From Candidatus Latescibacterota bacterium (GTDB taxonomy: Bacteria > Latescibacterota > UBA2968 > GCA-2709665): a DNA stretch of 64,000 nt. The position numbers were made by a program, and so were the translations under genes. Below the pieces are notes generated by a model that made no database searches, was not told the origin of the DNA, and worked only from the letters and a program-made list of their open reading frames with translations. The stretch spans positions 4,544,001-4,608,000 of the forward strand of contig OZ252100.1 of assembly GCA_965248435.1 (NCBI GenBank), given 5' to 3'. Shown piece by piece: positions 1 to 64,000 of the stretch; the stretch's first letter is position 1, and the number at the start of each line of letters is the position of its first letter.

Positions 1-90
1 TCAGTGTTGAGAGGTTTTTTTGTTGTCAAATCAAGAATCCGAATTCTGTTATTCGCGGTCTGGAGACCGCTCCTACCGGACGTATTGGGC

Positions 91-127
91 AAAAAGAAGC
101 GCCCCCGGAAATCCTGTTCCCGGGGGC
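91..127 (-). terminator. Intrinsic terminator after the bifunctional nuclease gene
   Basis: GCCCCCGG/CCGGGGGC stem (101-127) followed on the minus strand by GCTTCTTTTT, ~20 nt past the stop at 150. Confidence 0.75.
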
Positions 128-149
128 TGAAGGTCTCAGGCTCACCAGA

Positions 150-812
150 TCAGTCTGTTTTTCCTTTGATGCGATCGATCTCCTTCTTGATGCGGGCCGC
201 CTCCTCGTAACGCTCGAGTTTCGCCGCAATCTGCATCTCTCGACTCAAGTCTTCCAGTCTCCTTTTGCTCTCCCCTTTGCTCCCGTCTCTATTATCTGTC
301 CGGTGAGTTTCCTTCAGGAGGTGTTCAATCGCGTCCTTGAGATCATCCGACCCAACCTGCACAGGGTCGGAGTGGGGTGGCTTGGCTTCAAATTCGAATC
401 CCGCCTTTCCCTGCTTGACCATCAGTCCTGCCTTTGACAATACCTTTTCTGATATATATATGGGAGCACCACACCTGATGGCCAGGGCGATGCTATCGCT
501 GGGGCGGGCATCAATGCAGATGGATTCCTGGACTGAAGAGATCACGATCTGGGCGTAGAAGGTCACATCTTTAAGGTCGACGATCTGAACCTCCTGCACC
601 TTGGCACCGAGCTTTTCCATCAGGGCCACGAAGAAATCGTGAGTGGTGGGGCGGCCTGATCGATTTTTCGTCAGGGTGGCCAGGATCGATGCCGCTTCTG
701 TCTCCCCGATGATGATCGGAAGCATCGTATCATCCCGGACGCTCTTCAGCCACACGATTGTCTGCTTCCTCAGCGCGTCTGAGGTCAGCCCCTTGACCTG
801 CATTTCAATCAT
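150..812 (-). CDS. Bifunctional nuclease (DUF151/BFN) family protein with C-terminal UVR motif
   Basis: LPIIIGETEAASI, RPTTHD, FYAQI and IDARPSDSIALA motifs; C-terminal AAKLERYEEAARIKKEI UvrB/C-type motif. Confidence 0.9.
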   Translation of the reverse strand: MIEMQVKGLTSDALRKQTIVWLKSVRDDTMLPIIIGETEAASILATLTKNRSGRPTTHDFFVALMEKLGAKVQEVQIVDLKDVTFYAQIVISSVQESICIDARPSDSIALAIRCGAPIYISEKVLSKAGLMVKQGKAGFEFEAKPPHSDPVQVGSDDLKDAIEHLLKETHRTDNRDGSKGESKRRLEDLSREMQIAAKLERYEEAARIKKEIDRIKGKTD

Positions 813-878
813 TACGATCCCATCATCTCAGTGAAATCACAGTGCTACTAGGAGGGCACTCTTATGCTATTTAAACTC

Positions 879-895
879 TGCAATCGCTGTGCCAG
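879..895 (-). promoter_or_regulatory. Sigma54 (-24/-12) promoter for the BFN gene
   Basis: Minus strand reads CTGGCAC-AGCGA-TTGCA, an exact TGGCAC-N5-TTGCW match ~67 nt upstream of the start. Confidence 0.7.
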
Positions 896-1002
896 TTCCA
901 TCAGCCAACCAGGAATTGGCCTAATCTTCGCTAAATCAAACGGTTACTTATTCTGTTCTTTTTTGTAGAGGTTTCAGGGTGGGAAAGGACCGGCGCTAAG
1001 TG

Positions 1003-1240
1003 TGGCGGAAGTGCCTCAACGGCGGGCTGGCACGTGAAGCAATCCGCCGATCTCCGAGTCCTGGACTACAACGGGCACAATGTCTTTCACAGTTTCTCGT
1101 TTTCGGACCTGGGGGAACCGGTCTTCTACGAAGGCGAATCGTTTGACCCGTTTGTGCCTGAAGAGGTGGCGAAGGTTGAGAGAAGAACCGGGTCTCTTTG
1201 GGGCAGCAGGCACTTTCACGTGAACAACACGCTGTATTGA
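1003..1240 (+). pseudogene. Possible frameshifted remnant of a conserved hypothetical protein
   Basis: WRKCLNGGLAR (1003-1035) appears to continue after a frame change into KQSADLRVLDYNGHNVFHSFSFSDLGEP; no credible start or RBS; family unverified. Confidence 0.3.
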
Positions 1241-1505
1241 ACATTTTCAAGGTGCATAAACTCCGCAGGGACAACCAACCTGACCACAGAACAGATGTTT
1301 CGACCGACGGCGTTTAGATAACAATTTATTTTTAAAACAGTTAGTCGCAAATCGCCTTTCGCTTGACATTCCCAATCTTTAAGGCCATGTTTGATATTAA
1401 GTGGGTCAGTTCTTGGGGTCCGATGAGGGGTTCCTCCGCCATTTCTGGTATTCTGCGAACTGTTGTTCGTTCCGGGCGTCATGGGTGGAGAGGGGGGATT
1501 GGAAG

Positions 1506-1687
1506 ATGCCGATCTATGACTACCACTGACTGAGTGCGATCATGCCTTTTCCGTAACAGAAAGGATCAGCGAGCATGCTTCGAAGAAGGTGAAGTGTAAG
1601 GCTTGTTGGAAGCACCGTTGTCGAGCGGGTTTTTGCTTCCTCCTTGCCAAAGCTTCAAAGAAGAGCATACGGAGCACCTATGTATAG
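1506..1687 (+). pseudogene. FmdB-family zinc-ribbon protein, frameshifted
   Basis: ATG with purine-rich RBS; MPIYDYH then a 1-nt loss creates TGA; repairing three 1-nt indels gives MPIYDYHCTECDHAF...VKCKACGSTVVERVFAS..AKASKKS. Confidence 0.8.
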
Positions 1688-1753
1688 ATGACGCGTCCAT
1701 TCAAGCGGGAAAGTGAAGGACATTGTATGAAACTCCGAACAAGGAGGAGAGAC

Positions 1754-2098
1754 ATGGCCGAAGCGACTGAGAAACTTCAAGAGGTCGAAGAAGTAAGCTT
1801 GCTGGACCAGACGCGGAAGAGAATGAGGACAGGAGAGGTCGGGGATACGGAACGTCTGATCTCGACCGTGACGGGCGGGACGATCCTGCTGTTCGGCCTG
1901 GGGCTGATCCGACGGTTTTTGGGCGGAGCAGGGCTTGCGGCGGCTGGAGGTTATCTTCTCTACCGAGGGATGACGGGCAAATGCCCCGCGTCGAAGGTCG
2001 TGGAGGACCGGTTCACCGCACTGGAACAGGCCATACAGAAGGAGAAGGATCAGGCAAAATCGAACGGCAAAGGGGAAGTCGAGACTTCTGAAGCTTAA
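1754..2098 (+). CDS. DUF2892 (YgaP-like) membrane protein
   Basis: AGGAGG RBS before ATG 1754; ER..S...GG...LLFGL...GGYLLYRGMTGKCP signature. Confidence 0.8.
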   Translation: MAEATEKLQEVEEVSLLDQTRKRMRTGEVGDTERLISTVTGGTILLFGLGLIRRFLGGAGLAAAGGYLLYRGMTGKCPASKVVEDRFTALEQAIQKEKDQAKSNGKGEVETSEA

Positions 2099-2117
2099 GG
2101 GTTCGACAAATATAGAC

Positions 2118-2147
2118 AAAGGGGGACCTCAGGTGGTCCCCCTTCTT
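2118..2147. terminator. Probable bidirectional terminator between convergent genes
   Basis: AAA-GGGGGACC-tcaggt-GGTCCCCC-TTCTT. Confidence 0.75.
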
Positions 2148-2182
2148 GCAGGTGGCCAAGAATGATCAGGCGGACGATCAGG

Positions 2183-3049
2183 TTACATCAAATCTTTGAA
2201 CGCGCCTGGTAGCCCGGACATTCGGCGTTCGAAATAGTCTTGCATCTGGCCCATGGCGTGGTTCCTGATCTGTCGCACCCGCTCCCGTGTAATTCCCAGC
2301 TCTTGGCCGATATTGTCTAGTGTGCGTGGGCGCTGCTCATCCAGGCCGAAATACTCACCTACAACATGCTTTTCCCTGTCAGTGAGGGAGGCCATAGACT
2401 TCTGGATGAACTCTCTTTGGTCCCTCTGAAGCACGACACTGTCGACCTCCTCTGCTTCTGCTTTGATCACGTCCAGAAGCGTTCGATCTCCCCGGTCCGG
2501 TTTTTCGTAGAGCGGTGTGTCCAGTGAAAGGATGGGTTTTACACTCTTCAACGCGCGCTCGGCCCTTTCACGGCTGATCTTGACGTCATTCGAAACCTCC
2601 TCGAGCGTTGGCGTCCGACCGAGTTCTTGAGTCATTCGGTTCTGGTGACGGAGGATTCGCCCCATGTCTTCCTGCCTATTTGCGGGCACGGAGACGATCG
2701 AGTTCTGCTTGAGGGCCTTTTGAATCGATTGATGGATCCACCAGACCGCATAGCTGATGAATTTGTTTCCGAGGGTTTCGTCGAACCGTTTCAAGGCCTG
2801 TATCAGCCCGAGGTTCCCGTTCGCGATGAGTTCTGAGAGGGGCAGACCCCGCCCTCTATAGTGCATTGCGACGCTGACCACAAACCTGAGGTTTGAGGTG
2901 ATCAGATGTTCAACGGCCTTCTGATCTCCTTTTCGGATCCGTAGCACGGTCTTTTCTTCTTCCTCCCGACTCATAGGAGGATATTTTCGAAGCTCTGCCA
3001 TGTAGCTCTGGACGGTACGCGTATCAGGTTCTTGGTGCAAAAATTTCAT
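2183..3049 (-). CDS. RNA polymerase sigma-70 factor, RpoD/SigA-like alternative sigma lacking region 1.1
   Basis: Region 1.2 (SYMAELRKYP), region 2 (SNLRFVVSVA...GNLGLIQALKRFD...KFISYAVWWI), region 4 (TLDNIGQELGITRERVRQI). Confidence 0.92.
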   Translation of the reverse strand: MKFLHQEPDTRTVQSYMAELRKYPPMSREEEEKTVLRIRKGDQKAVEHLITSNLRFVVSVAMHYRGRGLPLSELIANGNLGLIQALKRFDETLGNKFISYAVWWIHQSIQKALKQNSIVSVPANRQEDMGRILRHQNRMTQELGRTPTLEEVSNDVKISRERAERALKSVKPILSLDTPLYEKPDRGDRTLLDVIKAEAEEVDSVVLQRDQREFIQKSMASLTDREKHVVGEYFGLDEQRPRTLDNIGQELGITRERVRQIRNHAMGQMQDYFERRMSGLPGAFKDLM

Positions 3050-3445
3050 CTCGGGGCCTCTTTAGAGAACTTTAGACCCTCCCCTTCACTAAGACGATTC
3101 CTGTCCATAACTTATTGAAAATATACCAGTTTTTTAAGTGTTGGGAAGGGGTAGATAGCGCGGTACGTCGGTCATACGACAGCTTGGAGGGAACAACCGT
3201 TAGCTACTCTTACTTTTTTGTATAGGCTAAATAAACAATATCTTATCTCTGGTTCTGGTTGCCTGGTCATTATCCTACAGTTCCTGGCAACAGCAAAAAT
3301 TTCAATGCTTGAATTCAAAGCCCCCTGAACATTATATTTGTAGTATACCGGCCTTGCCACACATCGAAGGACCTCCAAACGCATCGGGTGACCGGGCGGT
3401 TATTCGGGGATTCGGACGATCCTTATTTCTTCAAGGGGAAAGAGC

Positions 3446-4120
3446 ATGGCGATCATAACCCTTTCCAGGGAGTACGGTAGCGGCGGCCGTAAAGTGGGTG
3501 CCAAGGCCGCTGAGGCCCTTGGGTACTTCCTGTTGGACAAAGACCTGATCCGGGGGGTTGCACTGGAGGCAAACGTACCGGTCTCGGAGGTTGAAAGCTT
3601 CGACGAACAACCCGAGCATCCCATAGCCCGGGCCGTCCGAAAATTACTGACCCCGACCCACCCAGGAGTCGTAACCGGTTTCGAGGGAGATTTGTGGGGG
3701 ACGATGGTGGGTGTTCCGGGCTTGGGCGATGAGGGCGAACTGCAGGAGAACCTGGATGAGGATGCTTATGTAAGCATGACGCAAAAGGTGATGCTTCACA
3801 TTGCGAATAAGGGAAATGTAGTCATAACCGGACGAGGCAGCCAGGCGCTGTTTTCCGACCGAGCAGATGTCCTTCACGTTCGGATTGTGGCGAATGAGGC
3901 GTTCAAGATCCAATACCTCATGGAGGAAGATGGTCTCCTCCGGGACGACGCGATTAAGCGTATCCGAAAAGTGGACGACCAGCGTCGTCGCTACATCAAG
4001 CGACACTTCGGTATTGTGTGGGATAGGCCAGAATATTATCACATGATCATTAACACCGAAAAGACAGCGGTAGACGGGGCATCTCACCTAATCGTGCAGG
4101 CCGTACGTAACCTTCAGTGA
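3446..4120 (+). CDS. Cytidylate kinase-like family protein (Cytidylate_kin2)
   Basis: IITLSREYGSGG, VVITGRGSQ, D..RRRYIK and YHMIINT motifs. Confidence 0.85.
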   Translation: MAIITLSREYGSGGRKVGAKAAEALGYFLLDKDLIRGVALEANVPVSEVESFDEQPEHPIARAVRKLLTPTHPGVVTGFEGDLWGTMVGVPGLGDEGELQENLDEDAYVSMTQKVMLHIANKGNVVITGRGSQALFSDRADVLHVRIVANEAFKIQYLMEEDGLLRDDAIKRIRKVDDQRRRYIKRHFGIVWDRPEYYHMIINTEKTAVDGASHLIVQAVRNLQ

Positions 4121-4279
4121 GGCAAAGACAGTCTCTCGAGGGAACAATAGCAGTATCGGTGTTCATTTTCGAATAACACGAGCTTTAATTCAGTAGGCGA
4201 CCAGTCGATCTTTTGATGCGCAATTGCATCAATCTAATCGTCTCCTCTGGAGCTGCTGCTGAGTGAAGCCTTTGAAACC

Positions 4280-4330
4280 GTCGTCAATGTCTGCTGCAGA
4301 GTGGCCGCATTGACGATTTTCTTTTTTCTT
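4280..4330 (+). terminator. Intrinsic terminator in the leader of the catabolic cluster
   Basis: GTCGTCAATG(T-CTGCT gcag AGTGG-cc-G)CATTGACGAT followed by TTTCTTTTTTCTT, ending ~20 nt before ATG 4350. Confidence 0.7.
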
Positions 4331-4349
4331 CAACCCTGCGAATCTCCTC

Positions 4350-5057
4350 ATGAGAAATGCACCTCTCATAGGTATGACGACTCATCACCGTGATGATCAA
4401 CACGGCTTTACCCTACCCGACAAGTACGTCGATGCGCTGCGCCGAGCAGGAGGCATCCCCTTCTTGATTCCGCCGGGTGAAAGACGCCTGGACCAGTTGC
4501 TGGTCCTTTTGGACGGGATGGTTCTGTCCGGCGGCGGCGACATCGATCCCGCTTCGTACGGAGGCCAGGATCACGAAGCCCTATACAACGTCAGCCCGGA
4601 AAGGGATGAGACCGAACTCGCTATCATCTCAAAAATTGTTAGCACGCGAATGCCGCTGATGTTCATTTGTCGTGGGATGCAAATGCTCAATGTGGCACTT
4701 GGCGGCACGATCATCCCACATTTGCCGGATGTCGTAGGAGAAAAGGTTAGCCACCGTGCTCCTCCCCGTAGCCCGATTCCTCATTCCGTTCAAATTCATT
4801 CGGATTCTCGGTTGGCTGAAATTATGCAAGCCGACTCTGTAGAAACGGCATCGTGGCACCACCAGGCGATCGAAAAACTTGCACAGCCGTTAAGAGTCGT
4901 CGCCCACGCACCTGATGGAACGATCGAGGCGGTAGAGTTACCTGACCATCCGTGGCTAGTGGCTGTTCAGTGGCATCCGGAAGTCACAGCAGCCGATGAC
5001 CCGACTCAACAGCGACTCTTCGACAGCCTGGTAGAATTTGCTACGAACGAGAAATGA
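4350..5057 (+). CDS. Gamma-glutamyl-amide hydrolase, peptidase C26 (PuuD-like)
   Basis: LDGMVLSGGGDIDPASYG, ICRGMQMLNVALGG (catalytic Cys), HHQAI, VQWHPE. Confidence 0.92.
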   Translation: MRNAPLIGMTTHHRDDQHGFTLPDKYVDALRRAGGIPFLIPPGERRLDQLLVLLDGMVLSGGGDIDPASYGGQDHEALYNVSPERDETELAIISKIVSTRMPLMFICRGMQMLNVALGGTIIPHLPDVVGEKVSHRAPPRSPIPHSVQIHSDSRLAEIMQADSVETASWHHQAIEKLAQPLRVVAHAPDGTIEAVELPDHPWLVAVQWHPEVTAADDPTQQRLFDSLVEFATNEK

Positions 5058-5198
5058 TTCCAAGATTGAAGGAAGTGGGCAAGGGCGTTGTATTGCCCAA
5101 ACGACCAGAATCAGCTAGATTGATTGTAGTAACCATTTGATTTCAATCGTACTTGGGGAATCACAACTCAACTGATATCCCAAGGCGAAGGGTGAGCC

Positions 5199-6485
5199 AT
5201 GAAAGGATCTTACAGACGGATTCGCGCCCTCTTCCCGGATCAACTGGGTCTGGCACGAGGAAAGTACGTTCCCGCAGCCCTCGCCAAACAGGGGGTGCGG
5301 CAATGCATCACGCTGTTTGCCACGGCGCTGGACAGGACGTTGACACCTGCCCCAGGAGCCGGAATGTTGGAAGGTCTGCCGGATTGCGAGCTTACCTTTT
5401 CGGCGGAGGATGTCAAACCATCCTGGGAACAAGACACTGGCGTTGTGGTGGGCGATTTGCAATTCCAGGGTAAGCCGCTGGCCATCTCCTCGCGACTGGC
5501 GTTACGGAGAGCGGTCGACGATTGGCAGGCACTGGGTTACAAAGTGAAGATCGGCATTGAATTCGAAGCTTTCGTGCTTCAGCGTGATGGCAGCGGAGAG
5601 TGGACCGAATGGGACACACCCGGGGCTTACGTTTACGGCACGGGAACAGCCGTCGATCCGATCGGTCTGATGGACGAAATTATGCAAACTGCCGAGGCGT
5701 GCGAACTTCCCGTCGAGTCGGTAAATTCGGAGTACGAGACGCCCCAGTTCGAACTGACTTTGCGCTACGGTGATGCACTCGAAGCGGTTGACAATGCCTT
5801 TTTGTTCAAGTTGATGGCGAGAGAATTGGCGGCAAAGCACGGCCTGTTGCTCACGACCCTTGGCAAGCCCTTGGGAGATCGGGGCGGCAGCGGTCTTCAC
5901 ATCAATTTTTCGCTCGAGGACGGTAAGGGAAACAACCCGCTCTCTGATCCAAAATCTGCGGATGGTCTATCACAAATTGCTCACTACTGTATCGGTGGTC
6001 TTGTGGAGCATCACGAAGGCATGACGGCCTTGCTTGCGCCAACGGTCAACGCATACAAACGACTGTGTCCGGGACAGCTCGTTGGCTACTGGGCAAACTG
6101 GGGGTATGACCACCGCGTTGTGACAATCCGAGTGCCGGAAGAACGCGGTACTGCGACAAGACTTGAACATCGGATGGGTGACGGAGCTGCGAATCCGTAT
6201 CTCGCCACTGCCGCGGTGCTGCAGGCAGCGCGGTTGGGTGTGGCTAACGAGCTCCAGCCGTCGGCCGCCGAAGAACAGGACGGCCTTGAGAACGTGAGCA
6301 CAGATCGTCACGTTCCTGACGATCTTAACCTGGCGCTGGACGCACTCGAAAGAGACCGTGAATTGGTGGAGGCAATCGGTCAGGAGCTGGTCGATAACTT
6401 CGTCGCCAACAAGAGATTCGAGTGGGAAAAGTTCGCGGCCGCCGTAACGGATTGGGAACTGCGCTACTATCTGCCTTTCTATTAG
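5199..6485 (+). CDS. Glutamine synthetase-like gamma-glutamylamide ligase
   Basis: D..GLARGK, GIEFE, EYETPQFE, GSGLHINFS, NAYKRL, RLEHR..DGAANPYL; short N-terminus and adjacency to a C26 hydrolase favour a PuuA/IpuC/AtdA1-type ligase. Confidence 0.88.
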   Translation: MKGSYRRIRALFPDQLGLARGKYVPAALAKQGVRQCITLFATALDRTLTPAPGAGMLEGLPDCELTFSAEDVKPSWEQDTGVVVGDLQFQGKPLAISSRLALRRAVDDWQALGYKVKIGIEFEAFVLQRDGSGEWTEWDTPGAYVYGTGTAVDPIGLMDEIMQTAEACELPVESVNSEYETPQFELTLRYGDALEAVDNAFLFKLMARELAAKHGLLLTTLGKPLGDRGGSGLHINFSLEDGKGNNPLSDPKSADGLSQIAHYCIGGLVEHHEGMTALLAPTVNAYKRLCPGQLVGYWANWGYDHRVVTIRVPEERGTATRLEHRMGDGAANPYLATAAVLQAARLGVANELQPSAAEEQDGLENVSTDRHVPDDLNLALDALERDRELVEAIGQELVDNFVANKRFEWEKFAAAVTDWELRYYLPFY

Positions 6486-6493
6486 AAAGTGAT

Positions 6494-6559
6494 CCACGAC
6501 CGCAGACGGCGACATGAATGGCGTGATCATAGGGGTTAGCTGTCCGCGGTCTGTGGTCA
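6494..6559. repeat. Degenerate heptamer repeats in inverted arrangement
   Basis: CACGACCGCAGACGGCGAC ... TGTCCGCGGTCTGTGGTC; the same unit recurs at 61359-61390. Confidence 0.5.
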
Positions 6560-6587
6560 TGTATGCTGGTTTTGCACGACACAAGAG

Positions 6588-7865
6588 ATGCCTGCAGTGA
6601 AAACAACCCCTCCCAAATCCGACCTCGGCGATGCCTTCGCCGACATAACCGACCCTGACATCTACGTGCAGGGCGTTCCGCACGCCACATTCAAACGGTT
6701 GCGCCACGAAGACCCGGTAAGTTGGTGGGAGGAGAAAGAGGGTTCTGGATTCTGGGCCGTGACCCGCTATGAGGACATCATCACAGTGAGCCACGACCCG
6801 GGCCTGTTCTCTAGCGCCTCTGGCATTCGCCTAGAGGAAATGGATGAGGAAGAGCTGGAGGCGCGTTGTACGCTCATGGAGGTAGACCCACCCGAGCACT
6901 CGAGGTACCGGCGTCTGGTGCAGCCACAGTTCCTGCCCGATTCAGTAAATGCATATGAGGCTGCCATCCGTCTGCAGGCACGGGCGGTGATCGATGATGT
7001 GAAGGGAGAAAGTGAGTTCGACTTCGTGGAACGCGTTGCGACGCAACTCCCTATGCGGATGTTGGGGAAACTGTTAGGGGTCTCCGACAGCGACGGGGAT
7101 TGGCTCGTTAAAATGGGTGATGCGCTGATCGGCAACATGGATCCGGAGTTTACGACTCACCCTGTCGATCTGGTGGACACGGATGAATATCGACTGATGC
7201 CATTCCGAAGTCCCGTGAGCTACGAACTGTTCGAATACGCCGAGAACCAGGCCAGAGAACGCATGGCGAATCCTGCCGAAGATTTGATTACCCGCCTGCT
7301 CCAGCCGATGCGGGATGGGAATCGGCTTTCCGAAGAGGAGTTCAAAAACTTTTTCACCTTACTCGTCGCTGCAGGAAATGACACGACGCGCTACACAATG
7401 GCCGCGGGAATGCTGGCCCTGATCAACCACTCGGAACAGATGGCTGAGTTGAGGGACAACTTGACCTTGATGTCGTCCGCGACCGAAGAAATTCTACGCT
7501 GGGGCTCGGTGACGATGCATTTTCGTCGCACGGCGACACAGGACGCTGAACTGGGTCGCAGGCACATCAAGGCGGATGACAAGGTGGTAATCTGGTTCAT
7601 CTCCGGTGACTACGACGAGCAGCAGTTTCCCGATCCTTACCGGTTCGACATCAAGCGTTCGCCGAATAACCACGTCGCGTTCGGTCTGAGAGGTCCCCAC
7701 AAGTGTCTGGGTGAGCATCTGGCTCGCCTCGAAATTAAGGTGCTCTTCGAAGAGTTGCTACCTCTTCTGGCAGACATAAGACTGGGCGGCCCCATAGAGA
7801 GGCTGCGTTCAAATTTCATTTCGGGAATCAAGCACCTTCCCGTCAAAGCGACCTGGGTTCGATAA
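6588..7865 (+). CDS. Cytochrome P450
   Basis: I-helix AAGNDTT, K-helix EEILR, heme motif FGLRGPHKCLG. Confidence 0.96.
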   Translation: MPAVKTTPPKSDLGDAFADITDPDIYVQGVPHATFKRLRHEDPVSWWEEKEGSGFWAVTRYEDIITVSHDPGLFSSASGIRLEEMDEEELEARCTLMEVDPPEHSRYRRLVQPQFLPDSVNAYEAAIRLQARAVIDDVKGESEFDFVERVATQLPMRMLGKLLGVSDSDGDWLVKMGDALIGNMDPEFTTHPVDLVDTDEYRLMPFRSPVSYELFEYAENQARERMANPAEDLITRLLQPMRDGNRLSEEEFKNFFTLLVAAGNDTTRYTMAAGMLALINHSEQMAELRDNLTLMSSATEEILRWGSVTMHFRRTATQDAELGRRHIKADDKVVIWFISGDYDEQQFPDPYRFDIKRSPNNHVAFGLRGPHKCLGEHLARLEIKVLFEELLPLLADIRLGGPIERLRSNFISGIKHLPVKATWVR

Positions 7866-7884
7866 CCCAAGCGAGGGTGTGGAT

Positions 7885-8688
7885 ATGCCCATCAGTGGAT
7901 ACACGGCCCCCCTTTCGCCCGATGGAAGGGCCGGTATCGTGCCGCCTCCGCCGTGGCACTACTCGGGTGACTTCTTGATTGTCGAATACCGAACCGATCC
8001 GGAAGCCGTCACCGCCCTGTTGCCTCCGGAACTCCAACCGGCAGACGACCCGGGTGCGGTTGCCGCCATCTTCGCGGACTGGCAATCCTGCTCGGACGAT
8101 TTTCACGAACTGGTCGACCCGATTCAGTCTCAATACAAGGAGTTTTTCATCGTGGTGGGCTGTAAATACGACGGAAAACCGGCCAGCCGCTGTGTCTATA
8201 TCTGGGTCGATAAGGACTTCGCGATGTATCGGGGCTGGATTCAGGGTTTTCCGAAGAAACTGGGCTCCATCCACATGACACGCGTGTATCCAGTGGGGAA
8301 GGCCTTCCCGGCCATCGAGGCGGGTGCCCGTTTCGGTGCAACGTGCTGCGCGAACGACCGACAGATTGCACGCGCTGTGGTTACCCTTCAACGAATTTCT
8401 GAGACAGGCCCGACGGTCAATGATCCTCCGATGCACAATACCCGTCACTTCCCGGCCTACGACGGCCTGGTCCCCGACGTTTTCGAAATGGTCAAGGCCG
8501 GCGGGTTCGACCGCGAGGTCACGGAAATTTGGGAGGGGGATGCCGAGCTGACTTTTTACCCGGATACGATAGAGGACCTGAAGGCTATTGCTCCCGAAGA
8601 GATTATCATGGGCTATCGTTTTTCCTTTGCCTACACGGTGGAGGGTGGCGAGGTCCTTGCTCAACACGACAGGGTGGTGCATCAGTGA
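7885..8688 (+). CDS. Acetoacetate decarboxylase-like superfamily protein (MppR/Sbi00515-type)
   Basis: PPPPWHYSG, QYKEF, and RGWIQGFPKKLG with the Schiff-base Lys; ATG 7885 preferred over GTG 7879 by RBS spacing. Confidence 0.88.
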   Translation: MPISGYTAPLSPDGRAGIVPPPPWHYSGDFLIVEYRTDPEAVTALLPPELQPADDPGAVAAIFADWQSCSDDFHELVDPIQSQYKEFFIVVGCKYDGKPASRCVYIWVDKDFAMYRGWIQGFPKKLGSIHMTRVYPVGKAFPAIEAGARFGATCCANDRQIARAVVTLQRISETGPTVNDPPMHNTRHFPAYDGLVPDVFEMVKAGGFDREVTEIWEGDAELTFYPDTIEDLKAIAPEEIIMGYRFSFAYTVEGGEVLAQHDRVVHQ

Positions 8689-9548
8689 AACGTGCCCGGA
8701 TTCTCCATGGCGGGAAGCCAGTATGGGGCGTGGTCGAGGGCGGCGTGATCAAACTCGAGACCGGGGAGTCGGTTGACGAGGATAAGGCCAAGTATCGGCC
8801 GCCTGTGGCACCCTCGAAAATAATGGCCACTCACCTCTCTTACCGCAGCCGCTGTGTCGAATACAAGATGAAAAGCATTCCCCAGTACCCTTCTTACTTT
8901 ATGGTGCCGCCGACGGCCCTTTCTTACCATACCGCTCCGATCGCCCGACCTCGCGGATGCCACTTTCTGAATTACGAAGGGGAGGTCGCCGTCGTGATCG
9001 GAAAGCAATGCGTCAACGTGCCTGTCGAGGAGGCGCTGAGCTATGTAGCCGGGTACACGATCGCCAATGATTGGGGCGTTCACGACTTCCGGCACGCCGA
9101 CCGCGGTTCGATGTTTCGGGTGAAAGGCCAGGATGGGTTTTGCCCGGTCGGTCCGGTATTGGTGGACGCGGAAGATGTCGACCCCGATGACCTGACCCTG
9201 CGCACCACGGTAAACGGCGAGGTGGTCCAGGAGGGTCATACCGGCAGCGATCTCATCTTCTCTTTCGCTTACCAGATCGCGGACATCGCCCGACTGATCA
9301 CCCTGGAACCGGGTGACCTCTTGCTCACGGGCACTCCGGCCAACTCGAGGCCAGTAGAGATCGGGGATGTAGTTGCGGTGGAAGTCAGTGGAATCGGCCG
9401 CCTGGAGAATACGGTGGTCGAGCTGGACAGGGACCTGGTGCCGATTGGCGAGCAGCCTGCCGTTACCGGGGCCACACTTCACGTCGCACTGACCATACCT
9501 GAAGACGAAGCGGAACGACGTGCCTCTGAGTTTGGCGCGGATAACTAA
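8685..9548 (+). CDS. Fumarylacetoacetate hydrolase family protein (HpaG/HpcE-like)
   Basis: NYEGEVAVVIG, GYTIAND, VKGQDGFCPVGP, PGDLLLTGTP; GTG overlaps the upstream TGA (GTGA coupling). Confidence 0.9.
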   Translation: MKRARILHGGKPVWGVVEGGVIKLETGESVDEDKAKYRPPVAPSKIMATHLSYRSRCVEYKMKSIPQYPSYFMVPPTALSYHTAPIARPRGCHFLNYEGEVAVVIGKQCVNVPVEEALSYVAGYTIANDWGVHDFRHADRGSMFRVKGQDGFCPVGPVLVDAEDVDPDDLTLRTTVNGEVVQEGHTGSDLIFSFAYQIADIARLITLEPGDLLLTGTPANSRPVEIGDVVAVEVSGIGRLENTVVELDRDLVPIGEQPAVTGATLHVALTIPEDEAERRASEFGADN

Positions 9549-9564
9549 GAAGGAAGAACAGACG

Positions 9565-10482
9565 ATGAAACTCGTAACGGCTTTGCACCACGCTGCGCTA
9601 CGCGTGGCGGACCTGGCCGAGGCCTTTGAACGGTGGTCACACCTCTACGGCTTGAACGGAGCGTGCTTTGATGACCACGCCCGTCTGCGCTGCACACACG
9701 AAGACTTTTGTCTGTTGCTGCTTCCGTCACCAAAGGAACCAGGGCTCGAGTATGTCGCCTACGAGCTCATGCCGGGCCTGACCCTGGGCGAGGCTGCGGC
9801 GGAGCTCTCCAGGCGTGGGGTGGAGGCCCGAGAGATTGGGGTCCCTGTGCGGGACAAGGGTCTGCGGCTTTCTGATGCCGACGGAAATGGCATTGTTCTA
9901 CTGGAGCGCCAAACGTCCGAGGACACGCGCCCCGCTGAAATGATCTTAACTGGGGAGGTGCCCGGCTTCCACCCGCGTCGTTTGGGTCACGTGAACTACC
10001 TGACAGAGGACGTAAAACGGGCCGAAAAATGGTACGTGGAAAAACTCAGCTTCTCAGTAACAGACTGGATTGGCGATGAGGGATTGTGGCTGCACGTGAA
10101 CCCGATTCACCACGTAGCGGCCTTCTTGCAAAAGGGATTCAACCACATTCACCACATCGCCCTTGAGCTGGTCGACTGGGGCGAGATGCGCGTCGCGTTG
10201 GACCATCTGGCAAAAAACGAGAGAAGTGTAACGTGGGGACCGGGCCGTCATGGCATGGCCCGAAACATCTTCAGTTACTTGCGTATGCCCGAGGAAGACA
10301 TCTTTGTAGAACTATACTGTGACATGCAGCAGCTGGAGATTGACCACGTGCCGTTCCGGCATCCGGACGCGCCGCATTCATCGAATACCTGGGGCATCCT
10401 GCCGCCGCGTACCTATTTCCGTTTTGATGAAGAAGCGATCCAAATGGAACGGGACCAGACTTACGCATATGCCATGCCGTAG
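9565..10482 (+). CDS. Type I extradiol ring-cleavage dioxygenase (VOC family)
   Basis: Two VOC domains; metal ligands RLGHVN, HIHHIALE, FVELY; GPGRHG motif. Confidence 0.85.
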   Translation: MKLVTALHHAALRVADLAEAFERWSHLYGLNGACFDDHARLRCTHEDFCLLLLPSPKEPGLEYVAYELMPGLTLGEAAAELSRRGVEAREIGVPVRDKGLRLSDADGNGIVLLERQTSEDTRPAEMILTGEVPGFHPRRLGHVNYLTEDVKRAEKWYVEKLSFSVTDWIGDEGLWLHVNPIHHVAAFLQKGFNHIHHIALELVDWGEMRVALDHLAKNERSVTWGPGRHGMARNIFSYLRMPEEDIFVELYCDMQQLEIDHVPFRHPDAPHSSNTWGILPPRTYFRFDEEAIQMERDQTYAYAMP

Positions 10483-10704
10483 AAATGGGTTCTTCGCCGA
10501 GTCCGATCATACTTTTGCCGGCCATCGCTGTAGGACCGGTCTCCTGACCGGGAACTGGCTTCACATTCTTCTTCTAAGGCCAGAATGCAATGCCGGCAAT
10601 CTCAGCACCTTTAACCTCGGGCCCTAGTCAACGCAATCGCCCTGTTCCCCGACTGGAGTCGGATCCTACAGTTATCGGTGCCTATTCCCATGAGAGTGGT
10701 TTTG

Positions 10705-11013
10705 ATGCCAAAATTCGTCACAGTAGCTCAGAAATCTGAAATTTCCAGCGAATCGGGACGATGCGTCGAGGTTGAGGGCAAGCGCATCGCGCTGTTCAAT
10801 CTGGGGGGCGATTTCTACGCGATCGATGACTCGTGTCCCCACGAAGGCGGACCACTCAGCGAAGGTTTCATAGAGGGCGAGGAGGTGGAATGCCCCTGGC
10901 ACGGCGCCTGTTTCAACATTAAATCGGGGGCGGTTACTGCGCCGCCGGCCTTCGAGGACGTCACCAGATTCAACGTACGGGTCACAGAGAACGATATAGA
11001 AATCGAGGTCTAA
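10705..11013 (+). CDS. Rieske-type [2Fe-2S] ferredoxin
   Basis: CPHEGGPL...CPWHGACF. Confidence 0.92.
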   Translation: MPKFVTVAQKSEISSESGRCVEVEGKRIALFNLGGDFYAIDDSCPHEGGPLSEGFIEGEEVECPWHGACFNIKSGAVTAPPAFEDVTRFNVRVTENDIEIEV

Positions 11014-11055
11014 CCGGGTTCAGAAATAGATTCAGCTGTCTGGCTGGAAAATGGC

Positions 11056-11084
11056 TTGACAGCACGATCACAATTTCTTAATCT
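11056..11084 (+). promoter_or_regulatory. Sigma70 promoter of the aromatic supercluster leader
   Basis: TTGACA-17nt-TAATCT. Confidence 0.7.
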
Positions 11085-11114
11085 TTATTACAGAGCATCA
11101 AAAGGAGACTGAAA

Positions 11115-11219
11115 TTGAACTTGCAAACGGGCAGCACGCTCTTTTGGCGCAACGCATACGATGGGTCCTTCTGGTATTACCGGCAAGGCGCGCGGGGAGC
11201 TGTATGCCCACCTGGTTAA
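11115..11219 (+). CDS. Attenuator leader peptide, 34 aa, Phe/Trp/Tyr-rich
   Basis: AGGAGA RBS (11103-11108), TTG start; MNLQTGSTLFWRNAYDGSFWYYRQGARGAVCPPG; below the ORF-track length cutoff. Confidence 0.82.
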   Translation: MNLQTGSTLFWRNAYDGSFWYYRQGARGAVCPPG

Positions 11220-11274
11220 CGAGGTTCTGACCGACCGATTCAGGGGCCGTGGGCATACGCTCACGGCCCTTTTT
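11202..11274 (+). promoter_or_regulatory. Transcription attenuator (antiterminator plus terminator)
   Basis: GTATGCCCAC (11202-11211) is the exact complement of GTGGGCATAC (11249-11258), which is also part of the terminator GGGCCGTGGGC-atac-GCTCACGGCCC-TTTTT. Confidence 0.85.
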
Positions 11275-11331
11275 ACGTTCATCTAAAGGCCTTGACAATG
11301 TTTTCATTCGTTTTTTCCGTAATGCTAAGCC

Positions 11332-11360
11332 GTAGAGACGCCCCGCCGGGGCATCTCTAC
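11332..11360. repeat. GTAG-type REP-like palindrome
   Basis: GTAGAGACGCCCC-GCC-GGGGCATCTCTAC. Confidence 0.7.
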
Positions 11361-11386
11361 AGGACATTCAAGGATCGGGTTGGATC

Positions 11387-12856
11387 ATGATTTCCCTCGA
11401 AAACGTTCGCGGTTTGGCTGATCGCGGAGGGTTGGTTCCGGTGTCTCGTAAGATTCTGGCTGACACCGAGACGCCTGTCTCGGCCTACCTCAAGATTCGC
11501 TCCAAAAGCCCATACGCCTTCCTGTTCGAAAGCGTGGAGGGTGGCGAGAAGATCGGTCGCTACTCGTTCCTGGGCGTCGGACCCTTTCTCATCTTCAGGT
11601 CGCGGGGCGCCGAAATCCAGGTAGAGGATCTGGAAAAGGGCGAAAAGAAGACGTTCGAAGGAGATCCGATCTCCGAATTCCGAAAGCTGTTGAAGCGTTT
11701 TCGTTCGGTACACGTGGATGGCCTGCCGCGATTTACAGGCGGCGCCGTCGGCTACGTCGGCTACGATGCGATCCGCCTGATCGAGGACATTCCAGACCAG
11801 ACGGTGGATGACATGGAACTGGACGATATCCTCTTTCTGTTCTTCGATACGCTGCTGGCGTTCGACAACATCCAACACCAGATTCATCTCATTTCGAACG
11901 TTCACACGAGTGGAAATCTGGAGGCCAGCTACCGAAGAGCGGTGGACCGGATCATCTCTCTGGAGGAGACCTTGCAGCGTCCGTCCCTGGTTACGCTTTC
12001 TAAAGGGGGGAGCGCCTGCGATGTGCGGTCAAACACCGAACCTTCGGATTATCTGGACAAGGTTCGTCGTTGCAAGGAATATATCGTTTCGGGAGACGTG
12101 CTCCAGGTGGTGCTCTCTCAACGATTTGAAACAGAAGTAACGGTAGATTCCTTAGACGTCTACAGAATGCTTCGTGTCGTGAATCCTTCACCGTATATGT
12201 TTCACCTGGATCTCAAAGACCTGCAGATTGTCGGCACGTCTCCGGAGTTGCTCGTTCGCGTAGAGGAAGGGGTCGTTCAGGTGCGCCCTATCGCTGGAAC
12301 GCGATGGCGGGGTCAGACGGAGCAGGAAGATCGTCACCTGGCCGATGAGCTGCTCGCCGACGAAAAGGAGCGGGCCGAGCACATTATGCTTGTTGATCTC
12401 GGCCGAAATGACGTCGGACGTGTGTCAGAATTCAACACGGTTCGCGTGACCGATCAGATGGTGATCGAGCGCTATTCACACGTGATGCACATCGTTTCGA
12501 ACGTGATGGGTGAACTCCGTAAGGACGTGGATGCGCTCGACGCCCTTTTCGCGTGCTACCCCGCTGGCACGGTTTCAGGGGCCCCGAAGGTTCGTGCGAT
12601 GGAGATCATCGACGAGCTCGAGCCGACCCGGCGGGGACCGTATGCTGGTGCCGTGGGTTACATCGACTTTTCTGGAAACATGGACACCTGCATCGCGATT
12701 CGAACGATGATCCTGAAAAACGGCAAGGCATACGTACAGGCAGGAGGAGGTATCGTGTTCGATTCGGTCCCCGAAAACGAATACCAGGAAACTGTGAACA
12801 AATCCCGGGCACTATTCCGAGCGGTCGAGCTGGCGGAGCGCGGGGAACTCAGATGA
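11387..12856 (+). CDS. trpE: Anthranilate synthase component I
   Basis: [48 protein letters not shown]. Confidence 0.96.
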
Positions 12857-13416
12857 TCCTGATGATCGATAATTACGATTCCTTCACGTATAACCTGGTC
12901 CAGTATTTGGGAGAGCTGGGGGCCGAGTTGGAGGTCCATCGCAACGATCAGATCTCACTTCAGGAAGTGGAAAGCCTTGCGCCAGAAAAGGTTGTGATCT
13001 CGCCCGGCCCGTGTACGCCGAACGAGGCGGGAATCTCAGTGGAATTGATTCAGGTGTTTGCAGGCCGGTTTCCCATTCTGGGGGTCTGTTTGGGACACCA
13101 ATCGGTCGGTCAGGCCTTCGGGGCCGACATCGTCGGCGCACCCACAATTATGCACGGCAAGGTTTCGGAGATATACCACGACGACAGGACGGTTTTCAAG
13201 GGTCTTTCGCAGGGCTTCGTTGCCACCCGCTATCACTCCCTTGTCGTGGATAGAGAAACACTGCCGGACTGTATGGAGGTCTCGGCCGAAACGTCGGAGG
13301 GAACAATCATGGGCGTTCGACATAAAAAGCTGCCCGTCGAGGGCGTCCAGTTCCACCCAGAGTCGATCCTGACTGGTGAAGGGAAAAATCTCCTTCGAAA
13401 TTTCTTGGAGGCCTGA
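12853..13416 (+). CDS. trpG: Anthranilate synthase component II (glutamine amidotransferase)
   Basis: [36 protein letters not shown]; ATGA overlap with trpE. Confidence 0.95.
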
Positions 13417-13426
13417 GGGGATAGAA

Positions 13427-14440
13427 ATGGACATGCAGGCAGCAATTGCTAAAGTGATAGAGGGTGAGGATCTCACTCGCGGAGAAACCGTCGCAGTGAT
13501 GGACCAGATTATGTCCGGGAAGGCGACCGAGGCACAGATTGGTGCGTTTCTGGTAGCGCTCCGCCTTAAAGGGGAGACGGTGGATGAGATCGTTGGCGCT
13601 GTTGAAGTGATGCGTGAAAAAGCAACTCCAATAGAGACAAGTCACGACATCGTCGTCGATACCTGCGGGACGGGTGGCGACCGTTCAGGTACATTCAATA
13701 TCTCCACAACGGCCGCCTTTGTGGTTTCCGGCTCAGGATTATGCGTAGCGAAACACGGAAACCGCGCGGCATCGAGCCAATGCGGAAGTGCCGACGTGTT
13801 GAAGGCGCTCGGTGTGAACATCGAAGCAACACCGGAGAAGGTTGGCGCGTGCCTGGACAAGGTAGGTATCGGGTTCTTGTTCGCGCCCGCGCTGCACGGA
13901 GCCATGAAGCACGCCATCGGCCCGCGCCGTGAGATCGGCATTCGCGTGATCTTCAATGTCCTCGGGCCGCTAACGAATCCTGCGGGCGCACGTCGGCAGC
14001 TGATTGGGGTTTACGACAGTGATTTGACCGAGACGCTGGCCGAGGTGCTTGGGCAGCTCGGATCTGAGCGGGCCCTCGTGGTACACGGTCTGGATGGGTT
14101 GGACGAGATTACGCTGACGGGTCCAAGCCGAGTATCTGAGCTAAAAGACGGAGACGTAAAGAGCTACGAGGTTGCGCCGGAAGATTTCGGGCTTTCGCGG
14201 AGCAGCGCGGAAGATCTAAAAGGGGGAGATGCCGAGACGAACGCCGATATCCTCCGGTCCGTGCTGGTCGGTCAGAAAGGTCCGACACGGGATGTCGTCC
14301 TCCTGAATGCTGCCGCGGCCCTCGTCGCGGGCGGGAGAGCAGAGGATATCTCAACGGGGGTCGAGATTGCTGCGGGAGCGATCGATTCTGGAATGGCTAT
14401 GCAGAAGTTGGAAGGCCTGATTGCGGAAAGTAACACTTAA
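13427..14440 (+). CDS. trpD: Anthranilate phosphoribosyltransferase
   Basis: [30 protein letters not shown]. Confidence 0.96.
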
Positions 14441-14442
14441 TG

Positions 14443-14620
14443 CCGTGGATCGTGGATCGACGTTCGTGGATCGTGAAAAGACCGGGTACCGGGTATCATA
14501 AGAGATCGGCGGTGTAGGGGCGACGCACGCGTCGCCCGGGGGAAAGCAAAATACGGGTACCGGGGTTCGGGTAAGAGATCGCGGATCGCGGATTTCGAAT
14601 TGGGGATTGCGGAATCGAAT
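14443..14620. repeat. Composite intergenic repeat: heptamer arrays plus GTAG REP
   Basis: GTGGATC, CCGGGTA and ATTGCGG-type units; GTAGGGGCGACGCACGCGTCGCCC at 14514-14537; similar layout at 28861-29016. Confidence 0.7.
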
Positions 14621-14793
14621 GCAGAACAGATGGATCACTTTATCGACAACCCCCCTGAATCCCTGAGTGCGGAGGCTGTAAGTTCGTTTTGGATCGCGCG
14701 TCCGTATATCGAAGGGTCGGGCATAGCGAGCATTAGTCGTCAACTTCCGTGGATCGCGGGGGATGGCGGGCAAATTCCAGGAAGATTGATAAC

Positions 14794-15585
14794 GTGGGTG
14801 GAATTCTAGACGAAATTATCGAGTACAAGCGAGCGTTCGTCTCGGAGGCCCGCAAGCAGGTGTCGATCGAGGAAATGGCACAAACGGCCGCGAGTCGCCT
14901 GCCAGGTTCTTCTTTCGCGGGGAGCCTTACGGCCAGTGAGGACGTTGCAGTGATCGCCGAGGTGAAGAAGGCGTCGCCCTCCCGGGGGGTTATTCGGGCC
15001 GATTTCGATCCGGTGGCGATCGCGAAGACCTATGCGTCACAGGGGGCGTCGGCCATTTCTGTCCTAACAGACGAAAAGTACTTCCAAGGATCGGCGGGCG
15101 ACCTGAGCCTTGTGCGCAAAGCGGTCAATATTCCAGTGCTTCGTAAGGATTTCGTCGTTGACGCCTACCAGGTTTACGAGGCGAGGCATTTGGGTGCCTC
15201 TGCTGTCCTGCTGATCGTCGCCGCCCTATCGGCCGGCGAACTAGGGAATTTCATCGATCTGTGCAGGGAAGTCCGGATTGATGCCCTGGTCGAGGTGCAC
15301 ACCGAAGCGGAACTCGAGGTCGCTCTCAGGGCGGAGGCAAAGATCATCGGGATCAACAACAGAGATCTCAGGACCTTTGAGACCGATCTGCAGACGACGA
15401 TGACGGTCGTAAAAAAGATTCCCAGCGGGACGATTGTGGTGAGCGAAAGTGGGATCTTTACCAGGGATGACGTGCTTAAGGTGCAGGATGTCGGCGTGGA
15501 TGCGGTGCTGATTGGAGAGGGTTTGATGCGGGAGGCCGATATGGGTGCGAAACTTCGTGAATTGCTGGGACGGCAGGCCGCGTGA
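14794..15585 (+). CDS. trpC: Indole-3-glycerol phosphate synthase
   Basis: ILDEII, IAEVKKASPS, SVLTDEKYFQG, LRKDF, GINNRDL, SESGI; GTG 14794 is the likely start. Confidence 0.95.
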   Translation: MGGILDEIIEYKRAFVSEARKQVSIEEMAQTAASRLPGSSFAGSLTASEDVAVIAEVKKASPSRGVIRADFDPVAIAKTYASQGASAISVLTDEKYFQGSAGDLSLVRKAVNIPVLRKDFVVDAYQVYEARHLGASAVLLIVAALSAGELGNFIDLCREVRIDALVEVHTEAELEVALRAEAKIIGINNRDLRTFETDLQTTMTVVKKIPSGTIVVSESGIFTRDDVLKVQDVGVDAVLIGEGLMREADMGAKLRELLGRQAA

Positions 15586-15592
15586 GGACGGT

Positions 15593-16213
15593 ATGGTTCA
15601 GGTGAAGATCTGCGGGATTACGAATCCGGAAGACGCCCTGTTCGCGGCTGAGCTTGGGGCTGACGCACTTGGGCTTATCTTCTATAACGAGAGCCCTCGC
15701 TATGTCAGCCCCGAATGCGCTGCTGAGATTGTGGCGGGATTGCCTCCGTTTGTTACCCCTGTAGGGGTTTTCGTGAATGAGGTTAAGGAGCGGACCGAAG
15801 AGATTGTGCGCCTCGTCGGCCTCAGGGCCATTCAGCTCCACGGCGATGAACCGCCCGAGGCCTGCAGCGGATACTCGATTCCTGTCATCCGGGCAGTACG
15901 CGTGGGTGACGAGCTCGATCTAGATGAGCTGAGCCGATACCCCGTTGAGACATTTCTGCTGGACACAGCCAGGGCGGGCTTGTATGGCGGCACCGGCGAA
16001 CCGTTCGACTGGTCAGTTGCGCGAAATGCTTCTTCGGCCAGGAGGATTATCCTGTCGGGTGGAATCGATCCTGAAAACGTTGCAGCTGCCATCGGGGCCG
16101 TCCAACCCTACGGGGTTGACAGCAGCAGTGGGGTGGAGGCTGCACCGGGACGCAAGGATCACCAGAAGCTGACGGCCTTCTTCGAGGCCGTTCGGTCTGT
16201 CGATGGTCGCTGA
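15593..16213 (+). CDS. trpF: Phosphoribosylanthranilate isomerase
   Basis: VKICGIT, QLHGDE, GGTGEPFDW, GVDSSSGVE. Confidence 0.95.
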   Translation: MVQVKICGITNPEDALFAAELGADALGLIFYNESPRYVSPECAAEIVAGLPPFVTPVGVFVNEVKERTEEIVRLVGLRAIQLHGDEPPEACSGYSIPVIRAVRVGDELDLDELSRYPVETFLLDTARAGLYGGTGEPFDWSVARNASSARRIILSGGIDPENVAAAIGAVQPYGVDSSSGVEAAPGRKDHQKLTAFFEAVRSVDGR

Positions 16214-16225
16214 TTCTTGAGACGA

Positions 16226-17503
16226 ATGGGGAACACCCAAGTGGATATCATAGAAGACCTGGAATTCAGGGGATACGTTTCCCAGAATTCCGACCCCGAG
16301 GGGTTGAAGCAGAGGCTCTCCACTGAACCCGTGACGCTCTACGCAGGTTTCGATCCGACGGCGGACAGTCTGCACGTGGGGAGCCTGATCCCCATCCTGG
16401 GGCTCCGTCGCTTCCAGATGGCGGGACATAGACCGATTGCACTCGTCGGCGGGGGAACGGGTCTGATCGGTGATCCGAGCGGCAGGGCCTCCGAGCGACA
16501 GTTGAACACCAAAGAAGTCGTGGACGGGTTCGTGGAACAGCAGAAGAGACAGCTGGAACAGTTTCTGGATTTTGAATCGAAGGGCAACGCGGCAAGCGTC
16601 GTAAACAACTTCACGTGGCTCTCCGAGCTCGGGATGATCGAATTCCTGAGAGATATCGGGAAGCATTTTCCGCTGGGATACATGCTTGCCAAGGAGTCCG
16701 TGGCGTCACGACTCGAGGCGGGCATCTCGTTTACGGAATTCAGCTACATGGTCTTTCAGGCGTGTGATTTCCTGGAACTGTTTTCCAGGTTCGACTGCGA
16801 GTTGCAGATCGGCGGAAGCGACCAGTGGGGAAACATTACGGCTGGGATCGAGCTCATCCGGCGGAAACTCGGGAAGCAGGCCTACGGGCTGACCTTTCCC
16901 CTGCTCGAAAAGGCGGATGGGAGCAAGTTCGGAAAGACGGAGTCGGATAACGTCTGGCTTGATCCAGTGAAATCGAGCCCATACCAGTTTTATCAATTTT
17001 GGATCAATACAGACGATCGCGATGTTATCAAGTTCTTGAAGATCTTCACGTTCCTCTCGAAAAAGGAGATCCTGGATGTCGAGGCAGAGGTCCTGGATCG
17101 ACCTGAAAAGCGGACGGCGCAACGCGTTCTGGCGGAGAGCGTGACGGAGTTGGTGCACGGGGCGGGGGCTACTCAGCGGGCAGCGCACATATCGCAGTCC
17201 CTTTTTTATGGCGACCTGGATAAGCTTTCAGCAGAGGAGATCGAGGAGGGGTTCAGGGATGTGCCCTCCTTCGCGCTCCAGAAGATGGACGGCATTGGGC
17301 TGATCGATCTCCTGGTGACGGCCGGCGTTTCGCCATCCAAGCGTCAGGCAAGAGAGGATGCCGGAAATGGTGCGATCACGATAAACGGGGAACGCTGCAC
17401 AGACCTCAATCGCCAGTTCGTCCCCTCAGATCGTCTGGGCGGAACCTATCTGGTCGTCCGGAGAGGGAAACAGAAATATCACCTCGTCCGGTGGGATGTT
17501 TGA
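16226..17503 (+). CDS. tyrS: Tyrosine--tRNA ligase
   Basis: YAGFDPTADSLHVG, QIGGSDQWGNI, KFGKT, C-terminal S4 domain; start could be 16217, 16226 or 16241. Confidence 0.95.
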   Translation: MGNTQVDIIEDLEFRGYVSQNSDPEGLKQRLSTEPVTLYAGFDPTADSLHVGSLIPILGLRRFQMAGHRPIALVGGGTGLIGDPSGRASERQLNTKEVVDGFVEQQKRQLEQFLDFESKGNAASVVNNFTWLSELGMIEFLRDIGKHFPLGYMLAKESVASRLEAGISFTEFSYMVFQACDFLELFSRFDCELQIGGSDQWGNITAGIELIRRKLGKQAYGLTFPLLEKADGSKFGKTESDNVWLDPVKSSPYQFYQFWINTDDRDVIKFLKIFTFLSKKEILDVEAEVLDRPEKRTAQRVLAESVTELVHGAGATQRAAHISQSLFYGDLDKLSAEEIEEGFRDVPSFALQKMDGIGLIDLLVTAGVSPSKRQAREDAGNGAITINGERCTDLNRQFVPSDRLGGTYLVVRRGKQKYHLVRWDV

Positions 17504-17546
17504 ATAGCGGATTTTGGATTGCGGAATGAAAGGGAAGTGATTCGAC

Positions 17547-18761
17547 GTGTCGTCTGTAAAACACACAACAACGCTGCCTGACGAACAGGGTCGTTTTGGG
17601 CCATATGGTGGCCGGTTTGTGCCGGAGACGCTGATGTGTCTCCTGGAGGATCTGGAAGCGGCCTACGGGGAAGCCAAGGATGACCCAGAGTTCAAGCGCG
17701 AGCTAGACACCTACCTTCGCGAGTACGTCGGTCGGCCAACACCGCTCTACTTTGCGGAAAGGTTGACCAAAGCGCTGGGAGGTGCGAAGATCTACCTGAA
17801 GCGTGAGGACCTGGCTCATACCGGGGCCCACAAAATCAACAATACGATGGGACAGATCCTGCTTGCCAGGCGGATGGGCAAGAAGCGAATCATCGCGGAG
17901 ACTGGCGCGGGTCAGCACGGGGTAGCCACGGCGACAGTAGCGGCCATGTTCGGTCTGGAATGCGAGATCTACATGGGGACGGAGGACATGGACCGGCAGG
18001 CGCTCAACGTGTTCAGGATGCGCCTTCTGGGGTCCAAAGTGACCGGGGTCACCTCAGGAAGCAGAACACTCAAGGATGCGATCAACGAAGCGATCCGGGA
18101 CTGGGTGACCAACGTCGAAACGACCTTTTACATTTTTGGTTCTGTGCTCGGTCCGCATCCCTATCCTATGATCGTCAGGGACTTTCAGCGTGTAATTGGC
18201 GTGGAGACCAGGGAGCAGATTCTAAAAGCGGAAGGGAGGCTCCCAGACTGCCTGATCGCCTGCGTGGGGGGTGGAAGCAACGCGATTGGGCTGTTTCACG
18301 AGTTTCTGGATGACAAGGAAGTGAAGATGATCGGTGTGGAAGCGGGCGGGCACGGAATTTCGACGGGGGAACACGCGGCGCGGTTTCAGGGCGGGGATCT
18401 GGGCGTCCTTCACGGGGCGCGTATCTATCTTCTGCAGGACAAAAACGGTCAAATCGCCCTTACCCACTCTGTTTCGGCGGGGCTGGACTACTCGGGCGTC
18501 GGTCCGGAACACTGTTACCTCAGAGATGAGGGACGGATCGATTATACCTACGCGACGGACGAGGAGGCCCTCGAAGGTTTTGAGAGGCTAAGTCAAACGG
18601 AAGGAATTCTGCCTGCACTCGAGAGCGCACACGCGATCGCAGAGGTCAAAAAGGTCGCTCCCCGCATGGAGAAGGACAGCATCATCATCGTCAATCTTTC
18701 AGGAAGGGGAGACAAAGACGTTCAGCAGGCTGCAAAGTTCTTAGGGGGGATGGACGAATAG
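17547..18761 (+). CDS. trpB: Tryptophan synthase beta chain
   Basis: [41 protein letters not shown]. Confidence 0.97.
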
Positions 18762-18763
18762 AT

Positions 18764-19582
18764 ATCACGACCCGAATATCGAGGACCTTTCTCCGGCTCA
18801 AAGAGAACTCCGAGACCGGATTCATCGCCTACGTCACCGCAGGTGATCCTGACCTGAAGACGAGCGAAGCGCTCGTGCTCGAACTGGAGCAGCGTGGGGT
18901 AGATATCGTAGAACTGGGCGTTCCCTTTTCAGACCCGATGGCCGATGGGACGATCAACCAGGCCTCGGCTCAGAGGGCCCTTTTGCACAACGTCTCCCTT
19001 CTGGATGTTCTTGCCATGGCCGAACGACTTCGTGCTCGAACCGACCTCCCGATTGTCCTTTTCACATACTACAATCCGGTACACCATATGGGTCTTGAAG
19101 CCTTTGCGGATCGGGCCGCAGACGCAGGGGTCGACGGAGTTCTGGCACTGGATCTGCCTCCTGAGGAGGCCGGGGACTATAAGCGTCTCCTGAATAGAGG
19201 AGGTTTGGATACGATCTTCCTCGTAGCCCCGACCAGCAGGGAGCACCGGATCCGTTTGATCTCATCGGTTTCGACGGGATTCGTCTACTGTGTTTCTCGA
19301 ACGGGTGTTACTGGGGAACGCGAGGGACTTTCAGATAGAGTTCGGCCTCTGGTTGAAAGTGTGCGGTGCCACACGACTGAGCCGATCGCCGTGGGCTTCG
19401 GTGTGTCGCAACCCGATCAGGTCTCTGAGATCGCCGCCTACGCAGACGCAGTTGTCGTCGGGAGCGCAATCGTTCGGAAAATCGGGGAGGAGGCCGAGAA
19501 GGGCGGGAATCTGATCTCCAATGTGGGACAATTCGTGGAGACGCTCGTCGGGCCTTCAAAAGGGGTAACGCATGGACATTGA
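18764..19582 (+). CDS. trpA: Tryptophan synthase alpha chain (non-canonical start)
   Basis: ELGVPFSDPMADG, SRTGVTG, VGFGV, VGSAIV; conserved N-terminus TTRISRTF...GFIAYVTAGDPD lies in frame upstream of GTG 18875, with only ATC 18764 or ATA 18758 as candidate starts. Confidence 0.93.
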   Translation: MTTRISRTFLRLKENSETGFIAYVTAGDPDLKTSEALVLELEQRGVDIVELGVPFSDPMADGTINQASAQRALLHNVSLLDVLAMAERLRARTDLPIVLFTYYNPVHHMGLEAFADRAADAGVDGVLALDLPPEEAGDYKRLLNRGGLDTIFLVAPTSREHRIRLISSVSTGFVYCVSRTGVTGEREGLSDRVRPLVESVRCHTTEPIAVGFGVSQPDQVSEIAAYADAVVVGSAIVRKIGEEAEKGGNLISNVGQFVETLVGPSKGVTHGH

Positions 19583-19847
19583 GGACTGGCGAAAGAAGAT
19601 CGATGAACTGGATGCGAAGTTGTTGGAACTGCTGAACGAAAGGGTATCCCTGGCGCTGGAGATCGGTAAGATCAAGGCCACAAATGCAAAGCCAGTCTAT
19701 TCACCCGATCGGGAAGCCTATATTCGAAACCGTCTCAAGACGCTGAATTCGGGGCCGTTGCCCGATGAAGCTGTCGATCGACTTTTTCAGATGATCATCG
19801 ATGAGTCTCGGCGCATGGAGGAGGAGGACAGCGGAGCGGAGGAGTAA
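19572..19847 (+). CDS. Chorismate mutase, AroQ class
   Basis: R..IDELD..LLELLNER...A.EIG.IK...PVY.PDRE. Confidence 0.9.
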   Translation: MDIEDWRKKIDELDAKLLELLNERVSLALEIGKIKATNAKPVYSPDREAYIRNRLKTLNSGPLPDEAVDRLFQMIIDESRRMEEEDSGAEE

Positions 19848-19879
19848 AACCCTGGCCGGCAGGTAGGAGAGTTAGAGGG

Positions 19880-20908
19880 ATGAGTTTTACAGCGATTTGC
19901 GAGCTTCCGGGTCCCGAGGCCATTCAGGAGGCGATTCCCCTTTCAGAGGAGTTGAAGCGGATCAAGTCTGAGAGGGATCAGGAGATCCGGGCGATTTTCG
20001 AGCGGAAGAGCGAGAAATTTCTCGTTGTGATCGGGCCATGTTCGGCGCACGACGAAGATGCGGTTTGTGAATACGTAAGCCGACTCGCCAGGCTCCAGGA
20101 GGAAGTAAAGGAGCGGCTCGTTCTGATCCCGAGAATCTACACGAACAAGCCGAGGACGACAGGGGAAGGGTACAAGGGTATGGGGCACCAGCCGGACCCT
20201 CAGAAGGAACCCAATATTGCCGAGGGCATCAGTGCCATTCGGAGGATGCACGTGCGGGCCCTTGGGGAATCGCACCTGACGGCTGCGGACGAGATGCTCT
20301 ACCCTGGAAATACGCCTTATCTCGAAGATGTGCTGAGCTACGTCGCCATCGGGGCGCGGTCTGTAGAAAACCAGCAGCACCGGCTGACGGCCAGCGGCCT
20401 CGACGTGCCCGCTGGGATGAAGAACCCGACGGGCGGAGATCTGGACGTGATGTTGAACGCGATCTATGCTGCTCAGCTATCTCACGTTTTCAGTTACAAC
20501 GGCTGGGAAGTCGAGACGACCGGTAATCCTCTGGCACACGCCCTTTTGAGGGGCTTCGTAGATTCTTCCGGGAGGAGCATTCCGAACTATCACCACGAGG
20601 ATCTGATCCACATCGCTGAAGCGTATTTGAAACGCTCGCCTGCCAATCCGTCGATTATCGTGGACACAAACCACGCCAACTCGAACAAGCAGTTCCAGGA
20701 GCAGCCGAGGATCGGCATGGAAGTGATCCGAAGCCTCCAGAGTTCTGATCTTTTGAGAGGGATGATCCGGGGACTCATGGTCGAAAGTTATCTGGTGGAG
20801 GGATCTCAAGACGTAGATGAAGAGGTCTACGGAAAATCAATCACGGATTCCTGTCTGGGTTGGGAGGCGTCGGAAGATTTTGTGAGACAGGTCGCAGAGG
20901 TGTGCTGA
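19880..20908 (+). CDS. DAHP synthase, class I alpha
   Basis: VIGPCSA, KPRTTGEGYKG, AIGARS, GMKNPT, DTNHANS, GKSITDSCLGW. Confidence 0.94.
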   Translation: MSFTAICELPGPEAIQEAIPLSEELKRIKSERDQEIRAIFERKSEKFLVVIGPCSAHDEDAVCEYVSRLARLQEEVKERLVLIPRIYTNKPRTTGEGYKGMGHQPDPQKEPNIAEGISAIRRMHVRALGESHLTAADEMLYPGNTPYLEDVLSYVAIGARSVENQQHRLTASGLDVPAGMKNPTGGDLDVMLNAIYAAQLSHVFSYNGWEVETTGNPLAHALLRGFVDSSGRSIPNYHHEDLIHIAEAYLKRSPANPSIIVDTNHANSNKQFQEQPRIGMEVIRSLQSSDLLRGMIRGLMVESYLVEGSQDVDEEVYGKSITDSCLGWEASEDFVRQVAEVC

Positions 20909-20927
20909 ATCCGATAAGGCGTGGTTT

Positions 20928-21092
20928 AATTGCGGATTGCGGATCTGGGATTGCGGAATGGGAGGGAACGTATCTCGTATCAGGTATCTCGGCGTTAATG
21001 ACCTTCTTAGTACAACAGCGCGATTCGATTCTATCCTATTCGGAGAGCAAGATGTATCCGACGAGATACACTTCACGAGATACGAGATACGC
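20928..21092. repeat. Heptamer arrays with inverted arms
   Basis: ATTGCGG-type units, then CGTATCT units (~20969-20991) facing AGATACG units (~21061-21091). Confidence 0.7.
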
Positions 21093-21106
21093 TCGAAGAG
21101 TCGACT

Positions 21107-22219
21107 ATGTCGGATGATACCCAATTCGCTTCAGCCAGGATTACGATCGTTGGCGTCGGGCTGATCGGTGGATCGCTCGGGCTTGCCCTCAAGCGCTTTG
21201 GGATTGGACGAGAGATCGTCGGGGTCAGCCGACCCGAGACAGTTGAAGCCGCGAAAAAAATGGGGGCCATTGACACAGGATTTGACTATGATCAATTGAA
21301 AGCGGGTGTGGAGGAATCTGAACTTGTGATTCTCTCGACGCCCATTTCCCGGATTCTGGAGCTCTTACCCGAGGTTGTGTCCGGGGTTTCAGAAGGGACT
21401 CTGATTACCGACGTCGGGAGTACCAAGCGCGAAATCGTTGCTGTGGCATCTTCATTGAAGCGGGAAGGGGTCATCTTCGTCGGGGGGCACCCGATGGCGG
21501 GGTCCGAGCAGAGGGGCGTGACGGCCGCCGATCCCTTCCTTTTCGAGAACGCGATCTATATCGTTACCCCAGAGGATGACGTTCCCGAACTCTGGGTGAA
21601 TCGTTTGGTGAACCTGATCGGCCGCCTTGGTGCAAGGCCGATGCGGATCACTGCGCAGGCCCACGATCGTGTTGCTGCCGCGGTGAGTCACCTGCCCCAG
21701 TTGATGGCCACGGCTCTGGTTGGGATGATTGGACGGCTCCACGAGCAGGACGGGGTCCCGATCGAGATGGCAGCCGGGGGGTTCCGGGATCTGACGCGGA
21801 TCGCATCGAGCCCCTACGCAATGTGGCGCGACATCTGCAAGACAAATGTAGGACCGATCCGGGAGATGATCGATCTGTATCTCAGGGATCTGGGCGCCCT
21901 GCGAGATCGAGTGGATGACGACGAATTGGCGGGCAACTTCTCGTATGCAAATGAGATCCGAGGCAATATTCCCAAGGACTCGAAGGGATTTCTCCATACC
22001 CTACACGAGATCTTACTGATCGTCGAGGACCGCCCCGGAGTGATTGCAGGGGTTGCGACAGCGCTTTCGTCGGCAGGGATCAACATCGATGACATCGAAG
22101 TGCTCAAGGTTCGCGAGAGAGAGGGGGGTACGATTCGTATGGGATTCGATACGAAGGAAACCGCCGCGCGGGCCATTGCTATTCTGGATGAGGCGGGTTA
22201 CCGAGTTCGGATGAGGTAG
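21107..22219 (+). CDS. tyrA: Prephenate/arogenate dehydrogenase with C-terminal ACT domain
   Basis: GVGLIGGS, TDVGSTK, GGHPMAGSE, HD...AAVSHLPQ, GFRDLTRIA; ACT EDRPGVIA. Confidence 0.93.
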   Translation: MSDDTQFASARITIVGVGLIGGSLGLALKRFGIGREIVGVSRPETVEAAKKMGAIDTGFDYDQLKAGVEESELVILSTPISRILELLPEVVSGVSEGTLITDVGSTKREIVAVASSLKREGVIFVGGHPMAGSEQRGVTAADPFLFENAIYIVTPEDDVPELWVNRLVNLIGRLGARPMRITAQAHDRVAAAVSHLPQLMATALVGMIGRLHEQDGVPIEMAAGGFRDLTRIASSPYAMWRDICKTNVGPIREMIDLYLRDLGALRDRVDDDELAGNFSYANEIRGNIPKDSKGFLHTLHEILLIVEDRPGVIAGVATALSSAGINIDDIEVLKVREREGGTIRMGFDTKETAARAIAILDEAGYRVRMR

Positions 22220-22222
22220 AGA

Positions 22223-23551
22223 ATGGAGATGAGAGAGCTCGTTTCTGAGTCAATGGAGCAGACGGTCTCGCCGATCAAGGGACTTTCGGGTGAGTGCGAT
22301 CTTCCAGGGCATCCAGAGCTGTCCATGATGGCGCTGGCCCTGTCGGCCAAGGCCGAGGGGACGTCTATTATCCGCCGATGCTCGCGCCGGCCTGAGGTAA
22401 AGACCCTCGCAGGATACCTGGCCCAGATAGGGATAACGGTGGGCTGGGAGGCTGAGGAAGCCAGGGTCACGGGGGGCGTGCTTCAGGCCTCGAATGGTGC
22501 GTTTGATGTCGGGCGATCCGAAGTCCTCTTCGGGTGCCTGGCCGGGCTTGCCGCGGGGGCGGACCTTAGACTGACGTTTGAGGGAAGTCCAGCCGCCGAA
22601 ACCGGCGTGAAGCCCGTCCTGGAAGCGCTTCAATCGTTCGGCGCAAGGTTCACTCCATCCTTCGAAAGCGTCTTCCCCGTAGAGAGCGGGGGCAGCAAGC
22701 CGAGACCCGGTTCTTTCGGTGCCGGCAGGCCAAGCGCTGCAGTCAAAACAGCTGTTTTCCTGGCTACGCTGGATGTCGGCGGTGAGATCGAACTGCTTCA
22801 GGAGGCCGCAGGCGAAGAGGATCTCGAGGTCCTGCTGAAGGCAGCGGGAGGAGACCTTAGGAAGGCCAGGGTTCAGGGAGGGGAAGGCTATCGCCTCGTG
22901 CTGCGCGGACCGGTGTCGGTTCAGGCGACCGAGCAAGATCTTCCAGGGGACCCGGATGCCGCCTTGTTTCTTTTGTTCGCCGCATCCATGCATAAGACGT
23001 CCGACGTGACGCTGCTCGGTGTTGGAAATGACTGGAAGACCCGACGGCTGCTGGACCTGCTGCGGCGGATGAACGCACAGATCGAGATCAAGGTGACACG
23101 ATCCGCATCAGGATTTTCCACGCGCATCGTGCGCGCGACGGGATCGGAGCTTCGGCGTACGAAGATTTCGGGGGAGCAGTCGTCCCTCTTTATGGACGAG
23201 ATCCCGGTTCTGGCCGTGATGGGCGCGCGGGCGGCCGGCGAGACGGTCATTCGGGATGCCCGTGCTCTGCGCGATGGTCCCAACGACTGCCTTGCCTTGA
23301 TGGCGGAGAATCTTCGCAAGATGCAGGTCCGCGTCGGAGAGATTACAGACGGGTTGGTGGTCCAGGGGGGAAGGACGCTTCGCGGCGCGGATGTGGATGG
23401 GGGTGGGGATTCGCGCGTCACCCTGGCGCTTACGCTTGCAGGGCTTGTGGCAGAAGGAGAAACGAAGATCAAAAATCCGGGCCCCGTCGATCGAGACTAC
23501 CCCGGCGTTCTGGACCGCTTGTTGTCCCTGAGCGAAAAGAGAGGGGAGTGA
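22223..23551 (+). CDS. EPSP synthase (AroA)-fold protein with degenerate active site
   Basis: Collinear with class II AroA (PGD..AA.F, DEIP, GETVIRDA, DGLVVQG, YP) but KSISHR, GNSGT, RPM, SAQ, RDHTE, KETxR and DHR motifs are substituted. Confidence 0.85.
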   Translation: MEMRELVSESMEQTVSPIKGLSGECDLPGHPELSMMALALSAKAEGTSIIRRCSRRPEVKTLAGYLAQIGITVGWEAEEARVTGGVLQASNGAFDVGRSEVLFGCLAGLAAGADLRLTFEGSPAAETGVKPVLEALQSFGARFTPSFESVFPVESGGSKPRPGSFGAGRPSAAVKTAVFLATLDVGGEIELLQEAAGEEDLEVLLKAAGGDLRKARVQGGEGYRLVLRGPVSVQATEQDLPGDPDAALFLLFAASMHKTSDVTLLGVGNDWKTRRLLDLLRRMNAQIEIKVTRSASGFSTRIVRATGSELRRTKISGEQSSLFMDEIPVLAVMGARAAGETVIRDARALRDGPNDCLALMAENLRKMQVRVGEITDGLVVQGGRTLRGADVDGGGDSRVTLALTLAGLVAEGETKIKNPGPVDRDYPGVLDRLLSLSEKRGE

Positions 23552-23553
23552 TT

Positions 23554-23694
23554 ATGAAGGTGTTACTCAGGTTGGCACTGTTGACGATTCTCACGGTTTT
23601 TGGGGCCGTCGCCTTTATTCGGTATACCTATGGCTGTTCCTGGAAGGAAAGTTTCGACATCGCGGACCGGTTCGTCGAGGACCTCCTAGGGTAA
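23554..23694 (+). CDS. Small (46 aa) single-TM membrane protein
   Basis: GAGGGGAG RBS; MKVLLRLALLTILTVFGAVAFIRYTYGCSWKESFDIADRFVEDLLG; fills the gap between the aroA-like gene and aroE. Confidence 0.7.
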   Translation: MKVLLRLALLTILTVFGAVAFIRYTYGCSWKESFDIADRFVEDLLG

Positions 23695-23703
23695 GGATCC
23701 AGT

Positions 23704-24570
23704 TTGAAGATCCAGGCAACGAGTCAGGTGCTCGGTGTGATCGGGCACCCGATTTCTCATTCTTTTTCCCCAGACCTTCACAACGCCGCAATCGATGCCC
23801 TTGGCATCGATTATTGCTATGTGGCCTATCATGTCCTGCCGGATAGGGTTGGATCCGCGATCGAGGGATTGCGCGGCCTGAACATTCGGGGTCTAAACGT
23901 TACGATTCCCCATAAACTGGCGGTGATGGAACATCTGGACCAGATTTCGGAGGAGGCCCTGGCCGTCGGTGCTGTGAACACGATCTCGCACGAAGCGGAC
24001 GAGTTGATCGGCTACAACACGGACGTCTACGGAATTGAGGCCGCACTGGTGCGCGTGGCCGGTCTGGAACTGTTGCCAGAAAACTGCGTTGTCCTGGGTG
24101 CGGGTGGTGCCGCTCGGGCGGTTGTCTACGCCCTTGGGAATCGGAAGGAAGTCCAAAGGATCACGATCTTGAACCGAACCGCAAAGCGGGCCGAGGACCT
24201 TGCCAAGGACATGGAAAAGTTGACGGGGAAGACGATCGATGTTGGCGGAATGGACGCCGACGGCCAGGATCGGGCCTTTTCGGAGGCGGGACTCGTCGTG
24301 AATGCGACTTCACTGGGGATGGTTCCGAACATAAAAGATTCCCCCCTGATGAGCGAACGTGCGGTTCACTCAAACCTGGTACTCTACGACACCGTATTCA
24401 ACCCACTCGAGACCCGGCTTATGGGGCAGTTCCGTGAGGTGGGGGCTCAGGCCTTTGGCGGCCTGGATATGCTCGTCTTTCAGGGCGCGCGATCGTTCCA
24501 GATATGGACCGGTATCGAGCCCCCCGTCGATGTGATGAAGCAGGCTGTTCTCTCCAGTCTTAAGACTTAG
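23704..24570 (+). CDS. aroE: Shikimate dehydrogenase
   Basis: GHPISHSFSP, NVTIPHK, GAVNT, GYNTD, GAGGAARA, NRT, MLVFQG. Confidence 0.95.
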   Translation: MKIQATSQVLGVIGHPISHSFSPDLHNAAIDALGIDYCYVAYHVLPDRVGSAIEGLRGLNIRGLNVTIPHKLAVMEHLDQISEEALAVGAVNTISHEADELIGYNTDVYGIEAALVRVAGLELLPENCVVLGAGGAARAVVYALGNRKEVQRITILNRTAKRAEDLAKDMEKLTGKTIDVGGMDADGQDRAFSEAGLVVNATSLGMVPNIKDSPLMSERAVHSNLVLYDTVFNPLETRLMGQFREVGAQAFGGLDMLVFQGARSFQIWTGIEPPVDVMKQAVLSSLKT

Positions 24571-24572
24571 CT

Positions 24573-25283
24573 GTGGGCCCGAACAGAGATGTGAAGCGGG
24601 TATTCGTGCGTGGAATGTTCGACCGGATCGCGGGGACGTATGACCTGCTCAACCACGTTCTCAGCGCGGGTATCGACATCCTGTGGCGCCGCAAGGCGAT
24701 TGACGGGCTTGGACCCGAGCCCGCCTGGCGGGTGCTTGATCTGGCGACCGGCACGGGCGATCTCGGGTTTGAGGTCTCGCGACGCGACTCGCACATCTCT
24801 GTGGTGGGAGTGGACGTCTCAATCCCCATGCTTCGGCGGGGGATCGAAAAGGCGGAGTCCAGACCAGGCCGCACAACCTTCTGCTGTGGCGACGCAGGGC
24901 ATCTCCCCTTGTCGAGTGGTCGGTTTGAAGGGGTGACGATCGGGTTCGGGATTCGGAACGTGTGGGACGTGGATGCTGCTCTGAAGGAGATCCATCGTGT
25001 CCTGCGCCCTGGAGGCAGGCTTGCTGTTCTCGAGTTCTCCCGCCCTCGACTGTTCCTGCTCAGGGACCTCTACTTCTTCTACTTCAAACACGTCCTTCCC
25101 ACGGTCGGCCGCGTAGTTTCTGGTGACCGCCGTGCGTATCAATACCTCTACGAGTCCGCGATGCAGTTTCCCGAGGGCCGGGATTTCTGTCGTCACCTCG
25201 AAAACGAACGATTCGTAGACCTGATCGAGAACCGTATGACGTTCGGGATTGCGACGCTCTACCTTGCCCGAAAGCCCGAATAG
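24573..25283 (+). CDS. ubiE: Demethylmenaquinone methyltransferase (UbiE/MenG)
   Basis: MFDRIA..YDLLNHVLS.G.D..WR, LDLATGTGD, FGIRNV, LEFS, AYQYL.ES. Confidence 0.92.
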   Translation: MGPNRDVKRVFVRGMFDRIAGTYDLLNHVLSAGIDILWRRKAIDGLGPEPAWRVLDLATGTGDLGFEVSRRDSHISVVGVDVSIPMLRRGIEKAESRPGRTTFCCGDAGHLPLSSGRFEGVTIGFGIRNVWDVDAALKEIHRVLRPGGRLAVLEFSRPRLFLLRDLYFFYFKHVLPTVGRVVSGDRRAYQYLYESAMQFPEGRDFCRHLENERFVDLIENRMTFGIATLYLARKPE

Positions 25284-25303
25284 GAACGATCGGAGATTTT
25301 ATT

Positions 25304-27010
25304 TTGCCGAACCCCTTTGTAGATGAGATCGTGCAGCAACTGGCCCAGGCATCGGGTGTTTCATCTGAGGACTTCGTCCCCCTGATCGAAGTGCCCCCAA
25401 ATCCGGACCTGGGAGATTACGCGCTGCCCTGTTTTAGCCTGGCAAAGACGCTTCGGAAGGCCCCGAACCAGATCGCGCTGGAGTTGGCAGAGCAGTTGAA
25501 ATTCGGCGACAGGATCTCGGAGGTACGCGCGGCGGGACCCTATATCAATTTCTTCGTTCACCCGTCCAGCTTTGTCGAGGAGGTCCTCTCGAAGGTTCTT
25601 GCCCAGAGTCGAGAGTTCGGTCGTACAGATGTCGGGACTGGTAAGACGATCGTCATCGATTTTTCCCACCCGAACGTCGCCAAGCCTTTCGGGATTCATC
25701 ACCTGCGTTCGACAGTGATCGGGAATGCGCTCAGGAATATCTTCCGGGCGCTGGGATACGAGGTTGTGGGCGTCAACCACCTAGGAGACTGGGGTTCTCA
25801 GTTCGCCAAGCTCATTGTGGCCTGGAAGCGCTGGGGTGAAGGCGAGCTCACAGAAGAGGCCATCAACATCCAATCGCTTTTGGATCTCTACGTGCGAATC
25901 CACGAGGAGATCGAAGACGATCCTGCGGTAGAAGAAGAAGCCCGAAACTGGTTCCGACGCCTGGAGGACGGAGATGCTGAAGCCACGCGTATGTGGCAGG
26001 TATGCGTTAATGTCAGCTTCAAAGAGTTCAACCGCGTTTATGAAACGCTGGGGATCACGTTTGAATCCGTGGCGGGGGAGAGTTTTTATCAGGATAAGAT
26101 GCCGGCTACGCTCAAGCGGTTGGAGGAGATGGGACTTACCCGGATCAGCGAAGGGGCGACGATTGTAGACCTCTCCGAGTGGGATATGTCTCCCTTCATG
26201 GCCCTGCGAAGTGACGATGCCACGCTTTATGCCACGCGCGATCTGGCCGCGGTCGAATACCGCCAGGAAACCTACGGGTTTCATCAGATGCTCTATGTGG
26301 TAGACGTGGCGCAGTCTCTGCATTTCAGGCAGCTGTTCAAGGTCCTGGAGTTGATGGGCTATGAATGGGGCGAACGATGTGCCCACGTCGTGTTCGGCCG
26401 GCTTCGCTTCAAGGATGGAGCGATGTCTACGCGGCGGGGTCAGATTATCTTTCTGGAAGACGTGCTGAACAAGGCGGTGGATCTGACACGGGAGATCATC
26501 GAAGAGAAGAACCCGGATTTGCCGGACAAGGAGCAGGTGGCTCGAGATGTGGGGATCGGGGCTGTAATCTTCGCTGACTTGGATTCCCGTCGGGTTCGGG
26601 ACGTTGTGTTCGACTGGGACGAAGTCCTGAATTTTAACGGAGAGACCGGGCCTTATGTTCAGTATACACACGCGCGCTATCGTAGTGTGCTGCGGAACTT
26701 TGGACAAGCCCTGCCCCCTTCGGATGTCGATTTCTCTCTTCTGACCGAGCCTGAGACGCTTGCCGTTGTGAAATGCCTGGAACAGTTCCCGTCGCAGATT
26801 GAAAACGCGGCTGAGGAGTATGAACCCTCGCTCATCGCCACATATCTGATCGATCTGTGTAGGGTCGCGAACCGGTTCTACAACGCACACCGCGTGATTT
26901 CGGAAGAGGCACCGCTGACATCGGCGCGCGTGGCGCTCGTTTATGCCATCACGGAAGTGCTGGCCGCCGGGCTGGATCTTCTGGGCATGAAGGCGCCCGA
27001 GCAGATGTGA
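25304..27010 (+). CDS. argS: Arginine--tRNA ligase
   Basis: DFSHPNVAKPFGIHHLRST, NHLGDWG, MSTRRG, GETGPYVQYTHAR, C-terminal PEQM. Confidence 0.95.
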   Translation: MPNPFVDEIVQQLAQASGVSSEDFVPLIEVPPNPDLGDYALPCFSLAKTLRKAPNQIALELAEQLKFGDRISEVRAAGPYINFFVHPSSFVEEVLSKVLAQSREFGRTDVGTGKTIVIDFSHPNVAKPFGIHHLRSTVIGNALRNIFRALGYEVVGVNHLGDWGSQFAKLIVAWKRWGEGELTEEAINIQSLLDLYVRIHEEIEDDPAVEEEARNWFRRLEDGDAEATRMWQVCVNVSFKEFNRVYETLGITFESVAGESFYQDKMPATLKRLEEMGLTRISEGATIVDLSEWDMSPFMALRSDDATLYATRDLAAVEYRQETYGFHQMLYVVDVAQSLHFRQLFKVLELMGYEWGERCAHVVFGRLRFKDGAMSTRRGQIIFLEDVLNKAVDLTREIIEEKNPDLPDKEQVARDVGIGAVIFADLDSRRVRDVVFDWDEVLNFNGETGPYVQYTHARYRSVLRNFGQALPPSDVDFSLLTEPETLAVVKCLEQFPSQIENAAEEYEPSLIATYLIDLCRVANRFYNAHRVISEEAPLTSARVALVYAITEVLAAGLDLLGMKAPEQM

Positions 27011-27047
27011 GAGGCCGCGGCGCGCCGTCAGAGAGAGCAGTGATTGA

Positions 27048-27611
27048 ATGGACCCCGTTCCCGATCGTCAGATTTTCATCACCGGGTTTATGGCTACTGG
27101 AAAGAGCAAGATCGGCCCGATCGTCGCGAACTGTCTGGGACGGTCCTACGTGGATACTGACGATTTGATTCAAGAGGTGGCGGGGAAGACGATTCCAGAG
27201 ATTTTTGAGGAGGATGGCGAGGCGGCCTTTCGGAAGATCGAGCAGGACTGTGTCAGAAAAGCCTCCGGGATGCAGAATTCTGTGATCGCCTTGGGGGGTG
27301 GTGTGGTCACACACGAGGCCAACTGGGAGACGATTCGTTCTACGGGGATCTGTATCTGCTTGCGCGCCTCACCAGAGACGATCGACAGGCGAGTGGCACG
27401 AAGCCGTGAGCGGCCCCTGCTTGACGGATTGAATGACAAGACTCGAATGGAAAAGATTTGCGAGCTGCTCGCGGAGCGTGAGCCGTTCTATAGCAGGGCG
27501 GATCTGTTCGTGACGTCGACCGAAAACCGGAAGCCGGAAGGTACAGCGGAACTCGTTGTCGAGGCGTTGATGAAGTTTGCCCAAGAGACCGGGGACCGGG
27601 AAAGTAAATGA
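27048..27611 (+). CDS. aroK: Shikimate kinase
   Basis: GFMATGKS, DTD, IF..DGE..FR..E, GGG, RPLL, REPFY. Confidence 0.94.
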   Translation: MDPVPDRQIFITGFMATGKSKIGPIVANCLGRSYVDTDDLIQEVAGKTIPEIFEEDGEAAFRKIEQDCVRKASGMQNSVIALGGGVVTHEANWETIRSTGICICLRASPETIDRRVARSRERPLLDGLNDKTRMEKICELLAEREPFYSRADLFVTSTENRKPEGTAELVVEALMKFAQETGDRESK

Positions 27612-27660
27612 CGGGTACCGTGAAGCCGTCGCTCGTCGCTCGTCGTTCGCGGTTCGCAAA
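27586..27660. repeat. Heptamer arrays overlapping the aroK 3' end
   Basis: GACCGGG x2 and TCGCTCG/TCGTTCG units. Confidence 0.55.
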
Positions 27661-27758
27661 CTAAAACCTTACCATATATGCCTGCCCCAGAAAATGCTTT
27701 TATTCCGGGGGCACAGAAGACACAGAGAAGATAGAGCGATGAAGAAAAGGCAGGATCG

Positions 27759-28862
27759 ATGCCAACCCTTCAAGTTAACTTAGGCGAGCGAAGTTACCCG
27801 ATCCGGATCGGACACGGCACGCTGACGGGCCTCGGGCAGGCCTACCAGGAGATGAATCTGGGGCGAGCGGCGGCGATCGTGACGAATCCGACGGTGGCCG
27901 AGCTCTACCTGGATGTGGTGAACGGCAGCTTGCGTGACTCTGGCATCGTCACCACGGTGGTGACCATTCCGGACGGGGAGGCTTACAAGACCCTTGAGAC
28001 CGCAGATGGGGTCTACGGTGACTTGATCACCGCGGGTCTCGACAGAGGTGCCTCGGTCGTGTCCCTGGGAGGGGGGGTCGTTGGAGATACTGCTGGCTTT
28101 GTGGCTGCGACCTATTTGAGAGGGGTCCCCTTCGTGCAGATCCCGACGACGCTGGAGGCGCAGGTCGATGCCAGCGTTGGCGGAAAGACGGGGGTGGATC
28201 ATCCACTGGGAAAGAACATGATCGGGGCATTTCACCAGCCCCGGATGGTATACATCGACACGGATACGCTTCGATCCCTTCCCAGACGGGAGGTGGTTGC
28301 AGGGTTGGCCGAGGTGATCAAACACGCGCTGATTCGTGATGCCGACCTGTTCGCCTTTCTGGAAGCGAGACTGGAGGAAATCATCGAGCTCGGTATTGAA
28401 CCGAATGATCTGGACTGGCTGATCTCGGAAAACTGTCGCATAAAGGCGGAGGTGGTGGAGGTCGATGAGACGGAGGATTCGGGGACGCGAGAGGTCCTGA
28501 ACTACGGGCACACCGCAGGGCACGCGATCGAGGCCTTGACCGACTACGGGAGATACCGGCACGGCGAGGCGGTCTGCCTGGGCATGCTGGCCGCCGGCAA
28601 GATTGCTCTAGACAGGTCGTTCTGGACACAGGTGGACTTCGATCGTCAGAATGCGCTGCTAAAGAGGCTGGGGATCCCACGGGGTGCAGCGGCACTGGAG
28701 CCGGCCGCCCTGGTGGAACAGATGGGGAGGGACAAGAAGGTCCGGGACGGCGTGATTCGCTTCGTGCTGGCCGAGGGGATCGGGCAAGCGGCGAGCTGCG
28801 ATTCCGTTACTCGCGGAGAGATCGACGCCGGGATCGCTTACATGCAGGAGTGCTCTTCGTAG
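27759..28862 (+). CDS. aroB: 3-dehydroquinate synthase
   Basis: DGEAYK, LGGGVVGD, QIPTTL.AQVDASVGGKTG, KNMIGAF, LNYGHT.GHAIE, HGEAV. Confidence 0.96.
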   Translation: MPTLQVNLGERSYPIRIGHGTLTGLGQAYQEMNLGRAAAIVTNPTVAELYLDVVNGSLRDSGIVTTVVTIPDGEAYKTLETADGVYGDLITAGLDRGASVVSLGGGVVGDTAGFVAATYLRGVPFVQIPTTLEAQVDASVGGKTGVDHPLGKNMIGAFHQPRMVYIDTDTLRSLPRREVVAGLAEVIKHALIRDADLFAFLEARLEEIIELGIEPNDLDWLISENCRIKAEVVEVDETEDSGTREVLNYGHTAGHAIEALTDYGRYRHGEAVCLGMLAAGKIALDRSFWTQVDFDRQNALLKRLGIPRGAAALEPAALVEQMGRDKKVRDGVIRFVLAEGIGQAASCDSVTRGEIDAGIAYMQECSS

Positions 28863-29016
28863 ATCGTCGTTCGTGGATCGCAATGACCGGGTACCGGGAT
28901 AGGTAGATAGGTTACAGAGACCTGACGGTTTGGGGGCGACGCCTGCGTCGCCCCGAGAAACCAAAACACGGGTACAGGGTACCGTAAGACCGTCGTTCGT
29001 CGCTCGTAGATCGCAA
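28861..29016. repeat. Composite heptamer/REP repeat, related to 14443-14620
   Basis: CGTTCGTGGATCG..GACCGGGTACCGGG..GGGGCGACGCCTGCGTCGCCCC..AAAACACGGGTAC shared in the same order. Confidence 0.7.
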
Positions 29017-29022
29017 ACAATC

Positions 29023-29053
29023 AAAAAGGGAAGGTCGAATGACCTTCCCTTTT
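29023..29053. terminator. Bidirectional terminator between aroB and lpd
   Basis: AAAAAGGGAAGGTC-gaat-GACCTTCCCTTTT. Confidence 0.88.
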
Positions 29054-29094
29054 GTCATTCCACAACAGATTGTGGAATGTTATAAGCACGGCGC

Positions 29095-30507
29095 CTATTT
29101 TTTCTTGGGGATGTAGAGGTCTGTTGCCGTGCCGAGATAGATCTCTGCGGCGATGCCGATCGACTCCGAAAGCGAAGGGTGCGGATGAATGCTCAAAGCG
29201 AGGTCTTCGGCCACGGCGGCCATTTCCACGGCTACCACTCCTTCCGCAATCAGTTCTCCCGCGTGGGGGCCGGTAATGCCCACACCTAAAATTCGCTGCG
29301 TTTCCGGATCGACCACGAGTTTTGTGAGACCTTCGGTTCGCGCGATCGTGGCGGCTCGCCCCGAGGCCGCCCAGGGGAATCGGGCGACTTCGACCTTCCG
29401 GTTCTCCTGCTTGGCCTGCTCTTCGGTCAGCCCGCACCAAGCGACTTCCGGATCCGTGTAGACGACACTCGGGATGACGCTGTCGAACACGGAAGGCTCT
29501 CCGGCGAGCACTTCGGCGGCGACCTTGCCTTCGTGGCTGGCCTTGTGGGCGAGTCCAGGGCCCTCCACGACATCGCCGATCGCGAGGATGGTTTCGTCCC
29601 GGGTTCGCTGCCGTGCATCCACCAGTATGAATCCGCGCTCGCTGAGCTCCACCTGGGTGTTTTCGAGACCGATCCCCCGGCTGTTCGGGACCCGACCCAC
29701 AGAGACCAGGATGCGATCGAAGGTCTGTTCTGCCTCTTTGACCTCTCCCTCCAACGTAGCAGTGATTCCCTTCTGGGATTCTTTCGTCGACGTGACCTTC
29801 GTGTTGAGGTGGATGGCTTTGAAGATCTTTTCCATTCGATTTTGCAGGGGTCTCACCAGATCGCGGTCGGTGCCCGGGAGCAGTCCGTCCAGGAGCTCGA
29901 CGACCGTGACCTCGCTGCCGAGTTCGGCGTAGACCGTGCTGAGCTCCAGGCCGATGATGCCTCCTCCGACCGCAAGCAGCCGTTTGGGCACGTCTTCGAG
30001 CTCGAGGGCCGAGGTGGAGTCCAAAATGCGAGTGCTGTTCGAGTCGAAGATCGGGAGTGTACCGGGACTCGAGCCGGTCGCCACGATGGCGTGGCCGAAC
30101 TCGATGGATGAGACCTTGCTGTTTCCCTCGATCCGAACAGACCGTGAGCTCTCGAAGGCGGCACGCCCCTGGATGTGATCCACTTTTCGCTGCTTGCAGA
30201 GACCGGATAGGCCCCCCGACAGCCGGCTGATGATACCGTCCTTCCAGTTCCTCATCACATCCAGGTCGATCTCAGGTTTCTGAAACCTGAGACCCCAGCC
30301 CTCCGCCTCTCGCGATTCAGAGATGAGACCCGCGACGTGGAGCAGGGCCTTGGACGGGATGCAACCTCTCAAGAGACACGTGCCGCCGAGTTGTTCGTCC
30401 ACTTCGACGATGGTTGTCTGTAACCCCAGGTCGGCTGCGCGGAAGGCTGAAGCGTATCCACCGGGTCCGCCTCCGATGACAAGGACATCCGTCTTATTCG
30501 CCGGCAT
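29095..30507 (-). CDS. lpdA: Dihydrolipoyl dehydrogenase (E3)
   Basis: GGGPGGY, GGTCLLRGCIPSK, LAHKA, HPHPSLSE. Confidence 0.96.
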   Translation of the reverse strand: MPANKTDVLVIGGGPGGYASAFRAADLGLQTTIVEVDEQLGGTCLLRGCIPSKALLHVAGLISESREAEGWGLRFQKPEIDLDVMRNWKDGIISRLSGGLSGLCKQRKVDHIQGRAAFESSRSVRIEGNSKVSSIEFGHAIVATGSSPGTLPIFDSNSTRILDSTSALELEDVPKRLLAVGGGIIGLELSTVYAELGSEVTVVELLDGLLPGTDRDLVRPLQNRMEKIFKAIHLNTKVTSTKESQKGITATLEGEVKEAEQTFDRILVSVGRVPNSRGIGLENTQVELSERGFILVDARQRTRDETILAIGDVVEGPGLAHKASHEGKVAAEVLAGEPSVFDSVIPSVVYTDPEVAWCGLTEEQAKQENRKVEVARFPWAASGRAATIARTEGLTKLVVDPETQRILGVGITGPHAGELIAEGVVAVEMAAVAEDLALSIHPHPSLSESIGIAAEIYLGTATDLYIPKKK

Positions 30508-30582
30508 TTCGAATCCAGATCAGGTTAAGTAAAAGAGGAGGGTGGTATATAGATGTTTTGGAAGAGCGATCTCGCGTCCGTT

Positions 30583-31878
30583 CTACCCACCGAGGAGCAT
30601 CTGCTCCGGATTTTCTAGGGAATCCACGAGGTGTTTCGTAAAGCGGGCACCGTCCGCGCCGTCGATGGCACGGTGGTCGTAGGAAATACAGATCGGCATC
30701 ATCAGGCGGACTTCAATCCGCCCGTCCCGAACGATCGGTTCCTGCTGGCTGCGAGAGATCCCCATGATGGCCACCTCCGGAGCGTTCACGATGGGGGTGA
30801 ATCCTGTTCCTGTGATGGTCCCGAGGTTCGTGATCGTGAAGCAGCCTCCTTGAAGATCGTTCGGGCTCACCTTGCCTGTCCGGGTACGCTCTGCGATGTC
30901 GGAGAGTTCAGCGGCAAGTTGGAAAAGGTCTTTTCGATCCACGTCTTTGACGACGGGTACGAGCAGTCCTCGCTCTGTGTCCACCGCAATTCCGACGTTG
31001 TAGTAGTGCTTTAAGATCATTTCCTCCGACTTCAGATCGAGGCTGGCATTGAACGCGGGGAAGGCCTTCAGCGCGTTGACGACGGCCTTGAGGATCAGGA
31101 CGGTGGGCGTGAGCTTTCCGCCTTTTGCCTCGGCTTCAGCCTTATGACGCTGGCGGAAGGCTTCGAGTTCAGTGACGTCGGCCTTGTCGAACTGCGTGAC
31201 GTGCGGGATGGTTCCCCATGCCAGGGCCATGTGCTCGGCTGTTTTCTTTCTGACCACGTTGAGCGCGACCCGTTCTGTCTCACCCCATTTGGAGAAGTCC
31301 GGCAGATCAGCGGTTGTTGCGACCATCTCTCCGGCTGCAGGACCGGCCGACATCGTGCCCTTCACGTACGCCTGGACGTCGTCACGTGTGATGCGGCCCC
31401 CGGATCCAGTTCCGCGAAGCTGATGCAGGTCGACGCCGAGCTCTCGGGCCATACGCCGGACACTTGGCGCAGCAGGTACCGGGGCCGCGGTCTCTTCTGG
31501 AGGAGAGGGCGGCGGTGCAGCCGCCGCTTCTGGCTCGGGTGCCTCCGGCTCTGCGATAGGTTCCGGCTCTGTCGGCTGCTCTGGCGGTTGCTCGGGCTCG
31601 GAGGGCGCTTCCGCTTCCGAAAGTGCCTGTTCACCATCGGTGTCCTCCTCGATGGTGAACAGCAGGGTGCCAACCGGTACCTTGTCGCCCTGCTTGACTT
31701 TAATCGATATAACCTTACCCGCGTGGGGCGATGGGACCTCGATCAGCGCCTTGTCGGTCTCCAGCTCGAGCAGCGTCTGATCCGCTTGAACCAGGTCGCC
31801 TTCAGATACAAGGACACGCGCCACGTTCCCTGATTCGATGCCTTCCCCGAGGTCGGGGAGCTTAAACTCCTTTGCCAC
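30583..31878 (-). CDS. aceF: Pyruvate dehydrogenase E2, one lipoyl domain
   Basis: AGGAGG RBS and GTG 31878; ETDKA lipoyl motif, PSVRRMARELG..GRIT, DHRAIDG. Confidence 0.93.
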   Translation of the reverse strand: MAKEFKLPDLGEGIESGNVARVLVSEGDLVQADQTLLELETDKALIEVPSPHAGKVISIKVKQGDKVPVGTLLFTIEEDTDGEQALSEAEAPSEPEQPPEQPTEPEPIAEPEAPEPEAAAAPPPSPPEETAAPVPAAPSVRRMARELGVDLHQLRGTGSGGRITRDDVQAYVKGTMSAGPAAGEMVATTADLPDFSKWGETERVALNVVRKKTAEHMALAWGTIPHVTQFDKADVTELEAFRQRHKAEAEAKGGKLTPTVLILKAVVNALKAFPAFNASLDLKSEEMILKHYYNVGIAVDTERGLLVPVVKDVDRKDLFQLAAELSDIAERTRTGKVSPNDLQGGCFTITNLGTITGTGFTPIVNAPEVAIMGISRSQQEPIVRDGRIEVRLMMPICISYDHRAIDGADGARFTKHLVDSLENPEQMLLGG

Positions 31879-31895
31879 GCTTCCTCCTGTATTCC

Positions 31896-34598
31896 TCAGC
31901 CTATGAACTGTGCCACGATTGGGCCGGCAGCGACGGGGTCGGCCTTCTCGGGGTCGATGTCGAGATCCCGGATGGCCTTTTCGACAAGTTCCTTCTCTAC
32001 TTTCCCCTCTCCGGACAATGCATATAGCGCAGCGACAGCGATACATTCCGCATCGACCTCGAAGTGTCTGCGAAGCCCTTCCCGGGTATCGCTTCTCCCG
32101 AAACCATCCGTTCCGAGTGCCACCAGTTCCTGTGGCACCCAGGGCCGGATCATGTCCGGAAGGATCTTCATGTAGTCAGACGCGGCTACGACCGGACCGT
32201 CTGCCTTTTCGAGCGATGCTGTGATGTAGGGCTTCCTCGGGCGACTGGTCGGATGGAGCATGTTCCATCTCTGGGTCTCCAACGCCTCACGGCGGAGTTC
32301 TTTGTAGCTCGTCACGCTCCAGACATCGGCCGTTACGTTGAAGCGGTCACCGAGGATCTCCTGAGCACGCAGGGCCTCCCGCAAGATCGAGCCGCTTCCG
32401 AAGAGCTGGACCTTGTGCGACCCTTTTTTCTGCTTGCCGGATTTGAATTTGTAAATGCCTTTCAGAATGCCTTCCGTCACGCCCTCCGGCATCTCCGGCA
32501 TGGGGTAAGGCTCGTTCCCCAGGGTCAGGTAGTAGAAGATGTCTTCCTGTTCCTGGTACATTCGCCGGATCCCGTCTTGGACGATCGTCGCGATTTCGTA
32601 TGCGAAAGCAGGATCGTAGGTTGCGAGATTGGGGACCGTGCTGGCCAGGACGTGACTGTGACCGTCCTCGTGCTGGAGGCCCTCCCCGTTCAGCGTGGTC
32701 CGACCCGCGGTCCCGCCCAGCATAAAGCCCTTGCAGCTCATGTCTGCGGCAGCCCATACGAGATCGCCGATTCTCTGGAACCCGAACATCGAATAGTAGA
32801 TGAAAAAGGGAATTGTGTTCACGCCGTGCGTGGCGTATGCAGTTCCTGCCGCGATGAACGAAGACATCGCCCCGGCTTCGGTGATTCCTTCTTCCAGAAT
32901 CTGCCCGTCTTTCGCCTCCCTGTAATAGAGAAGGGTGTCTGCGTCCACTGGCTCGTAGACCTGCCCTACAGAGGAGTAGATCCCGCACTGTCGAAACAGG
33001 GGTTCCATCCCGAAGGTTCTGGCCTCATCGGGGATGATTGGGACGACCCACTTTCCGATTTCGGGATCTCGAAGGAGCTGAGAAAACATACGAGCGAAGG
33101 CCATGGTTGTGGAGGCTTCCCGGTCTCCCGTTCCTTTCAAGAATTCCTCGAATAGTTCGATGGGAGGGGCCTTGAGGGGTTTCGCGCGCATTTCACGGCT
33201 CGGCACGTAGCCTCCGAGCTCCTCTCTACGTTTTCTCATGTACTTGATTTCGTCGCTGTCTTCTGGGGGACGGTAGAAGGGCGCATCGGCGACTTCCTCG
33301 TCGGAGATGGGGATGCTGAACCGGGTTCGAAACTCCCTGAGCTCGTCTTCATTCATTTTCTTCTGCTGATGGGTCACGTTTCGGCCCTCACCGGCCTCTC
33401 CCAGGCCGTAGCCCTTGACGGTCTTCGCAAGGATGACGGTAGGGGAGCCTTTATGCTCGACCGCCGACTTGTAAGCTGCGTAGACCTTTTCGGGATCGTG
33501 TCCGCCACGGCGTATCTTCTGGAGCTGTTCATCGGATAGATGCTCGACCATCCTGAGCAGCTCGGGATGGGTGCCGAAAAAATCTTTCCGGATGTAGTCC
33601 CCCGATTCGACCGAATACTTCTGATACTGACCATCTACAACTTCGCCCATGCGCCGCATCAGCAGACCGTCTTCGTCTTTTGCAAGGAGGACGTCCCAGT
33701 CTTCTCCCCAGATCACCTTGATGACATTCCAGCCAGATCCCCGGAAGATGGTCTCCAACTCCTGCATGATTTTACCGTTGCCCCTGACGGGGCCGTCCAG
33801 CCGCTGCATGTTGCAGTTGATGACGAAGATCAGGTTATCCAGCCTCTCTCGGGAGGCCAAGTTAATGGCGCCCAGGGATTCGGGTTCGTCCGTCTCTCCG
33901 TCCCCCATGTAGACCCATACGTGTGATCCCGATGTGTCTTTGAGCCCTCGATCTTCCAGGTAGCGGTTGAACCGCGCCTGGTAGATGCCCATGATCGGTC
34001 CCAGCCCCATGGAGACAGTAGGAAACTCCCAGAAATCGGGCATCAGCCAGGGATGAGGGTAGGAGGATAGGCCACCCTTCAGCTCCTGTCTGAAGCTCTC
34101 AAGCTGCTCTTTGCTGAGCCGACCCTCCAGAAAGGCCCTGGCATAGACCCCCGGGGAGGTGTGACCCTGAAAGTAGACCTGGTCTCCTGAAAAGTCCCCG
34201 CCTTTTCCTCTGAGGAAGTGGTCGAACGCCACCTCCAGGAGGGTTGCCGAAGAGGCATAGCTCGATATGTGCCCGCCAATTCCGTCGATGTGTCGATTCG
34301 CGCGAACTACCATGGCCATGGCGTTCCATCTGTTGATGCTCTTGATACGCCGCTCGGTTTCCCGCTCCCCCGGGTAGGGGATCTGCTGGTCTGCGGGGAT
34401 GGTGTTGATGTAGGGGGTGCTGGCGCTGAACGGGATTTCGACACCGACCTTGTGCGTCCACTCTTCCAGCATTTCGAGCAGAAAACGGACCCGGTCAGGT
34501 CCGTGGTTCTCCAGGGCATAGTCGAGAGAATCGACCCACTCCCGCGTTTCCTCTGGATCGACATCAACTGACGGTTTTCTAAGCACTTTGTCTGCCAT
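31896..34598 (-). CDS. aceE: Pyruvate dehydrogenase E1, homodimeric type
   Basis: DVDPEETREW, GGHISSYAS, PTVSMGLGP, GDGETDEPES, GEGLQH, LGTDGFGRSD. Confidence 0.97.
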   Translation of the reverse strand: MADKVLRKPSVDVDPEETREWVDSLDYALENHGPDRVRFLLEMLEEWTHKVGVEIPFSASTPYINTIPADQQIPYPGERETERRIKSINRWNAMAMVVRANRHIDGIGGHISSYASSATLLEVAFDHFLRGKGGDFSGDQVYFQGHTSPGVYARAFLEGRLSKEQLESFRQELKGGLSSYPHPWLMPDFWEFPTVSMGLGPIMGIYQARFNRYLEDRGLKDTSGSHVWVYMGDGETDEPESLGAINLASRERLDNLIFVINCNMQRLDGPVRGNGKIMQELETIFRGSGWNVIKVIWGEDWDVLLAKDEDGLLMRRMGEVVDGQYQKYSVESGDYIRKDFFGTHPELLRMVEHLSDEQLQKIRRGGHDPEKVYAAYKSAVEHKGSPTVILAKTVKGYGLGEAGEGRNVTHQQKKMNEDELREFRTRFSIPISDEEVADAPFYRPPEDSDEIKYMRKRREELGGYVPSREMRAKPLKAPPIELFEEFLKGTGDREASTTMAFARMFSQLLRDPEIGKWVVPIIPDEARTFGMEPLFRQCGIYSSVGQVYEPVDADTLLYYREAKDGQILEEGITEAGAMSSFIAAGTAYATHGVNTIPFFIYYSMFGFQRIGDLVWAAADMSCKGFMLGGTAGRTTLNGEGLQHEDGHSHVLASTVPNLATYDPAFAYEIATIVQDGIRRMYQEQEDIFYYLTLGNEPYPMPEMPEGVTEGILKGIYKFKSGKQKKGSHKVQLFGSGSILREALRAQEILGDRFNVTADVWSVTSYKELRREALETQRWNMLHPTSRPRKPYITASLEKADGPVVAASDYMKILPDMIRPWVPQELVALGTDGFGRSDTREGLRRHFEVDAECIAVAALYALSGEGKVEKELVEKAIRDLDIDPEKADPVAAGPIVAQFIG

Positions 34599-34653
34599 GA
34601 ACCTTCCTCTGTTCCGGTGTCTTCACGCACGTTTCAATGCGGGACGGGAGGTC

Positions 34654-34682
34654 AATTTACGGGGTGGCAGATGAAATGTCAA
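34654..34682 (-). promoter_or_regulatory. Sigma70 promoter for aceE-aceF-lpdA
   Basis: Minus strand TTGACA-17nt-TAAATT. Confidence 0.7.
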
Positions 34683-34805
34683 CCCGTGCAAACGCCGCGA
34701 AGACGGCCCTTTGAGATGCAAGAGCCTTTAAAAACGGAAGTTTGTTCGGGGAGATTCCGTTAGACTTTCTAATGGTTCAGATTAGTGGCTTTGCCATGGT
34801 TTCAC

Positions 34806-34834
34806 TTGACTATACGGATTTATAAAGTTACATT
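34806..34834 (+). promoter_or_regulatory. Sigma70 promoter for the 2-oxoacid oxidoreductase operon
   Basis: TTGACT-17nt-TACATT. Confidence 0.65.
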
Positions 34835-34877
34835 TTGGTCTATTACAAAAATCACGAATTGGAAAGGAGTCGATCTA

Positions 34878-36884
34878 ATGTCGACCGCAGGCAGAGAAAT
34901 TACCGTTGGCATTGCCGGCGCGGCAGGCGACGGGCTGGATAAAACGGGGGATACTCTTGCCCACACGGCTTCCCGTCTGGGGATACACGTCTACGCTTAC
35001 AACAGCTATCAGTCGCTCATCCGCGGGGGCCACACCTGGCTGCGTCTTCGCCTTGGCGAACAGAAGGTGACGAACCACGGGGACCGGATCCAGGCGTTGA
35101 TTTGCCTGAATGAGGATAGCCTGGAGCGGCACGTGCCCGAGGTGGAGCCGGGGGGGATCGTTCTCCACAACAGCGACAGATTGCAGTGTGACCCTTTTCT
35201 GGTGCCCGACGGGGTGCGGGTCCTGTCGTTTCCCTTTAAAGAGCTCACCAAAGATATGGGCAAGCTCCTGCCGGTGATGCAGAATATCGTCGCCCTCGGT
35301 GCGCTCATGAAGGCGATCGACTTTGAATTCGATGTCATGGCCGGTGTGCTTTCCGACACCTTCGCGCATAAGGGGAAGCAGATTATCGAGCAGAACGTGG
35401 GTGTGGCGCGCGCCGGGTACGACTTCGCGAGCGAAAAGATCGAACCGATGGGCATCGAATGGAACTTTTCGCACAACAAGATGCCCGTCTTCACCGGCAA
35501 CACAGCCATGGCCATGGGCGCCACAGCCGCTGGCCTCAAACTCTATGCGGCCTATCCCATGAGCCCGGCCTCCAGTATCCTGCACTGGTTCATGTCGCAC
35601 GGTGAGCGGGTCGGGGTTGCAGTCAAGCAAGCGGAAGACGAAATCGCCGTCGCGAACATCACGATCGGTGCAGGGCACGCCGGCGTGCGTGCGATGTGCG
35701 CCACCTCGGGTGGCGGATTCGCGCTGATGACCGAGGCGATCGGCATGGCCGGCATCATCGAGGCGCCGTCGGTGTTCATCAATGTGCAGCGGGGGGGCCC
35801 CTCCACAGGGCTTCCAACAAAGACGGAGCAGGGCGACCTGAATCAGGCCTTCGGGGCCTCCCAGGGGGACTATCCACGGGTGATCGTAGCCCCCGCCACG
35901 ATTGAGGACTGCTACTACATGACGGCCGAGGCCCTGAACCTGGCCGAGCAGTTCCAGCTCCCCGTCATCGTGCTCTCAGACCTTCTGCTCGGTCAGCACG
36001 TTGAAACGGTGGAGGCCGGCGCGCTGACGCCCGATGTTCCGATCGAACGCGGCGAGCTCCTGGACGAAGCGCTTGCTTCGGAGATGAATGGAAAATTCAA
36101 GCGCTACGCCTTCACGCAGTCCGGGGTTTCTCCGCGGGTGCTGCCCGGAACAGAAGGGTTTGCCTATGTGGCGGCCACCGACGATCACGACGAAAAAGGC
36201 GTATTGATCAGTGATGAACACACCAATGCGGCCGTTCGCAGGAAGATTCAGGAAAAACGGATGCAGAAACTGGAAGGCGTGCTGGCCAAACTGCCGGTTC
36301 CCCAGCTCGAGGGTCCGGCCGACGCCGAACTTACGCTCATCGGGTGGGGGTCTACCTGGGGCCTGCTACACGAGACGGCCGGCCTATTGACGGAAATGGG
36401 AATTCAGACCAACCATTTACACTTCAGGTATCTTTTCCCCTTCCCCAGCAAAGAGGTGCGCGAGATCCTTGAGGGTTGCAAGCGAACGGTTGAGGTGGAA
36501 TGCAACTACACAGGGCAGTTTGCCCGCCACCTGCGTGCCGAGACCGGCTTCTCGGTAGATGACATGGTCCTGAAGTACGACGGAGAACCGCTTGAGATCG
36601 GCTATCTGGTGGACCGATTGAAGGCGATCTTCGAAGGCCAGCCAGAGGACCGACAGGTGTCGGAGCCCGAGGCCCGCGAGATTGCTTACCACTATATTAG
36701 AGTCTACCTGAAAGACAGCAGTCGACCCGTTGCCTGCGAGCAGATTCCGAAAGACGGCTACAGTGAGCCGATGTGGGAGGTCCAGATCGCGGACCGGAAA
36801 GAGGGAGTCCCCAAGGGGAGGCTATTCATCGGGCGTGACACGGGCTCCATTCACGAATGGCAGCCCGATGCAGTAGGGGCGTAA
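34878..36884 (+). CDS. 2-oxoacid:ferredoxin oxidoreductase alpha subunit (gamma-alpha fusion) with C-terminal extension
   Basis: AAGGAG RBS; IRGGH, YPMSPAS, QAEDEI, ATSGGGF, QRGGPSTGLPT. Confidence 0.94.
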   Translation: MSTAGREITVGIAGAAGDGLDKTGDTLAHTASRLGIHVYAYNSYQSLIRGGHTWLRLRLGEQKVTNHGDRIQALICLNEDSLERHVPEVEPGGIVLHNSDRLQCDPFLVPDGVRVLSFPFKELTKDMGKLLPVMQNIVALGALMKAIDFEFDVMAGVLSDTFAHKGKQIIEQNVGVARAGYDFASEKIEPMGIEWNFSHNKMPVFTGNTAMAMGATAAGLKLYAAYPMSPASSILHWFMSHGERVGVAVKQAEDEIAVANITIGAGHAGVRAMCATSGGGFALMTEAIGMAGIIEAPSVFINVQRGGPSTGLPTKTEQGDLNQAFGASQGDYPRVIVAPATIEDCYYMTAEALNLAEQFQLPVIVLSDLLLGQHVETVEAGALTPDVPIERGELLDEALASEMNGKFKRYAFTQSGVSPRVLPGTEGFAYVAATDDHDEKGVLISDEHTNAAVRRKIQEKRMQKLEGVLAKLPVPQLEGPADAELTLIGWGSTWGLLHETAGLLTEMGIQTNHLHFRYLFPFPSKEVREILEGCKRTVEVECNYTGQFARHLRAETGFSVDDMVLKYDGEPLEIGYLVDRLKAIFEGQPEDRQVSEPEAREIAYHYIRVYLKDSSRPVACEQIPKDGYSEPMWEVQIADRKEGVPKGRLFIGRDTGSIHEWQPDAVGA

Positions 36885-36922
36885 GACGCGCAGAGAACCC
36901 GGACCATTAGGGAGACTATTCC

Positions 36923-37816
36923 ATGGCAATTGCAGCGGAGAAAATCGAAGAACTGACGCTCGACATTTATGATGGTCAAGTAGATCCGGATTGGTGTCCT
37001 GGATGCGGTGATTTCGGCGTGCTCAAGTCCCTTAAGATGGCCTTGCTGGAGCTGGGTATTCCGCCCCACGACGTTCTTGTCGTATCCGGGATCGGTTGTT
37101 CATCGAACCTGCCCGGCTTTATTCACTCTTACGGCGTGCACAGCCTCCACGGCCGGTCTCTGCCCGTGGCGACCGGCGCAAAGCTGGCCAACCAGGACCT
37201 GAACGTTGTGGTTACCGGAGGAGACGGGGATGGGTATGGCATCGGCATGTGCCACTTCATCCACGCCATGCGCCGAAACCTGGACTTGACCTATATCGTG
37301 ATGAACAACCAGATCTACGGTCTCACGACAGGCCAGGCGTCACCTACGACGATGAAGGAGGTCCGTACCCTGACCACCCCCAGGGGCAACGCGGAGCTGC
37401 CGATCAACCCCCTTGCGCTGGCCCTCGCATCCGGGGCTACCTATGTTTCACGCGGGTTCTCTGGAGATCCCAATCATATGACGCAGCTTTTTGCGGGCGC
37501 GATTTCACATCGCGGCTTCGCCCTGATTGACGTGTTCAGCCCATGCGTGACCTACAACAAGGTGAATACCTACCCCTATTTCAAGCAGCGGGTTTACAAA
37601 CTGGAGGACGAAGAGGGCTATGATTCATCTAATGTGACGTCGGCGATCGCGCGGTCGCACGAATGGGGCGATCGCATTCCGATTGGCCTCCTCTACAAGG
37701 ATGAACAGCCGATCTACGAAGACAGCGAGCCGGTGTTCACGAAGGGTCCGCTGGTCGATCAGCCATTGGGTATGGGCCAGGAACTGTTCGATGAATTGAT
37801 CGCCGAACTGACGTAG
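36923..37816 (+). CDS. 2-oxoacid:ferredoxin oxidoreductase beta subunit
   Basis: WCPGCGD, SGIGCS, HGR, GGDGD, NNQIYGLTTGQ.SPT, SPCVT. Confidence 0.95.
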   Translation: MAIAAEKIEELTLDIYDGQVDPDWCPGCGDFGVLKSLKMALLELGIPPHDVLVVSGIGCSSNLPGFIHSYGVHSLHGRSLPVATGAKLANQDLNVVVTGGDGDGYGIGMCHFIHAMRRNLDLTYIVMNNQIYGLTTGQASPTTMKEVRTLTTPRGNAELPINPLALALASGATYVSRGFSGDPNHMTQLFAGAISHRGFALIDVFSPCVTYNKVNTYPYFKQRVYKLEDEEGYDSSNVTSAIARSHEWGDRIPIGLLYKDEQPIYEDSEPVFTKGPLVDQPLGMGQELFDELIAELT

Positions 37817-37866
37817 GGGCGTGCCTATGTTTTGATTTGCTTAACTTCGACAAGAGCGCATGATTG

Positions 37867-37901
37867 GAAGCCAACCTGTCTACAAAGGTTGGCTTCTTTT
37901 T
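37867..37901 (+). terminator. Intrinsic terminator
   Basis: GAAGCCAACCT-gtctacaa-AGGTTGGCTTC-TTTTT. Confidence 0.85.
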
Positions 37902-37982
37902 GTCCTCAACATTAGCGCGGGGGAAGCAGCCGGACGTTGACGGGCCAAGGCAGAGGGGATTCGCTCAATACGGGGGCTGACT

Positions 37983-39032
37983 CTAAAGCTGGGCCAGTAG
38001 CCGGAGTTGCTGGGTATCGGGAAGCGACACGATCCGGTTTTGGAGTGCACCGATGCCGCCTCCAAATTCCATTCGTACCGCGTCCCCTGCCTGAAGCCCG
38101 TCAGGCAGGTCTTCCTGGCCAAAGACGATCGGCGTGCCCCAGTAGAAAAGCTGCAGGGTGTCCGCCGTGAGGGGCAGGCGGCGAAAGAGTGCGCGTTCGA
38201 GGTGAAAAAGACCTTCGGGCATGTTCAAGGAGCGGCGACCTGTAATTCCCTCTTTGAAGGCCGCTCGACGACCGTCCCGGATGACCTCGCACGACATCGG
38301 CACCTCGGCATCGTCGAACTCGGAGGGGGTGATGAAGATGGGACCCAAACTGGCACATCCACCGCTCCAATTCTTTGCCTGTGGCAGATTGAGGGGGTTC
38401 TGGGCCTCGATTCCGTTGTCTGTGTAGTCGTTTCCGCCAGTGTAGCCCAGGCGTTCCACTTGGCCATCCCCATCCAGACCGTAGACGGTGACGAGCTCGG
38501 TTTCGGGCACCAACCTGATGGTCCCGGGGGCCAGGGCGATCTCTCCGCCGTGCCCGACAAGATCATCCGGATTGTTCTTAGAAAAAAGCTCAGGTATGCC
38601 GCCTTCAGCACACTCCCGATACTTCTGCTCGTAGACGTTAACGGGATCTCCAGTGGCCTGTTTGGCCTCGATTTCCCGGAGTTTTGCACTGTCTGAATGT
38701 GTGACACCGGCAAGCCAGATACGAAGCCGGTGGGGCGCATCAACGGGAGGACTGACCGGCCGGTCCAGGTGAGGGCGACTGAGGTCTTCTGTGTTTTCAA
38801 GCAGTTCGGCCAGGTCAAGGCGCCGAGCTGAACGACTGACAAGCGTCTGCACCGCGTTCTCGATGCCCACCCTGTTTCCATCGTTGGCATAATAGATCTC
38901 GTAGAGGGACCTCGGGTGGGGCGGGCAGGAGGTGAGGTCGATGAGCTGATCCGCTTCAACCCAGCCGACACGCCCCAACGGTTCAGGTTCTTCACTCGGG
39001 TCTATGAACTGAAGAAGCTTCATGGTGTGCAT
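37983..39032 (-). CDS. FAH-superfamily protein, 2-keto-3-deoxy sugar-acid dehydratase-like
   Basis: PELFSK, PETEL, GYTGGND, IEAQNPLNLPQAK...CASLGP. Confidence 0.75.
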   Translation of the reverse strand: MHTMKLLQFIDPSEEPEPLGRVGWVEADQLIDLTSCPPHPRSLYEIYYANDGNRVGIENAVQTLVSRSARRLDLAELLENTEDLSRPHLDRPVSPPVDAPHRLRIWLAGVTHSDSAKLREIEAKQATGDPVNVYEQKYRECAEGGIPELFSKNNPDDLVGHGGEIALAPGTIRLVPETELVTVYGLDGDGQVERLGYTGGNDYTDNGIEAQNPLNLPQAKNWSGGCASLGPIFITPSEFDDAEVPMSCEVIRDGRRAAFKEGITGRRSLNMPEGLFHLERALFRRLPLTADTLQLFYWGTPIVFGQEDLPDGLQAGDAVRMEFGGGIGALQNRIVSLPDTQQLRLLAQL

Positions 39033-39094
39033 CCACTGGCTGAGTTGAGACGGTAGGCTGCCCAGGGAGACGGTTGCTGGAAGGCATAAGTATA

Positions 39095-39123
39095 TGTATA
39101 GGCGTTTGCGGAGGAAAGTTCAA
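39095..39123 (-). promoter_or_regulatory. Possible sigma70 promoter
   Basis: Minus strand TTGAAC-17nt-TATACA upstream of the FAH-like gene. Confidence 0.45.
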
Positions 39124-39601
39124 AACGGGAGGGTCAATCCGTCTGTTTCCGCTTGCAGTCTAACGGCAGTCGCGTATTTTAGATCGGGTGTGTCGAGGCA
39201 AACTCGCCAACTGGAGTCACTGACGTTGTTCGAGTTGGCGTCGGTTTTGGGAGGCAATCGTGGCAGATTTGGCCTACAACGGAACGGACCCTGCCGAGGC
39301 CCCGGTTTTTTCCGTGAACACAAGCGGGAAATGCGTGCCTTGCGCCGCGTCGTGGTGGGGGGGAAGGCGCAACCGTGAAGGATATCAACGGCAAGTCGAT
39401 GCACCTGTCTGGCGTTACACTGGGCCGGCCAGAACTGGAGGACCTGCTTCGGATGGCCGGCGCGTCATACGATCCGAAAACACTGAACGAACCGCCGGCG
39501 AGGGCTCAAAAGTCTAAGGAATTCCAAGTGGTCAAGCAGGACCGTGGGGCCAGGATCGTGTCATGTGATGCGCCGTTGACGCACTACGAAATGGGTAAAA
39601 G

Positions 39602-40123
39602 ATGCTGATGCAGAACGAAATCGTCGGATCGTTCCGACGACTGTTCGCCTTGATCATCGATGGCGTGATGCTTTCTCTGGCATCTATCCCGATTTGGCTT
39701 ACAATTCGAGAGATGACGCCATCGCCGATGTTGGATTCGGTGATCCTCTACTTCACTGCACTTCTTTATTCCACCATCTTCTTGAGTAAACGGGGACAAA
39801 CGCCCGGAAAGATTATGACTACGCTGCGCATCATGAGCGCTGACGGTGGTGTCGTCACCCAACGACAGGCCTTCCTGAGATCTCTTGTAAAGTGGACCCC
39901 TATCTTCGGGATCCTGTTCCTTCTCGCGGCCCTAACACCTGCCACTCCGGTCCCGGACCCATCACCCATCGGACCAGACGGCCCCCCGTCTTCTTCGGCG
40001 GGGGTCGTCTTCCTTCTCGGCCTGGCCCTGGCCGTTGTCTTGGTGATAATCACCCGAATACATCCGGACCGTCAGGCACTCCACGACCGGATCGCAGATA
40101 CGCTCGTGATCCGACTTTCATGA
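39602..40123 (+). CDS. RDD family membrane protein
   Basis: RRLFALIID, GQTPGK, RQALHDRIADTLVI. Confidence 0.9.
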   Translation: MLMQNEIVGSFRRLFALIIDGVMLSLASIPIWLTIREMTPSPMLDSVILYFTALLYSTIFLSKRGQTPGKIMTTLRIMSADGGVVTQRQAFLRSLVKWTPIFGILFLLAALTPATPVPDPSPIGPDGPPSSSAGVVFLLGLALAVVLVIITRIHPDRQALHDRIADTLVIRLS

Positions 40124-40131
40124 CCAGGTCG

Positions 40132-42540
40132 TTAGCGGGATGCGATCTTGAACTGGGCATCTCGAGTCGTTTCCAGACCGTTGTTCAGGTCTTTGATCCC
40201 CACTCGAAGCGTGTAACGTCCGGGCTTGGCCACGTCCAGATCCATCTCGACGTAGTCGAAGACGGAGGTCTCGGTGCCTGTCTGCTCGTATCTCACCTCG
40301 ATCGCACGGCCATCCTTCTTTTTCAGCTTTGGAAGGAAGGGGATGATGGATCCGCCGACATCCCTGGCCTCCACCTCGTATGAAACCTCGTAGCGAGTGG
40401 ACCCAAAGTCGTCACGTGTGAGGTTGTAGAGTTCGAAGTAGACGAAGATTGGGTCGTGAGTGTAGAAGACGCGGGATGGCGCCGGGAGGATCTTCCACGA
40501 ACCTCTCACGAACGTGGAATCTGAACCCGTACGGGCTTCCAGAATCCTTTGCGAAAGCTGCAGATCGCTGAGCATCAGCCTGTCGCGGGAATAGTCGGGC
40601 AGGTCTATTGGCATCCTGTAGACCTGCAGCAAGTCGGTCTCTCGCCGAAAGGCCTGGACGGCCAACTCATAGTGGCCCGGCCTGGTTTGAAGGTTCACCA
40701 GATCCATGGCCATGTGGTCGCCCCTCCGGGTCCTGCCCGATATGGGGACCAGAATGTCCCTGACCGTCCTATGGTGTTCATTCCAGCTACGGTCGAGGAG
40801 AACGACCCGCTGCTGTACGACTACGGTCGTATCGACGTCTCCGGTGAGGGCCACATTCTTGATCGGTAGCCCGATCACGACCTGCAGTTCGGTCTTGCCA
40901 TCTTGACCCCTGAAGGAGAGGGCGTCGAAGTAGAAATCAAGTCCCTTAAGGTTAACCTGGGGGCGGTAAAGCTCCGGTTCCGTACCGGCGAGCGCCGCCA
41001 TCTTCACCGCCGGGGCGGCCGCGCCGAATCGCTGGATGACAGACAGCGGGGAAAGGCCCTGACCCTCCAATTCTGCGAGGTCCCTGGGGGACAGGTTCGG
41101 GATCGGGGCGAATCCGTACGAATCGGAGTGGTACTCGTCCGTAAAGACGACTTCCAGCCCTCTTTCCACATTTTTGTAGATCCAGACCTCCCAGGGGACG
41201 GCGGACCAGTCGTCGGATGTCGTCACCGGACGCCATCCCGGCAATCCCATGGTCGTCTCGGGGGCCCTTGCGGCGCCCCTGTCGGCCCGAACCGGGAAGA
41301 TGGGCCCGGCGAAGTTGGCCTCTATGGACGGGTCGCCATAGAGCCTGTGAGCCAGCTGCTCCTGAACGCGCTGGACATCGAGTGGGACGTTGGGATTCGG
41401 CTGACGTGAATTGGATTTGTAGTCAGGCTCTCCGTAGCGGATGTAGGTCTCACCACGTTTGTCCCAGGGCCATTTTTTCTTCCCGAAGCGGGTCCGTGCG
41501 TGCCAGACGCGTCGGTAATGCTCTGTGCGGCGCGCCGCTCCTCCGTATGTTTTGAACGGATCTTTACCCATCCAGAAACGGTTCAGGAAGGCCGCCATGC
41601 CTTCAGATGGCGTCCTTCGGTAGAGACGAATTTCGCGCTTTGTCCCGACGAGAGAGATGTCCCGGTAGAGTGACGCCTCCTCGGGATCGAGCGCGGAAAT
41701 GAACGTCTCAAACTTTTCGAGCGCGCCTTCGTAATCCTTCCTTTGAAGCAAGGCCAGAGCGACAAGGGGCAGCGCCCGGACCTCCTGAAGGCGCAAGGCG
41801 ATCTCCGTGAACGCGGCGGACTGACCCCTTTCTAGGAGTTCGAGTGCAAACTCATAGGCCGAATCCTGGTCGTCTGGATTTTGATCCAGATATCGCTTGT
41901 AGTAGATCTCTGACGCACGGAAATTCTCCTCTTTCCTGTATATTTGCGCCAGCAGCAAGTAGGGTAGGGCATAGTCGGGGTTGTGGGTTATTGCCCTGCT
42001 GGCTGACTGTCTCGCACTCGTCATTTTTCCCATTTTGAAGTAGGCCCTGGCCAGCCCGAAGTGCGCCTCCTCGAAGGTGGAATCGAGGGCAACTGCGGTT
42101 TGCAGAGCCTCCAGTGATTCCTTCGGACGATCTCTGAAATCCAGAAGGACCCTGCCCAGGCCATAATGGACAGCCGGGAGGTCGGGATTCAGGTTCAGGG
42201 CGAGATGGAAGGCGACTTCCGCGCTGTCGGGTTCCTCCAACTCCAGATAAAGAAGACCCAGACGCGTAGCCAGGCCTACCACGTCAGGAGCCTCCGCGAC
42301 GGCCGCCTGGAGTTTGTTCACCACTTGGCGGACGGTTGCTTCGTCCGATGTCATTCGGGCACGCAGGTAGAGTGAGTCGATCGCCGCACGGTCGAGCGTT
42401 TGAGCCCGAACGCCCAGACCGGTCACGGTGATGATCCCGATACTGACGATTCCAGCTAGTTTGCTTAGTGCCGACCTGTCCGATAAGGGCATAAGATCTC
42501 CTGTCACTCCTTCTACGCAGGACCGTCCGTTTTGTTTCAT
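40132..42540 (-). CDS. TPR-repeat GWxTD-domain exported protein
   Basis: Signal-like N-terminus, TPRs, FW..KDP...EHYRR......F....WDKRGETYIRYGEPD, EVWIY; start uncertain. Confidence 0.82.
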   Translation of the reverse strand: MKQNGRSCVEGVTGDLMPLSDRSALSKLAGIVSIGIITVTGLGVRAQTLDRAAIDSLYLRARMTSDEATVRQVVNKLQAAVAEAPDVVGLATRLGLLYLELEEPDSAEVAFHLALNLNPDLPAVHYGLGRVLLDFRDRPKESLEALQTAVALDSTFEEAHFGLARAYFKMGKMTSARQSASRAITHNPDYALPYLLLAQIYRKEENFRASEIYYKRYLDQNPDDQDSAYEFALELLERGQSAAFTEIALRLQEVRALPLVALALLQRKDYEGALEKFETFISALDPEEASLYRDISLVGTKREIRLYRRTPSEGMAAFLNRFWMGKDPFKTYGGAARRTEHYRRVWHARTRFGKKKWPWDKRGETYIRYGEPDYKSNSRQPNPNVPLDVQRVQEQLAHRLYGDPSIEANFAGPIFPVRADRGAARAPETTMGLPGWRPVTTSDDWSAVPWEVWIYKNVERGLEVVFTDEYHSDSYGFAPIPNLSPRDLAELEGQGLSPLSVIQRFGAAAPAVKMAALAGTEPELYRPQVNLKGLDFYFDALSFRGQDGKTELQVVIGLPIKNVALTGDVDTTVVVQQRVVLLDRSWNEHHRTVRDILVPISGRTRRGDHMAMDLVNLQTRPGHYELAVQAFRRETDLLQVYRMPIDLPDYSRDRLMLSDLQLSQRILEARTGSDSTFVRGSWKILPAPSRVFYTHDPIFVYFELYNLTRDDFGSTRYEVSYEVEARDVGGSIIPFLPKLKKKDGRAIEVRYEQTGTETSVFDYVEMDLDVAKPGRYTLRVGIKDLNNGLETTRDAQFKIASR

Positions 42541-42759
42541 GGATGGTGTTTAATGCTCCGACGATCAGACGTCTAATATAGCTAAAATCTTGTTGTGGAG
42601 GGGACCGGCGTATCTTCGGCAGCGGGATCCATCTGACGATCTATCCGGGCCGAACGGATTCCGCAGCCCGAGTGTGAGCTGTTCTTGAGCGCAGGGGAAT
42701 AAGGAATCTTGTTCAGGGTGACTAAGCTTGCGGAAACCTGGAAGATACGGCGTTTCTTC

Positions 42760-42788
42760 TTGACTTGGAATTGGGCATGCCTTATTTT
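42760..42788 (+). promoter_or_regulatory. Sigma70 promoter for the PTS IIA gene
   Basis: TTGACT-17nt-TATTTT, the same pattern as the topA promoter. Confidence 0.55.
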
Positions 42789-42886
42789 CGCATTCATAAC
42801 AGATTGGCTTCCATAAGCTTAAGGGATACAGTGATCCATTGCGTGTAGAGTCGGGCGGAACGACGCAGGGGAATTTGGAGTCAAGT

Positions 42887-43348
42887 ATGACACTGATGGA
42901 AATCTTGTCAGGCAATTCCGTTATCGTGGACCTCAAAGGGGAAACGAAAGAAGAGGTCCTCGAAGAACTCGTCGAGGCTGTAGACGATAGCAGAATCGCT
43001 GATCGCCAGAAGGTTTTGGAAGCGGTGCTGCAGCGCGAGGAAATCATGAGTACGGGAATCGGTCACGGGATCGCGATTCCACACGGAAAATCGGATTACG
43101 TAAAGGAACTCGGCGGCGTCCTCGGTATTAAGCCGAACGGGATCGACTTCGACTCGCTGGATGGGAAAGATACCTACATCTTTTTCCTCCTCGTTTCACC
43201 AATGGGCGTTTCCGGACCCCATATCAAGGCGCTGGCAAGGATATCCCGTCTCCTTAAGCGAGAGTCGTTCCGGCAGGAATTGATTTCGGCCAAAGATTCT
43301 GAGTCCGCTTTAACGATCATCGAAGAGGAAGAAAAGCAACAGGCTTGA
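42887..43348 (+). CDS. PTS EIIA (Ntr/Fru family)
   Basis: RE..MSTGIGHGIAIPHG (phospho-His), IDFDSLDG, HIKALARISRL. Confidence 0.92.
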   Translation: MTLMEILSGNSVIVDLKGETKEEVLEELVEAVDDSRIADRQKVLEAVLQREEIMSTGIGHGIAIPHGKSDYVKELGGVLGIKPNGIDFDSLDGKDTYIFFLLVSPMGVSGPHIKALARISRLLKRESFRQELISAKDSESALTIIEEEEKQQA

Positions 43349-43378
43349 AAGCGAGTTCAGAATCTACGAGTGGCCATT

Positions 43379-43410
43379 GCTTGCTTGCGTTCTTGAAGCA
43401 GGCTTTTTTT
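43379..43410 (+). terminator. Intrinsic terminator
   Basis: GCTTGCTT...AAGCAGGC-TTTTTTT. Confidence 0.7.
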
Positions 43411-43419
43411 ATTCGAAAG

Positions 43420-43530
43420 CGGAGTGTTGGGGGAATGGAGTAATGGAGCAATGGAGTAATGGAGCAATGGAGTAATGGAGCAATGGCATGGTTTGCAATA
43501 CTCCAAAACTCCAGCACTGCAATACTCCAG
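43420..43530. repeat. Octamer tandem array with inverted degenerate arm
   Basis: Six AATGGAG(T/C) copies at 43434-43481 with alternating last base, then ACTCCA-type complements at ~43497-43530. Confidence 0.85.
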
Positions 43531-43597
43531 AATCAGGGAACTGCTCGCGTAACAATAGTGGAACGGTATAGCGAATTAGATTTCTAAGGGCATAACC

Positions 43598-45679
43598 TTG
43601 TTCGGACTGAGCTTTTCCAACCCGGCGATGTTGCACGCTCTCTGGGCGGCGGCGCTGCCCCTTGTCATTCACCTCCTCAACCGAAAGCGTCCGGTAACGA
43701 TAAAGTTCAGCAACGTGAGGCTCCTGGAGGAGCTTCAACAGGACCGCATGCGTCGGGTCAAACTGAAGCAGTATCTCCTTCTCGTCGTACGCACGCTGTT
43801 GATCGCCCTGATTGTGCTCTCCTTCGCAAGACCCACCCTCCGAGGCACATATCATGTAGGAGCCGATGGGCAACAAACCGCTGGGGCGCTGTTGCTGGAC
43901 CGGTCTCTAAGCATGAGGCATCGATCGGGAGACACAAGCCTGTTCGAACGCGCGCGTAAGCGGCTGCTGGCTTCCCTCGACCTGTTCGACGCGAGGGACG
44001 ATGTTTCCCTGTTCCTTGTGGATGACCGGCAGGTCGTCCTTCCTTCGGAGGATCGGGGGCGATTGAGGACCCGCGTTATGGCTACCCAGCCCTCGTTCAG
44101 GGGAACGGATTTGAGGCCGGGGATCGAGGCTGCTTCTGAATACCTCAACGGTTCGAAACTCCTCAATAAGGAACTCTACATTTTTACCGATCTGGCCCGG
44201 AATGGATGGACCAGCCTCCCCGACAGCCTAGTGGGCCTTCAGGGCACCTCGGTCTTTATCGTGGCCGAGCGCGCACCAGAATTGAACAACGTGGGCATTC
44301 GAGGGGCCGCGGTCGCCGGCCAGATCCTGAGTCCGGGAACCCCCGGGCGTCTGAATGTAGACCTCGTCAATTATGGCCGAACGCCCCGAACCGATATCCC
44401 GGTGGACGTGTTCCTCGGGAGGCGTCGGATCTCCCAGGAGGTGGTGAACCTTCCAGAGAGGGGTTCGGCGCGGGTTCGCGTCCAGTTCACTCCCGAGAGG
44501 TCGGGGGCGATCCCTGTGCGTGTCGAAATCTGGGACGATGATCTGACGGAAGACAGCGCCCTCACTACAATCTTTCGTGTCGCGGGAGATATCAGCGTTT
44601 TGCTCGTGGGAGAAGCGCCGGAAGAGACCTACTACCTGGAGCAGGCCCTGTCCGCAGGTTCCGCGCTGCGAGCCGGTATGGCGGTAAGGACGGTTTCACC
44701 CGAGGCGCTTTCGAAAGCCACGCTCGGCGGCGCCGACGTTATCCTGCTCTGCAACGTCTCTTCGATCTCCCGTGAGCGTGTGGATCTGTTGCGGAGCAGG
44801 GTAGAAGAAGGGGCCGGGCTGATGGTGATCCTGGGGGATCGCGCCGACTTTCGATTCTACAACGATTATCTGTTTCCTCAGCTATTACCGGCCTCTCTGG
44901 TTTCAATCTCCGGGACACCGGGCGATACCGGGCACTACGAGCTCGCAAAACCTCCAGAAGGGGATCACCCACTGTTCCAGGGGCTTGTTGAGAAGGAGGA
45001 GTTCGTCAGTCCCAAGTTCTATACCTATTGTCGTGTCCTCCTGAATGACGACGTCCGGCCTATACTGTCGTTCACCGGCGGTGCCCCGGCCCTGGCTGAG
45101 AGGCGGTTGGGCGATGGACGGGTGTTGATGCTCGCTTCCAGCCTCAAGGCGGATCTGAGCTGGACAGACCTCCCACTCTCCGGCCTTTTTGCACCGTTTG
45201 CTTATCGGTTGTCTCGTTACCTTGCAGCAGGCGCGTTGGGGACGACCGAATACATCGTCGGGCAGTCGGTCGCGCGAGAGGCGAAGGGTCCGCCGGCGAG
45301 GACCGCCACGCTTCGGCCTCCGAACGGGGAGGAGCGGACCATCTGGCCTGAACTTCGAGGCGGCCGCATCGTCTGGCCGCTGGGGGAGGTGGAAGAACCC
45401 GGTCTTTGGGAAATCTACAGGGACGAGGATCTAATCGACCGATTCGCGGTCAAGATCGTGTCGGAGGAGCCAGATTTGACGCCGCTTTCGCCCTCACGAC
45501 TCGAACGCCTTTTTCAGGAAGGCCAGGTCAGGGTGGTGGAGAGTGACGAAAATCTTGCCGATATCATCCAGGAAACCAGGCAGGGGAGAGAGCTTTGGCG
45601 GATGGCGCTGGGTGGGGCCTTCCTGCTGTTATGCGTGGAGCTGCTGATGTTACGCTCAGAACAGAGGGCCCGCCGATGA
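43598..45679 (+). CDS. BatA-domain membrane protein (vWA-like, Ig-like, GATase-like domains)
   Basis: LPLVIHLLNR...FSNVRLL...LLVVRTL...FARP, LLDRSLSM, IFTD, WTDLP, C-terminal RELW TM helix. Confidence 0.88.
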   Translation: MFGLSFSNPAMLHALWAAALPLVIHLLNRKRPVTIKFSNVRLLEELQQDRMRRVKLKQYLLLVVRTLLIALIVLSFARPTLRGTYHVGADGQQTAGALLLDRSLSMRHRSGDTSLFERARKRLLASLDLFDARDDVSLFLVDDRQVVLPSEDRGRLRTRVMATQPSFRGTDLRPGIEAASEYLNGSKLLNKELYIFTDLARNGWTSLPDSLVGLQGTSVFIVAERAPELNNVGIRGAAVAGQILSPGTPGRLNVDLVNYGRTPRTDIPVDVFLGRRRISQEVVNLPERGSARVRVQFTPERSGAIPVRVEIWDDDLTEDSALTTIFRVAGDISVLLVGEAPEETYYLEQALSAGSALRAGMAVRTVSPEALSKATLGGADVILLCNVSSISRERVDLLRSRVEEGAGLMVILGDRADFRFYNDYLFPQLLPASLVSISGTPGDTGHYELAKPPEGDHPLFQGLVEKEEFVSPKFYTYCRVLLNDDVRPILSFTGGAPALAERRLGDGRVLMLASSLKADLSWTDLPLSGLFAPFAYRLSRYLAAGALGTTEYIVGQSVAREAKGPPARTATLRPPNGEERTIWPELRGGRIVWPLGEVEEPGLWEIYRDEDLIDRFAVKIVSEEPDLTPLSPSRLERLFQEGQVRVVESDENLADIIQETRQGRELWRMALGGAFLLLCVELLMLRSEQRARR

Positions 45680-45769
45680 TTCCCGGGTCCCGCCTTTAGA
45701 TGTGGTCGTACCCCCCGACAAAATATTGATATATCCTATTGATTTAAAAAGACTTTCGACGGCTAACCC

Positions 45770-45798
45770 TTGACTTTTACCAGAGGGGACCTTATTTT
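45770..45798 (+). promoter_or_regulatory. Sigma70 promoter for topA
   Basis: TTGACT-17nt-TATTTT after an AT-rich upstream tract. Confidence 0.6.
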
Positions 45799-45802
45799 TG
45801 GC

Positions 45803-45918
45803 TTGCGGCTTCAGGGAGGCGGTCCGCGCCTGAACCTCAAATGAGCCACGCGAATTGGCTTGTTCTTTTAGGGATTCGAGCCGATTCGGTGGTTACGCTG
45901 GCTAATTCTGGCCCGCAA
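45803..45918 (+). ncRNA. Candidate structured 5' leader RNA of topA
   Basis: Closing stem TTGCGG/CCGCAA; hairpin TTCAGG/CCTGAA; long hairpin AGCCAC-g-CGAATTGGCTTG / CGAGCCGATTCG-GTGGTT with G-U pairs. Confidence 0.45.
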
Positions 45919-45939
45919 CGAACCTCGTTAGGAAGAGAG

Positions 45940-48201
45940 ATGCCCGACGCCCTCGTGGTGGTAGAATCACCCGCAAAAGCGAAGACGATCAACAAGTTCC
46001 TCGGTAAGAATTATCGGGTCCTGGCCTGTATGGGACACGTACGCGACTTACCGACCAAGGAACTTGGCATCGATATCGAAGAGGGGTTTAAACCCCGCTA
46101 TCAGACGATCCGGGGCAAAGGCAAGATTCTAAGCCAGCTTCGGTCCGCCGCCAAGTCTGCAAGCAAGGTCTACCTGGCTACGGACCCCGATCGCGAGGGC
46201 GAGGCGATCGCGTGGCACGTCGCGCACGCGATCGGAAAACATGCAAGCGATATCGGCCGCGTGCAGTTCAACGAGATCACCGAACGTGCCGTCCTCGAAG
46301 CCTTCGAACACTCAGCAGAGATCGACCTGCGTAAAGTGAACGCGCAGCAGGCGCGCAGAGTTCTGGATCGCCTCGTCGGCTACAAGGTCAGTCCCGTGCT
46401 TTGGAAGACCATTCGCTCTGGACTGAGTGCGGGCCGGGTGCAATCGGTTGCGCTGCGGCTGATTTGCGAACGCGAGGAGGAGATCAAGGCATTCGTCGCT
46501 GAAGAATACTGGACCGTAGACACGAAACTTCAGGGGTCGGAGGGCGATCCCTTCAAGGCCGGTCTGATTCGCATCAAGGGGGAGAAGCTCAAGGTTGGGA
46601 ACGGGGAGGAGGCAGAGCGGATTGTGGCCGAGCTCAAGGAGCTTGGCCGCGCAGACGGTTATCGAATCACCAAGGTCACGAAGCGGGAACAACGACGCAA
46701 TCCGTCGCCGCCATTTATTACGAGCACGCTCCAGCAGGAGGCGTCACGGCGTCTCAGGTTTACGGCTCGGAAGACCATGATGATCGCTCAGCAGCTCTAC
46801 GAGGGCATCGACCTGGATGGCGAAAGTACGGGCCTAATCACCTACATGCGTACTGATTCAACCCGGATGGCCCCCGAGGCCGTAGCGGCAGCGCGAACAT
46901 ACATTCGAGAACGGTTCGGTGCGGATTATGTGCCCGAAAGACCGAAGGCCTATCGAACCAAGAAGGGCGCGCAGGATGCTCACGAGGCCATTCGCCCCAC
47001 TGCCCTCAACCACACGCCTGACTCGATCAAGGTGCATCTGACGTCTGACCAGGCCAGGCTTTATCGGCTGATCTGGGATCGGTTCATCGCCTGCCAGATG
47101 AAGCCCGCAGTCTACGACCAGACCCGAGTCGACATTACAGCCGGGGAGTTCGAACTCAGGGCCACGGGATCCGTGCTCAAGTTCGCAGGATTTACAGCTC
47201 TCTATATCGAAGGGAAGGATGATGAAGAGGAGGATGGTGAAGCGCGGCTTCCCGCCAGTTTGAAGGATGGCGACTTGCTGAAGTTCCTCGATATCATCAC
47301 GGAGCAGCACTTCACCAAACCTCCGCCGCGTTACTCAGAGGCGACGCTCGTCAAAGAACTGGAGTCCCAAGCGATCGGGCGGCCCAGCACCTACGCGCAG
47401 ATTATCAGCACTATTCAGGATCGTGATTACGTAGTGAGAGATCGGGGCCGATTCACCCCCACGGAACTTGGGAGCACCGTGAACCGGATTCTTGTACAGG
47501 CATTTCCTGACCTTTTCAATGTCGCCTTCACCGCCCGCATGGAGGATGATCTGGATCGTGTGGAGCGAGGCGGATCGGAATGGGTAGATGTGATCGAGGA
47601 GTTCTACCGGCCTTTCTCGAAAGACCTGGATCGTGTTGAGAGTCAGCGTGCGGAGCTCAAACGCTCCCTCCAGGAGGATACGGGGGAACTTTGTGAGAAG
47701 TGCGGAGAAAAGTTGGTGATCAAGTGGGGCCGAAACGGGAAGTTCGTGGCCTGCACTGGATTTCCCGAATGCCGGAACACGCGACCCCTGGATGAAGAGC
47801 AAGCTCTGGCACCGAGCGGAGAAAAGTGTGAAAAATGTGGCTCGGACATGGTCGTCAGGAGTGGCCGCCACGGACGATTCCTCGCCTGTTCCGCCTATCC
47901 TGACTGCAAGAATACGCGGGCGCTGACTCTGGGCATCCCCTGCCCTCGCAATGATTGTGAAGGTCAAATCGTCGAGCGGGTGAGCAAGCGTCGAAAGACC
48001 TTTTATGGTTGCGAAACGTTTCCGAAGTGTGATTTTGCGACATGGGACCGGCCCCTGAAGCAGGACTGCCCCGTTTGTGGGGGCCCTTACCTGGCTGAGC
48101 GCAGCAGTCGCCGCAGCCAGAATCAAGATCCCACCCTGGCCTGCCTGAAGTGTGGGCATTCGGTTCCACAGGAAGCGGTATCGGAAGATGTGGCTTCCTG
48201 A
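45940..48201 (+). CDS. topA: DNA topoisomerase I
   Basis: LVVVESPAKAKTI, ATDPDREGE, SAGRVQS, ITYMRTDS, AQDAHEAIRPT, C-terminal C4 zinc ribbons. Confidence 0.97.
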   Translation: MPDALVVVESPAKAKTINKFLGKNYRVLACMGHVRDLPTKELGIDIEEGFKPRYQTIRGKGKILSQLRSAAKSASKVYLATDPDREGEAIAWHVAHAIGKHASDIGRVQFNEITERAVLEAFEHSAEIDLRKVNAQQARRVLDRLVGYKVSPVLWKTIRSGLSAGRVQSVALRLICEREEEIKAFVAEEYWTVDTKLQGSEGDPFKAGLIRIKGEKLKVGNGEEAERIVAELKELGRADGYRITKVTKREQRRNPSPPFITSTLQQEASRRLRFTARKTMMIAQQLYEGIDLDGESTGLITYMRTDSTRMAPEAVAAARTYIRERFGADYVPERPKAYRTKKGAQDAHEAIRPTALNHTPDSIKVHLTSDQARLYRLIWDRFIACQMKPAVYDQTRVDITAGEFELRATGSVLKFAGFTALYIEGKDDEEEDGEARLPASLKDGDLLKFLDIITEQHFTKPPPRYSEATLVKELESQAIGRPSTYAQIISTIQDRDYVVRDRGRFTPTELGSTVNRILVQAFPDLFNVAFTARMEDDLDRVERGGSEWVDVIEEFYRPFSKDLDRVESQRAELKRSLQEDTGELCEKCGEKLVIKWGRNGKFVACTGFPECRNTRPLDEEQALAPSGEKCEKCGSDMVVRSGRHGRFLACSAYPDCKNTRALTLGIPCPRNDCEGQIVERVSKRRKTFYGCETFPKCDFATWDRPLKQDCPVCGGPYLAERSSRRSQNQDPTLACLKCGHSVPQEAVSEDVAS

Positions 48202-48321
48202 ATGAGGCACGACTCCCCGGTCGGTCTCCACGATTAGCGCTCCTCCCACCAGAACCTTTCTTCCCTGAGCCTACCCAGCCCCGAGGTCCACTGTGCCGAG
48301 GGGTCACAGGTTAGCATTCGA

Positions 48322-49221
48322 TTGAACTCCGTCGCCCTATTCATCAGGCATCTCTCACGCGAGCGGCGCCTTTCGCCCAACACCTGCCAGGCCTACGAAA
48401 AGGACCTGATGCAGTTTGAAACGTTTGTGAGAGATGAAGTGGATGGGGACGCGGACCTTCATCGACTGACCCGGGATGACGTCCGGGCCTTTCTGGGCCA
48501 CTTGAGCCGGGCCGGATTCAGCCGAAGATCTATTGCAAGAAAACTGGCTTCTCTGCGCACCTTCCTTTCTTTTCTCTGCCGCACCGGGCGAATCGATCGA
48601 AATCCAGCACTTCAGGTGAGTCCACCCAAGCAAGAAGGGAAGCTTCCTGAACATTTGAATGTTTCAGAAGCGAAAAGGGCTGTGGAGACACCTCCCGGGG
48701 ACACGCTCCTTGGGCTTCGGGATCGAGCCATTCTGGAGCTGTTGTATGGATCGGGGATTCGCCTACGTGAACTGACCGGCCTGACCGTGGACCGTATCGA
48801 ACTGGACGGAGGGGTGGTTCGGGTGCTCGGAAAGGGAAATAAGGAGCGAGTGGTACCGATCGGAAGAAGCGCAAAGCAGGCCCTCCAAAGCTATCTGAAC
48901 AGACGAAAGGAACTGATTGCATCCGATATCCCGGAGGAAGATCGCCGGTGTGTGTTCCTGAATCGCTCGGGGCGTCCCTTGAGCGCCAGCGGAGTCCAGC
49001 ACCGGGTGAGGCGATTCCTCGCTGAGGCCACCGGGGGTCGGAGACTTGGCCCGCACACGCTCAGACACACCTTTGCCACGCACCTCCTCGATGCCGGCGC
49101 GGATCTGAATGCGGTGAAGGAGATGCTCGGGCACGTAAGCCTCTCCACGACTCAGATCTACACACACGTGAGCGTGGAGCGGCTGAAGAAGGCCTATCGC
49201 CAGGCACATCCAAGAGCCTGA
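48322..49221 (+). CDS. xerC: Tyrosine recombinase XerC
   Basis: RDRAILELLYGSGIR, GKGNKER, HTLRHTFATHLL, LGH..LSTTQIYTH, YRQAHPRA; follows topA. Confidence 0.88.
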   Translation: MNSVALFIRHLSRERRLSPNTCQAYEKDLMQFETFVRDEVDGDADLHRLTRDDVRAFLGHLSRAGFSRRSIARKLASLRTFLSFLCRTGRIDRNPALQVSPPKQEGKLPEHLNVSEAKRAVETPPGDTLLGLRDRAILELLYGSGIRLRELTGLTVDRIELDGGVVRVLGKGNKERVVPIGRSAKQALQSYLNRRKELIASDIPEEDRRCVFLNRSGRPLSASGVQHRVRRFLAEATGGRRLGPHTLRHTFATHLLDAGADLNAVKEMLGHVSLSTTQIYTHVSVERLKKAYRQAHPRA

Positions 49222-49223
49222 AG

Positions 49224-49460
49224 CCGTGGCTCGTGGAGCGTCGTTCGAAAAGTAAACCTCACCGCAGAGGCGCAGAGTTCGTGGAGAAAACCAGGTACCG
49301 GAGAGATTACGGATTTTGGTTCGGGGATTGCAAAGGTCGTATCTCGTGAATCGTTGTCATGTGAAATCGGGGACTTGATCCATCGATTTTGAGTAAATTC
49401 TAACCAAGCGATAGCCGAGGTTATGAGCCTCGAGATAAGAGATGCCAGATACGAGATGCG
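49224..49460. repeat. Mixed heptamer/nonamer intergenic repeats
   Basis: CGTGGCT/CGTCGTT units, CGCAGAGG(C) units, and CGTATCTCG facing CGAGATA units. Confidence 0.55.
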
Positions 49461-51181
49461 GGTTTGATTTGACCGATTTTACTTACAGAAGCGCGGCCGT
49501 GGCCGCGCTGATTCTATTTTCCGCCTGTGCCAAGCAGGCTCCACCGCCGGGCGGACCACCGGACAAAACCTCTCCGAGGGTCGTCTGGACGGTCCCTGCC
49601 GCAGACTCGGTCGGTGTGAGCCGGCATACTTCGATCCGCATCGGCTTCAGCGAAGCGATGGACAGGCGCTCGGTGGAGCGTGTTCTGTTCGTCTCTCCAA
49701 AAGGCGCCTCAGAACCTGATTTCAAGTGGCGCGACCGTGAACTGGAGATCTCCCTCGGAGAGCAATTGAGGTCAGACCGGACCTATGTCGTGACGGTGGG
49801 CTCCGAAAGCTCAGACGAGTGGAGAAACCGAATGGCCACGTCTTACAGCTTCGCCTTTGCGACAGGTGAGTCCCTGAACTGGGGAGAGATCGTCAGTCGG
49901 GTTTACGATCCTGAGGGACCCCTTAAAGGTGAAGTCTATGTATGGGCGTACGATGTCGAAGCGGCTGCTGACCCGCACCCCGTTCGAGAAACCCCGGCAT
50001 ATGTGACGCAGCCTTCGACGGATGGAGAGTTTCGGTTTCTTAGGCTGGGACCCGGGCGGTATCGTATCTTTGCCTTCGAGGATTCCGATAGAGACCGCAG
50101 CTACACCCCCGGAACGGACAGGCTGGCGGTTCCTCCGGCCGATGTGGCTTTGCCTCCTGAAGGGGATCGGATTCGTTTGGGCCCACTTCGGCTGGCACTC
50201 CGGGATACCATTCCCCCGAAATTTCAGTCGGCCCGTACGCCGGACCGCCGGCACGTGCTTCTCCGGTTCGACGAGCCGGTCCGTCCCCCGCCTCTCGTTC
50301 AGATCATCGGGCCTGGTCCTCTTCAGATCGCGGCAGTTTATGTCGATGGAGAGGACGCGAGTCAGGTGTGGCTGGCGACAGGCCCTCAGGCGAAGAAGGC
50401 TTCTTATCGCGTGGTCCTTGAGGGGTTCGAAGACAGTTCAGGAAACCGGATCCCAGCAGGCGTGGATGCTGAAGTATCGGGTGACGGGGAGCCAGACGGG
50501 CGGGAGCCGTCCCTCGTCTCTTCCTTTCCACCGCCAGATGCCGGATTTATCGCACCCGACGCACACCTGGTGATGAGTTTTAGCGATGCCATGAAGTTGG
50601 AGATCGAGTTCGACTTCTGGATCGCATCAGATAGCACGATCGTTCCCGACGGCGTATTCTATTGGCCGGCGCCGAACAGACTGCAGTTTTCACCTTCCCG
50701 GCCCTGGCCCGGGGGAAAGGCCGTTCGGCTGATGGGCCGAGCGACTCAGCTCTCAGATCTTTCCGGTAATCATCCGACCCAGATGGCGAACTTCAGGTTT
50801 ACGGTAATGGATTCTGCAGCCCTCGGGGAGATAAGCGGCCGGATCGATCCGGTGGACGCCCGGGTGGTTGTCCAGGCCTGGAGACTTTCAGGTCAAGCAG
50901 GTGTGTATGAAACCGGCGTTGCACCCGGTGATTCATCCTATACGCTGGCCTGGTTGCCTCCTGACACCTATGCCGTCTCAGGTTTTCTGGACCATGATGG
51001 AGATAGTGAATGGACGCCCGGAATGGTTCAGCCTTTTGTTCCCGCTGAACCATTGAGCCAGACGCTGGACACGCTCGAGGTCCGCGCCCGCTGGGCGACA
51101 ATCTCTGAAAAGCGTTTCAGCTTTATCCAAACGGGCTCGCTCGAAGAGTCCAGGGAGTTGCTACCTGGCCGAACCTGGTGA
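49442..51181 (+). CDS. Lipoprotein with Ig-like (Big_5) domains
   Basis: Lipobox FSAC followed by AKQAPPPGGPPDKTSP; FSEAMD, FDEP and FSDAM repeats; start may be downstream. Confidence 0.8.
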   Translation: MPDTRCGFDLTDFTYRSAAVAALILFSACAKQAPPPGGPPDKTSPRVVWTVPAADSVGVSRHTSIRIGFSEAMDRRSVERVLFVSPKGASEPDFKWRDRELEISLGEQLRSDRTYVVTVGSESSDEWRNRMATSYSFAFATGESLNWGEIVSRVYDPEGPLKGEVYVWAYDVEAAADPHPVRETPAYVTQPSTDGEFRFLRLGPGRYRIFAFEDSDRDRSYTPGTDRLAVPPADVALPPEGDRIRLGPLRLALRDTIPPKFQSARTPDRRHVLLRFDEPVRPPPLVQIIGPGPLQIAAVYVDGEDASQVWLATGPQAKKASYRVVLEGFEDSSGNRIPAGVDAEVSGDGEPDGREPSLVSSFPPPDAGFIAPDAHLVMSFSDAMKLEIEFDFWIASDSTIVPDGVFYWPAPNRLQFSPSRPWPGGKAVRLMGRATQLSDLSGNHPTQMANFRFTVMDSAALGEISGRIDPVDARVVVQAWRLSGQAGVYETGVAPGDSSYTLAWLPPDTYAVSGFLDHDGDSEWTPGMVQPFVPAEPLSQTLDTLEVRARWATISEKRFSFIQTGSLEESRELLPGRTW

Positions 51182-51197
51182 ACGACCTGGGTGGGCG

Positions 51198-51557
51198 GTG
51201 CAGGTCAAGATGGTCGGCCTGCTCCTCCTCGTAATCTGTACTCTATTGATCTATCATTTCACATCTCGCTCTATTGAGGATCAGGAGCGTGCACGGGCGC
51301 GTACCATCCTTCAGACGCTCTACCAGTTCGAGCAGGCCCACCTGGAAGAATATGGAACCTATCTGGCGATAGGTCGTGAAAGTATTTGGCAAATATTGAA
51401 GTTAGAGGATATTCCGGGACGGTTTAAATATTCCGTGGTGGTGGAGGAAAACAGTTTTGTTGCGCTGGCCGAAGCTGACTTTGACGGGGACGGTGAGGTC
51501 GAGATCTGGCAAGTGGATCCGACCCATCCGGACCCTACTCTCAGGAAAGGGGACTGA
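51198..51557 (+). CDS. Small membrane-anchored pilin-like protein
   Basis: N-terminal TM; A...L..LYQFEQAHLEEYGTY and F.A.AEADFDGDG..EIW resemble the type IV pilin globular domain; no prepilin cleavage motif. Confidence 0.55.
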   Translation: MQVKMVGLLLLVICTLLIYHFTSRSIEDQERARARTILQTLYQFEQAHLEEYGTYLAIGRESIWQILKLEDIPGRFKYSVVVEENSFVALAEADFDGDGEVEIWQVDPTHPDPTLRKGD

Positions 51558-51558
51558 C

Positions 51559-54066
51559 CTGGGATGGCGGGTAGGCATACCCGCCCTTTTCCAAATCCTG
51601 TTCGCCCTGTTTTCCAGCGTCCCCATCGTCGCGTTCGTCATCCAGTTGGAGGAGTTCGGAGGTCGCATCGTTCCGATCCACTGGACTTCCGGCGAAGTCA
51701 GCTCGGGCGTTCCGTTCATCGTGGACGTAGACGGGTTTCCCTTCTCTGAAGAGGCAACCGAAAGGATCGTCCGAGAAAGTTTCGAGACCTGGAGTGAGGT
51801 CGAGACTTCACGGGTTACCTTTTCTGATGGGGGTAGAGGACAGTTCAGGGTCTCCTCGACCGACAGGCGCAACGTTATTTTTTTTGATCAGACCGGGCGG
51901 GACGTAGGCGCCCCCCCGGGATCGGGTGTGATCGCTGTGACTCGACTCAACTGGAATTCGAGCGGCGAGATCATCGATTCTGACATCGTTTTCAACGGGC
52001 GGGATTTCAAGTTTTCGACAGCCACAAGCGCGTTCGGGCGCAATGAAGTGGATTTAGAGGGCGTGCTCATCCACGAGATCGGACACTTCCTGGGGCTGGA
52101 TCACTCTCCCCTAGAAGGGTCTACGGCGATCCGGCCTACGATGTATCCCTTCTTTTTTGGCGGAGAGCGCTCGTTGTCGTTCGACGACATGGCGGGGGTT
52201 TCTTCCCTGTATCCCTCCTCAAGGGCGCTCGATACCGGATCCATTACTGGAAATGTAGCATTTCAGAGCGGTCGGGGGGCCTTTGGTGTGCACGTTGTTG
52301 CCTACCGGGCCGGGACGACGGAATTCGTGGTGGGCGCGCTTTCGGGGGCGTCGGGAGATCAGCGCGGGGACGGCGGTGATGGCGCGTACGAGATTTCCGG
52401 GTTGCCGCCGGGCAGCTACCAGGTGACGATAGAACCCCTGAGGGGTACCGTCACATCGAACAATTTTGGAGGAATTTTCAGTCGGGGACTGGATACCGAC
52501 TTTTCTCGGGAATTTTACGACAACGTGGCACGGCAGGACCTGGGCCAGATTATTCAGGTCAACGCGGGCCGGATCGTGGAGGGCATCGATTTCACGCTGG
52601 GCACGGCGGTGGCCGGATCGCCCTTCTTCGAGAGTGCTGAACTCCCGGTCAACACACCGGATACTTCAGGTCCCTACCGCCTGCAGGTTCATATCGGGGA
52701 CGATATCGGCGTCACCGAGGCGGAGATCTCCTATCAGGTCGATGCGGGTGTTGTCAACAGGCTGGCCCTACAGAGAGACAGGGGGGACCTCTTTTTCGTG
52801 GATATCCCGGGCCAGGCTGCAGGCGCGATTATCACGTATCGCGTTCTGGCCAGGGATGCGGATGGACACGAGACCGCTCTCCCGGCTGAAGAGATCGATC
52901 CGTTAAGGTTCGAGGTTCTGGAGCTATCGGGAGAGCCGATTCTCTACGTTGCGACGCGGCGGACGCGCGAGCTCTCTGTGATCGATACGGGACCGAATCT
53001 GGAGATCGCTCGGATTCCGACCGGTGAAAGCCCGCTGAGCGTTCTGCTCACACCGGACGAACGATACCTTTTCGTCGCGAACTCGGGCACGCAGGCGAAT
53101 GGGGCCAGTAATCAGGTGACGGTGGTCGAGACCGCGACTCATCGCGTGGCGGCAGCCATCGATGTAGGCCGGGCGCCCCTCGATCTGGCCATTTCGCCCG
53201 ACGGCCGACGCGTCTACGTGACGAATTCCCAGAGTCGGAGCGTCTCTGTGCTGGACGTAGATCGCCTTGAGGAGATCCACCGATTCCCGGTGCTGTCCAC
53301 CCGAGACGGACCTTTCGGCGTCGTGGCGAGTCCTGACAATCGGTTCATCTACGTTACGGACATCGATAACAATCAGGTAATCGTCATGGAGGCCGGGTCG
53401 GGCAGGATCGAGGCCCAAATAGGTGTCATCGCTTCGCCGAGATCGCTGGCGATCTCAGCTTCCGGTTCGCGGCTGTATGCGTCCGGGTTCGACGGCGGGA
53501 TTTCGGTCGTGGACACAAAGGGTCGATCCGTGATCGGTACGATCGATACCGGTTCCTCAAGCGTGTTCAGAATTGTCTTATCTCCCGATGGGAAAAGACT
53601 CTACGCAACAGACCGATTAGGGGCAAATCTACTCGTGGTGGACCTGGAGCAGAACTCCGTTGTCGGCACGATTCCCGCACTTTCGTTCGGGCGCGAGACT
53701 CGCGATCTGGCGGTTTCGGCCGATGGGAGCAGGGTCTACGTGACGAATCAGGATTCGGATGACCTCGTCGCCTTCGATACAGCCTCTTTCGGGATCGTCA
53801 AGACCTGGAAGGTCGGGAGCGGACCTCGTGGGATCGCGATCTTGAGCGGACGGCAAACCTCCGGCAATTCCGTCCTGAGCGATGCCGATTTCGATCGGAG
53901 CGGTCGGGTCGATTTTATCGATTTCCTGATGTTTGCAATCGCCTTCGGGACGTCCTCCGCGGAATCGGACTACGACCCGAGGTACGATCTGACGGGAGAC
54001 GACGCGGTCAACTTTGGCGATTTTGTGGTCTTCGCCGGGGCCTTCGGAAAGGACCCGAACCCGTAG
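51559..54066 (+). CDS. Secreted matrixin-type metalloprotease with YVTN beta-propeller and C-terminal dockerin/EF-hand-like repeats
   Basis: HEIGHFLGLDH plus Met-turn TMYP; repeated SPDG..YVTN; DFDRSGRVDFIDF...DLTGDDAVNFGDF; start uncertain (CTG 51559 versus TTG 51457). Confidence 0.85.
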   Translation: MGWRVGIPALFQILFALFSSVPIVAFVIQLEEFGGRIVPIHWTSGEVSSGVPFIVDVDGFPFSEEATERIVRESFETWSEVETSRVTFSDGGRGQFRVSSTDRRNVIFFDQTGRDVGAPPGSGVIAVTRLNWNSSGEIIDSDIVFNGRDFKFSTATSAFGRNEVDLEGVLIHEIGHFLGLDHSPLEGSTAIRPTMYPFFFGGERSLSFDDMAGVSSLYPSSRALDTGSITGNVAFQSGRGAFGVHVVAYRAGTTEFVVGALSGASGDQRGDGGDGAYEISGLPPGSYQVTIEPLRGTVTSNNFGGIFSRGLDTDFSREFYDNVARQDLGQIIQVNAGRIVEGIDFTLGTAVAGSPFFESAELPVNTPDTSGPYRLQVHIGDDIGVTEAEISYQVDAGVVNRLALQRDRGDLFFVDIPGQAAGAIITYRVLARDADGHETALPAEEIDPLRFEVLELSGEPILYVATRRTRELSVIDTGPNLEIARIPTGESPLSVLLTPDERYLFVANSGTQANGASNQVTVVETATHRVAAAIDVGRAPLDLAISPDGRRVYVTNSQSRSVSVLDVDRLEEIHRFPVLSTRDGPFGVVASPDNRFIYVTDIDNNQVIVMEAGSGRIEAQIGVIASPRSLAISASGSRLYASGFDGGISVVDTKGRSVIGTIDTGSSSVFRIVLSPDGKRLYATDRLGANLLVVDLEQNSVVGTIPALSFGRETRDLAVSADGSRVYVTNQDSDDLVAFDTASFGIVKTWKVGSGPRGIAILSGRQTSGNSVLSDADFDRSGRVDFIDFLMFAIAFGTSSAESDYDPRYDLTGDDAVNFGDFVVFAGAFGKDPNP

Positions 54067-54090
54067 GCGTCCATCCACCGGAGATATACG

Positions 54091-54119
54091 TTGACAATCC
54101 CCTTTTGAGAGCCTATTCT
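54091..54119 (+). promoter_or_regulatory. Sigma70 promoter
   Basis: TTGACA-17nt-TATTCT. Confidence 0.65.
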
Positions 54120-54139
54120 TTTGAATAGGCTCGATTTCT

Positions 54140-54871
54140 ATGACGGGGAGATTTCTTATGTCGATGCTGTTGGGAATTATGACGCTTGCCTTCCTGGCTC
54201 TGCTCCTGCTCGTAAAGTTCATGACCGGGTTTGAACTTCGGGCGCGAGGCCAGTCGCATCGAAACAACCAGAACAGGATGCTGGAGATCGAATCGGAGCT
54301 GGAAGTGTCTCGGAAAAAGTACCTGAATGCGCTAAAGGCCGAAGGCGTGGCCAAACACAAGGTGAGTCAGGTGAGAATCAAACTCACGGGGCTCAAGCAG
54401 CATTTCGATCAGATCCAGATGACTGCATCGCAACAACGTGCCCAGAAGGAAAAGGATAAAGAGGGCAAACTGGAGGCCATGGTATTGGAAGCGCTGGGAG
54501 GCACCTCGGTGCGCAAGGACACCCACTTCAAGCGGGTGATGAAGGTGATCAACCAGCTTATCGATGTAGACAAGCAGACGAACAGCGAAGAGCTGTTTAC
54601 CGCGATCCAGAAGAAAATCGCCGAGATGGGAGCGACGGGGACGATCGGCGATGCAGGGGACAGTGAAGTTGCCGATCAGGCTCCCGAACCGGATGCCAGG
54701 GCCGAGGTCGATGGGATCGAAGAAACGAGACAGGCGCCAGCCGCTGAGGAGAAGGAGCCCGTGGAGGCCCGGGTGGCGGCCGATGATCCAGAAACGCACA
54801 AGCCCCAGGCACCGAAGGTGGGAATGACCCGGAAGCAGCTCGTGGAGGACGCGGTCAAGAAGAAGAAGTAG
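54140..54871 (+). CDS. Hypothetical membrane-anchored coiled-coil protein
   Basis: N-terminal TM, helical K/E/Q-rich middle, acidic low-complexity tail; own promoter and terminator. Confidence 0.75.
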   Translation: MTGRFLMSMLLGIMTLAFLALLLLVKFMTGFELRARGQSHRNNQNRMLEIESELEVSRKKYLNALKAEGVAKHKVSQVRIKLTGLKQHFDQIQMTASQQRAQKEKDKEGKLEAMVLEALGGTSVRKDTHFKRVMKVINQLIDVDKQTNSEELFTAIQKKIAEMGATGTIGDAGDSEVADQAPEPDARAEVDGIEETRQAPAAEEKEPVEARVAADDPETHKPQAPKVGMTRKQLVEDAVKKKK

Positions 54872-54918
54872 GCACAAAAAGAGCATCCCCGCACCGAGCC
54901 ATCGTGCGGATTGACAAA

Positions 54919-54950
54919 GCCCCGAAGGATTTTACTTTCGGGGCCTTTCT
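54919..54950 (+). terminator. Probable intrinsic terminator
   Basis: GCCCCGAAG...TTTCGGGGC-CTTTCT. Confidence 0.6.
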
Positions 54951-55057
54951 GTTGGCAATTTTGCTGACGGTGGGCTTCGGCATCGGTTATATTGGTGACG
55001 AATGCCGGGACCGATGGCGCGAGGCCAATCGTAGTCCGAATCACTCGAGGACGGAAT

Positions 55058-55723
55058 GTGCGTGTCCAGCGACTGCACAACTGGAAACTGAGTCCCAGAA
55101 AGGCAATCGAGATCCAGAGGACCCTCCGGGATCGAGTCAGCAAAGCTCGGCTTAGACGAAAGGTGAGATCAGTCGCGGGGGTGGATGTCGGGATCAGAGG
55201 AGGCGATGCGACGGCGGCAGTGGTCGTACTGAGTTTTCCCGGATTGGAGGTCCAGGAGGTTCGGGTCGCCAGGCGGCCCGTCTCATTCCCCTACGTTCCT
55301 GGACTGCTTTCCTTTCGTGAGCTACCCGTGATATCGAAGGCCTTCAGCCGCCTCCGGTTGGAACCTGACCTGGTTCTGGTGGATGGCCACGGGATTGCCC
55401 ATCCCAGGCGCCTGGGGATCGCATCTCACCTTGGGCTCCTGCTCGATTGTCCAACAGTGGGCTGCGCCAAATCGCGCCTGTGTGGGGAGCACGACGAGCC
55501 CGAGCTGGAGAGAGGGTCCCGTAGACCGCTCGTGGATAAAGATGAGGTGATCGGGGCTGTCGTTCGGACGCGGGATCGCGTGAAGCCTGTGTTTGCGTCG
55601 GTGGGTCATAAGATCGTTCTTGAGCAGGCAGTCGAGTATATGCTTCAGTGTGGGGCGGGCTATCGGCTCCCGGAACCGACGCGGCTCGCGCATCAGGCAG
55701 CGGCGGGGACATTGAAGAGGTAG
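55058..55723 (+). CDS. nfi: Endonuclease V
   Basis: AGVDV, FPYVPGLLSFRE, VDGHGIAHPRR.GIASH, GCAKSRL, YRLPEPTR. Confidence 0.95.
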   Translation: MRVQRLHNWKLSPRKAIEIQRTLRDRVSKARLRRKVRSVAGVDVGIRGGDATAAVVVLSFPGLEVQEVRVARRPVSFPYVPGLLSFRELPVISKAFSRLRLEPDLVLVDGHGIAHPRRLGIASHLGLLLDCPTVGCAKSRLCGEHDEPELERGSRRPLVDKDEVIGAVVRTRDRVKPVFASVGHKIVLEQAVEYMLQCGAGYRLPEPTRLAHQAAAGTLKR

Positions 55724-55736
55724 CGTTGTTTCGAAA

Positions 55737-56290
55737 ATCCCCGCTGCCCCCCTTTGATAGGGTTCATCACCGATTTCCGGGGAAGGCGTGGCGCATCTCG
55801 AGACGATGTTCTCTGACTCCTAAGCCGTTTGCTCCGCTCTGCAATGACAATGTCTCCGGGGCTGCACAATCCGTCCCCTCCTGGGAGGGGTGCCCCGAAG
55901 GGTCGGGGTGGGCTATATCGCGAGAACCAGAAACAAGACCATGCCTCCGGCGGCCTACTTTTCTTGTCACACCACAAGAAAAGTAGGCAAAAGAAGGGCG
56001 CCCCTCAAACGCCGGGGGGGCTCGGGCCGCGGCACCTTACGCTCAGTGGAAAAAACAATTATGGCAGGAAGGCCACATCCTCACCACACGCTCGCGATCA
56101 CTGAAAACCAACCCGCCGGGAGGTGAAATCCCCTTGTTGCACGGTAAGTCGCACACCGCGGCCCTGATGGCTTTGAGCTATGCATCTCTTGATTTACAGG
56201 GACGCTGGCTAGCTGGCGAGTTCTACAAATAGAGCTTGATGGCCTAACCCCAACATTCGGCGAAGAACCTTTGATAGAGGGGGGAGGATC
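55737..56290. repeat. Cluster of REP-like palindromes with a nested MITE-like element
   Basis: CCCCTCCTGGGAGGGG palindrome; ATCGCGAG (55917)/CTCGCGAT (56098) inverted ends; perfect 15-bp hairpin at 55953-55988. Confidence 0.55.
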
Positions 56291-56419
56291 GCTTTGGATT
56301 TCATGATTGCAGACTCTGTGTTTCGAGGGCCAGGCATCACCGGCTTGCGATCCACGAACGACGAACGACGATCCACGTTAGCTCACATTTTGGATTGATT
56401 GAATTCCATGCCGAGCCTT

Positions 56420-57277
56420 ATGAATCGCATACTGATCTACGGGCGGATGATCAAGTTTTCGCACAGCGTCTTCGCCCTTCCTTTCGCATTGAGCGGAGCG
56501 GTGCTGGCCGCCACGCGGAGCAGCGTGACCGCGGAGCAGATCGGGTGGATCGTTGCAGCAATGGTGGGTGCACGCAGCGCCGCGATGGGATTCAACCGGC
56601 TTGCCGACCGGGAGATGGATGCAGAGAATCCCCGGACAGCGAACCGGGAAATCCCACGGGGAATCATCACACCCGCCGCCGTTCGCACCTTCATCGTGCT
56701 GTCATCGGGTCTGCTCATCTTCGCGGCCTATCGACTCAATCCGCTCTGTCTCGTGCTTTCTCCGGTCGCCCTGGGGATTGTCTTTTTCTACAGCTATACG
56801 AAGCGATTCACGTGGGCTACACAGTTTTTCCTCGGTCTCTCCCTTTCCGTCGCCCCGATCGGGGCGTGGATCTCGGTCACAGGCAGCCTGGATCCCGAGA
56901 TTCTGCTCCTCGGGGGGGCAGTGCTGGCCTGGGTAGCGGGATTCGATACGATCTATGCATGCCAGGACACCACGTTCGATCGGGAGTATGGCATCTATTC
57001 TCTTCCGCAGCGCTTCGGGATCCGAAGGGCGCTTCTCGCGGCGCGGGCGCTCCACGTCATCGCCCTGCTTCTCCTGGTACAGACGGGCAGGGTGTTCGAA
57101 CTGGGGCCCATCTACACTGCAGGCGTGCTCGTCGTGGCCGGATTGATGCTTTACGAGCATCGGTTCGTTCGCGACGATGATCTGTCGGGTCTGAACGTGG
57201 CCTTTTTTAACATGAATGGCCTCATCAGCTTCATCTATTTCGTCTTTACACTGGGTGATATCGTGTGGACAACCTGA
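56420..57277 (+). CDS. UbiA-family prenyltransferase (MqnP-like)
   Basis: IKFSHSVFALPFA, ARSAAMGFNRLADREMDAENPRT..R, YSYTKRF, GFDTIYACQD..FD. Confidence 0.9.
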   Translation: MNRILIYGRMIKFSHSVFALPFALSGAVLAATRSSVTAEQIGWIVAAMVGARSAAMGFNRLADREMDAENPRTANREIPRGIITPAAVRTFIVLSSGLLIFAAYRLNPLCLVLSPVALGIVFFYSYTKRFTWATQFFLGLSLSVAPIGAWISVTGSLDPEILLLGGAVLAWVAGFDTIYACQDTTFDREYGIYSLPQRFGIRRALLAARALHVIALLLLVQTGRVFELGPIYTAGVLVVAGLMLYEHRFVRDDDLSGLNVAFFNMNGLISFIYFVFTLGDIVWTT

Positions 57278-57876
57278 ATCGAGTTACGGTCGCGATTACG
57301 GGGGCGAGCGGCGCCATTTATGCCCTGCGTACGATACGGGGGCTGCTGATCGGTGGAGTGCATCTGGACCTGATCGTTTCGGATCTGGGTTGGATGCTGC
57401 TGCGGGAGGAGGGCGGGTTTGAAGGAAAGCGAAGTGAGTTCGGTGACTATCTGCTCGAGCGGTACAAAAAGGACACGCAGGGAGGCGAGATTACGCTTCA
57501 CGCATCTGAGGATCTGGCCGCTTCGATTGCGAGCGGTTCCGTGCGCTCAGCGGGCATGGTGGTCGTGCCCTGCTCGATGAAGACCTTGGCCGGGATCGCC
57601 AACGGGTACTCGAGCAACTTGATCGAGCGGTCGGCGGATGTCACGCTGAAAGAACGACGCACCCTGGTGATCGTACCTCGTGAGACGCCGCTCAATCTTG
57701 CACATATGAAAAATCTGGTCGCCGCGGCTGAAGCGGGCGCCGCGATCGTGCCGGCCATGCCGGCCTTCTACCAGAAGCCTCAGACGTTCGAGGACCTCGC
57801 GGATTTCATCGCGGGGCGCGTTTTGAACCTCCTGGGCATCCCCCACACCCTGTTCCCGACCTGGAAAGGGGAATAA
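57265..57876 (+). CDS. ubiX: Flavin prenyltransferase
   Basis: ITGASGAIYA, ASIASGS, PCSMKTL, RSADVTLKERR, RETPL, PAFY. Confidence 0.94.
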   Translation: MDNLNRVTVAITGASGAIYALRTIRGLLIGGVHLDLIVSDLGWMLLREEGGFEGKRSEFGDYLLERYKKDTQGGEITLHASEDLAASIASGSVRSAGMVVVPCSMKTLAGIANGYSSNLIERSADVTLKERRTLVIVPRETPLNLAHMKNLVAAAEAGAAIVPAMPAFYQKPQTFEDLADFIAGRVLNLLGIPHTLFPTWKGE

Positions 57877-57886
57877 GTCCGGTACC

Positions 57887-60085
57887 TCAAGTCGCGACAA
57901 CGTGTGCCCTCGCGCGCCAGAGATCCACACCCACCAAACGCAGCTGGACAACCTCTCCGACCGAAACCTGCCTGAGCGATCTCACGACGATCTTCACGGG
58001 GAGGTCAGCGAGCTCGACGAGCGCGCCGTCCCGTCTGAGGTACAGAACGACGGCCGGGAACAGGCTGCCTGTCGATTCAGACAGATTTCTCAGGATCACG
58101 TAGCGTTCACGGCGATGTCGAAGGCGGTCCAACTGCCTCAGTTCCTCCTGTGCCCGGTATCGAATCAGATCGATTTCGTCACGTGCGTAAAGCACCTCTC
58201 CGTGAATCAGATCGTGCACGACCTGGCACTGCATCATCAGGTCGACGTATCGGTCCTGAGGCATGGTTACAGGGACGTAAGCGGAGAGGCCCAGACCGTG
58301 GTGAAACGCTGCCTCCGCACTCAGCTTGACAGAGGGGGTCTGGCGACGAATCTCGTGCCTTCGGACGAACCGATTCGGAATCTGAGCCAGCTCACTCAGG
58401 TTCATAGGGGTGTCCCGCGTCTCATAGATGACCGGGATCTCTCTCTCAGCGCAGTATTTTCCCACCTCCTGGCAGGCAAGGATCGCGAGCTCTTCCTGAA
58501 TCACGTTTACGTCCTTTGACTCCACCACGAGTTTTCCCTCTTCGACACTCACCTGAGGTTGCGCCCGGACGGATGCGTCGAAGGCTCCTGCCTCTTCACG
58601 CGCCGAACGGAGCGCTTCCGCTACTCGTCCCAGGATGCGGAGCGGCCCGGCAAGGGGATGCGCCTTGCCATCGGAGATGGCTTCCAGATCTTGATTGGAA
58701 AGGCGATGGTGGAGCTTGACGCGTGAGGGAATGATCCTGCTCTCACGGATCGCGAGACCCTTGTCCAGCTTCCAGAGGATACTCATCGCAGGAGTGGGTT
58801 CACCGATCTGAAAGCGGCCGAGCTTCGTTGAAATGCGATGAGGGAGCATCGGGATCTCGGCATCTGGCAGAATCAGCGACGCCATGCGATTGCAGGCCTC
58901 GCGATCGAGCGCAGATCCGCGAGGCACGAGGTCACTCAGGTCGGGGATGTGCACACCAAGCTCGTAGCCCCGCCCCCATCTGCGCCTGAGTGAGATCGCG
59001 ATCTTACCCTCATCGAGCGAAAAGAGGCGTCGCCGCCACAGCCTTCGACGGCCTTTGAGGACCCGAGACCGGCCGACACGATCCGATTCCCGGACGACAT
59101 CATCAGGGAAGTGGGGCGTCAGTTCGGCTCGAAGGAGATCCAGGTTCTCGTGTTCCGACCAGATGCCCTTGCGCACGAGGAGGTCGAAGGCGCTTCGCTC
59201 CAGATCCTTTGTTCCCGGCACAACTTCGGGCAGGATCTTCCTCGCCTGCTTCTGCCCGGGGGCGCGCTGTCCCCACAGGGCATACATGCGAATGTGCTCG
59301 AGCCAGCTGTTTTGCCTCCGTGTCAGTGTCTCCGCGTCGTAATCCATCCCCTCCAGAGAAGACCAATGGATGAACTCCGCCAGTTCCTCTCCGAGCGCTG
59401 CCTCGCGAGCGAGGAGGGCCTTGCGGGCCTCCACCTCCTCGGCCGAAAGAAGTGCGTAGACCTGATGCATTCGTGCCTCAAAATAGGGCGATGTGTCTTC
59501 CAGATGCAGGTAGAGCGCCACCCAGCGCAGCGTGTCCATCGCACCGTTCCAGTAGAGTGAAGCGATCTCGGAAATCGTCAGTGTCTCCTGGTCTCCGGTC
59601 AGGAGCTCCCAGATTTCTTGCAGGTCCACGTTCGAGCTCAACTCCCGAGCCGAGTCCACGAATGAAGTGAGGGCATCTCCGTCTTTGTCCAATCTGATCC
59701 CGGTCTCGTAGATGAGCATCGACGCGGACAGGTGCAGGCGCCTGCGGTCCTCCGATACCACGGAAACTGTCCGGGCAGAACCCTTCCTGCAGTATCCGAG
59801 CATCAGGCGCTTCCGGTACCGGAAGAGTACGATCTCACCCGACCCGGGAAGGTCTCCGGGTTTATCACCTTGCTCTTGGGGCGTCCCCGGCGCGGCGCGA
59901 CGCTTCTGGGTCCTGGGAACCGGCCAGGCGGAAGGCTTGCGAGCGGGCAGACGCCCGACCTGGCGCTCGGTCCAGACGTTTTTCCCTTCGCGTCTCACCA
60001 CGAAGCCGTAGATCCGTTTCACGAAGTTGGCGTAGTAGTAGATGAATCGATTGGCGATCGTCAGGTCTCTGTTCAAGAGCTTCAT
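57887..60085 (-). CDS. RNB-domain (RNase II/R family) protein with degenerate catalytic motif
   Basis: GVHIPD..LDREA..R..SL.LPD..IPMLP, HHGLGL..Y, RYVDL, C-terminal S1-like domain; ATG 60085 follows the upstream stop. Confidence 0.82.
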   Translation of the reverse strand: MKLLNRDLTIANRFIYYYANFVKRIYGFVVRREGKNVWTERQVGRLPARKPSAWPVPRTQKRRAAPGTPQEQGDKPGDLPGSGEIVLFRYRKRLMLGYCRKGSARTVSVVSEDRRRLHLSASMLIYETGIRLDKDGDALTSFVDSARELSSNVDLQEIWELLTGDQETLTISEIASLYWNGAMDTLRWVALYLHLEDTSPYFEARMHQVYALLSAEEVEARKALLAREAALGEELAEFIHWSSLEGMDYDAETLTRRQNSWLEHIRMYALWGQRAPGQKQARKILPEVVPGTKDLERSAFDLLVRKGIWSEHENLDLLRAELTPHFPDDVVRESDRVGRSRVLKGRRRLWRRRLFSLDEGKIAISLRRRWGRGYELGVHIPDLSDLVPRGSALDREACNRMASLILPDAEIPMLPHRISTKLGRFQIGEPTPAMSILWKLDKGLAIRESRIIPSRVKLHHRLSNQDLEAISDGKAHPLAGPLRILGRVAEALRSAREEAGAFDASVRAQPQVSVEEGKLVVESKDVNVIQEELAILACQEVGKYCAEREIPVIYETRDTPMNLSELAQIPNRFVRRHEIRRQTPSVKLSAEAAFHHGLGLSAYVPVTMPQDRYVDLMMQCQVVHDLIHGEVLYARDEIDLIRYRAQEELRQLDRLRHRRERYVILRNLSESTGSLFPAVVLYLRRDGALVELADLPVKIVVRSLRQVSVGEVVQLRLVGVDLWRARAHVVAT

Positions 60086-60087
60086 CG

Positions 60088-60432
60088 CTATGGTCCTCTG
60101 GTGAGTGATCGAAGTCGTTCCAGGACCTCGATCTGGCTGCTCAGGTGCTTTTCCGCGGCCTTGACGAGCGCCCTCTGGCTTTCGATGAGGGCTTGCTCCA
60201 CGGCGGCCGCCTGTTCTTTGTCCATTCCAAGTGCGATGTTCTGCCCGATTCTTATCTCCAGACTGTCTTCCATATCCTTCAACCGCGAGACCGCGTAGGA
60301 ATGCGTCGACCGGGCGACGGTGACTTTTTCTCCCTGTTTCCGAAACGCCTCGTGGGGATTGTCTGCGGGTTCGCTGCAGGCTGAGAGACCTGCCCACAGA
60401 GAGAGAAAGAGGATGAAGGGTGTCCGCATCAT
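60088..60432 (-). CDS. Small hypothetical lipoprotein
   Basis: Signal peptide with LSAC lipobox; ATGA-coupled to the GNAT gene. Confidence 0.75.
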   Translation of the reverse strand: MMRTPFILFLSLWAGLSACSEPADNPHEAFRKQGEKVTVARSTHSYAVSRLKDMEDSLEIRIGQNIALGMDKEQAAAVEQALIESQRALVKAAEKHLSSQIEVLERLRSLTRGP

Positions 60433-61352
60433 GCCTGATCCAGCCCCCAGGTGAACAACCTCTCCCGCACGTCCGCAGTCACGCTCGCCGGATTGACGAC
60501 GTAGATCATCTCAGAGCCGTGCCCCTTGGAGCTCTCCAGCGGATGCTTTCGAGCGCCGGAAGCGGTAAGCTGTTCGATGATATCGGGTCGGGCGTGGAAG
60601 GCGAGGAACGGCCTGTTTCTGGACTGGGGTTCTGTCTCGAGGACGTGGGAAAGGAGTCCTACAATGCTGGGCGCATCGCCGCCGTACTCGATGATGCCCG
60701 CCTTGTTCACGCCCCCGCCGTAAACCAGATAAGCGCGAGCACTCCCGTTGTCAACGGCCGTCCAGACGTCGATTTTGGGCAGGGACAGCAGGGCGACCGA
60801 TTCATCGCGCGTTCTTGTAAAGCGGACAGGTTCCTGCTCGTAGAGCGCGATGATGTCGTCGAGATATTGACCATCGATGAATCGGACGGCATCACAGCCT
60901 GTCTCCCGAAGTTGGGCACTGCCCATCTCGAATAGCCATCCTTCCGGAGAGACGGTCTCCCACCCCAGTTTGCGGTAGAAGTCGGGGACCCCGGTCCAGA
61001 GGAGGCCGAGGTCGTACCCCTCCTCGTGAATCGACTCTTGAAGGCTGCGCATCAATGCGGCTGCGTGTCCTCGCTGCCGAAATTCGGGCGCTGTCGCGAC
61101 GGCGACGATCATACCGACTTTCAGTCGGGCCTCCTCGATGACCAGCTCGCGCTCCCAATTCGCCGCGTGGCTGACGATGCGCCCGGCCTCGACCATGACG
61201 CGGCAGTTCGCGTGGTTGGAAGGATCAAAGACCAGCGGAAAGTCAGCGAGCATGTTCTGGTCGGTTATTCCGCGACTTCGCCGAAACACGTCGTCCAGCA
61301 GTTCGCCGAGTTCCGGGAGATCACTTTGTGTGATAGAGCGGAGGGTTGGCAT
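60429..61352 (-). CDS. GNAT-family acetyltransferase (Eis-like N-terminal domain)
   Basis: VATAPEFRQRGHAAALM and FYRKLGW motifs. Confidence 0.88.
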   Translation of the reverse strand: MPTLRSITQSDLPELGELLDDVFRRSRGITDQNMLADFPLVFDPSNHANCRVMVEAGRIVSHAANWERELVIEEARLKVGMIVAVATAPEFRQRGHAAALMRSLQESIHEEGYDLGLLWTGVPDFYRKLGWETVSPEGWLFEMGSAQLRETGCDAVRFIDGQYLDDIIALYEQEPVRFTRTRDESVALLSLPKIDVWTAVDNGSARAYLVYGGGVNKAGIIEYGGDAPSIVGLLSHVLETEPQSRNRPFLAFHARPDIIEQLTASGARKHPLESSKGHGSEMIYVVNPASVTADVRERLFTWGLDQA

Positions 61353-61417
61353 AAGAACGGACCGCAGACCGCCGACGGCAGACCGCGGCGGAAAGCCTCT
61401 GTGCTTGGTCGAATTCT

Positions 61418-64000
61418 CTAGTGGATTTGAAGTGTGAACAGCTTCGATTTCTCCAGTACGAGTCTGAACCTCAGGATCCGACCAGAAAAATCGGAAAGTC
61501 GCCGGCCGTTCCAGGAAGGGTTGTGATCGATCTCGTCTCCGATGAACGGATCAGAGTCCTCGAGGGTGTATCCCTCGATCGGCGCCCCGTCTTCGTTCTG
61601 TAGCTCCAAGAGAATCCGTCCACCCTTTTCTACCTGGGTGTTGATGAGGAGATCTGTGCCGTCGAACTGGATCGGATGGGTCGTGAATTCACCGATGCCG
61701 TCGACGGGTGCCGCGTAGGCCAGCCGCCCGGGTCGGATGCGCGTGAACATGGGATAGGAATCGCCGTAGAACCCGTGGCGCCAGAGGTTATCCCAGTTGA
61801 CGAAGAACGGGGTCTCGCTGTAGTGGGGGAACTGGGCCTGGAATGCCTCCACTGTGGGATGCCTTGTCGCTGTGGTGTGATTGTGATGGACGTTCCTGGC
61901 CTCGTTTCGGAGCAGCCAGAATTCATTGCCCTCATCGTCTTTCGCCGGGATGTAGCTCCGAGACTGAAAGTACATGATCCACGGGAAGTCGCTGTTCTCG
62001 ACCCCCGGCTTGACGAGCGGTGCCCTGTGATTCGTGAACCGATGCCAGTGAAGGAGATCGCGGGACCACATGAGCTCGGGGTATTGAATGAGGTGATCGG
62101 TCGGATAGCTCCTGAGCTCCGCGACGTAGACTTCACCGCTGTTGACTGCGACGCCCCCGAGGGAGGTCGTGCGGAGCACGGAACGTCCTTCCTCAGCGGC
62201 AGGCAAGTTGACGATCATCGCCATGTTGTAGAACTGCATCCCGTAGCAATCGAATTCGTCTACCCCCACGCAGAACCGCTTATGAAAATGGATTCCGTCA
62301 TCAGTCCACAGCACCGCCAGGTTGCGCAGCGGCCCCTGGTGGTTGTCCCACGGCATGCACTGAGGAGGGTAGGGGGGCGAGTTGGGCCGGTAGTACCAGA
62401 AGATCGTCGGCTTGCCTCGAAGCTCCACCTCGTGCCGGATGGTCTCGCTGCTGTGCATCAGGTCCATGCCGGGTCCGAGCTGGATGAGGGGTTTATCGCT
62501 CAGGAAGTGGTATTCGTTGTCGCCCTTGTAGACCATCGGGTAATAGCTTCTGTCCTCTGGCGTGAAACCCAATGCGTCCTTCGATGCTGCAAAGTCTTCC
62601 GGCCAGGCGAAATCGACCTTGGGATTGTGGCCCCCCGCGATGAAGCCCATGAAGATTCTGTCCATGTCGACCGGTCCGTCCCGCTCCGGATCGTAGACAC
62701 CGAATTTATACTTCGGTGAATCCACCCCGAGAGTAATGGCCGAGGTGACATCTTTGGGACGCTCCGACCGGGTCAGATCCTGGACCGTTCCCAGGATGTT
62801 GTTGGCCGTCGAACCGTGAAATTCGACCTTCCCCAGTTCCGGCTTCTCCCAGGTGATCCCATCCTTTGAAGTGGCTAGGCAGACGTATTCAGGGCGCTGC
62901 AGGTCTTCCGGGTAGAGCTCGAAGATCAAACCCGAAGATTCGTCGACCTCTTCGGGAGGGGGCAGACCGCCACCCTTTCGCAGGCCGGGAACCGCGAGCA
63001 TCAGATGATTGGTGTTGCGTTCCGACTCGGAGCGCGGGTCGTTGAGGATTGCGTAGGCGTGGTCGAACGGGGGCCGATCGAAGTCGAATTCCCGGACCGG
63101 CGTTCCAGCGTCCAGCAGCCGTTGAAGGAGCGCCTGGTATCCGGTGGTGAGAGGATCCGTCCGCTCACGGGAGGCTGATGTCCTGTGTATCGTGACCGGG
63201 AGGGTTTCTTCTCCCTGAAGCCAGTGCGCGGAAGAACCACTCGTATCGGGTTCGTCCTCGCTGCTCACCAGGTCGTCCGCGAGGACGTGCCATCCGAATG
63301 CCTTTCGGAACGCGTGCGGTCTGTGAATCGAGCGGCTGAAATCGTATTCCATCTTGAACAGCCTTTCTGCTTCGTCAAATTTCACAGAGGCAGACATCAT
63401 GCCGAACTCCCAGGGCTTGTCTTTGACGATCGCCGGTTTGCCTGGACGGGGATCGTAGCTCATCGGCCAGAAATCGATGCCCTCAGATGACTCGAAGAGC
63501 CAGTTATCGACCATGTACTGCAGAGATTCGCCCAGACGGAGGGGCGGCTCTGGCTGGACATCGGGTCCGATGACCTCCTTCCAAAACTTGCGGACCATGT
63601 AGGGTCCGAACGGTTGACCCTCTTCCAGGAGCTGGACGCGGATCCAGTACTCGCCGCGATCCCAGTCGGCGTGGTTGAACGTGACGGTCTGATGTGCCTC
63701 GGCCAGGTCCAAGTCGACCGGCTCCACGAGGGTTTCCGACCCCCGCCGCTTCGTCACATCGATGCGGACCCGGCAGACAGGAACACGCTCAGTCTTGAGC
63801 CGGATGGTGAGCGGGATTTCGTCGTGGTCGATGCAAACCGGTCTGAGCGGCGCGCATTCGATAAAGCCGGGCGGGAAATCGTGTCGGAGTCGGCTTTTCC
63901 CGCTGTTGGCATAGAACGCGTCCTGGTCCAATTCGCAAGTCTCGGTGACGATCGGCGATCCTTCGCTCAGGATCGCGACTTCAAAGGTCGTCACACCCAT
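61418..64000 (-). CDS. Large hypothetical protein with five-bladed beta-propeller / GH32-43-like motifs (5' truncated by window)
   Basis: CLATSKDGITWEKPELG.VEFHGSTANN, SRDLLHW, and a C-terminal FTT.P..FDG..L.IN...LRF.L....LF module. Confidence 0.65.
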   Translation of the reverse strand: MGVTTFEVAILSEGSPIVTETCELDQDAFYANSGKSRLRHDFPPGFIECAPLRPVCIDHDEIPLTIRLKTERVPVCRVRIDVTKRRGSETLVEPVDLDLAEAHQTVTFNHADWDRGEYWIRVQLLEEGQPFGPYMVRKFWKEVIGPDVQPEPPLRLGESLQYMVDNWLFESSEGIDFWPMSYDPRPGKPAIVKDKPWEFGMMSASVKFDEAERLFKMEYDFSRSIHRPHAFRKAFGWHVLADDLVSSEDEPDTSGSSAHWLQGEETLPVTIHRTSASRERTDPLTTGYQALLQRLLDAGTPVREFDFDRPPFDHAYAILNDPRSESERNTNHLMLAVPGLRKGGGLPPPEEVDESSGLIFELYPEDLQRPEYVCLATSKDGITWEKPELGKVEFHGSTANNILGTVQDLTRSERPKDVTSAITLGVDSPKYKFGVYDPERDGPVDMDRIFMGFIAGGHNPKVDFAWPEDFAASKDALGFTPEDRSYYPMVYKGDNEYHFLSDKPLIQLGPGMDLMHSSETIRHEVELRGKPTIFWYYRPNSPPYPPQCMPWDNHQGPLRNLAVLWTDDGIHFHKRFCVGVDEFDCYGMQFYNMAMIVNLPAAEEGRSVLRTTSLGGVAVNSGEVYVAELRSYPTDHLIQYPELMWSRDLLHWHRFTNHRAPLVKPGVENSDFPWIMYFQSRSYIPAKDDEGNEFWLLRNEARNVHHNHTTATRHPTVEAFQAQFPHYSETPFFVNWDNLWRHGFYGDSYPMFTRIRPGRLAYAAPVDGIGEFTTHPIQFDGTDLLINTQVEKGGRILLELQNEDGAPIEGYTLEDSDPFIGDEIDHNPSWNGRRLSDFSGRILRFRLVLEKSKLFTLQIH

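Follow-up and report, generated by a model that had tools for sequence, protein, structure and literature searches.

The seven genes described here sit in the window (the whole stretch of 64,000 nucleotides under analysis) as one island, and behave as one unit that recurs, rearranged, in many soil bacteria. Judging from family matches and gene neighborhoods, we lean towards a route that combines the Puu and homoprotocatechuate pathways and would convert a γ-glutamyl-protected arylethylamine into glutamate, GABA and pyruvate; both its substrate and its step order are what we infer from sequence. Tyramine, dopamine or phenylethylamine would be the favored substrates, and the cluster would join the γ-glutamylation logic of Puu and Ipu with the meta-cleavage logic of Hpa. 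The seven genes are, on balance, probably a horizontally acquired and trimmed copy of a widespread cluster. No published description of such a route or cluster was found in the literature searched; if true, the proposal would add an undescribed but widespread route for feeding on tyramine- or dopamine-like amines.

Gene content and limits of the island

ORF calling, Pfam searches and sequence reading identified seven open, intact and co-directional genes on the plus strand (Table 1), as the preliminary description had listed for 4350-11013. For the ADC-like gene, the ATG at 7885 is preferred over the ORF listing from 7879. Its stop codon TGA (8686-8688) is overlapped by the GTG start of the FAH gene at 8685, confirming the GTGA coupling noted earlier; the ORF called mechanically from 8529 extends the frame upstream of this start. 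For the dioxygenase, the ATG at 9565 is the most likely start, with an AGGAAG motif ahead, and for the ferredoxin the ATG at 10705.

Table 1. Predicted genes and the inserted island in the window.
Feature	Position	Strand	Basis
C26 hydrolase, class I glutamine-amidotransferase fold, PuuD-like, putative γ-glutamyl amide hydrolase	4350-5057	+	Pfam Peptidase_C26 PF07722, 203.9 bits
GS-like ligase, proposed γ-glutamyl-amine synthetase	5199-6485	+	Pfam Gln-synt_C PF00120, 282.9 bits
Cytochrome P450, CYP125/124/268-like, proposed γ-glutamyl amide hydroxylase	6588-7865	+	Pfam p450 PF00067, 92.3 bits
ADC-like protein (MppR/Sbi00515-type), proposed hydratase-aldolase of the meta-cleavage branch	7885-8688	+	Pfam ADC PF06314, 201.3 bits
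FAH-family protein, HpaG/HpcE-like, proposed isomerase/decarboxylase	8685-9548	+	Pfam FAA_hydrolase PF01557, 205.6 bits
Two-domain VOC-type extradiol ring-cleaving dioxygenase	9565-10482	+	Pfam Glyoxalase/dioxygenase PF00903, 36.2 bits (cut-off 20.6)
Rieske-type [2Fe-2S] ferredoxin, proposed P450 electron donor	10705-11013	+	Pfam Rieske PF00355, 69.7 bits
Inserted island	4100-11048 (limits ± a few tens of bases)	+	Comparison with same-genus genome G001

The whole 64-kb window has no reductase, no semialdehyde dehydrogenase and no transporter, in line with the absence reported earlier. The island has neither type of aldehyde dehydrogenase (ALDH), nor a ferredoxin reductase, permease or regulator; without a reductase, permease and regulator, the window copy may be incomplete or depend on host enzymes. 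The sole flavoprotein reductase-like gene of the window (29095-30507, minus strand) is grouped with the pyruvate dehydrogenase E1/E2 genes.

The island spans 6.95 kb between a cmk-like gene and the trpE leader, flanks that lie only ~250 bp apart in the same-genus genome G001. Window positions 3434-4099 (cmk-like gene) and 11049-11333 (trpE leader) correspond to 1337-674 and 424-137 of the G001 locus (L168), respectively, and direct alignment of the two loci agrees with these limits. No flanking repeats or mobility gene were found at the island. The ADC-like gene, present in the window's own genome, was found in none of the 30 relatives searched. The suggestion that the block may be two fused modules gained no support, given the neighborhood counts and the empty site in G001.

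Since every enzyme scored under its NCBIfam equivalog cut-off (given below as bits/cut-off), orthology does not supply a name for any of them. The C26 hydrolase is closest to the PuuD-type γ-glutamyl-GABA hydrolase NF008471 (116.3/266), and its C107, H209 and E211 show at least 97% conservation across 32 homologues. The ligase matches TIGR03105 (250.6/469.6), GGputSyn (224.3/650) and GlnA (217.6/429), with GSI and glutamate-methylamine ligase as best PDB matches (~180 bits); a set of Glu, His and Arg residues, which we take from GS motifs to bind metal and phosphate, is invariant in 123 homologues. It is no nearer to PDB 8wwu (120.2 bits), which we guess to be an arylamine-ligase structure, than to true GS. 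The P450, whose gene immediately follows that of the ligase in the majority of homologous loci, resembles CYP125MRCA (378.9 bits), CYP268A2 (265.4) and CYP125 (248.9), with C373, T266/T267, E301 and R304 invariant in 84 homologues; hydroxylation by CYP125, CYP124, CYP268 and CYP153 takes place at the ends of aliphatic chains rather than on rings.

The ADC-like protein matches the MppR equivalog (249.4/380) and the structures of MppR (PDB 4jm3, 232.8 bits) and 4zbo (203.6 bits), with K124/K125 invariant in 106 homologues, and the FAH protein matches the HpaG C-terminal equivalog (212.3/276.4) and HpaG itself as best structure (PDB 1gtt, 225 bits). The dioxygenase scores 106.5/321.4 against HpaD and 74.9/320.2 against catechol 2,3-dioxygenase, and its PDB matches comprise 3b59, catechol 2,3-dioxygenases and homoprotocatechuate 2,3-dioxygenase; H142, H183, H196/H197, H229, Y238 and E249 do not vary among 66 homologues. 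The 102-residue ferredoxin, with HcaC/AndAb-type matches under cut-off, is proposed to feed electrons to the P450. Rieske ferredoxins adjoin the ligase/P450 pair in loci L006 and L019, and other clusters have other ferredoxin types.

Recurrence and composition of homologous clusters

The ADC-like protein has 496 relatives in genome contigs, the best 80 of which share 73-85% identity and are scattered across phyla. The neighbor counts refer to the 80 best-matching loci per scan, which include many related MAGs and some loci cut by contig ends, and are neither independent nor random. Around the ADC gene, 54 loci have 8 kb or more of flanking sequence on each side, and contain FAH (54), VOC dioxygenase (51), GS-like ligase (46), C26 hydrolase (41), GABA-transaminase-like (34) and P450 (33) genes. 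Conversely, ADC, FAH, ALDH and extradiol dioxygenase genes are each present in 22 of the 24 ligase-anchored full-flank loci with a P450 of at least 50% identity. The two halves of the block, whose co-occurrence had been set beforehand as the test, are thus found together. In all 74 loci with room, the FAH gene lies within 450 bp after the ADC gene.

A core set of 37 distinct loci, having an ADC gene plus a ligase and a P450 each of at least 50% identity, comes from Chloroflexota, Deinococcales, Acidobacteriota, Gemmatimonadota, Actinomycetota and Gammaproteobacteria, according to database records. FAH is present in 37/37, an extradiol dioxygenase in 35/37 (VOC-type 18, the unrelated LigB-type 17, both 0), an HpaE-like ALDH in 33/37 and an amide hydrolase in 32/37 (C26 21, β-lactamase-fold 10, both 1); MarR regulators, APC permeases and AADC-like decarboxylases occur in 27, 20 and 12, respectively. 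The remaining two loci, L003 and L100, have no dioxygenase within 10 kb. The gene grouping is far beyond chance, and the same set recurs in many genomes. Cultivated strains also carry the cluster, namely Streptomyces canus NBC_00633, S. lunaelactis MM109 and Novosphingobium sp. EMRT-2.

The VOC enzyme is replaced non-homologously by a LigB-type ring-opening enzyme, which is found in 22 loci, none of them with VOC. Its best PDB match is 3,4-dihydroxyphenylacetate 2,3-dioxygenase (8iq8), the name that PGAP also gives to the Streptomyces canus copy. Such an exchange of two unrelated dioxygenase folds would be difficult to account for if ring opening were dispensable. Similarly, the window-type P450 and HpaB are mutually exclusive: an accessory hydroxylase matching HpaB-1 (421.6/480) is absent from all 44 loci with a window-type P450 (at least 50% identity), versus present in 21 of 23 loci with a distant P450 only. 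These HpaB-type clusters retain a distant ligase/P450 pair, together with SDR and F420-type oxidoreductases.

The cluster ALDH matches HpaE with 545 bits. Since the model needs two aldehyde oxidations, two ALDHs were predicted before look-up, and both Streptomyces plasmid clusters fit: the dioxygenase-side ALDH best matches HpaE (517.6 and 518.6 bits), and the one adjoining the C26 gene PuuC (568.2 and 554.3 bits), in addition to a ferredoxin and, in one plasmid, a ferredoxin reductase. The decarboxylases embedded in core clusters are of two unrelated types. That of L003 best matches PDB 7xin, "DOPA decarboxylase" (732.6 bits), with tyrosine, DOPA and tryptophan decarboxylases next in rank; for the Deinococcales type, the matches are 4obu and 7xin (~218 bits). 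Recurrent regulators are MarR, GntR or TetR, and some clusters include LLM genes. The fully scanned L146 cluster and three annotated plasmid clusters contain neither HpaH- nor HpaI-type genes. Altogether, the AADC homologues, HpaE- and PuuC-like dehydrogenases, HpaB-like hydroxylases, GABA-transaminase-like enzymes and the LigB-type swap strengthen the earlier proposal of an aryl- or arylalkyl-amine substrate, and comparative genomics supports the preliminary interpretation.

Predicted route and competing explanations

In the proposed route, the GS-like ligase would use ATP to join the γ-carboxyl of glutamate to the amine, and the P450, with electrons from a small ferredoxin (Rieske-type here), would hydroxylate the ring of the γ-glutamyl amide to give a catechol, a step that clusters without a window-type P450 would assign to the HpaB-like flavin monooxygenase. 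The extradiol dioxygenase (VOC here, LigB-type elsewhere) would open the ring, with the glutamyl cap keeping the amine from cyclizing with the aldehyde or keto groups so formed. After oxidation of the semialdehyde by an HpaE-like dehydrogenase (gene absent from the window), the HpaG-like FAH would isomerize and decarboxylate the product. Via its Schiff-base lysine, the MppR/Sbi00515-like ADC would hydrate and cleave the 2-oxo-enoate to pyruvate and γ-glutamyl-4-aminobutanal, thereby standing in for HpaH and HpaI. Finally, glutamate and GABA would be formed by a PuuC-like dehydrogenase, likewise not encoded in the window, together with the PuuD-like C26 hydrolase; in some clusters, a GABA-transaminase-like enzyme would take the GABA onward.

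An Hpa-type route is favored because the best named match of every downstream enzyme is Hpa: HpaG for FAH, HpaE for ALDH, HpaD for VOC and HpaB-1 for the accessory hydroxylase. GABA as an end product would fit the C26 match and the recurrent GABA-transaminase-like genes. The exclusion between P450 and HpaB suggests a hydroxylase role for the P450, the absence of HpaH- and HpaI-type genes from L146 and the three plasmid clusters a hydratase/aldolase role for ADC, and the DOPA/tyrosine/tryptophan-type decarboxylases an aromatic amine origin. Some points count against the model. The nearest solved P450 relatives oxidize chain ends, which argues against ring hydroxylation; the distant ligase/P450, SDR and F420-type oxidoreductase of HpaB-type clusters are left unexplained; and dopamine, if the L003-type decarboxylase is DOPA-specific, would need no hydroxylation, leaving the P450 without a role.

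Whatever the full cluster does elsewhere, the island may be a non-functional or partly functional remnant in this genome, which we consider possible but doubtful. The earlier suspicion of a partial block is right for this copy, as homologous clusters carry both ALDH types, a permease, a regulator and, on one Streptomyces plasmid, a ferredoxin reductase, all missing here; the best match to the cluster-type ALDH in the genome is only 35% identical. HpaB and an AADC-type decarboxylase were not found in this genome either (one protein query each; genome completeness 97.5%). Against decay, the seven open frames keep residues invariant in 32 to 123 homologues and preserve the GTGA translational coupling, and the clusters of the nearest relatives, L001 and L002, likewise have no linked ALDH, indicating that the ALDH-less form is itself conserved.

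The same chemistry might act on another capped aromatic nitrogen compound, namely the α-amine of tyrosine or L-DOPA, a benzylamine, or an arylamine of the aniline or aminophenol type; we regard this as unlikely. The tyrosine/DOPA version would end in γ-Glu-Glu and two glutamates, not GABA, whereas GABA-transaminase-like genes recur and the PuuC-/PuuD-like neighbors suit an ω-amino aldehyde or acid product. Two unrelated decarboxylase types in 12/37 core clusters also speak for an amine, although the other 25 have no linked decarboxylase, the linked permeases belong to the APC "amino acid permease" family, and the sequences do not reveal the substrate. As to arylamines, no Rieske oxygenase subunits were found in the window, the L146 cluster or one Streptomyces plasmid cluster, and the ligase is not closer to 8wwu, the tentatively assigned arylamine-ligase structure, than to true GS. 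GS-like ligases that glutamylate arylamines are nevertheless known, as in the 1-naphthylamine pathway outlined in PMC11335346.

A distinctly less probable reading is an Ipu-/Pip-like route for an aliphatic or alicyclic amine, in which the P450 would hydroxylate an alkyl carbon, and ADC, FAH and dioxygenase would handle either a second substrate or a product that is not aromatic. It would suit the chain-end hydroxylases nearest to the P450, the ligase-P450-hydrolase architecture of the isopropylamine and piperidine pathways, and the SDR and F420-type oxidoreductases of some clusters, but not a ring-opening dioxygenase of two interchangeable folds in 35/37 core loci, nor the HpaB-, HpaE-, HpaG- and aromatic-amino-acid decarboxylase-like neighbors. 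Least probable is a biosynthetic cassette, in which extradiol cleavage of a transiently glutamyl-protected DOPA- or dopamine-type unit would give a heterocycle, as for betalamic acid or 4-alkylproline: VOC-type DOPA dioxygenases and F420-dependent LLM reductases serve such routes, LLM genes are part of some clusters and MppR, the closest named relative of the ADC-like enzyme, is biosynthetic, but L146 and the three annotated plasmid clusters are free of NRPS, PKS, tailoring and export genes, the partners that keep recurring belong to catabolism (both ALDH types, GABA-transaminase-like enzymes, uptake permeases, MarR/GntR/TetR), and the cap would block the required cyclization.

Comparison with known systems

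The arylethylamine route resembles the E. coli Puu pathway (PuuA ligase, PuuB oxidase, PuuC aldehyde dehydrogenase, PuuD C26 hydrolase) in its predicted capping of the amine by a GS-like ligase and uncapping by a C26 hydrolase, in the PuuC-like ALDH adjoining the C26 gene of fuller clusters, and in the predicted last intermediates, γ-Glu-4-aminobutanal and γ-Glu-GABA. It differs in having no PuuB-type oxidase, in ligase and hydrolase scores far under the PuuA and PuuD cut-offs, and in a proposed aromatic amine whose C4 aldehyde would arise from ring fission, not amine oxidation. The isopropylamine pathway (IpuC ligase, IpuD P450, IpuF hydrolase) and the piperidine (Pip) pathway, which likewise uses γ-glutamylation, share a ligase directly followed by a P450 presumed to oxidize the γ-glutamyl amide, a γ-glutamyl hydrolase and a small ferredoxin. 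Compared by architecture, they act on small aliphatic or alicyclic amines, without ring-cleavage, FAH or ADC-like enzymes.

In the aniline (Atd/Tdn) pathways, glutamylation is followed by a multicomponent Rieske dioxygenase and meta-cleavage. These and the 1-naphthylamine (Npa) pathway share GS-like glutamylation of an aromatic amine before oxygenation, a GATase-fold hydrolase and subsequent meta-cleavage. However, their Rieske dioxygenase removes the nitrogen to give a free catechol, whereas the window has a Rieske ferredoxin only, with the P450 as proposed hydroxylase, and the nitrogen would sit on the side chain, capped through ring fission.

The Hpa meta-cleavage pathway proceeds through HpaB, D, E, F, G, H and I. 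As a comparison system, the homoprotocatechuate/4-hydroxyphenylacetate pathway (as presented in PMC12718150) shares the best named matches, with HpaD matched by both dioxygenase folds, and the MarR-family regulators recall HpaR. Apart from the sub-cut-off scores, the cluster has no HpaF, HpaH or HpaI, with the ADC-like enzyme where hydratase and aldolase are needed, and adds a ligase, a P450 and an amide hydrolase; its side chain would be amido-ethyl, not carboxymethyl.

Among ADC-like enzymes, Sbi00515 is a Schiff-base aldolase-dehydratase and MppR belongs to enduracididine biosynthesis. The window protein shares their fold family and has an invariant lysine pair (K124/K125), with 4jm3 and 4zbo as its closest solved matches, but has no MppP or MppQ partners, and is proposed to cleave rather than to condense or cyclize. 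In Saccharolobus solfataricus, ADC-like Sso1221/Sso1222, linked to a catechol-type dioxygenase gene as the window's ADC is, were proposed by the authors as a meta-pathway aldolase (as described in PMC7820114). The window-type ADC differs from all of these in its constant coupling to an HpaG-like FAH.

The seven-gene island and its setting

ORF and Pfam profile evidence agrees with the preliminary description that seven co-directional genes lie between 4350 and 11013; all are open and on the same strand. The coupling through GTGA seen there is also borne out, in that the GTG start of the FAH gene overlaps the stop of the ADC gene.

Features of the island and of the region downstream (window positions)
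Feature	Position	Strand	Evidence
Peptidase_C26 hydrolase	4350-5057	+	Pfam Peptidase_C26, 203.9 bits
Glutamine-synthetase-like ligase	5199-6485	+	Pfam
Cytochrome P450	6588-7865	+	Pfam
ADC (acetoacetate-decarboxylase-like) protein	7885-8688	+	Pfam ADC, 201.3 bits
FAH (fumarylacetoacetate-hydrolase-family) protein	8685-9548	+	Pfam
Two-domain VOC dioxygenase	9565-10482	+	Pfam
Rieske-type ferredoxin	10705-11013	+	Pfam
Leader ORF, 34 codons, upstream of trpE	11115-11219
Hairpin 3' of the leader ORF	11242-11271
Aromatic amino acid supra-operon	11387-28862
tyrS, within the supra-operon	16217-17503		TIGR00234, 410.9 bits
Second FAH-family gene	37983-39032	-	Pfam, 39.9 bits

None of the seven proteins reached an NCBIfam equivalog cut-off, and thus none can be named by orthology. 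The C26 protein best matches the gamma-glutamyl-GABA hydrolase PuuD (NF008471), with 116.3 bits against a cut-off of 266. The ligase scored 224.3 bits against the PuuA-type gamma-glutamylputrescine synthetase (NF045547; cut-off 650), 250.6 bits against the type III glutamine synthetase equivalog (469.6) and 217.6 against GlnA (429), and Pfam gave no match to a Gln-synt_N domain; judged by these equivalog cut-offs, it would not be a glutamine synthetase proper of type I or III. With 249.4 bits against TIGR04460 (cut-off 380), the ADC protein is not an MppR equivalog; its nearest solved relatives are MppR (4jm3, 232.8 bits) and 4zbo (203.6 bits). The FAH protein scored 212.3 bits against the C-terminal half of HpaG/HpcE (TIGR02303, cut-off 276.4), and its best PDB match is HpaG (1gtt, 225 bits). 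The dioxygenase best matches the 3,4-dihydroxyphenylacetate 2,3-dioxygenase HpaD (TIGR02295, 106.5 bits vs a cut-off of 321.4), with E-values around 5e-8 to the PDB structures of HPCD. The best named matches of the ferredoxin, under cut-off, are ferredoxin families of the HcaC/AndAb type. The nearest solved relatives of the P450 are ancestor reconstructions of CYP125 (378.9 bits), CYP268A2, CYP125 and CYP124.

Conservation was scored in 32 to 123 homologues per protein, and the expected catalytic residues, whose roles we take to be those described for each family, were retained in at least 97%. The C26 hydrolase has an invariant Cys-His-Glu triad (C107, H209 and E211), and the P450 retains the heme-thiolate C373, the EXXR pair E301/R304 and T266/T267 of the I-helix. 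The FAH protein keeps E98, E100 and D129, and the ligase a set of Glu, His and Arg residues. Judged from the offset in the alignment to 4zbo, the invariant lysines K124/K125 of the ADC protein presumably occupy the position of the Schiff-base lysine of Sbi00515. Among 66 homologues of the dioxygenase, H142, H183, H196/H197, H229, Y238 and E249 are retained in at least 97%, and alignments to catechol 2,3-dioxygenase (3hpv) and to 3b59 paired the His, Tyr and Glu positions; the role of each residue is assumed to be that in XylE and HPCD. With two VOC modules, a His/His/Glu iron site and a C-terminal catalytic His/Tyr, the protein is predicted to be a type I (VOC) extradiol dioxygenase.

The block from ~4100 to 11048 spans exactly the seven genes, ferredoxin included. 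In the same-genus genome, the distance from the cytidylate-kinase-like gene (81% protein identity) to the trpE leader is ~250 bp, compared to 6.95 kb in the window, so the block is either an insertion in the window's genome or a clean loss in its relative. The window's genome carries one copy of the ADC gene, and a search of 30 relatives (one in the genus, 17 in the family, 12 in the order) detected none; gain is favoured over loss because the block is absent from these relatives. The island borders have no flanking direct repeats, only short internal pairs at chance level, and no integrase, transposase or other mobility gene was seen adjoining the island. A tie between the island and the trp operon was rejected: the island is missing at the same site in the same-genus genome, and therefore its neighbourhood with the trp genes looks incidental. 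A promoter scan of 3900-11450 gave no sigma-70-like site; two terminator-like hairpins lie in this range, the strong one within the trpE leader and outside the island. Rfam found no family at gathering score between 3 and 21 kb, and no known riboswitch or T-box before the island or trpE. Sequencing runs listed for this DNA number four, all of DNA type and from a single study, with no RNA run.

The leader ORF upstream of trpE, with a TTG start behind an AGGAG motif, encodes (M)NLQTGSTLFWRNAYDGSFWYYRQGARGAVCPPG, a peptide with many Trp, Tyr and Phe residues. It is followed by a GC-rich hairpin of 13 pairs with a T run. In the same-genus genome this leader region shows 76% identity, and Rfam has no match to it; from its sequence it looks like a leader-peptide attenuator of the aromatic amino acid supra-operon. 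Two tRNA synthetase genes are embedded in this operon, which runs trpE, trpG, trpD, trpC, trpF, tyrS, trpB and trpA, followed by the genes for DAHP synthase, prephenate dehydrogenase, EPSP synthase, shikimate dehydrogenase and a UbiE-type methyltransferase, then argS and the genes for shikimate kinase and dehydroquinate synthase. The second, distant FAH-family gene, 27 kb downstream of the island, adjoins 2-oxoacid:ferredoxin oxidoreductase genes, and no tie to the island was seen within the window.

Recurrence and enzyme replacement across phyla

In contigs representing one genome per species, a scan with the ADC protein gave 496 relatives, of which the best 80 are 73-85% identical and belong by record titles to Chloroflexota, Deinococcales, Solirubrobacterales, other Actinomycetota, Gemmatimonadota and Acidobacteriota. 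A gene was counted as present on a tblastn match with E <=1e-8 and at least 50% query cover. Of these best 80 loci, 54 have 8 kb or more of sequence on either side, and among them FAH occurs in 54, the VOC dioxygenase in 51, the GS-like ligase in 46 and C26 in 41, in addition to an HpaB-like hydroxylase in 37, a class III aminotransferase in 34, the P450 in 33 and an aldehyde dehydrogenase (ALDH) in 27. FAH lies no more than 450 bp 3' of ADC in all 74 loci with room among the best 80 of 496. A scan with the ligase gave 351 relatives, the best 80 of which extend the range to Acidimicrobiia, Nitriliruptoraceae, Microthrixaceae and Gammaproteobacteria. The neighbourhood check proposed in the preliminary description came out in favour of co-occurrence of the ligase and P450 with ADC, FAH and dioxygenase: of 24 ligase-anchored full-flank loci with a P450 at least 50% identical to that of the window, 22 carry ADC and 22 an extradiol dioxygenase, and the same count holds for FAH and for ALDH.

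Both best-80 sets were pooled, after removing eight ligase-anchored loci on contigs repeated from the ADC-anchored set, into 37 core loci, in which ligase and P450 are each at least 50% identical to those of the window and ADC is also present. These contain FAH (37/37), a dioxygenase (35/37), a linked HpaE-like ALDH (33/37; 517.6-545 bits vs a cut-off of 638), an amide hydrolase (32/37), MarR (27/37), an APC permease (20/37) and a decarboxylase (12/37). Counts from the best 80 matches per scan come mostly from MAGs, many of them close kin and some ended by contig edges. Gene order and strand vary between lineages; ligase-P450 adjacency is retained in most homologous loci.

Three replacements within the cluster give hints of its function. 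A LigB-family protein, whose best solved match is 3,4-dihydroxyphenylacetate 2,3-dioxygenase, stands in place of the VOC dioxygenase in 22 loci, and no locus has both; the core loci divide into 18 with VOC and 17 with LigB. Because two unrelated folds occupy one slot, aromatic extradiol cleavage would be essential to the pathway, for which this is the strongest evidence here. For amide hydrolysis, 21 core loci have C26 and 10 a beta-lactamase-fold serine hydrolase, while one has both and five have neither. HpaB is found in none of the 44 loci with ADC plus a P450 at least 50% identical, vs 21 of 23 loci with only a distant P450. This exclusion, inflated by lineage effects, is consistent with the window-type P450 as the maker of the catechol. 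The ferredoxin type varies too. Rieske ferredoxins occur in the window cluster and two homologous loci (L006 and L019). The cluster on the Novosphingobium sp. EMRT-2 megaplasmid has a Fer2 [2Fe-2S] protein, and in that of Streptomyces canus a Fer4-type protein of 62 residues is accompanied by an FAD reductase.

Intradiol cleavage was rejected. The "catechol 1,2-dioxygenase" (PGAP) of Novosphingobium belongs by Pfam to the LigB extradiol family, and that of S. lunaelactis shows 55% tblastn identity to the dioxygenase of the homologous cluster L146, a LigB-type protein confirmed by Pfam; hence the intradiol reading was dropped. The two proteins, from Novosphingobium (L170 15794-16651) and from S. 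lunaelactis pSLUN1 (L172 17391-18365), are 54-55% identical to the L146 dioxygenase, and their public names are probably misnomers.

Substrate clues and a proposed route

A first clue comes from the homologous cluster L003, in which ligase, P450, ADC and FAH are 73-82% identical to those of the window and a decarboxylase is linked. This decarboxylase scored 732.6 bits against PDB 7xin, deposited as "DOPA decarboxylase", for which no describing paper was found in the literature searched; its next matches are tyrosine, DOPA and tryptophan decarboxylases from plants and animals. The decarboxylase of Deinococcales, of an unrelated type, matched 4obu and 7xin at ~218 bits. The linked ALDH has HpaE as its best family and the accessory hydroxylase HpaB-1 (421.6/480), and the linked aminotransferase falls among GABA-transaminase families. 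In two Chloroflexota clusters that have the C26 gene as well, the GABA-transaminase-like gene is followed by an additional amidotransferase-like gene of class I (NF004212, 179.3/309 bits; L012 13974-14684 and L045 15495-16202).

We propose that these clusters degrade a gamma-glutamyl-capped arylethylamine, with every step inferred. The ligase would join amine and Glu at the expense of ATP to a gamma-glutamyl amide, the ring of which would be hydroxylated by the P450 with ferredoxin, or by HpaB in other clusters, and then opened by the VOC- or LigB-type extradiol dioxygenase. An HpaE-like ALDH would oxidize the semialdehyde, and the HpaG-like FAH would isomerize and decarboxylate the product. 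The ADC-like enzyme might then catalyze hydration and retro-aldol cleavage to pyruvate and gamma-Glu-4-aminobutanal, from which a PuuC-like oxidation and C26 hydrolysis would yield Glu and GABA; the cap could also be removed at an earlier stage. The carbon bookkeeping is that of the homoprotocatechuate pathway, with -CH2CH2NH-Glu replacing -CH2COOH. Free DOPA and dopamine cleavage products undergo Schiff-base cyclization, as in betalain and 4-alkylproline chemistry, and the glutamyl cap would block this intramolecular reaction of the ring-fission product. No HpaH- or HpaI-like gene was found in L146 and the three annotated plasmid clusters, and in these clusters the ADC-like enzyme is the only apparent candidate for a hydratase/aldolase. 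A published parallel is that of Sso1221/Sso1222 of Saccharolobus solfataricus, proposed by their authors as the aldolase of a meta pathway (PMC7820114).

A gamma-glutamyl arylethylamine passing through an Hpa-like route would leave two aldehydes to oxidize, the ring-fission semialdehyde and the gamma-glutamyl-aminoaldehyde from the aldolase step. This expectation of two ALDHs was set first and then checked in cultured carriers from a plasmid collection. It held in both Streptomyces plasmid clusters. The dioxygenase-side ALDH best matches HpaE (517.6 bits in S. canus NBC_00633 and 518.6 in S. lunaelactis pSLUN1), and the C26-side ALDH best matches PuuC (568.2 and 554.3 bits, respectively, both below the equivalog cut-off of 850). 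The Novosphingobium cluster has two ALDHs as well. The S. canus cluster lies between transposase and integrase genes on a mobilizable linear plasmid (L171 1687-5507), which fits the patchy spread across phyla.

Some observations sit poorly with the model. The preliminary description had noted the lack of a semialdehyde dehydrogenase, and indeed no ALDH or oxidase occurs in the island or window, so that neither ALDH type is in the island. The clusters of the nearest relatives (L001 and L002) also have no linked ALDH; this form may work differently or use host enzymes. The closest match to the cluster-type ALDH in the window's genome is only 35% identical. That match (locus L081, G000:C1:241709-243118) has two in-frame TAA stops inside it and may represent either a disrupted gene or two separate ones. 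Single-protein queries of the genome, which is 97.5% complete, found neither HpaB nor an AADC-type decarboxylase. The solved relatives of the P450, which we take to be aliphatic chain-end hydroxylases, count against ring hydroxylation. No hydroxylase would be needed if the decarboxylase were specific for DOPA. Moreover, the HpaB-type clusters retain a distant ligase/P450 pair, an SDR and an F420-type LLM oxidoreductase that are outside the model.

Plants, animals and decaying protein supply soils and guts with tyramine, dopamine, phenylethylamine and L-DOPA, and known bacterial routes deaminate first, by amine oxidase or transaminase, before the Hpa pathway. We tentatively suggest that at least six phyla of soil and marine bacteria might share an unrecognized route for catecholamine- or trace-amine-type compounds. 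A capped-amine route that retains the nitrogen past ring fission would explain how such amines could be used by many uncultured lineages, such as Solirubrobacterales, Acidimicrobiia, Deinococcales and Chloroflexota. If true, gamma-glutamylation would be a protecting group kept through aromatic ring fission, averting cyclization of the amine onto the cleavage product to betalamic-acid-like heterocycles, and ADC-like enzymes would be physiological hydratase-aldolases of a meta-cleavage pathway. The P450 would stand in for the flavin hydroxylase HpaB, with the Rieske-type ferredoxin as its electron donor in some clusters, that of the window included. Proteins named "acetoacetate decarboxylase family" and "glutamine synthetase family", a large and strongly conserved group, would gain their first physiological roles through the model. 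Two of the proposed activities, formation of aromatic gamma-glutamyl amides by the ligase and their conversion by the P450, are also of practical interest. As cultured Streptomyces and Novosphingobium strains carry the cluster on plasmids, the model is directly testable.

Comparison with known systems

No bacterial catabolic route via gamma-glutamyl arylethylamines was found in a literature search that covered few subscription journals and no supplements. In the literature searched, gamma-glutamyltyramine appeared only as a precursor of methanofuran/methylofuran and in animal metabolomics. Compared to the Puu system, the window lacks the oxidase PuuB and the ALDH PuuC, whereas PuuC-like ALDHs adjoin C26 in the two Streptomyces plasmid clusters; the ligase of the window scores under the PuuA-type cut-off and its C26 protein, which has the Peptidase_C26 Pfam domain and the invariant triad, under that of PuuD. 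The match to Ipu/Pip is one of architecture, in which a GS-like ligase, a P450 and a gamma-glutamyl hydrolase are encoded together, in the window in the order C26, ligase, P450. The large and small subunits of a Rieske oxygenase with a reductase are features of Atd/Tdn and not of the window. Rieske oxygenase subunits were found neither in the window, where the only Rieske protein is the 102-residue ferredoxin, nor in the L146, S. canus and S. lunaelactis clusters. Compared to Hpa/Hpc, the FAH protein is single-domain, whereas E. coli HpaG has two domains; the window proteins miss the HpaD and HpaG cut-offs, and HpaE, HpaH and HpaI were not found in the window. Overall, the handling of the amine follows a logic similar to that of Puu, Ipu/Pip and Atd/Tdn/Npa, and the handling of the ring one similar to that of Hpa.

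Follow-up and report, generated by a model that had tools for sequence, protein, structure and literature searches.

A conserved leader element precedes trpE in the window, that is, in the whole stretch of 64,000 nucleotides from a Candidatus Latescibacterota bacterium that was analyzed here. The element is real and conserved among relatives, and its organization indicates that it is very probably a ribosome-mediated (leader-peptide) transcription attenuator. Judging from its codons and from the genes that follow it, the attenuator probably raises expression of a large aromatic gene cluster when charged aromatic tRNAs are scarce, a response to more than one aromatic amino acid included.

Anatomy of the Leader

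A preliminary description of this DNA had proposed a promoter, a ribosome-binding site and a TTG-initiated, 34-codon ORF with Phe, Trp and Tyr codons, together with a ten-nucleotide complement at the ORF end and a U-tailed terminator. All of these were found where it had placed them, and they are listed in Table 1 with the further features identified here. The predicted product of the ORF is MNLQTGSTLFWRNAYDGSFWYYRQGARGAVCPPG, which includes 2 Phe, 2 Trp, 3 Tyr and 3 Arg residues, the aromatic codons being F10, W11, Y15, F19, W20, Y21 and Y22. The segment 11202-11211 (GTATGCCCAC) is, over 10 nt, the exact reverse complement of 11249-11258 (GTGGGCATAC), which corresponds to the inner 5' arm and loop of the terminator hairpin at 11242-11271. 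In a terminator scan of positions 9500-29400, this hairpin was the top entry, and the sole one on the + strand with more than 9 pairs.

Promoter P1 was absent from a consensus promoter scan, as its -10 box matches TATAAT at only 3/6 positions. A comparable arrangement, TTGAC(A/T) followed after 16-18 nt by TAnnnT, precedes the leader in 35 of the 39 relatives. A REP-like palindrome in the 5' UTR of trpE lies outside the switch; its half-site motif occurs 61 times genome-wide, with a single copy in the window.

Table 1. Features of the leader region and of the cluster that follows it, in window coordinates.
Feature	Positions	Strand	Details or basis
Promoter P1	11056..11084	+	-35 TTGACA 11056-11061, 17-nt spacer, -10 TAATCT 11079-11084
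Shine-Dalgarno AGGAGA	11103..11108	+	start codon 6 nt further on
Leader ORF	11115..11219	+	TTG start, 34 sense codons, TAA stop 11217-11219
Region 1, 5' strand of predicted anti-antiterminator	11129..11144	+	pairs with 11194-11209 in the MFE fold
Candidate regulatory codons F10-W11	11142..11147	+	sequence
Candidate regulatory codon Y15	11157..11159	+	sequence
Candidate regulatory run F19-W20-Y21-Y22, four aromatics in tandem	11169..11180	+	sequence, alignment A1
Region 2, antiterminator 5' strand within the last ORF codons	11202..11211	+	complementarity, alignment A3
Intrinsic terminator, regions 3 and 4	11242..11274	+	hairpin 11242-11271, 13 pairs (9 G-C), then T-run
P2-like TTGACA box after the terminator	11292..11297	+	-10 degenerate here
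REP-like palindrome in the trpE 5' UTR	11332..11362	+	half-site motif count; outside the switch
Co-directional 17-gene cluster	11387..28862	+	NCBIfam scan

Conservation among Relatives

TrpE is present in 41/41 genomes of the same order, and in 39 of them trpE is preceded by a promoter, a Shine-Dalgarno sequence, an ORF of 30-35 codons and a U-tailed terminator. As for the two misses, the leader of G027 was recovered at the other contig end, and the sequence of G036 is cut 152 nt before trpE. A covariance model (R1) was built from the 39 order sequences and run on the class (132 genomes), where it matched 21/21 genomes of family f1 and 30/31 of family f2; in a sample of the phylum, it matched 0/36 genomes of ten other families. 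Weak additional matches of R1 were rejected, as they corresponded to gene-end terminators or to a different leader-like ORF. Moreover, reading the upstream regions directly revealed diverged leaders 5' of trpE in 3/3 genomes of family f3, and diverged leaders were also present in 18 of the 19 f4 genomes having this type of TrpE, which was unmatched at 1e-120 in the other 57 genomes of that family. Outside the class, 80 named trpE loci from other phyla were inspected, and 64 of these were without a terminator-like hairpin upstream by the criteria used. Three loci (L065, L074 and L107) carry leaders with a WWW run 5' of trpE, and a mixed Phe/Trp/Tyr leader of like design was found at one locus only, L042. 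Regarding sequencing runs, none was found to be an RNA run of this organism; those matched comprised one metatranscriptome (0.06 share of words) and five runs of unknown kind kept as contigs, which are unsuited to locating RNA ends.

Throughout, the leader adjoins trpE while the genes further upstream differ. This constancy bears on the possibility that the element has nothing to do with trpE control in cis and represents a separate small gene or sRNA, complete with promoter and terminator, with trpE transcribed instead from the P2-like box that follows the terminator. Such a box is found in many relatives: in genera g2, g4, g5, g7, g8 and g9 and in family f3, TTGACA is followed at 17 nt by a (T/A)TATTA-like -10 sequence, and transcription from it would bypass the attenuator. 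In addition, the available portions of two reports describe a Sinorhizobium attenuator RNA and leader peptide that act in trans (PMC6614838, PMC7968998). However, the -10 position of the P2-like box reads TTCCGT in the window and in G001, and the distance from the terminator end to trpE is 30 nt in some g3 genomes (G016, G010) and 35-41 nt in many g6 genomes, a gap too short for another promoter, so that trpE in those genomes relies on read-through. Furthermore, the RNA helices are preserved among leaders that differ in the peptide N-terminus and in the reading frame of the ORF 3' end. An independent gene or sRNA is, in view of these observations, very unlikely.

Two Competing Helices

The terminator is well preserved at both depths of comparison: on alignment A1 (39 sequences) 97.0% of its cells are paired and 4 pairs are compensatory, and on alignment A3 (16 rows, class-wide) the corresponding figures are 93.8% and 7. 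On A3, the antiterminator is 89.1% paired, with compensatory changes in 5/8 pairs. None of 500 shuffles reached the observed pairing or covariation score, and slid partners paired at 25-47%; nevertheless, these shuffle counts are not probabilities, because the 16 rows of A3 were hand-chosen from about 60 leaders and the structure was derived from the window. Roughly two independent lineages, f4 and L042, account for the changes on A3. Within the order, the antiterminator core UGCCC:GGGCA is unvarying across the 39 aligned sequences and there is little covariation in it; RNAalifold on the 39 order sequences returned the terminator alone.

One position participates in both helices. Column 86 of A3 has G in 12 rows and A in the other 4. 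In step with this base, column 14, with which it pairs in the antiterminator, has C, U or a wobble U, and column 101, with which it pairs in the terminator, has C or U. For a switch, such joint change of one base with its partner in either helix is the expected pattern, and, together with the covariation in each helix, it bears out the earlier proposal that antiterminator and terminator are mutually exclusive. Moreover, GTATGCCCAC is translated as V-C-P in g1 vs. C-M-P-T in g2 and g4; since its reading frame differs between genera, it is conserved as RNA rather than as peptide.

The predicted energies of the competing structures are -25.2 kcal/mol for the terminator hairpin, -24.3 for the antiterminator stem-loop (11202-11259) and -35.9 for the structure formed by regions 1 and 2. 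Folding with and without ribosome masking, which had been suggested as a check, gave support in one respect and not in the other. When the RNA is cut at 11259, ahead of the terminator's 3' arm, the antiterminator is the MFE structure, whether a stalled ribosome is present or absent, and with a ribosome on the stop codon only weak structure remains. With the full terminator present, however, the terminator beats a forced antiterminator in equilibrium folding under all ribosome masks tried. The margin is 5.3 to 11.4 kcal/mol when the ribosome is stalled and 1.0 when it sits on the stop codon. As the terminator prevails in every equilibrium fold, such folding does not discriminate between the two states, and the switch has to be a kinetic one, in line with classical attenuation. 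The helix of regions 1 and 2 shows partial conservation, the antiterminator core being predicted to pair with an upstream segment of the ORF in 29/39 relatives, with varying partners. The energy of the duplex between regions 2 and 3 was at or below the 0.05 level against shuffles in 9/42 cases, a comparison that is underpowered and in which several terminators were wrongly chosen.

Two competing helices would equally suit a terminator/antiterminator switch that is set by a T-box, a riboswitch or an RNA-binding protein, and translation of the ORF is itself a prediction. Such an arrangement is extremely improbable in light of what surrounds the helices. A search of positions 10000-13000 against Rfam with E up to 10 returned no leader family or T-box, only one noise match (E = 5.1), and a gathering-score scan of the whole window gave 0 matches, T-box included. 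Across the 39 leaders, the start codon (TTG, ATG or GTG) occupies a common aligned position, and in most of them it has a purine-rich, Shine-Dalgarno-like stretch (GGAG/GGAGG/AAGGAA/AGAGA) on its 5' side. Furthermore, the aromatic codons are kept as amino acid types with both synonyms in use (TAT 124, TAC 58, TTT 97, TTC 23). The leader peptides have no Pfam or NCBIfam family match either, and the element had thus been rightly described as unannotated.

The Downstream Cluster

The pan-aromatic cluster that had been reported behind the leader consists of 17 co-directional genes, in the order trpE-trpG-trpD-trpC-trpF-tyrS-trpB-trpA-chorismate mutase-DAHP synthase-tyrA-aroA-aroE-ubiE/menG-argS-aroK-aroB. 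It thus contains the trp genes, tyrA, chorismate mutase and shikimate genes, with DAHP synthase in tenth position, and two aminoacyl-tRNA synthetase genes, tyrS and argS. The genes beyond the cluster lie on the opposite strand. Intergenic gaps of about 110-310 nt within it, at 14440-14749, 18761-18875, 20908-21107, 23551-23704 and 27611-27759, could accommodate internal promoters. The pheA gene is located at a distance of approximately 1 Mb, where it immediately follows another gene and has no leader.

Gene order is largely kept in 8/8 relatives checked, with losses in G024, G041 and G066. The f4 operon reads trpEGDC-x-CM-tyrA-aroA-aroE-argS-aroK-aroB and is without tyrS, DAHP synthase and trpFBA in 7/7 genomes. 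In f3, a weak tyrS-like match was found in G043, while G041 is missing tyrS; a DAHP synthase query gave no match in G041 or in the readable 9.2 kb of G043.

Codon Composition and the Amino Acids Sensed

When the regions upstream of trpE were aligned, as the preliminary description had recommended, the ORF and its Phe, Trp and Tyr codons proved to be kept together in 39/39 leaders of the order; covariation in both stems was seen on the class-wide A3. The aromatic load of the relatives is a median of about 10 of 34 codons, with a maximum of 13 of 35, and counts per leader are 1-5 for Phe (median 3), 1-2 for Trp (median 2) and 2-6 for Tyr (median 5); Arg codons number 3-9. Genus g3, for instance, has ..FSWRGYFYRSYRWYYRE..VCPRE, and g6 has MMNAFATYFWYFWRRFDGRYYYYRRPSKSVVCPAF.

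The composition allows the question of which amino acids matter to be addressed. According to a first alternative, the element is a Trp-only attenuator of the trpL type, in which the Phe and Tyr codons are passengers of RNA structure or of chance. The trp genes do open the cluster, the W-R dipeptide (TGG-CGN) is almost invariant in A1 and is its most conserved coding feature, and the leaders of f4 are rich in Trp (W 2-4, F 0-3 and Y 0-2 in 17 leaders; e.g., ..RRWWWRFWSYE..). Moreover, the aroR leader of Corynebacterium glutamicum, as presented in the available part of PMC11802643, offers a precedent for codons that are present without a response. Yet in the order Tyr codons exceed Trp codons, and the Y-Y pair is invariant in all 39 leaders, with its columns T76, A77, T79 and A80 of A1 invariant or almost so; several g3 genomes have even replaced the second Trp by Arg, Leu or Tyr while retaining their Tyr codons. 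Trp-only sensing would also fit poorly with an operon that includes chorismate mutase and genes of the common pathway along with tyrS and tyrA, and the three leaders with a WWW run from other phyla show a different solution from the mixed one. Altogether, a Trp-only attenuator seems unlikely.

A second alternative holds that one other amino acid dominates, the leader being a Tyr leader tuned to tyrS and tyrA to which Phe and Trp add little. Besides being the commonest aromatic codon, Tyr is the only one repeated back to back, from YY up to YYYY, in f1 and f2 leaders; in the window leader, the Phe and Trp codons are single and non-tandem. In addition, the Tyr-rich leaders of f1 and f2 head operons containing tyrS and DAHP synthase, whereas the Trp-rich leaders of f4 head operons without both. 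It is therefore suggestive that the codon mix tracks operon content, a relation resting on about two independent clades and having exceptions in G041 and G024. The first of these bears directly on a Tyr leader, as G041 is without tyrS and its leader is rich in Phe and Tyr all the same. Moreover, Trp is never lost in the 39 leaders of the order. Dominance by Tyr is thus rather unlikely.

The remaining reading, in which more than one aromatic amino acid is sensed, agrees with a cluster that serves Trp, Tyr and the common pathway and that contains tyrS. Speaking against it are the single Phe and Trp codons, the unlinked pheA and the aroR precedent. Considering both sides, it is plausible from the codons present that the leader would sense Phe, Trp and Tyr alike.

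Comparison with the Genomic Background

We then considered whether the arrangement might have arisen by chance. Among the 1631 terminator-like hairpins of the genome, just 3 have a perfect complement of at least 10 nt to the 5' arm and loop within the 67 nt upstream of the hairpin, the one in the window included; the other two showed nothing interpretable. Likewise, a small ORF combined with a terminator and a downstream ORF was found in 515 cases genome-wide; among those listed, which had an SD-preceded ORF, the window leader was the sole case with at least 5 aromatics in 8 codons. Against a background aromatic share of 8.1% in long ORFs, the probability of 7 or more aromatic codons in 34 is 0.017 for the window leader alone, and that of 10 or more in 34, as in a typical relative, is 2.5e-4. 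The genome-wide scan gave no clear case of leaders with single-residue runs such as His, Leu or Thr.

Proposed Mechanism

The spacing of the features agrees with the attenuation geometry that had been claimed for the leader. In 31/39 leaders a distance of 27 nt separates the start of the last aromatic codon from the antiterminator core, and in 31/39 the stop codon starts 7 nt past that core. A ribosome footprint reaches approximately 12-13 nt beyond the A site; with these distances, a ribosome stalled at an aromatic codon is expected to free the antiterminator strand, and one at the stop codon to cover it.

Starting from the observed sequence features, their conservation and the two competing helices with their covariation, we infer translation of the leader, ribosome stalling, a response to individual amino acids and the reach of read-through, as follows. 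Transcription from P1 would begin near 11091, and a ribosome would read the 34-codon leader behind RNA polymerase. On reaching the stop codon (11217), this ribosome would cover 11202-11211, the terminator at 11242-11271 would form, and the transcript would end at the T-run near 11272-11274. Under tRNA shortage, the ribosome would instead stall at F10/W11, at Y15 or within F19-W20-Y21-Y22, leaving 11202-11211 free to pair with 11249-11258 as the latter emerges; formation of the terminator would thus be blocked, with read-through into trpE and the genes downstream. Since Phe, Trp and Tyr codons all lie within the productive window and are kept in all relatives of the order, the leader is most likely an OR-gate that responds when any of several charged aromatic tRNAs is in short supply, Tyr carrying the greatest weight in the order.

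A more ambitious version may be put forward only tentatively. In it, a class-wide leader would integrate the charging of three aromatic tRNAs, and gate the shikimate pathway, the Trp and Tyr branches and tyrS, with an additional Arg/argS input and codons tuned to the operon. Within such an integrator, the Arg codons found in every leader of the order may act as a fourth input tied to the argS gene of the cluster. Tyr codons would predominate in operons that include tyrS and DAHP synthase (f1, f2 and partly f3), and Trp codons in those of f4, which do not.

Comparison with Known Systems

Several well-known attenuators resemble the leader described here. Enterobacterial trpL consists of a promoter, a Shine-Dalgarno sequence, a short regulatory ORF, an antiterminator overlapping the ORF end and a U-tailed terminator before trpE, and the window leader is alike in each of these elements. 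The two differ in that trpL has a short Trp run and serves trp genes, while the window leader has 7/34 mixed Phe, Trp and Tyr codons and precedes a 17-gene cluster. The thr and ilv attenuators are multivalent, with Thr/Ile or Leu/Val/Ile codons, and share with the window leader a single leader peptide containing codons for several of the amino acids served by the operon; unlike it, they do not carry the aromatic triple of Phe, Trp and Tyr. In the aromatic supraoperon of Bacillus subtilis, trp genes are likewise interspersed with aro and tyr genes, and an attenuator immediately precedes trpE, but that attenuator is set by a protein, the Trp-activated RNA-binding protein TRAP, which senses Trp only, whereas the element in the window has a conserved ORF that is predicted to be translated. 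For trpL, the attenuation logic is given in the accessible part of PMC1183508, and TRAP is mentioned in that of PMC10327191.

The closest relative in terms of codons is the aroR leader of C. glutamicum (Neshat et al. 2014; PMC11802643), which, in the text available, is described as a Phe-Tyr-Phe peptide upstream of aroF that responds to Phe limitation, with no response to Tyr. It is alike in being a mixed-aromatic leader peptide that attenuates a shikimate-pathway operon; it differs in having two kinds of aromatic codon, and in preceding a DAHP synthase gene, while the window leader has three and precedes trpE and a far larger cluster, a distinction drawn from description and position. The same source, in the part available, names pheST as an aminoacyl-tRNA synthetase operon under leader-peptide attenuation. 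A synthetase gene placed after a leader with cognate codons is common to both systems (tyrS/Tyr in the window, and possibly argS/Arg), but tyrS and argS lie deep within a biosynthetic cluster, where control by the leader is a prediction. In Actinobacteria, the phenylalanine and tyrosine operons are, according to the accessible portion of PMC1262725, without conserved upstream RNA regulatory structures.

In the full-text literature searched, no trivalent aromatic leader was found. The novelty suggested earlier nevertheless calls for some moderation, since mixed aromatic leaders as such have a precedent in the bivalent aroR. The mechanism is a textbook one; what is new, within the literature searched, is the trivalent leader, the size and make-up of the cluster, and the conservation throughout the class. 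Being missing from Rfam, Pfam and NCBIfam, the leader is unannotated in the genomes of at least 60 species, and the alignments made here could seed a family model. As a computational sign of an RNA switch, the terminator base that covaries with both of its partners is uncommonly clear, and the leader itself is a naturally occurring candidate sensor that would read the levels of three aromatic aminoacyl-tRNAs. Overall, classical attenuation, as known from trpL, is extended to a little-studied bacterial class, in which it would head one of the largest aromatic gene clusters.

Features accompanying the leader and the trpE 5' UTR

Within the leader, a small hairpin was found that carries the Tyr-Tyr codons in its loop, the codons on either side forming its stems. 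According to our by-eye reading of predicted folds and alignments, these stems vary between clades while complementarity is kept (CUGGU/ACCGG, CCGGU/ACCGG, CGAUA/UAUCG and GGCU/AGCC), and the structure may act as a pause hairpin. Arg codons are also abundant in the leaders, accounting for 3-9 of the approximately 34 codons, compared with a background of 7.8%. Upstream of the leader, the -10 element of the promoter P1 and the leader start codon are 78-86 nt apart in genus g3, as opposed to 22-47 nt elsewhere, and the extra stretch holds a hairpin, CCTGYCGG...CCGGCAGG.

Between the terminator and trpE, a second promoter-like box (P2-like box) was detected. In genera g2, g4, g5, g7, g8 and g9, as well as in family f3, it consists of TTGACA, a 17-nt spacer and a (T/A)TATTA-like -10 element, the latter being degenerate (TTCCGT) in the window and in the sister genome, G001. 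Expression of trpE from such a box would bypass the attenuator. Moreover, genera g2, g5 and g7 share a conserved ATAGAATTCTTA-like segment with a AGAATTCT palindrome in the trpE 5' UTR, a candidate operator that is absent from the window. The G+C-rich palindrome present in the window's trpE 5' UTR is a dispersed repeat. The genome contains 61 occurrences of its half-site motif, with no further copy in the window.

Two genomes of genus g6 have, at L165 and L166 respectively, a further leader-like ORF (MNDSSKPSVALFFTTFLGWVFTLIFIQRSFRGDVCP...) besides the one before trpE. It ends with the same ..VCP / GUGUGCCCA motif, and is followed by two terminator-like hairpins and then by an uncharacterised gene.

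Coordinates of the features described (window positions unless a contig or locus is named)
Feature	Location	Remark
tyrS	16217-17503	within aromatic cluster
ubiE/menG methyltransferase gene	24573-25283	within aromatic cluster
argS	25304-27010	within aromatic cluster
TrpA N-terminal coding stretch	18764-18874	before canonical start
Gaps with short tandem motifs	14441-14748, 20909-21106, 27612-27758, 28863-29023	inside and after cluster
Tyr-Tyr loop hairpin	11171-11183; equivalent place in relatives	read by eye
Extra stretch, P1 to leader SD	L011, L015, L018, L020 and other g3 loci
P2-like box	11292-11297; L003-L010, L152, L153	TTGACA 3' of terminator
ATAGAATTCTTA-like segment	L004, L005, L006, L007, L008	downstream of P2-like box
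G+C-rich palindrome	11332-11362	trpE 5' UTR
Second leader-like ORF region	L165 ~2424-2680 (G028); L166 ~2454-2680 (G030)	genus g6; reverse-complement coordinates
Prephenate dehydratase gene (L197)	G000 (window's own genome), contig C1 3579373-3579906	

Gene content and organization of the aromatic cluster

Clusters were read in 16 relatives, and argS keeps its position between aroE/ubiE and aroK in 14 of these; the reads of G024 and G043 end short of argS. Prephenate dehydratase is encoded by a single gene unlinked to the cluster, which begins in overlap with the stop codon of its upstream neighbour, and neither a leader nor a terminator was found before it.

Regarding trpA, the conserved N-terminus of its product (..FIAYVTAGDP..) is encoded in frame 5' of the first ATG/GTG/TTG, at 18875, and no canonical start exists between the previous stop and that position. 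The reading frame thus suggests that trpA may start at a non-canonical codon, e.g., ATC or ATA, right behind the trpB stop.

Short tandem motifs (CGTGGATCG, GGGTACCGGG, TTGCGGAT, CGAGATAC and GTCGCTC) fill the intergenic gaps within the cluster and behind it, and two of these gaps have a GGGGCGACGC..GCGTCGCCC hairpin in common. As trpD and trpC overlap in the sister genome, the 309-nt gap separating them in the window is an insertion.
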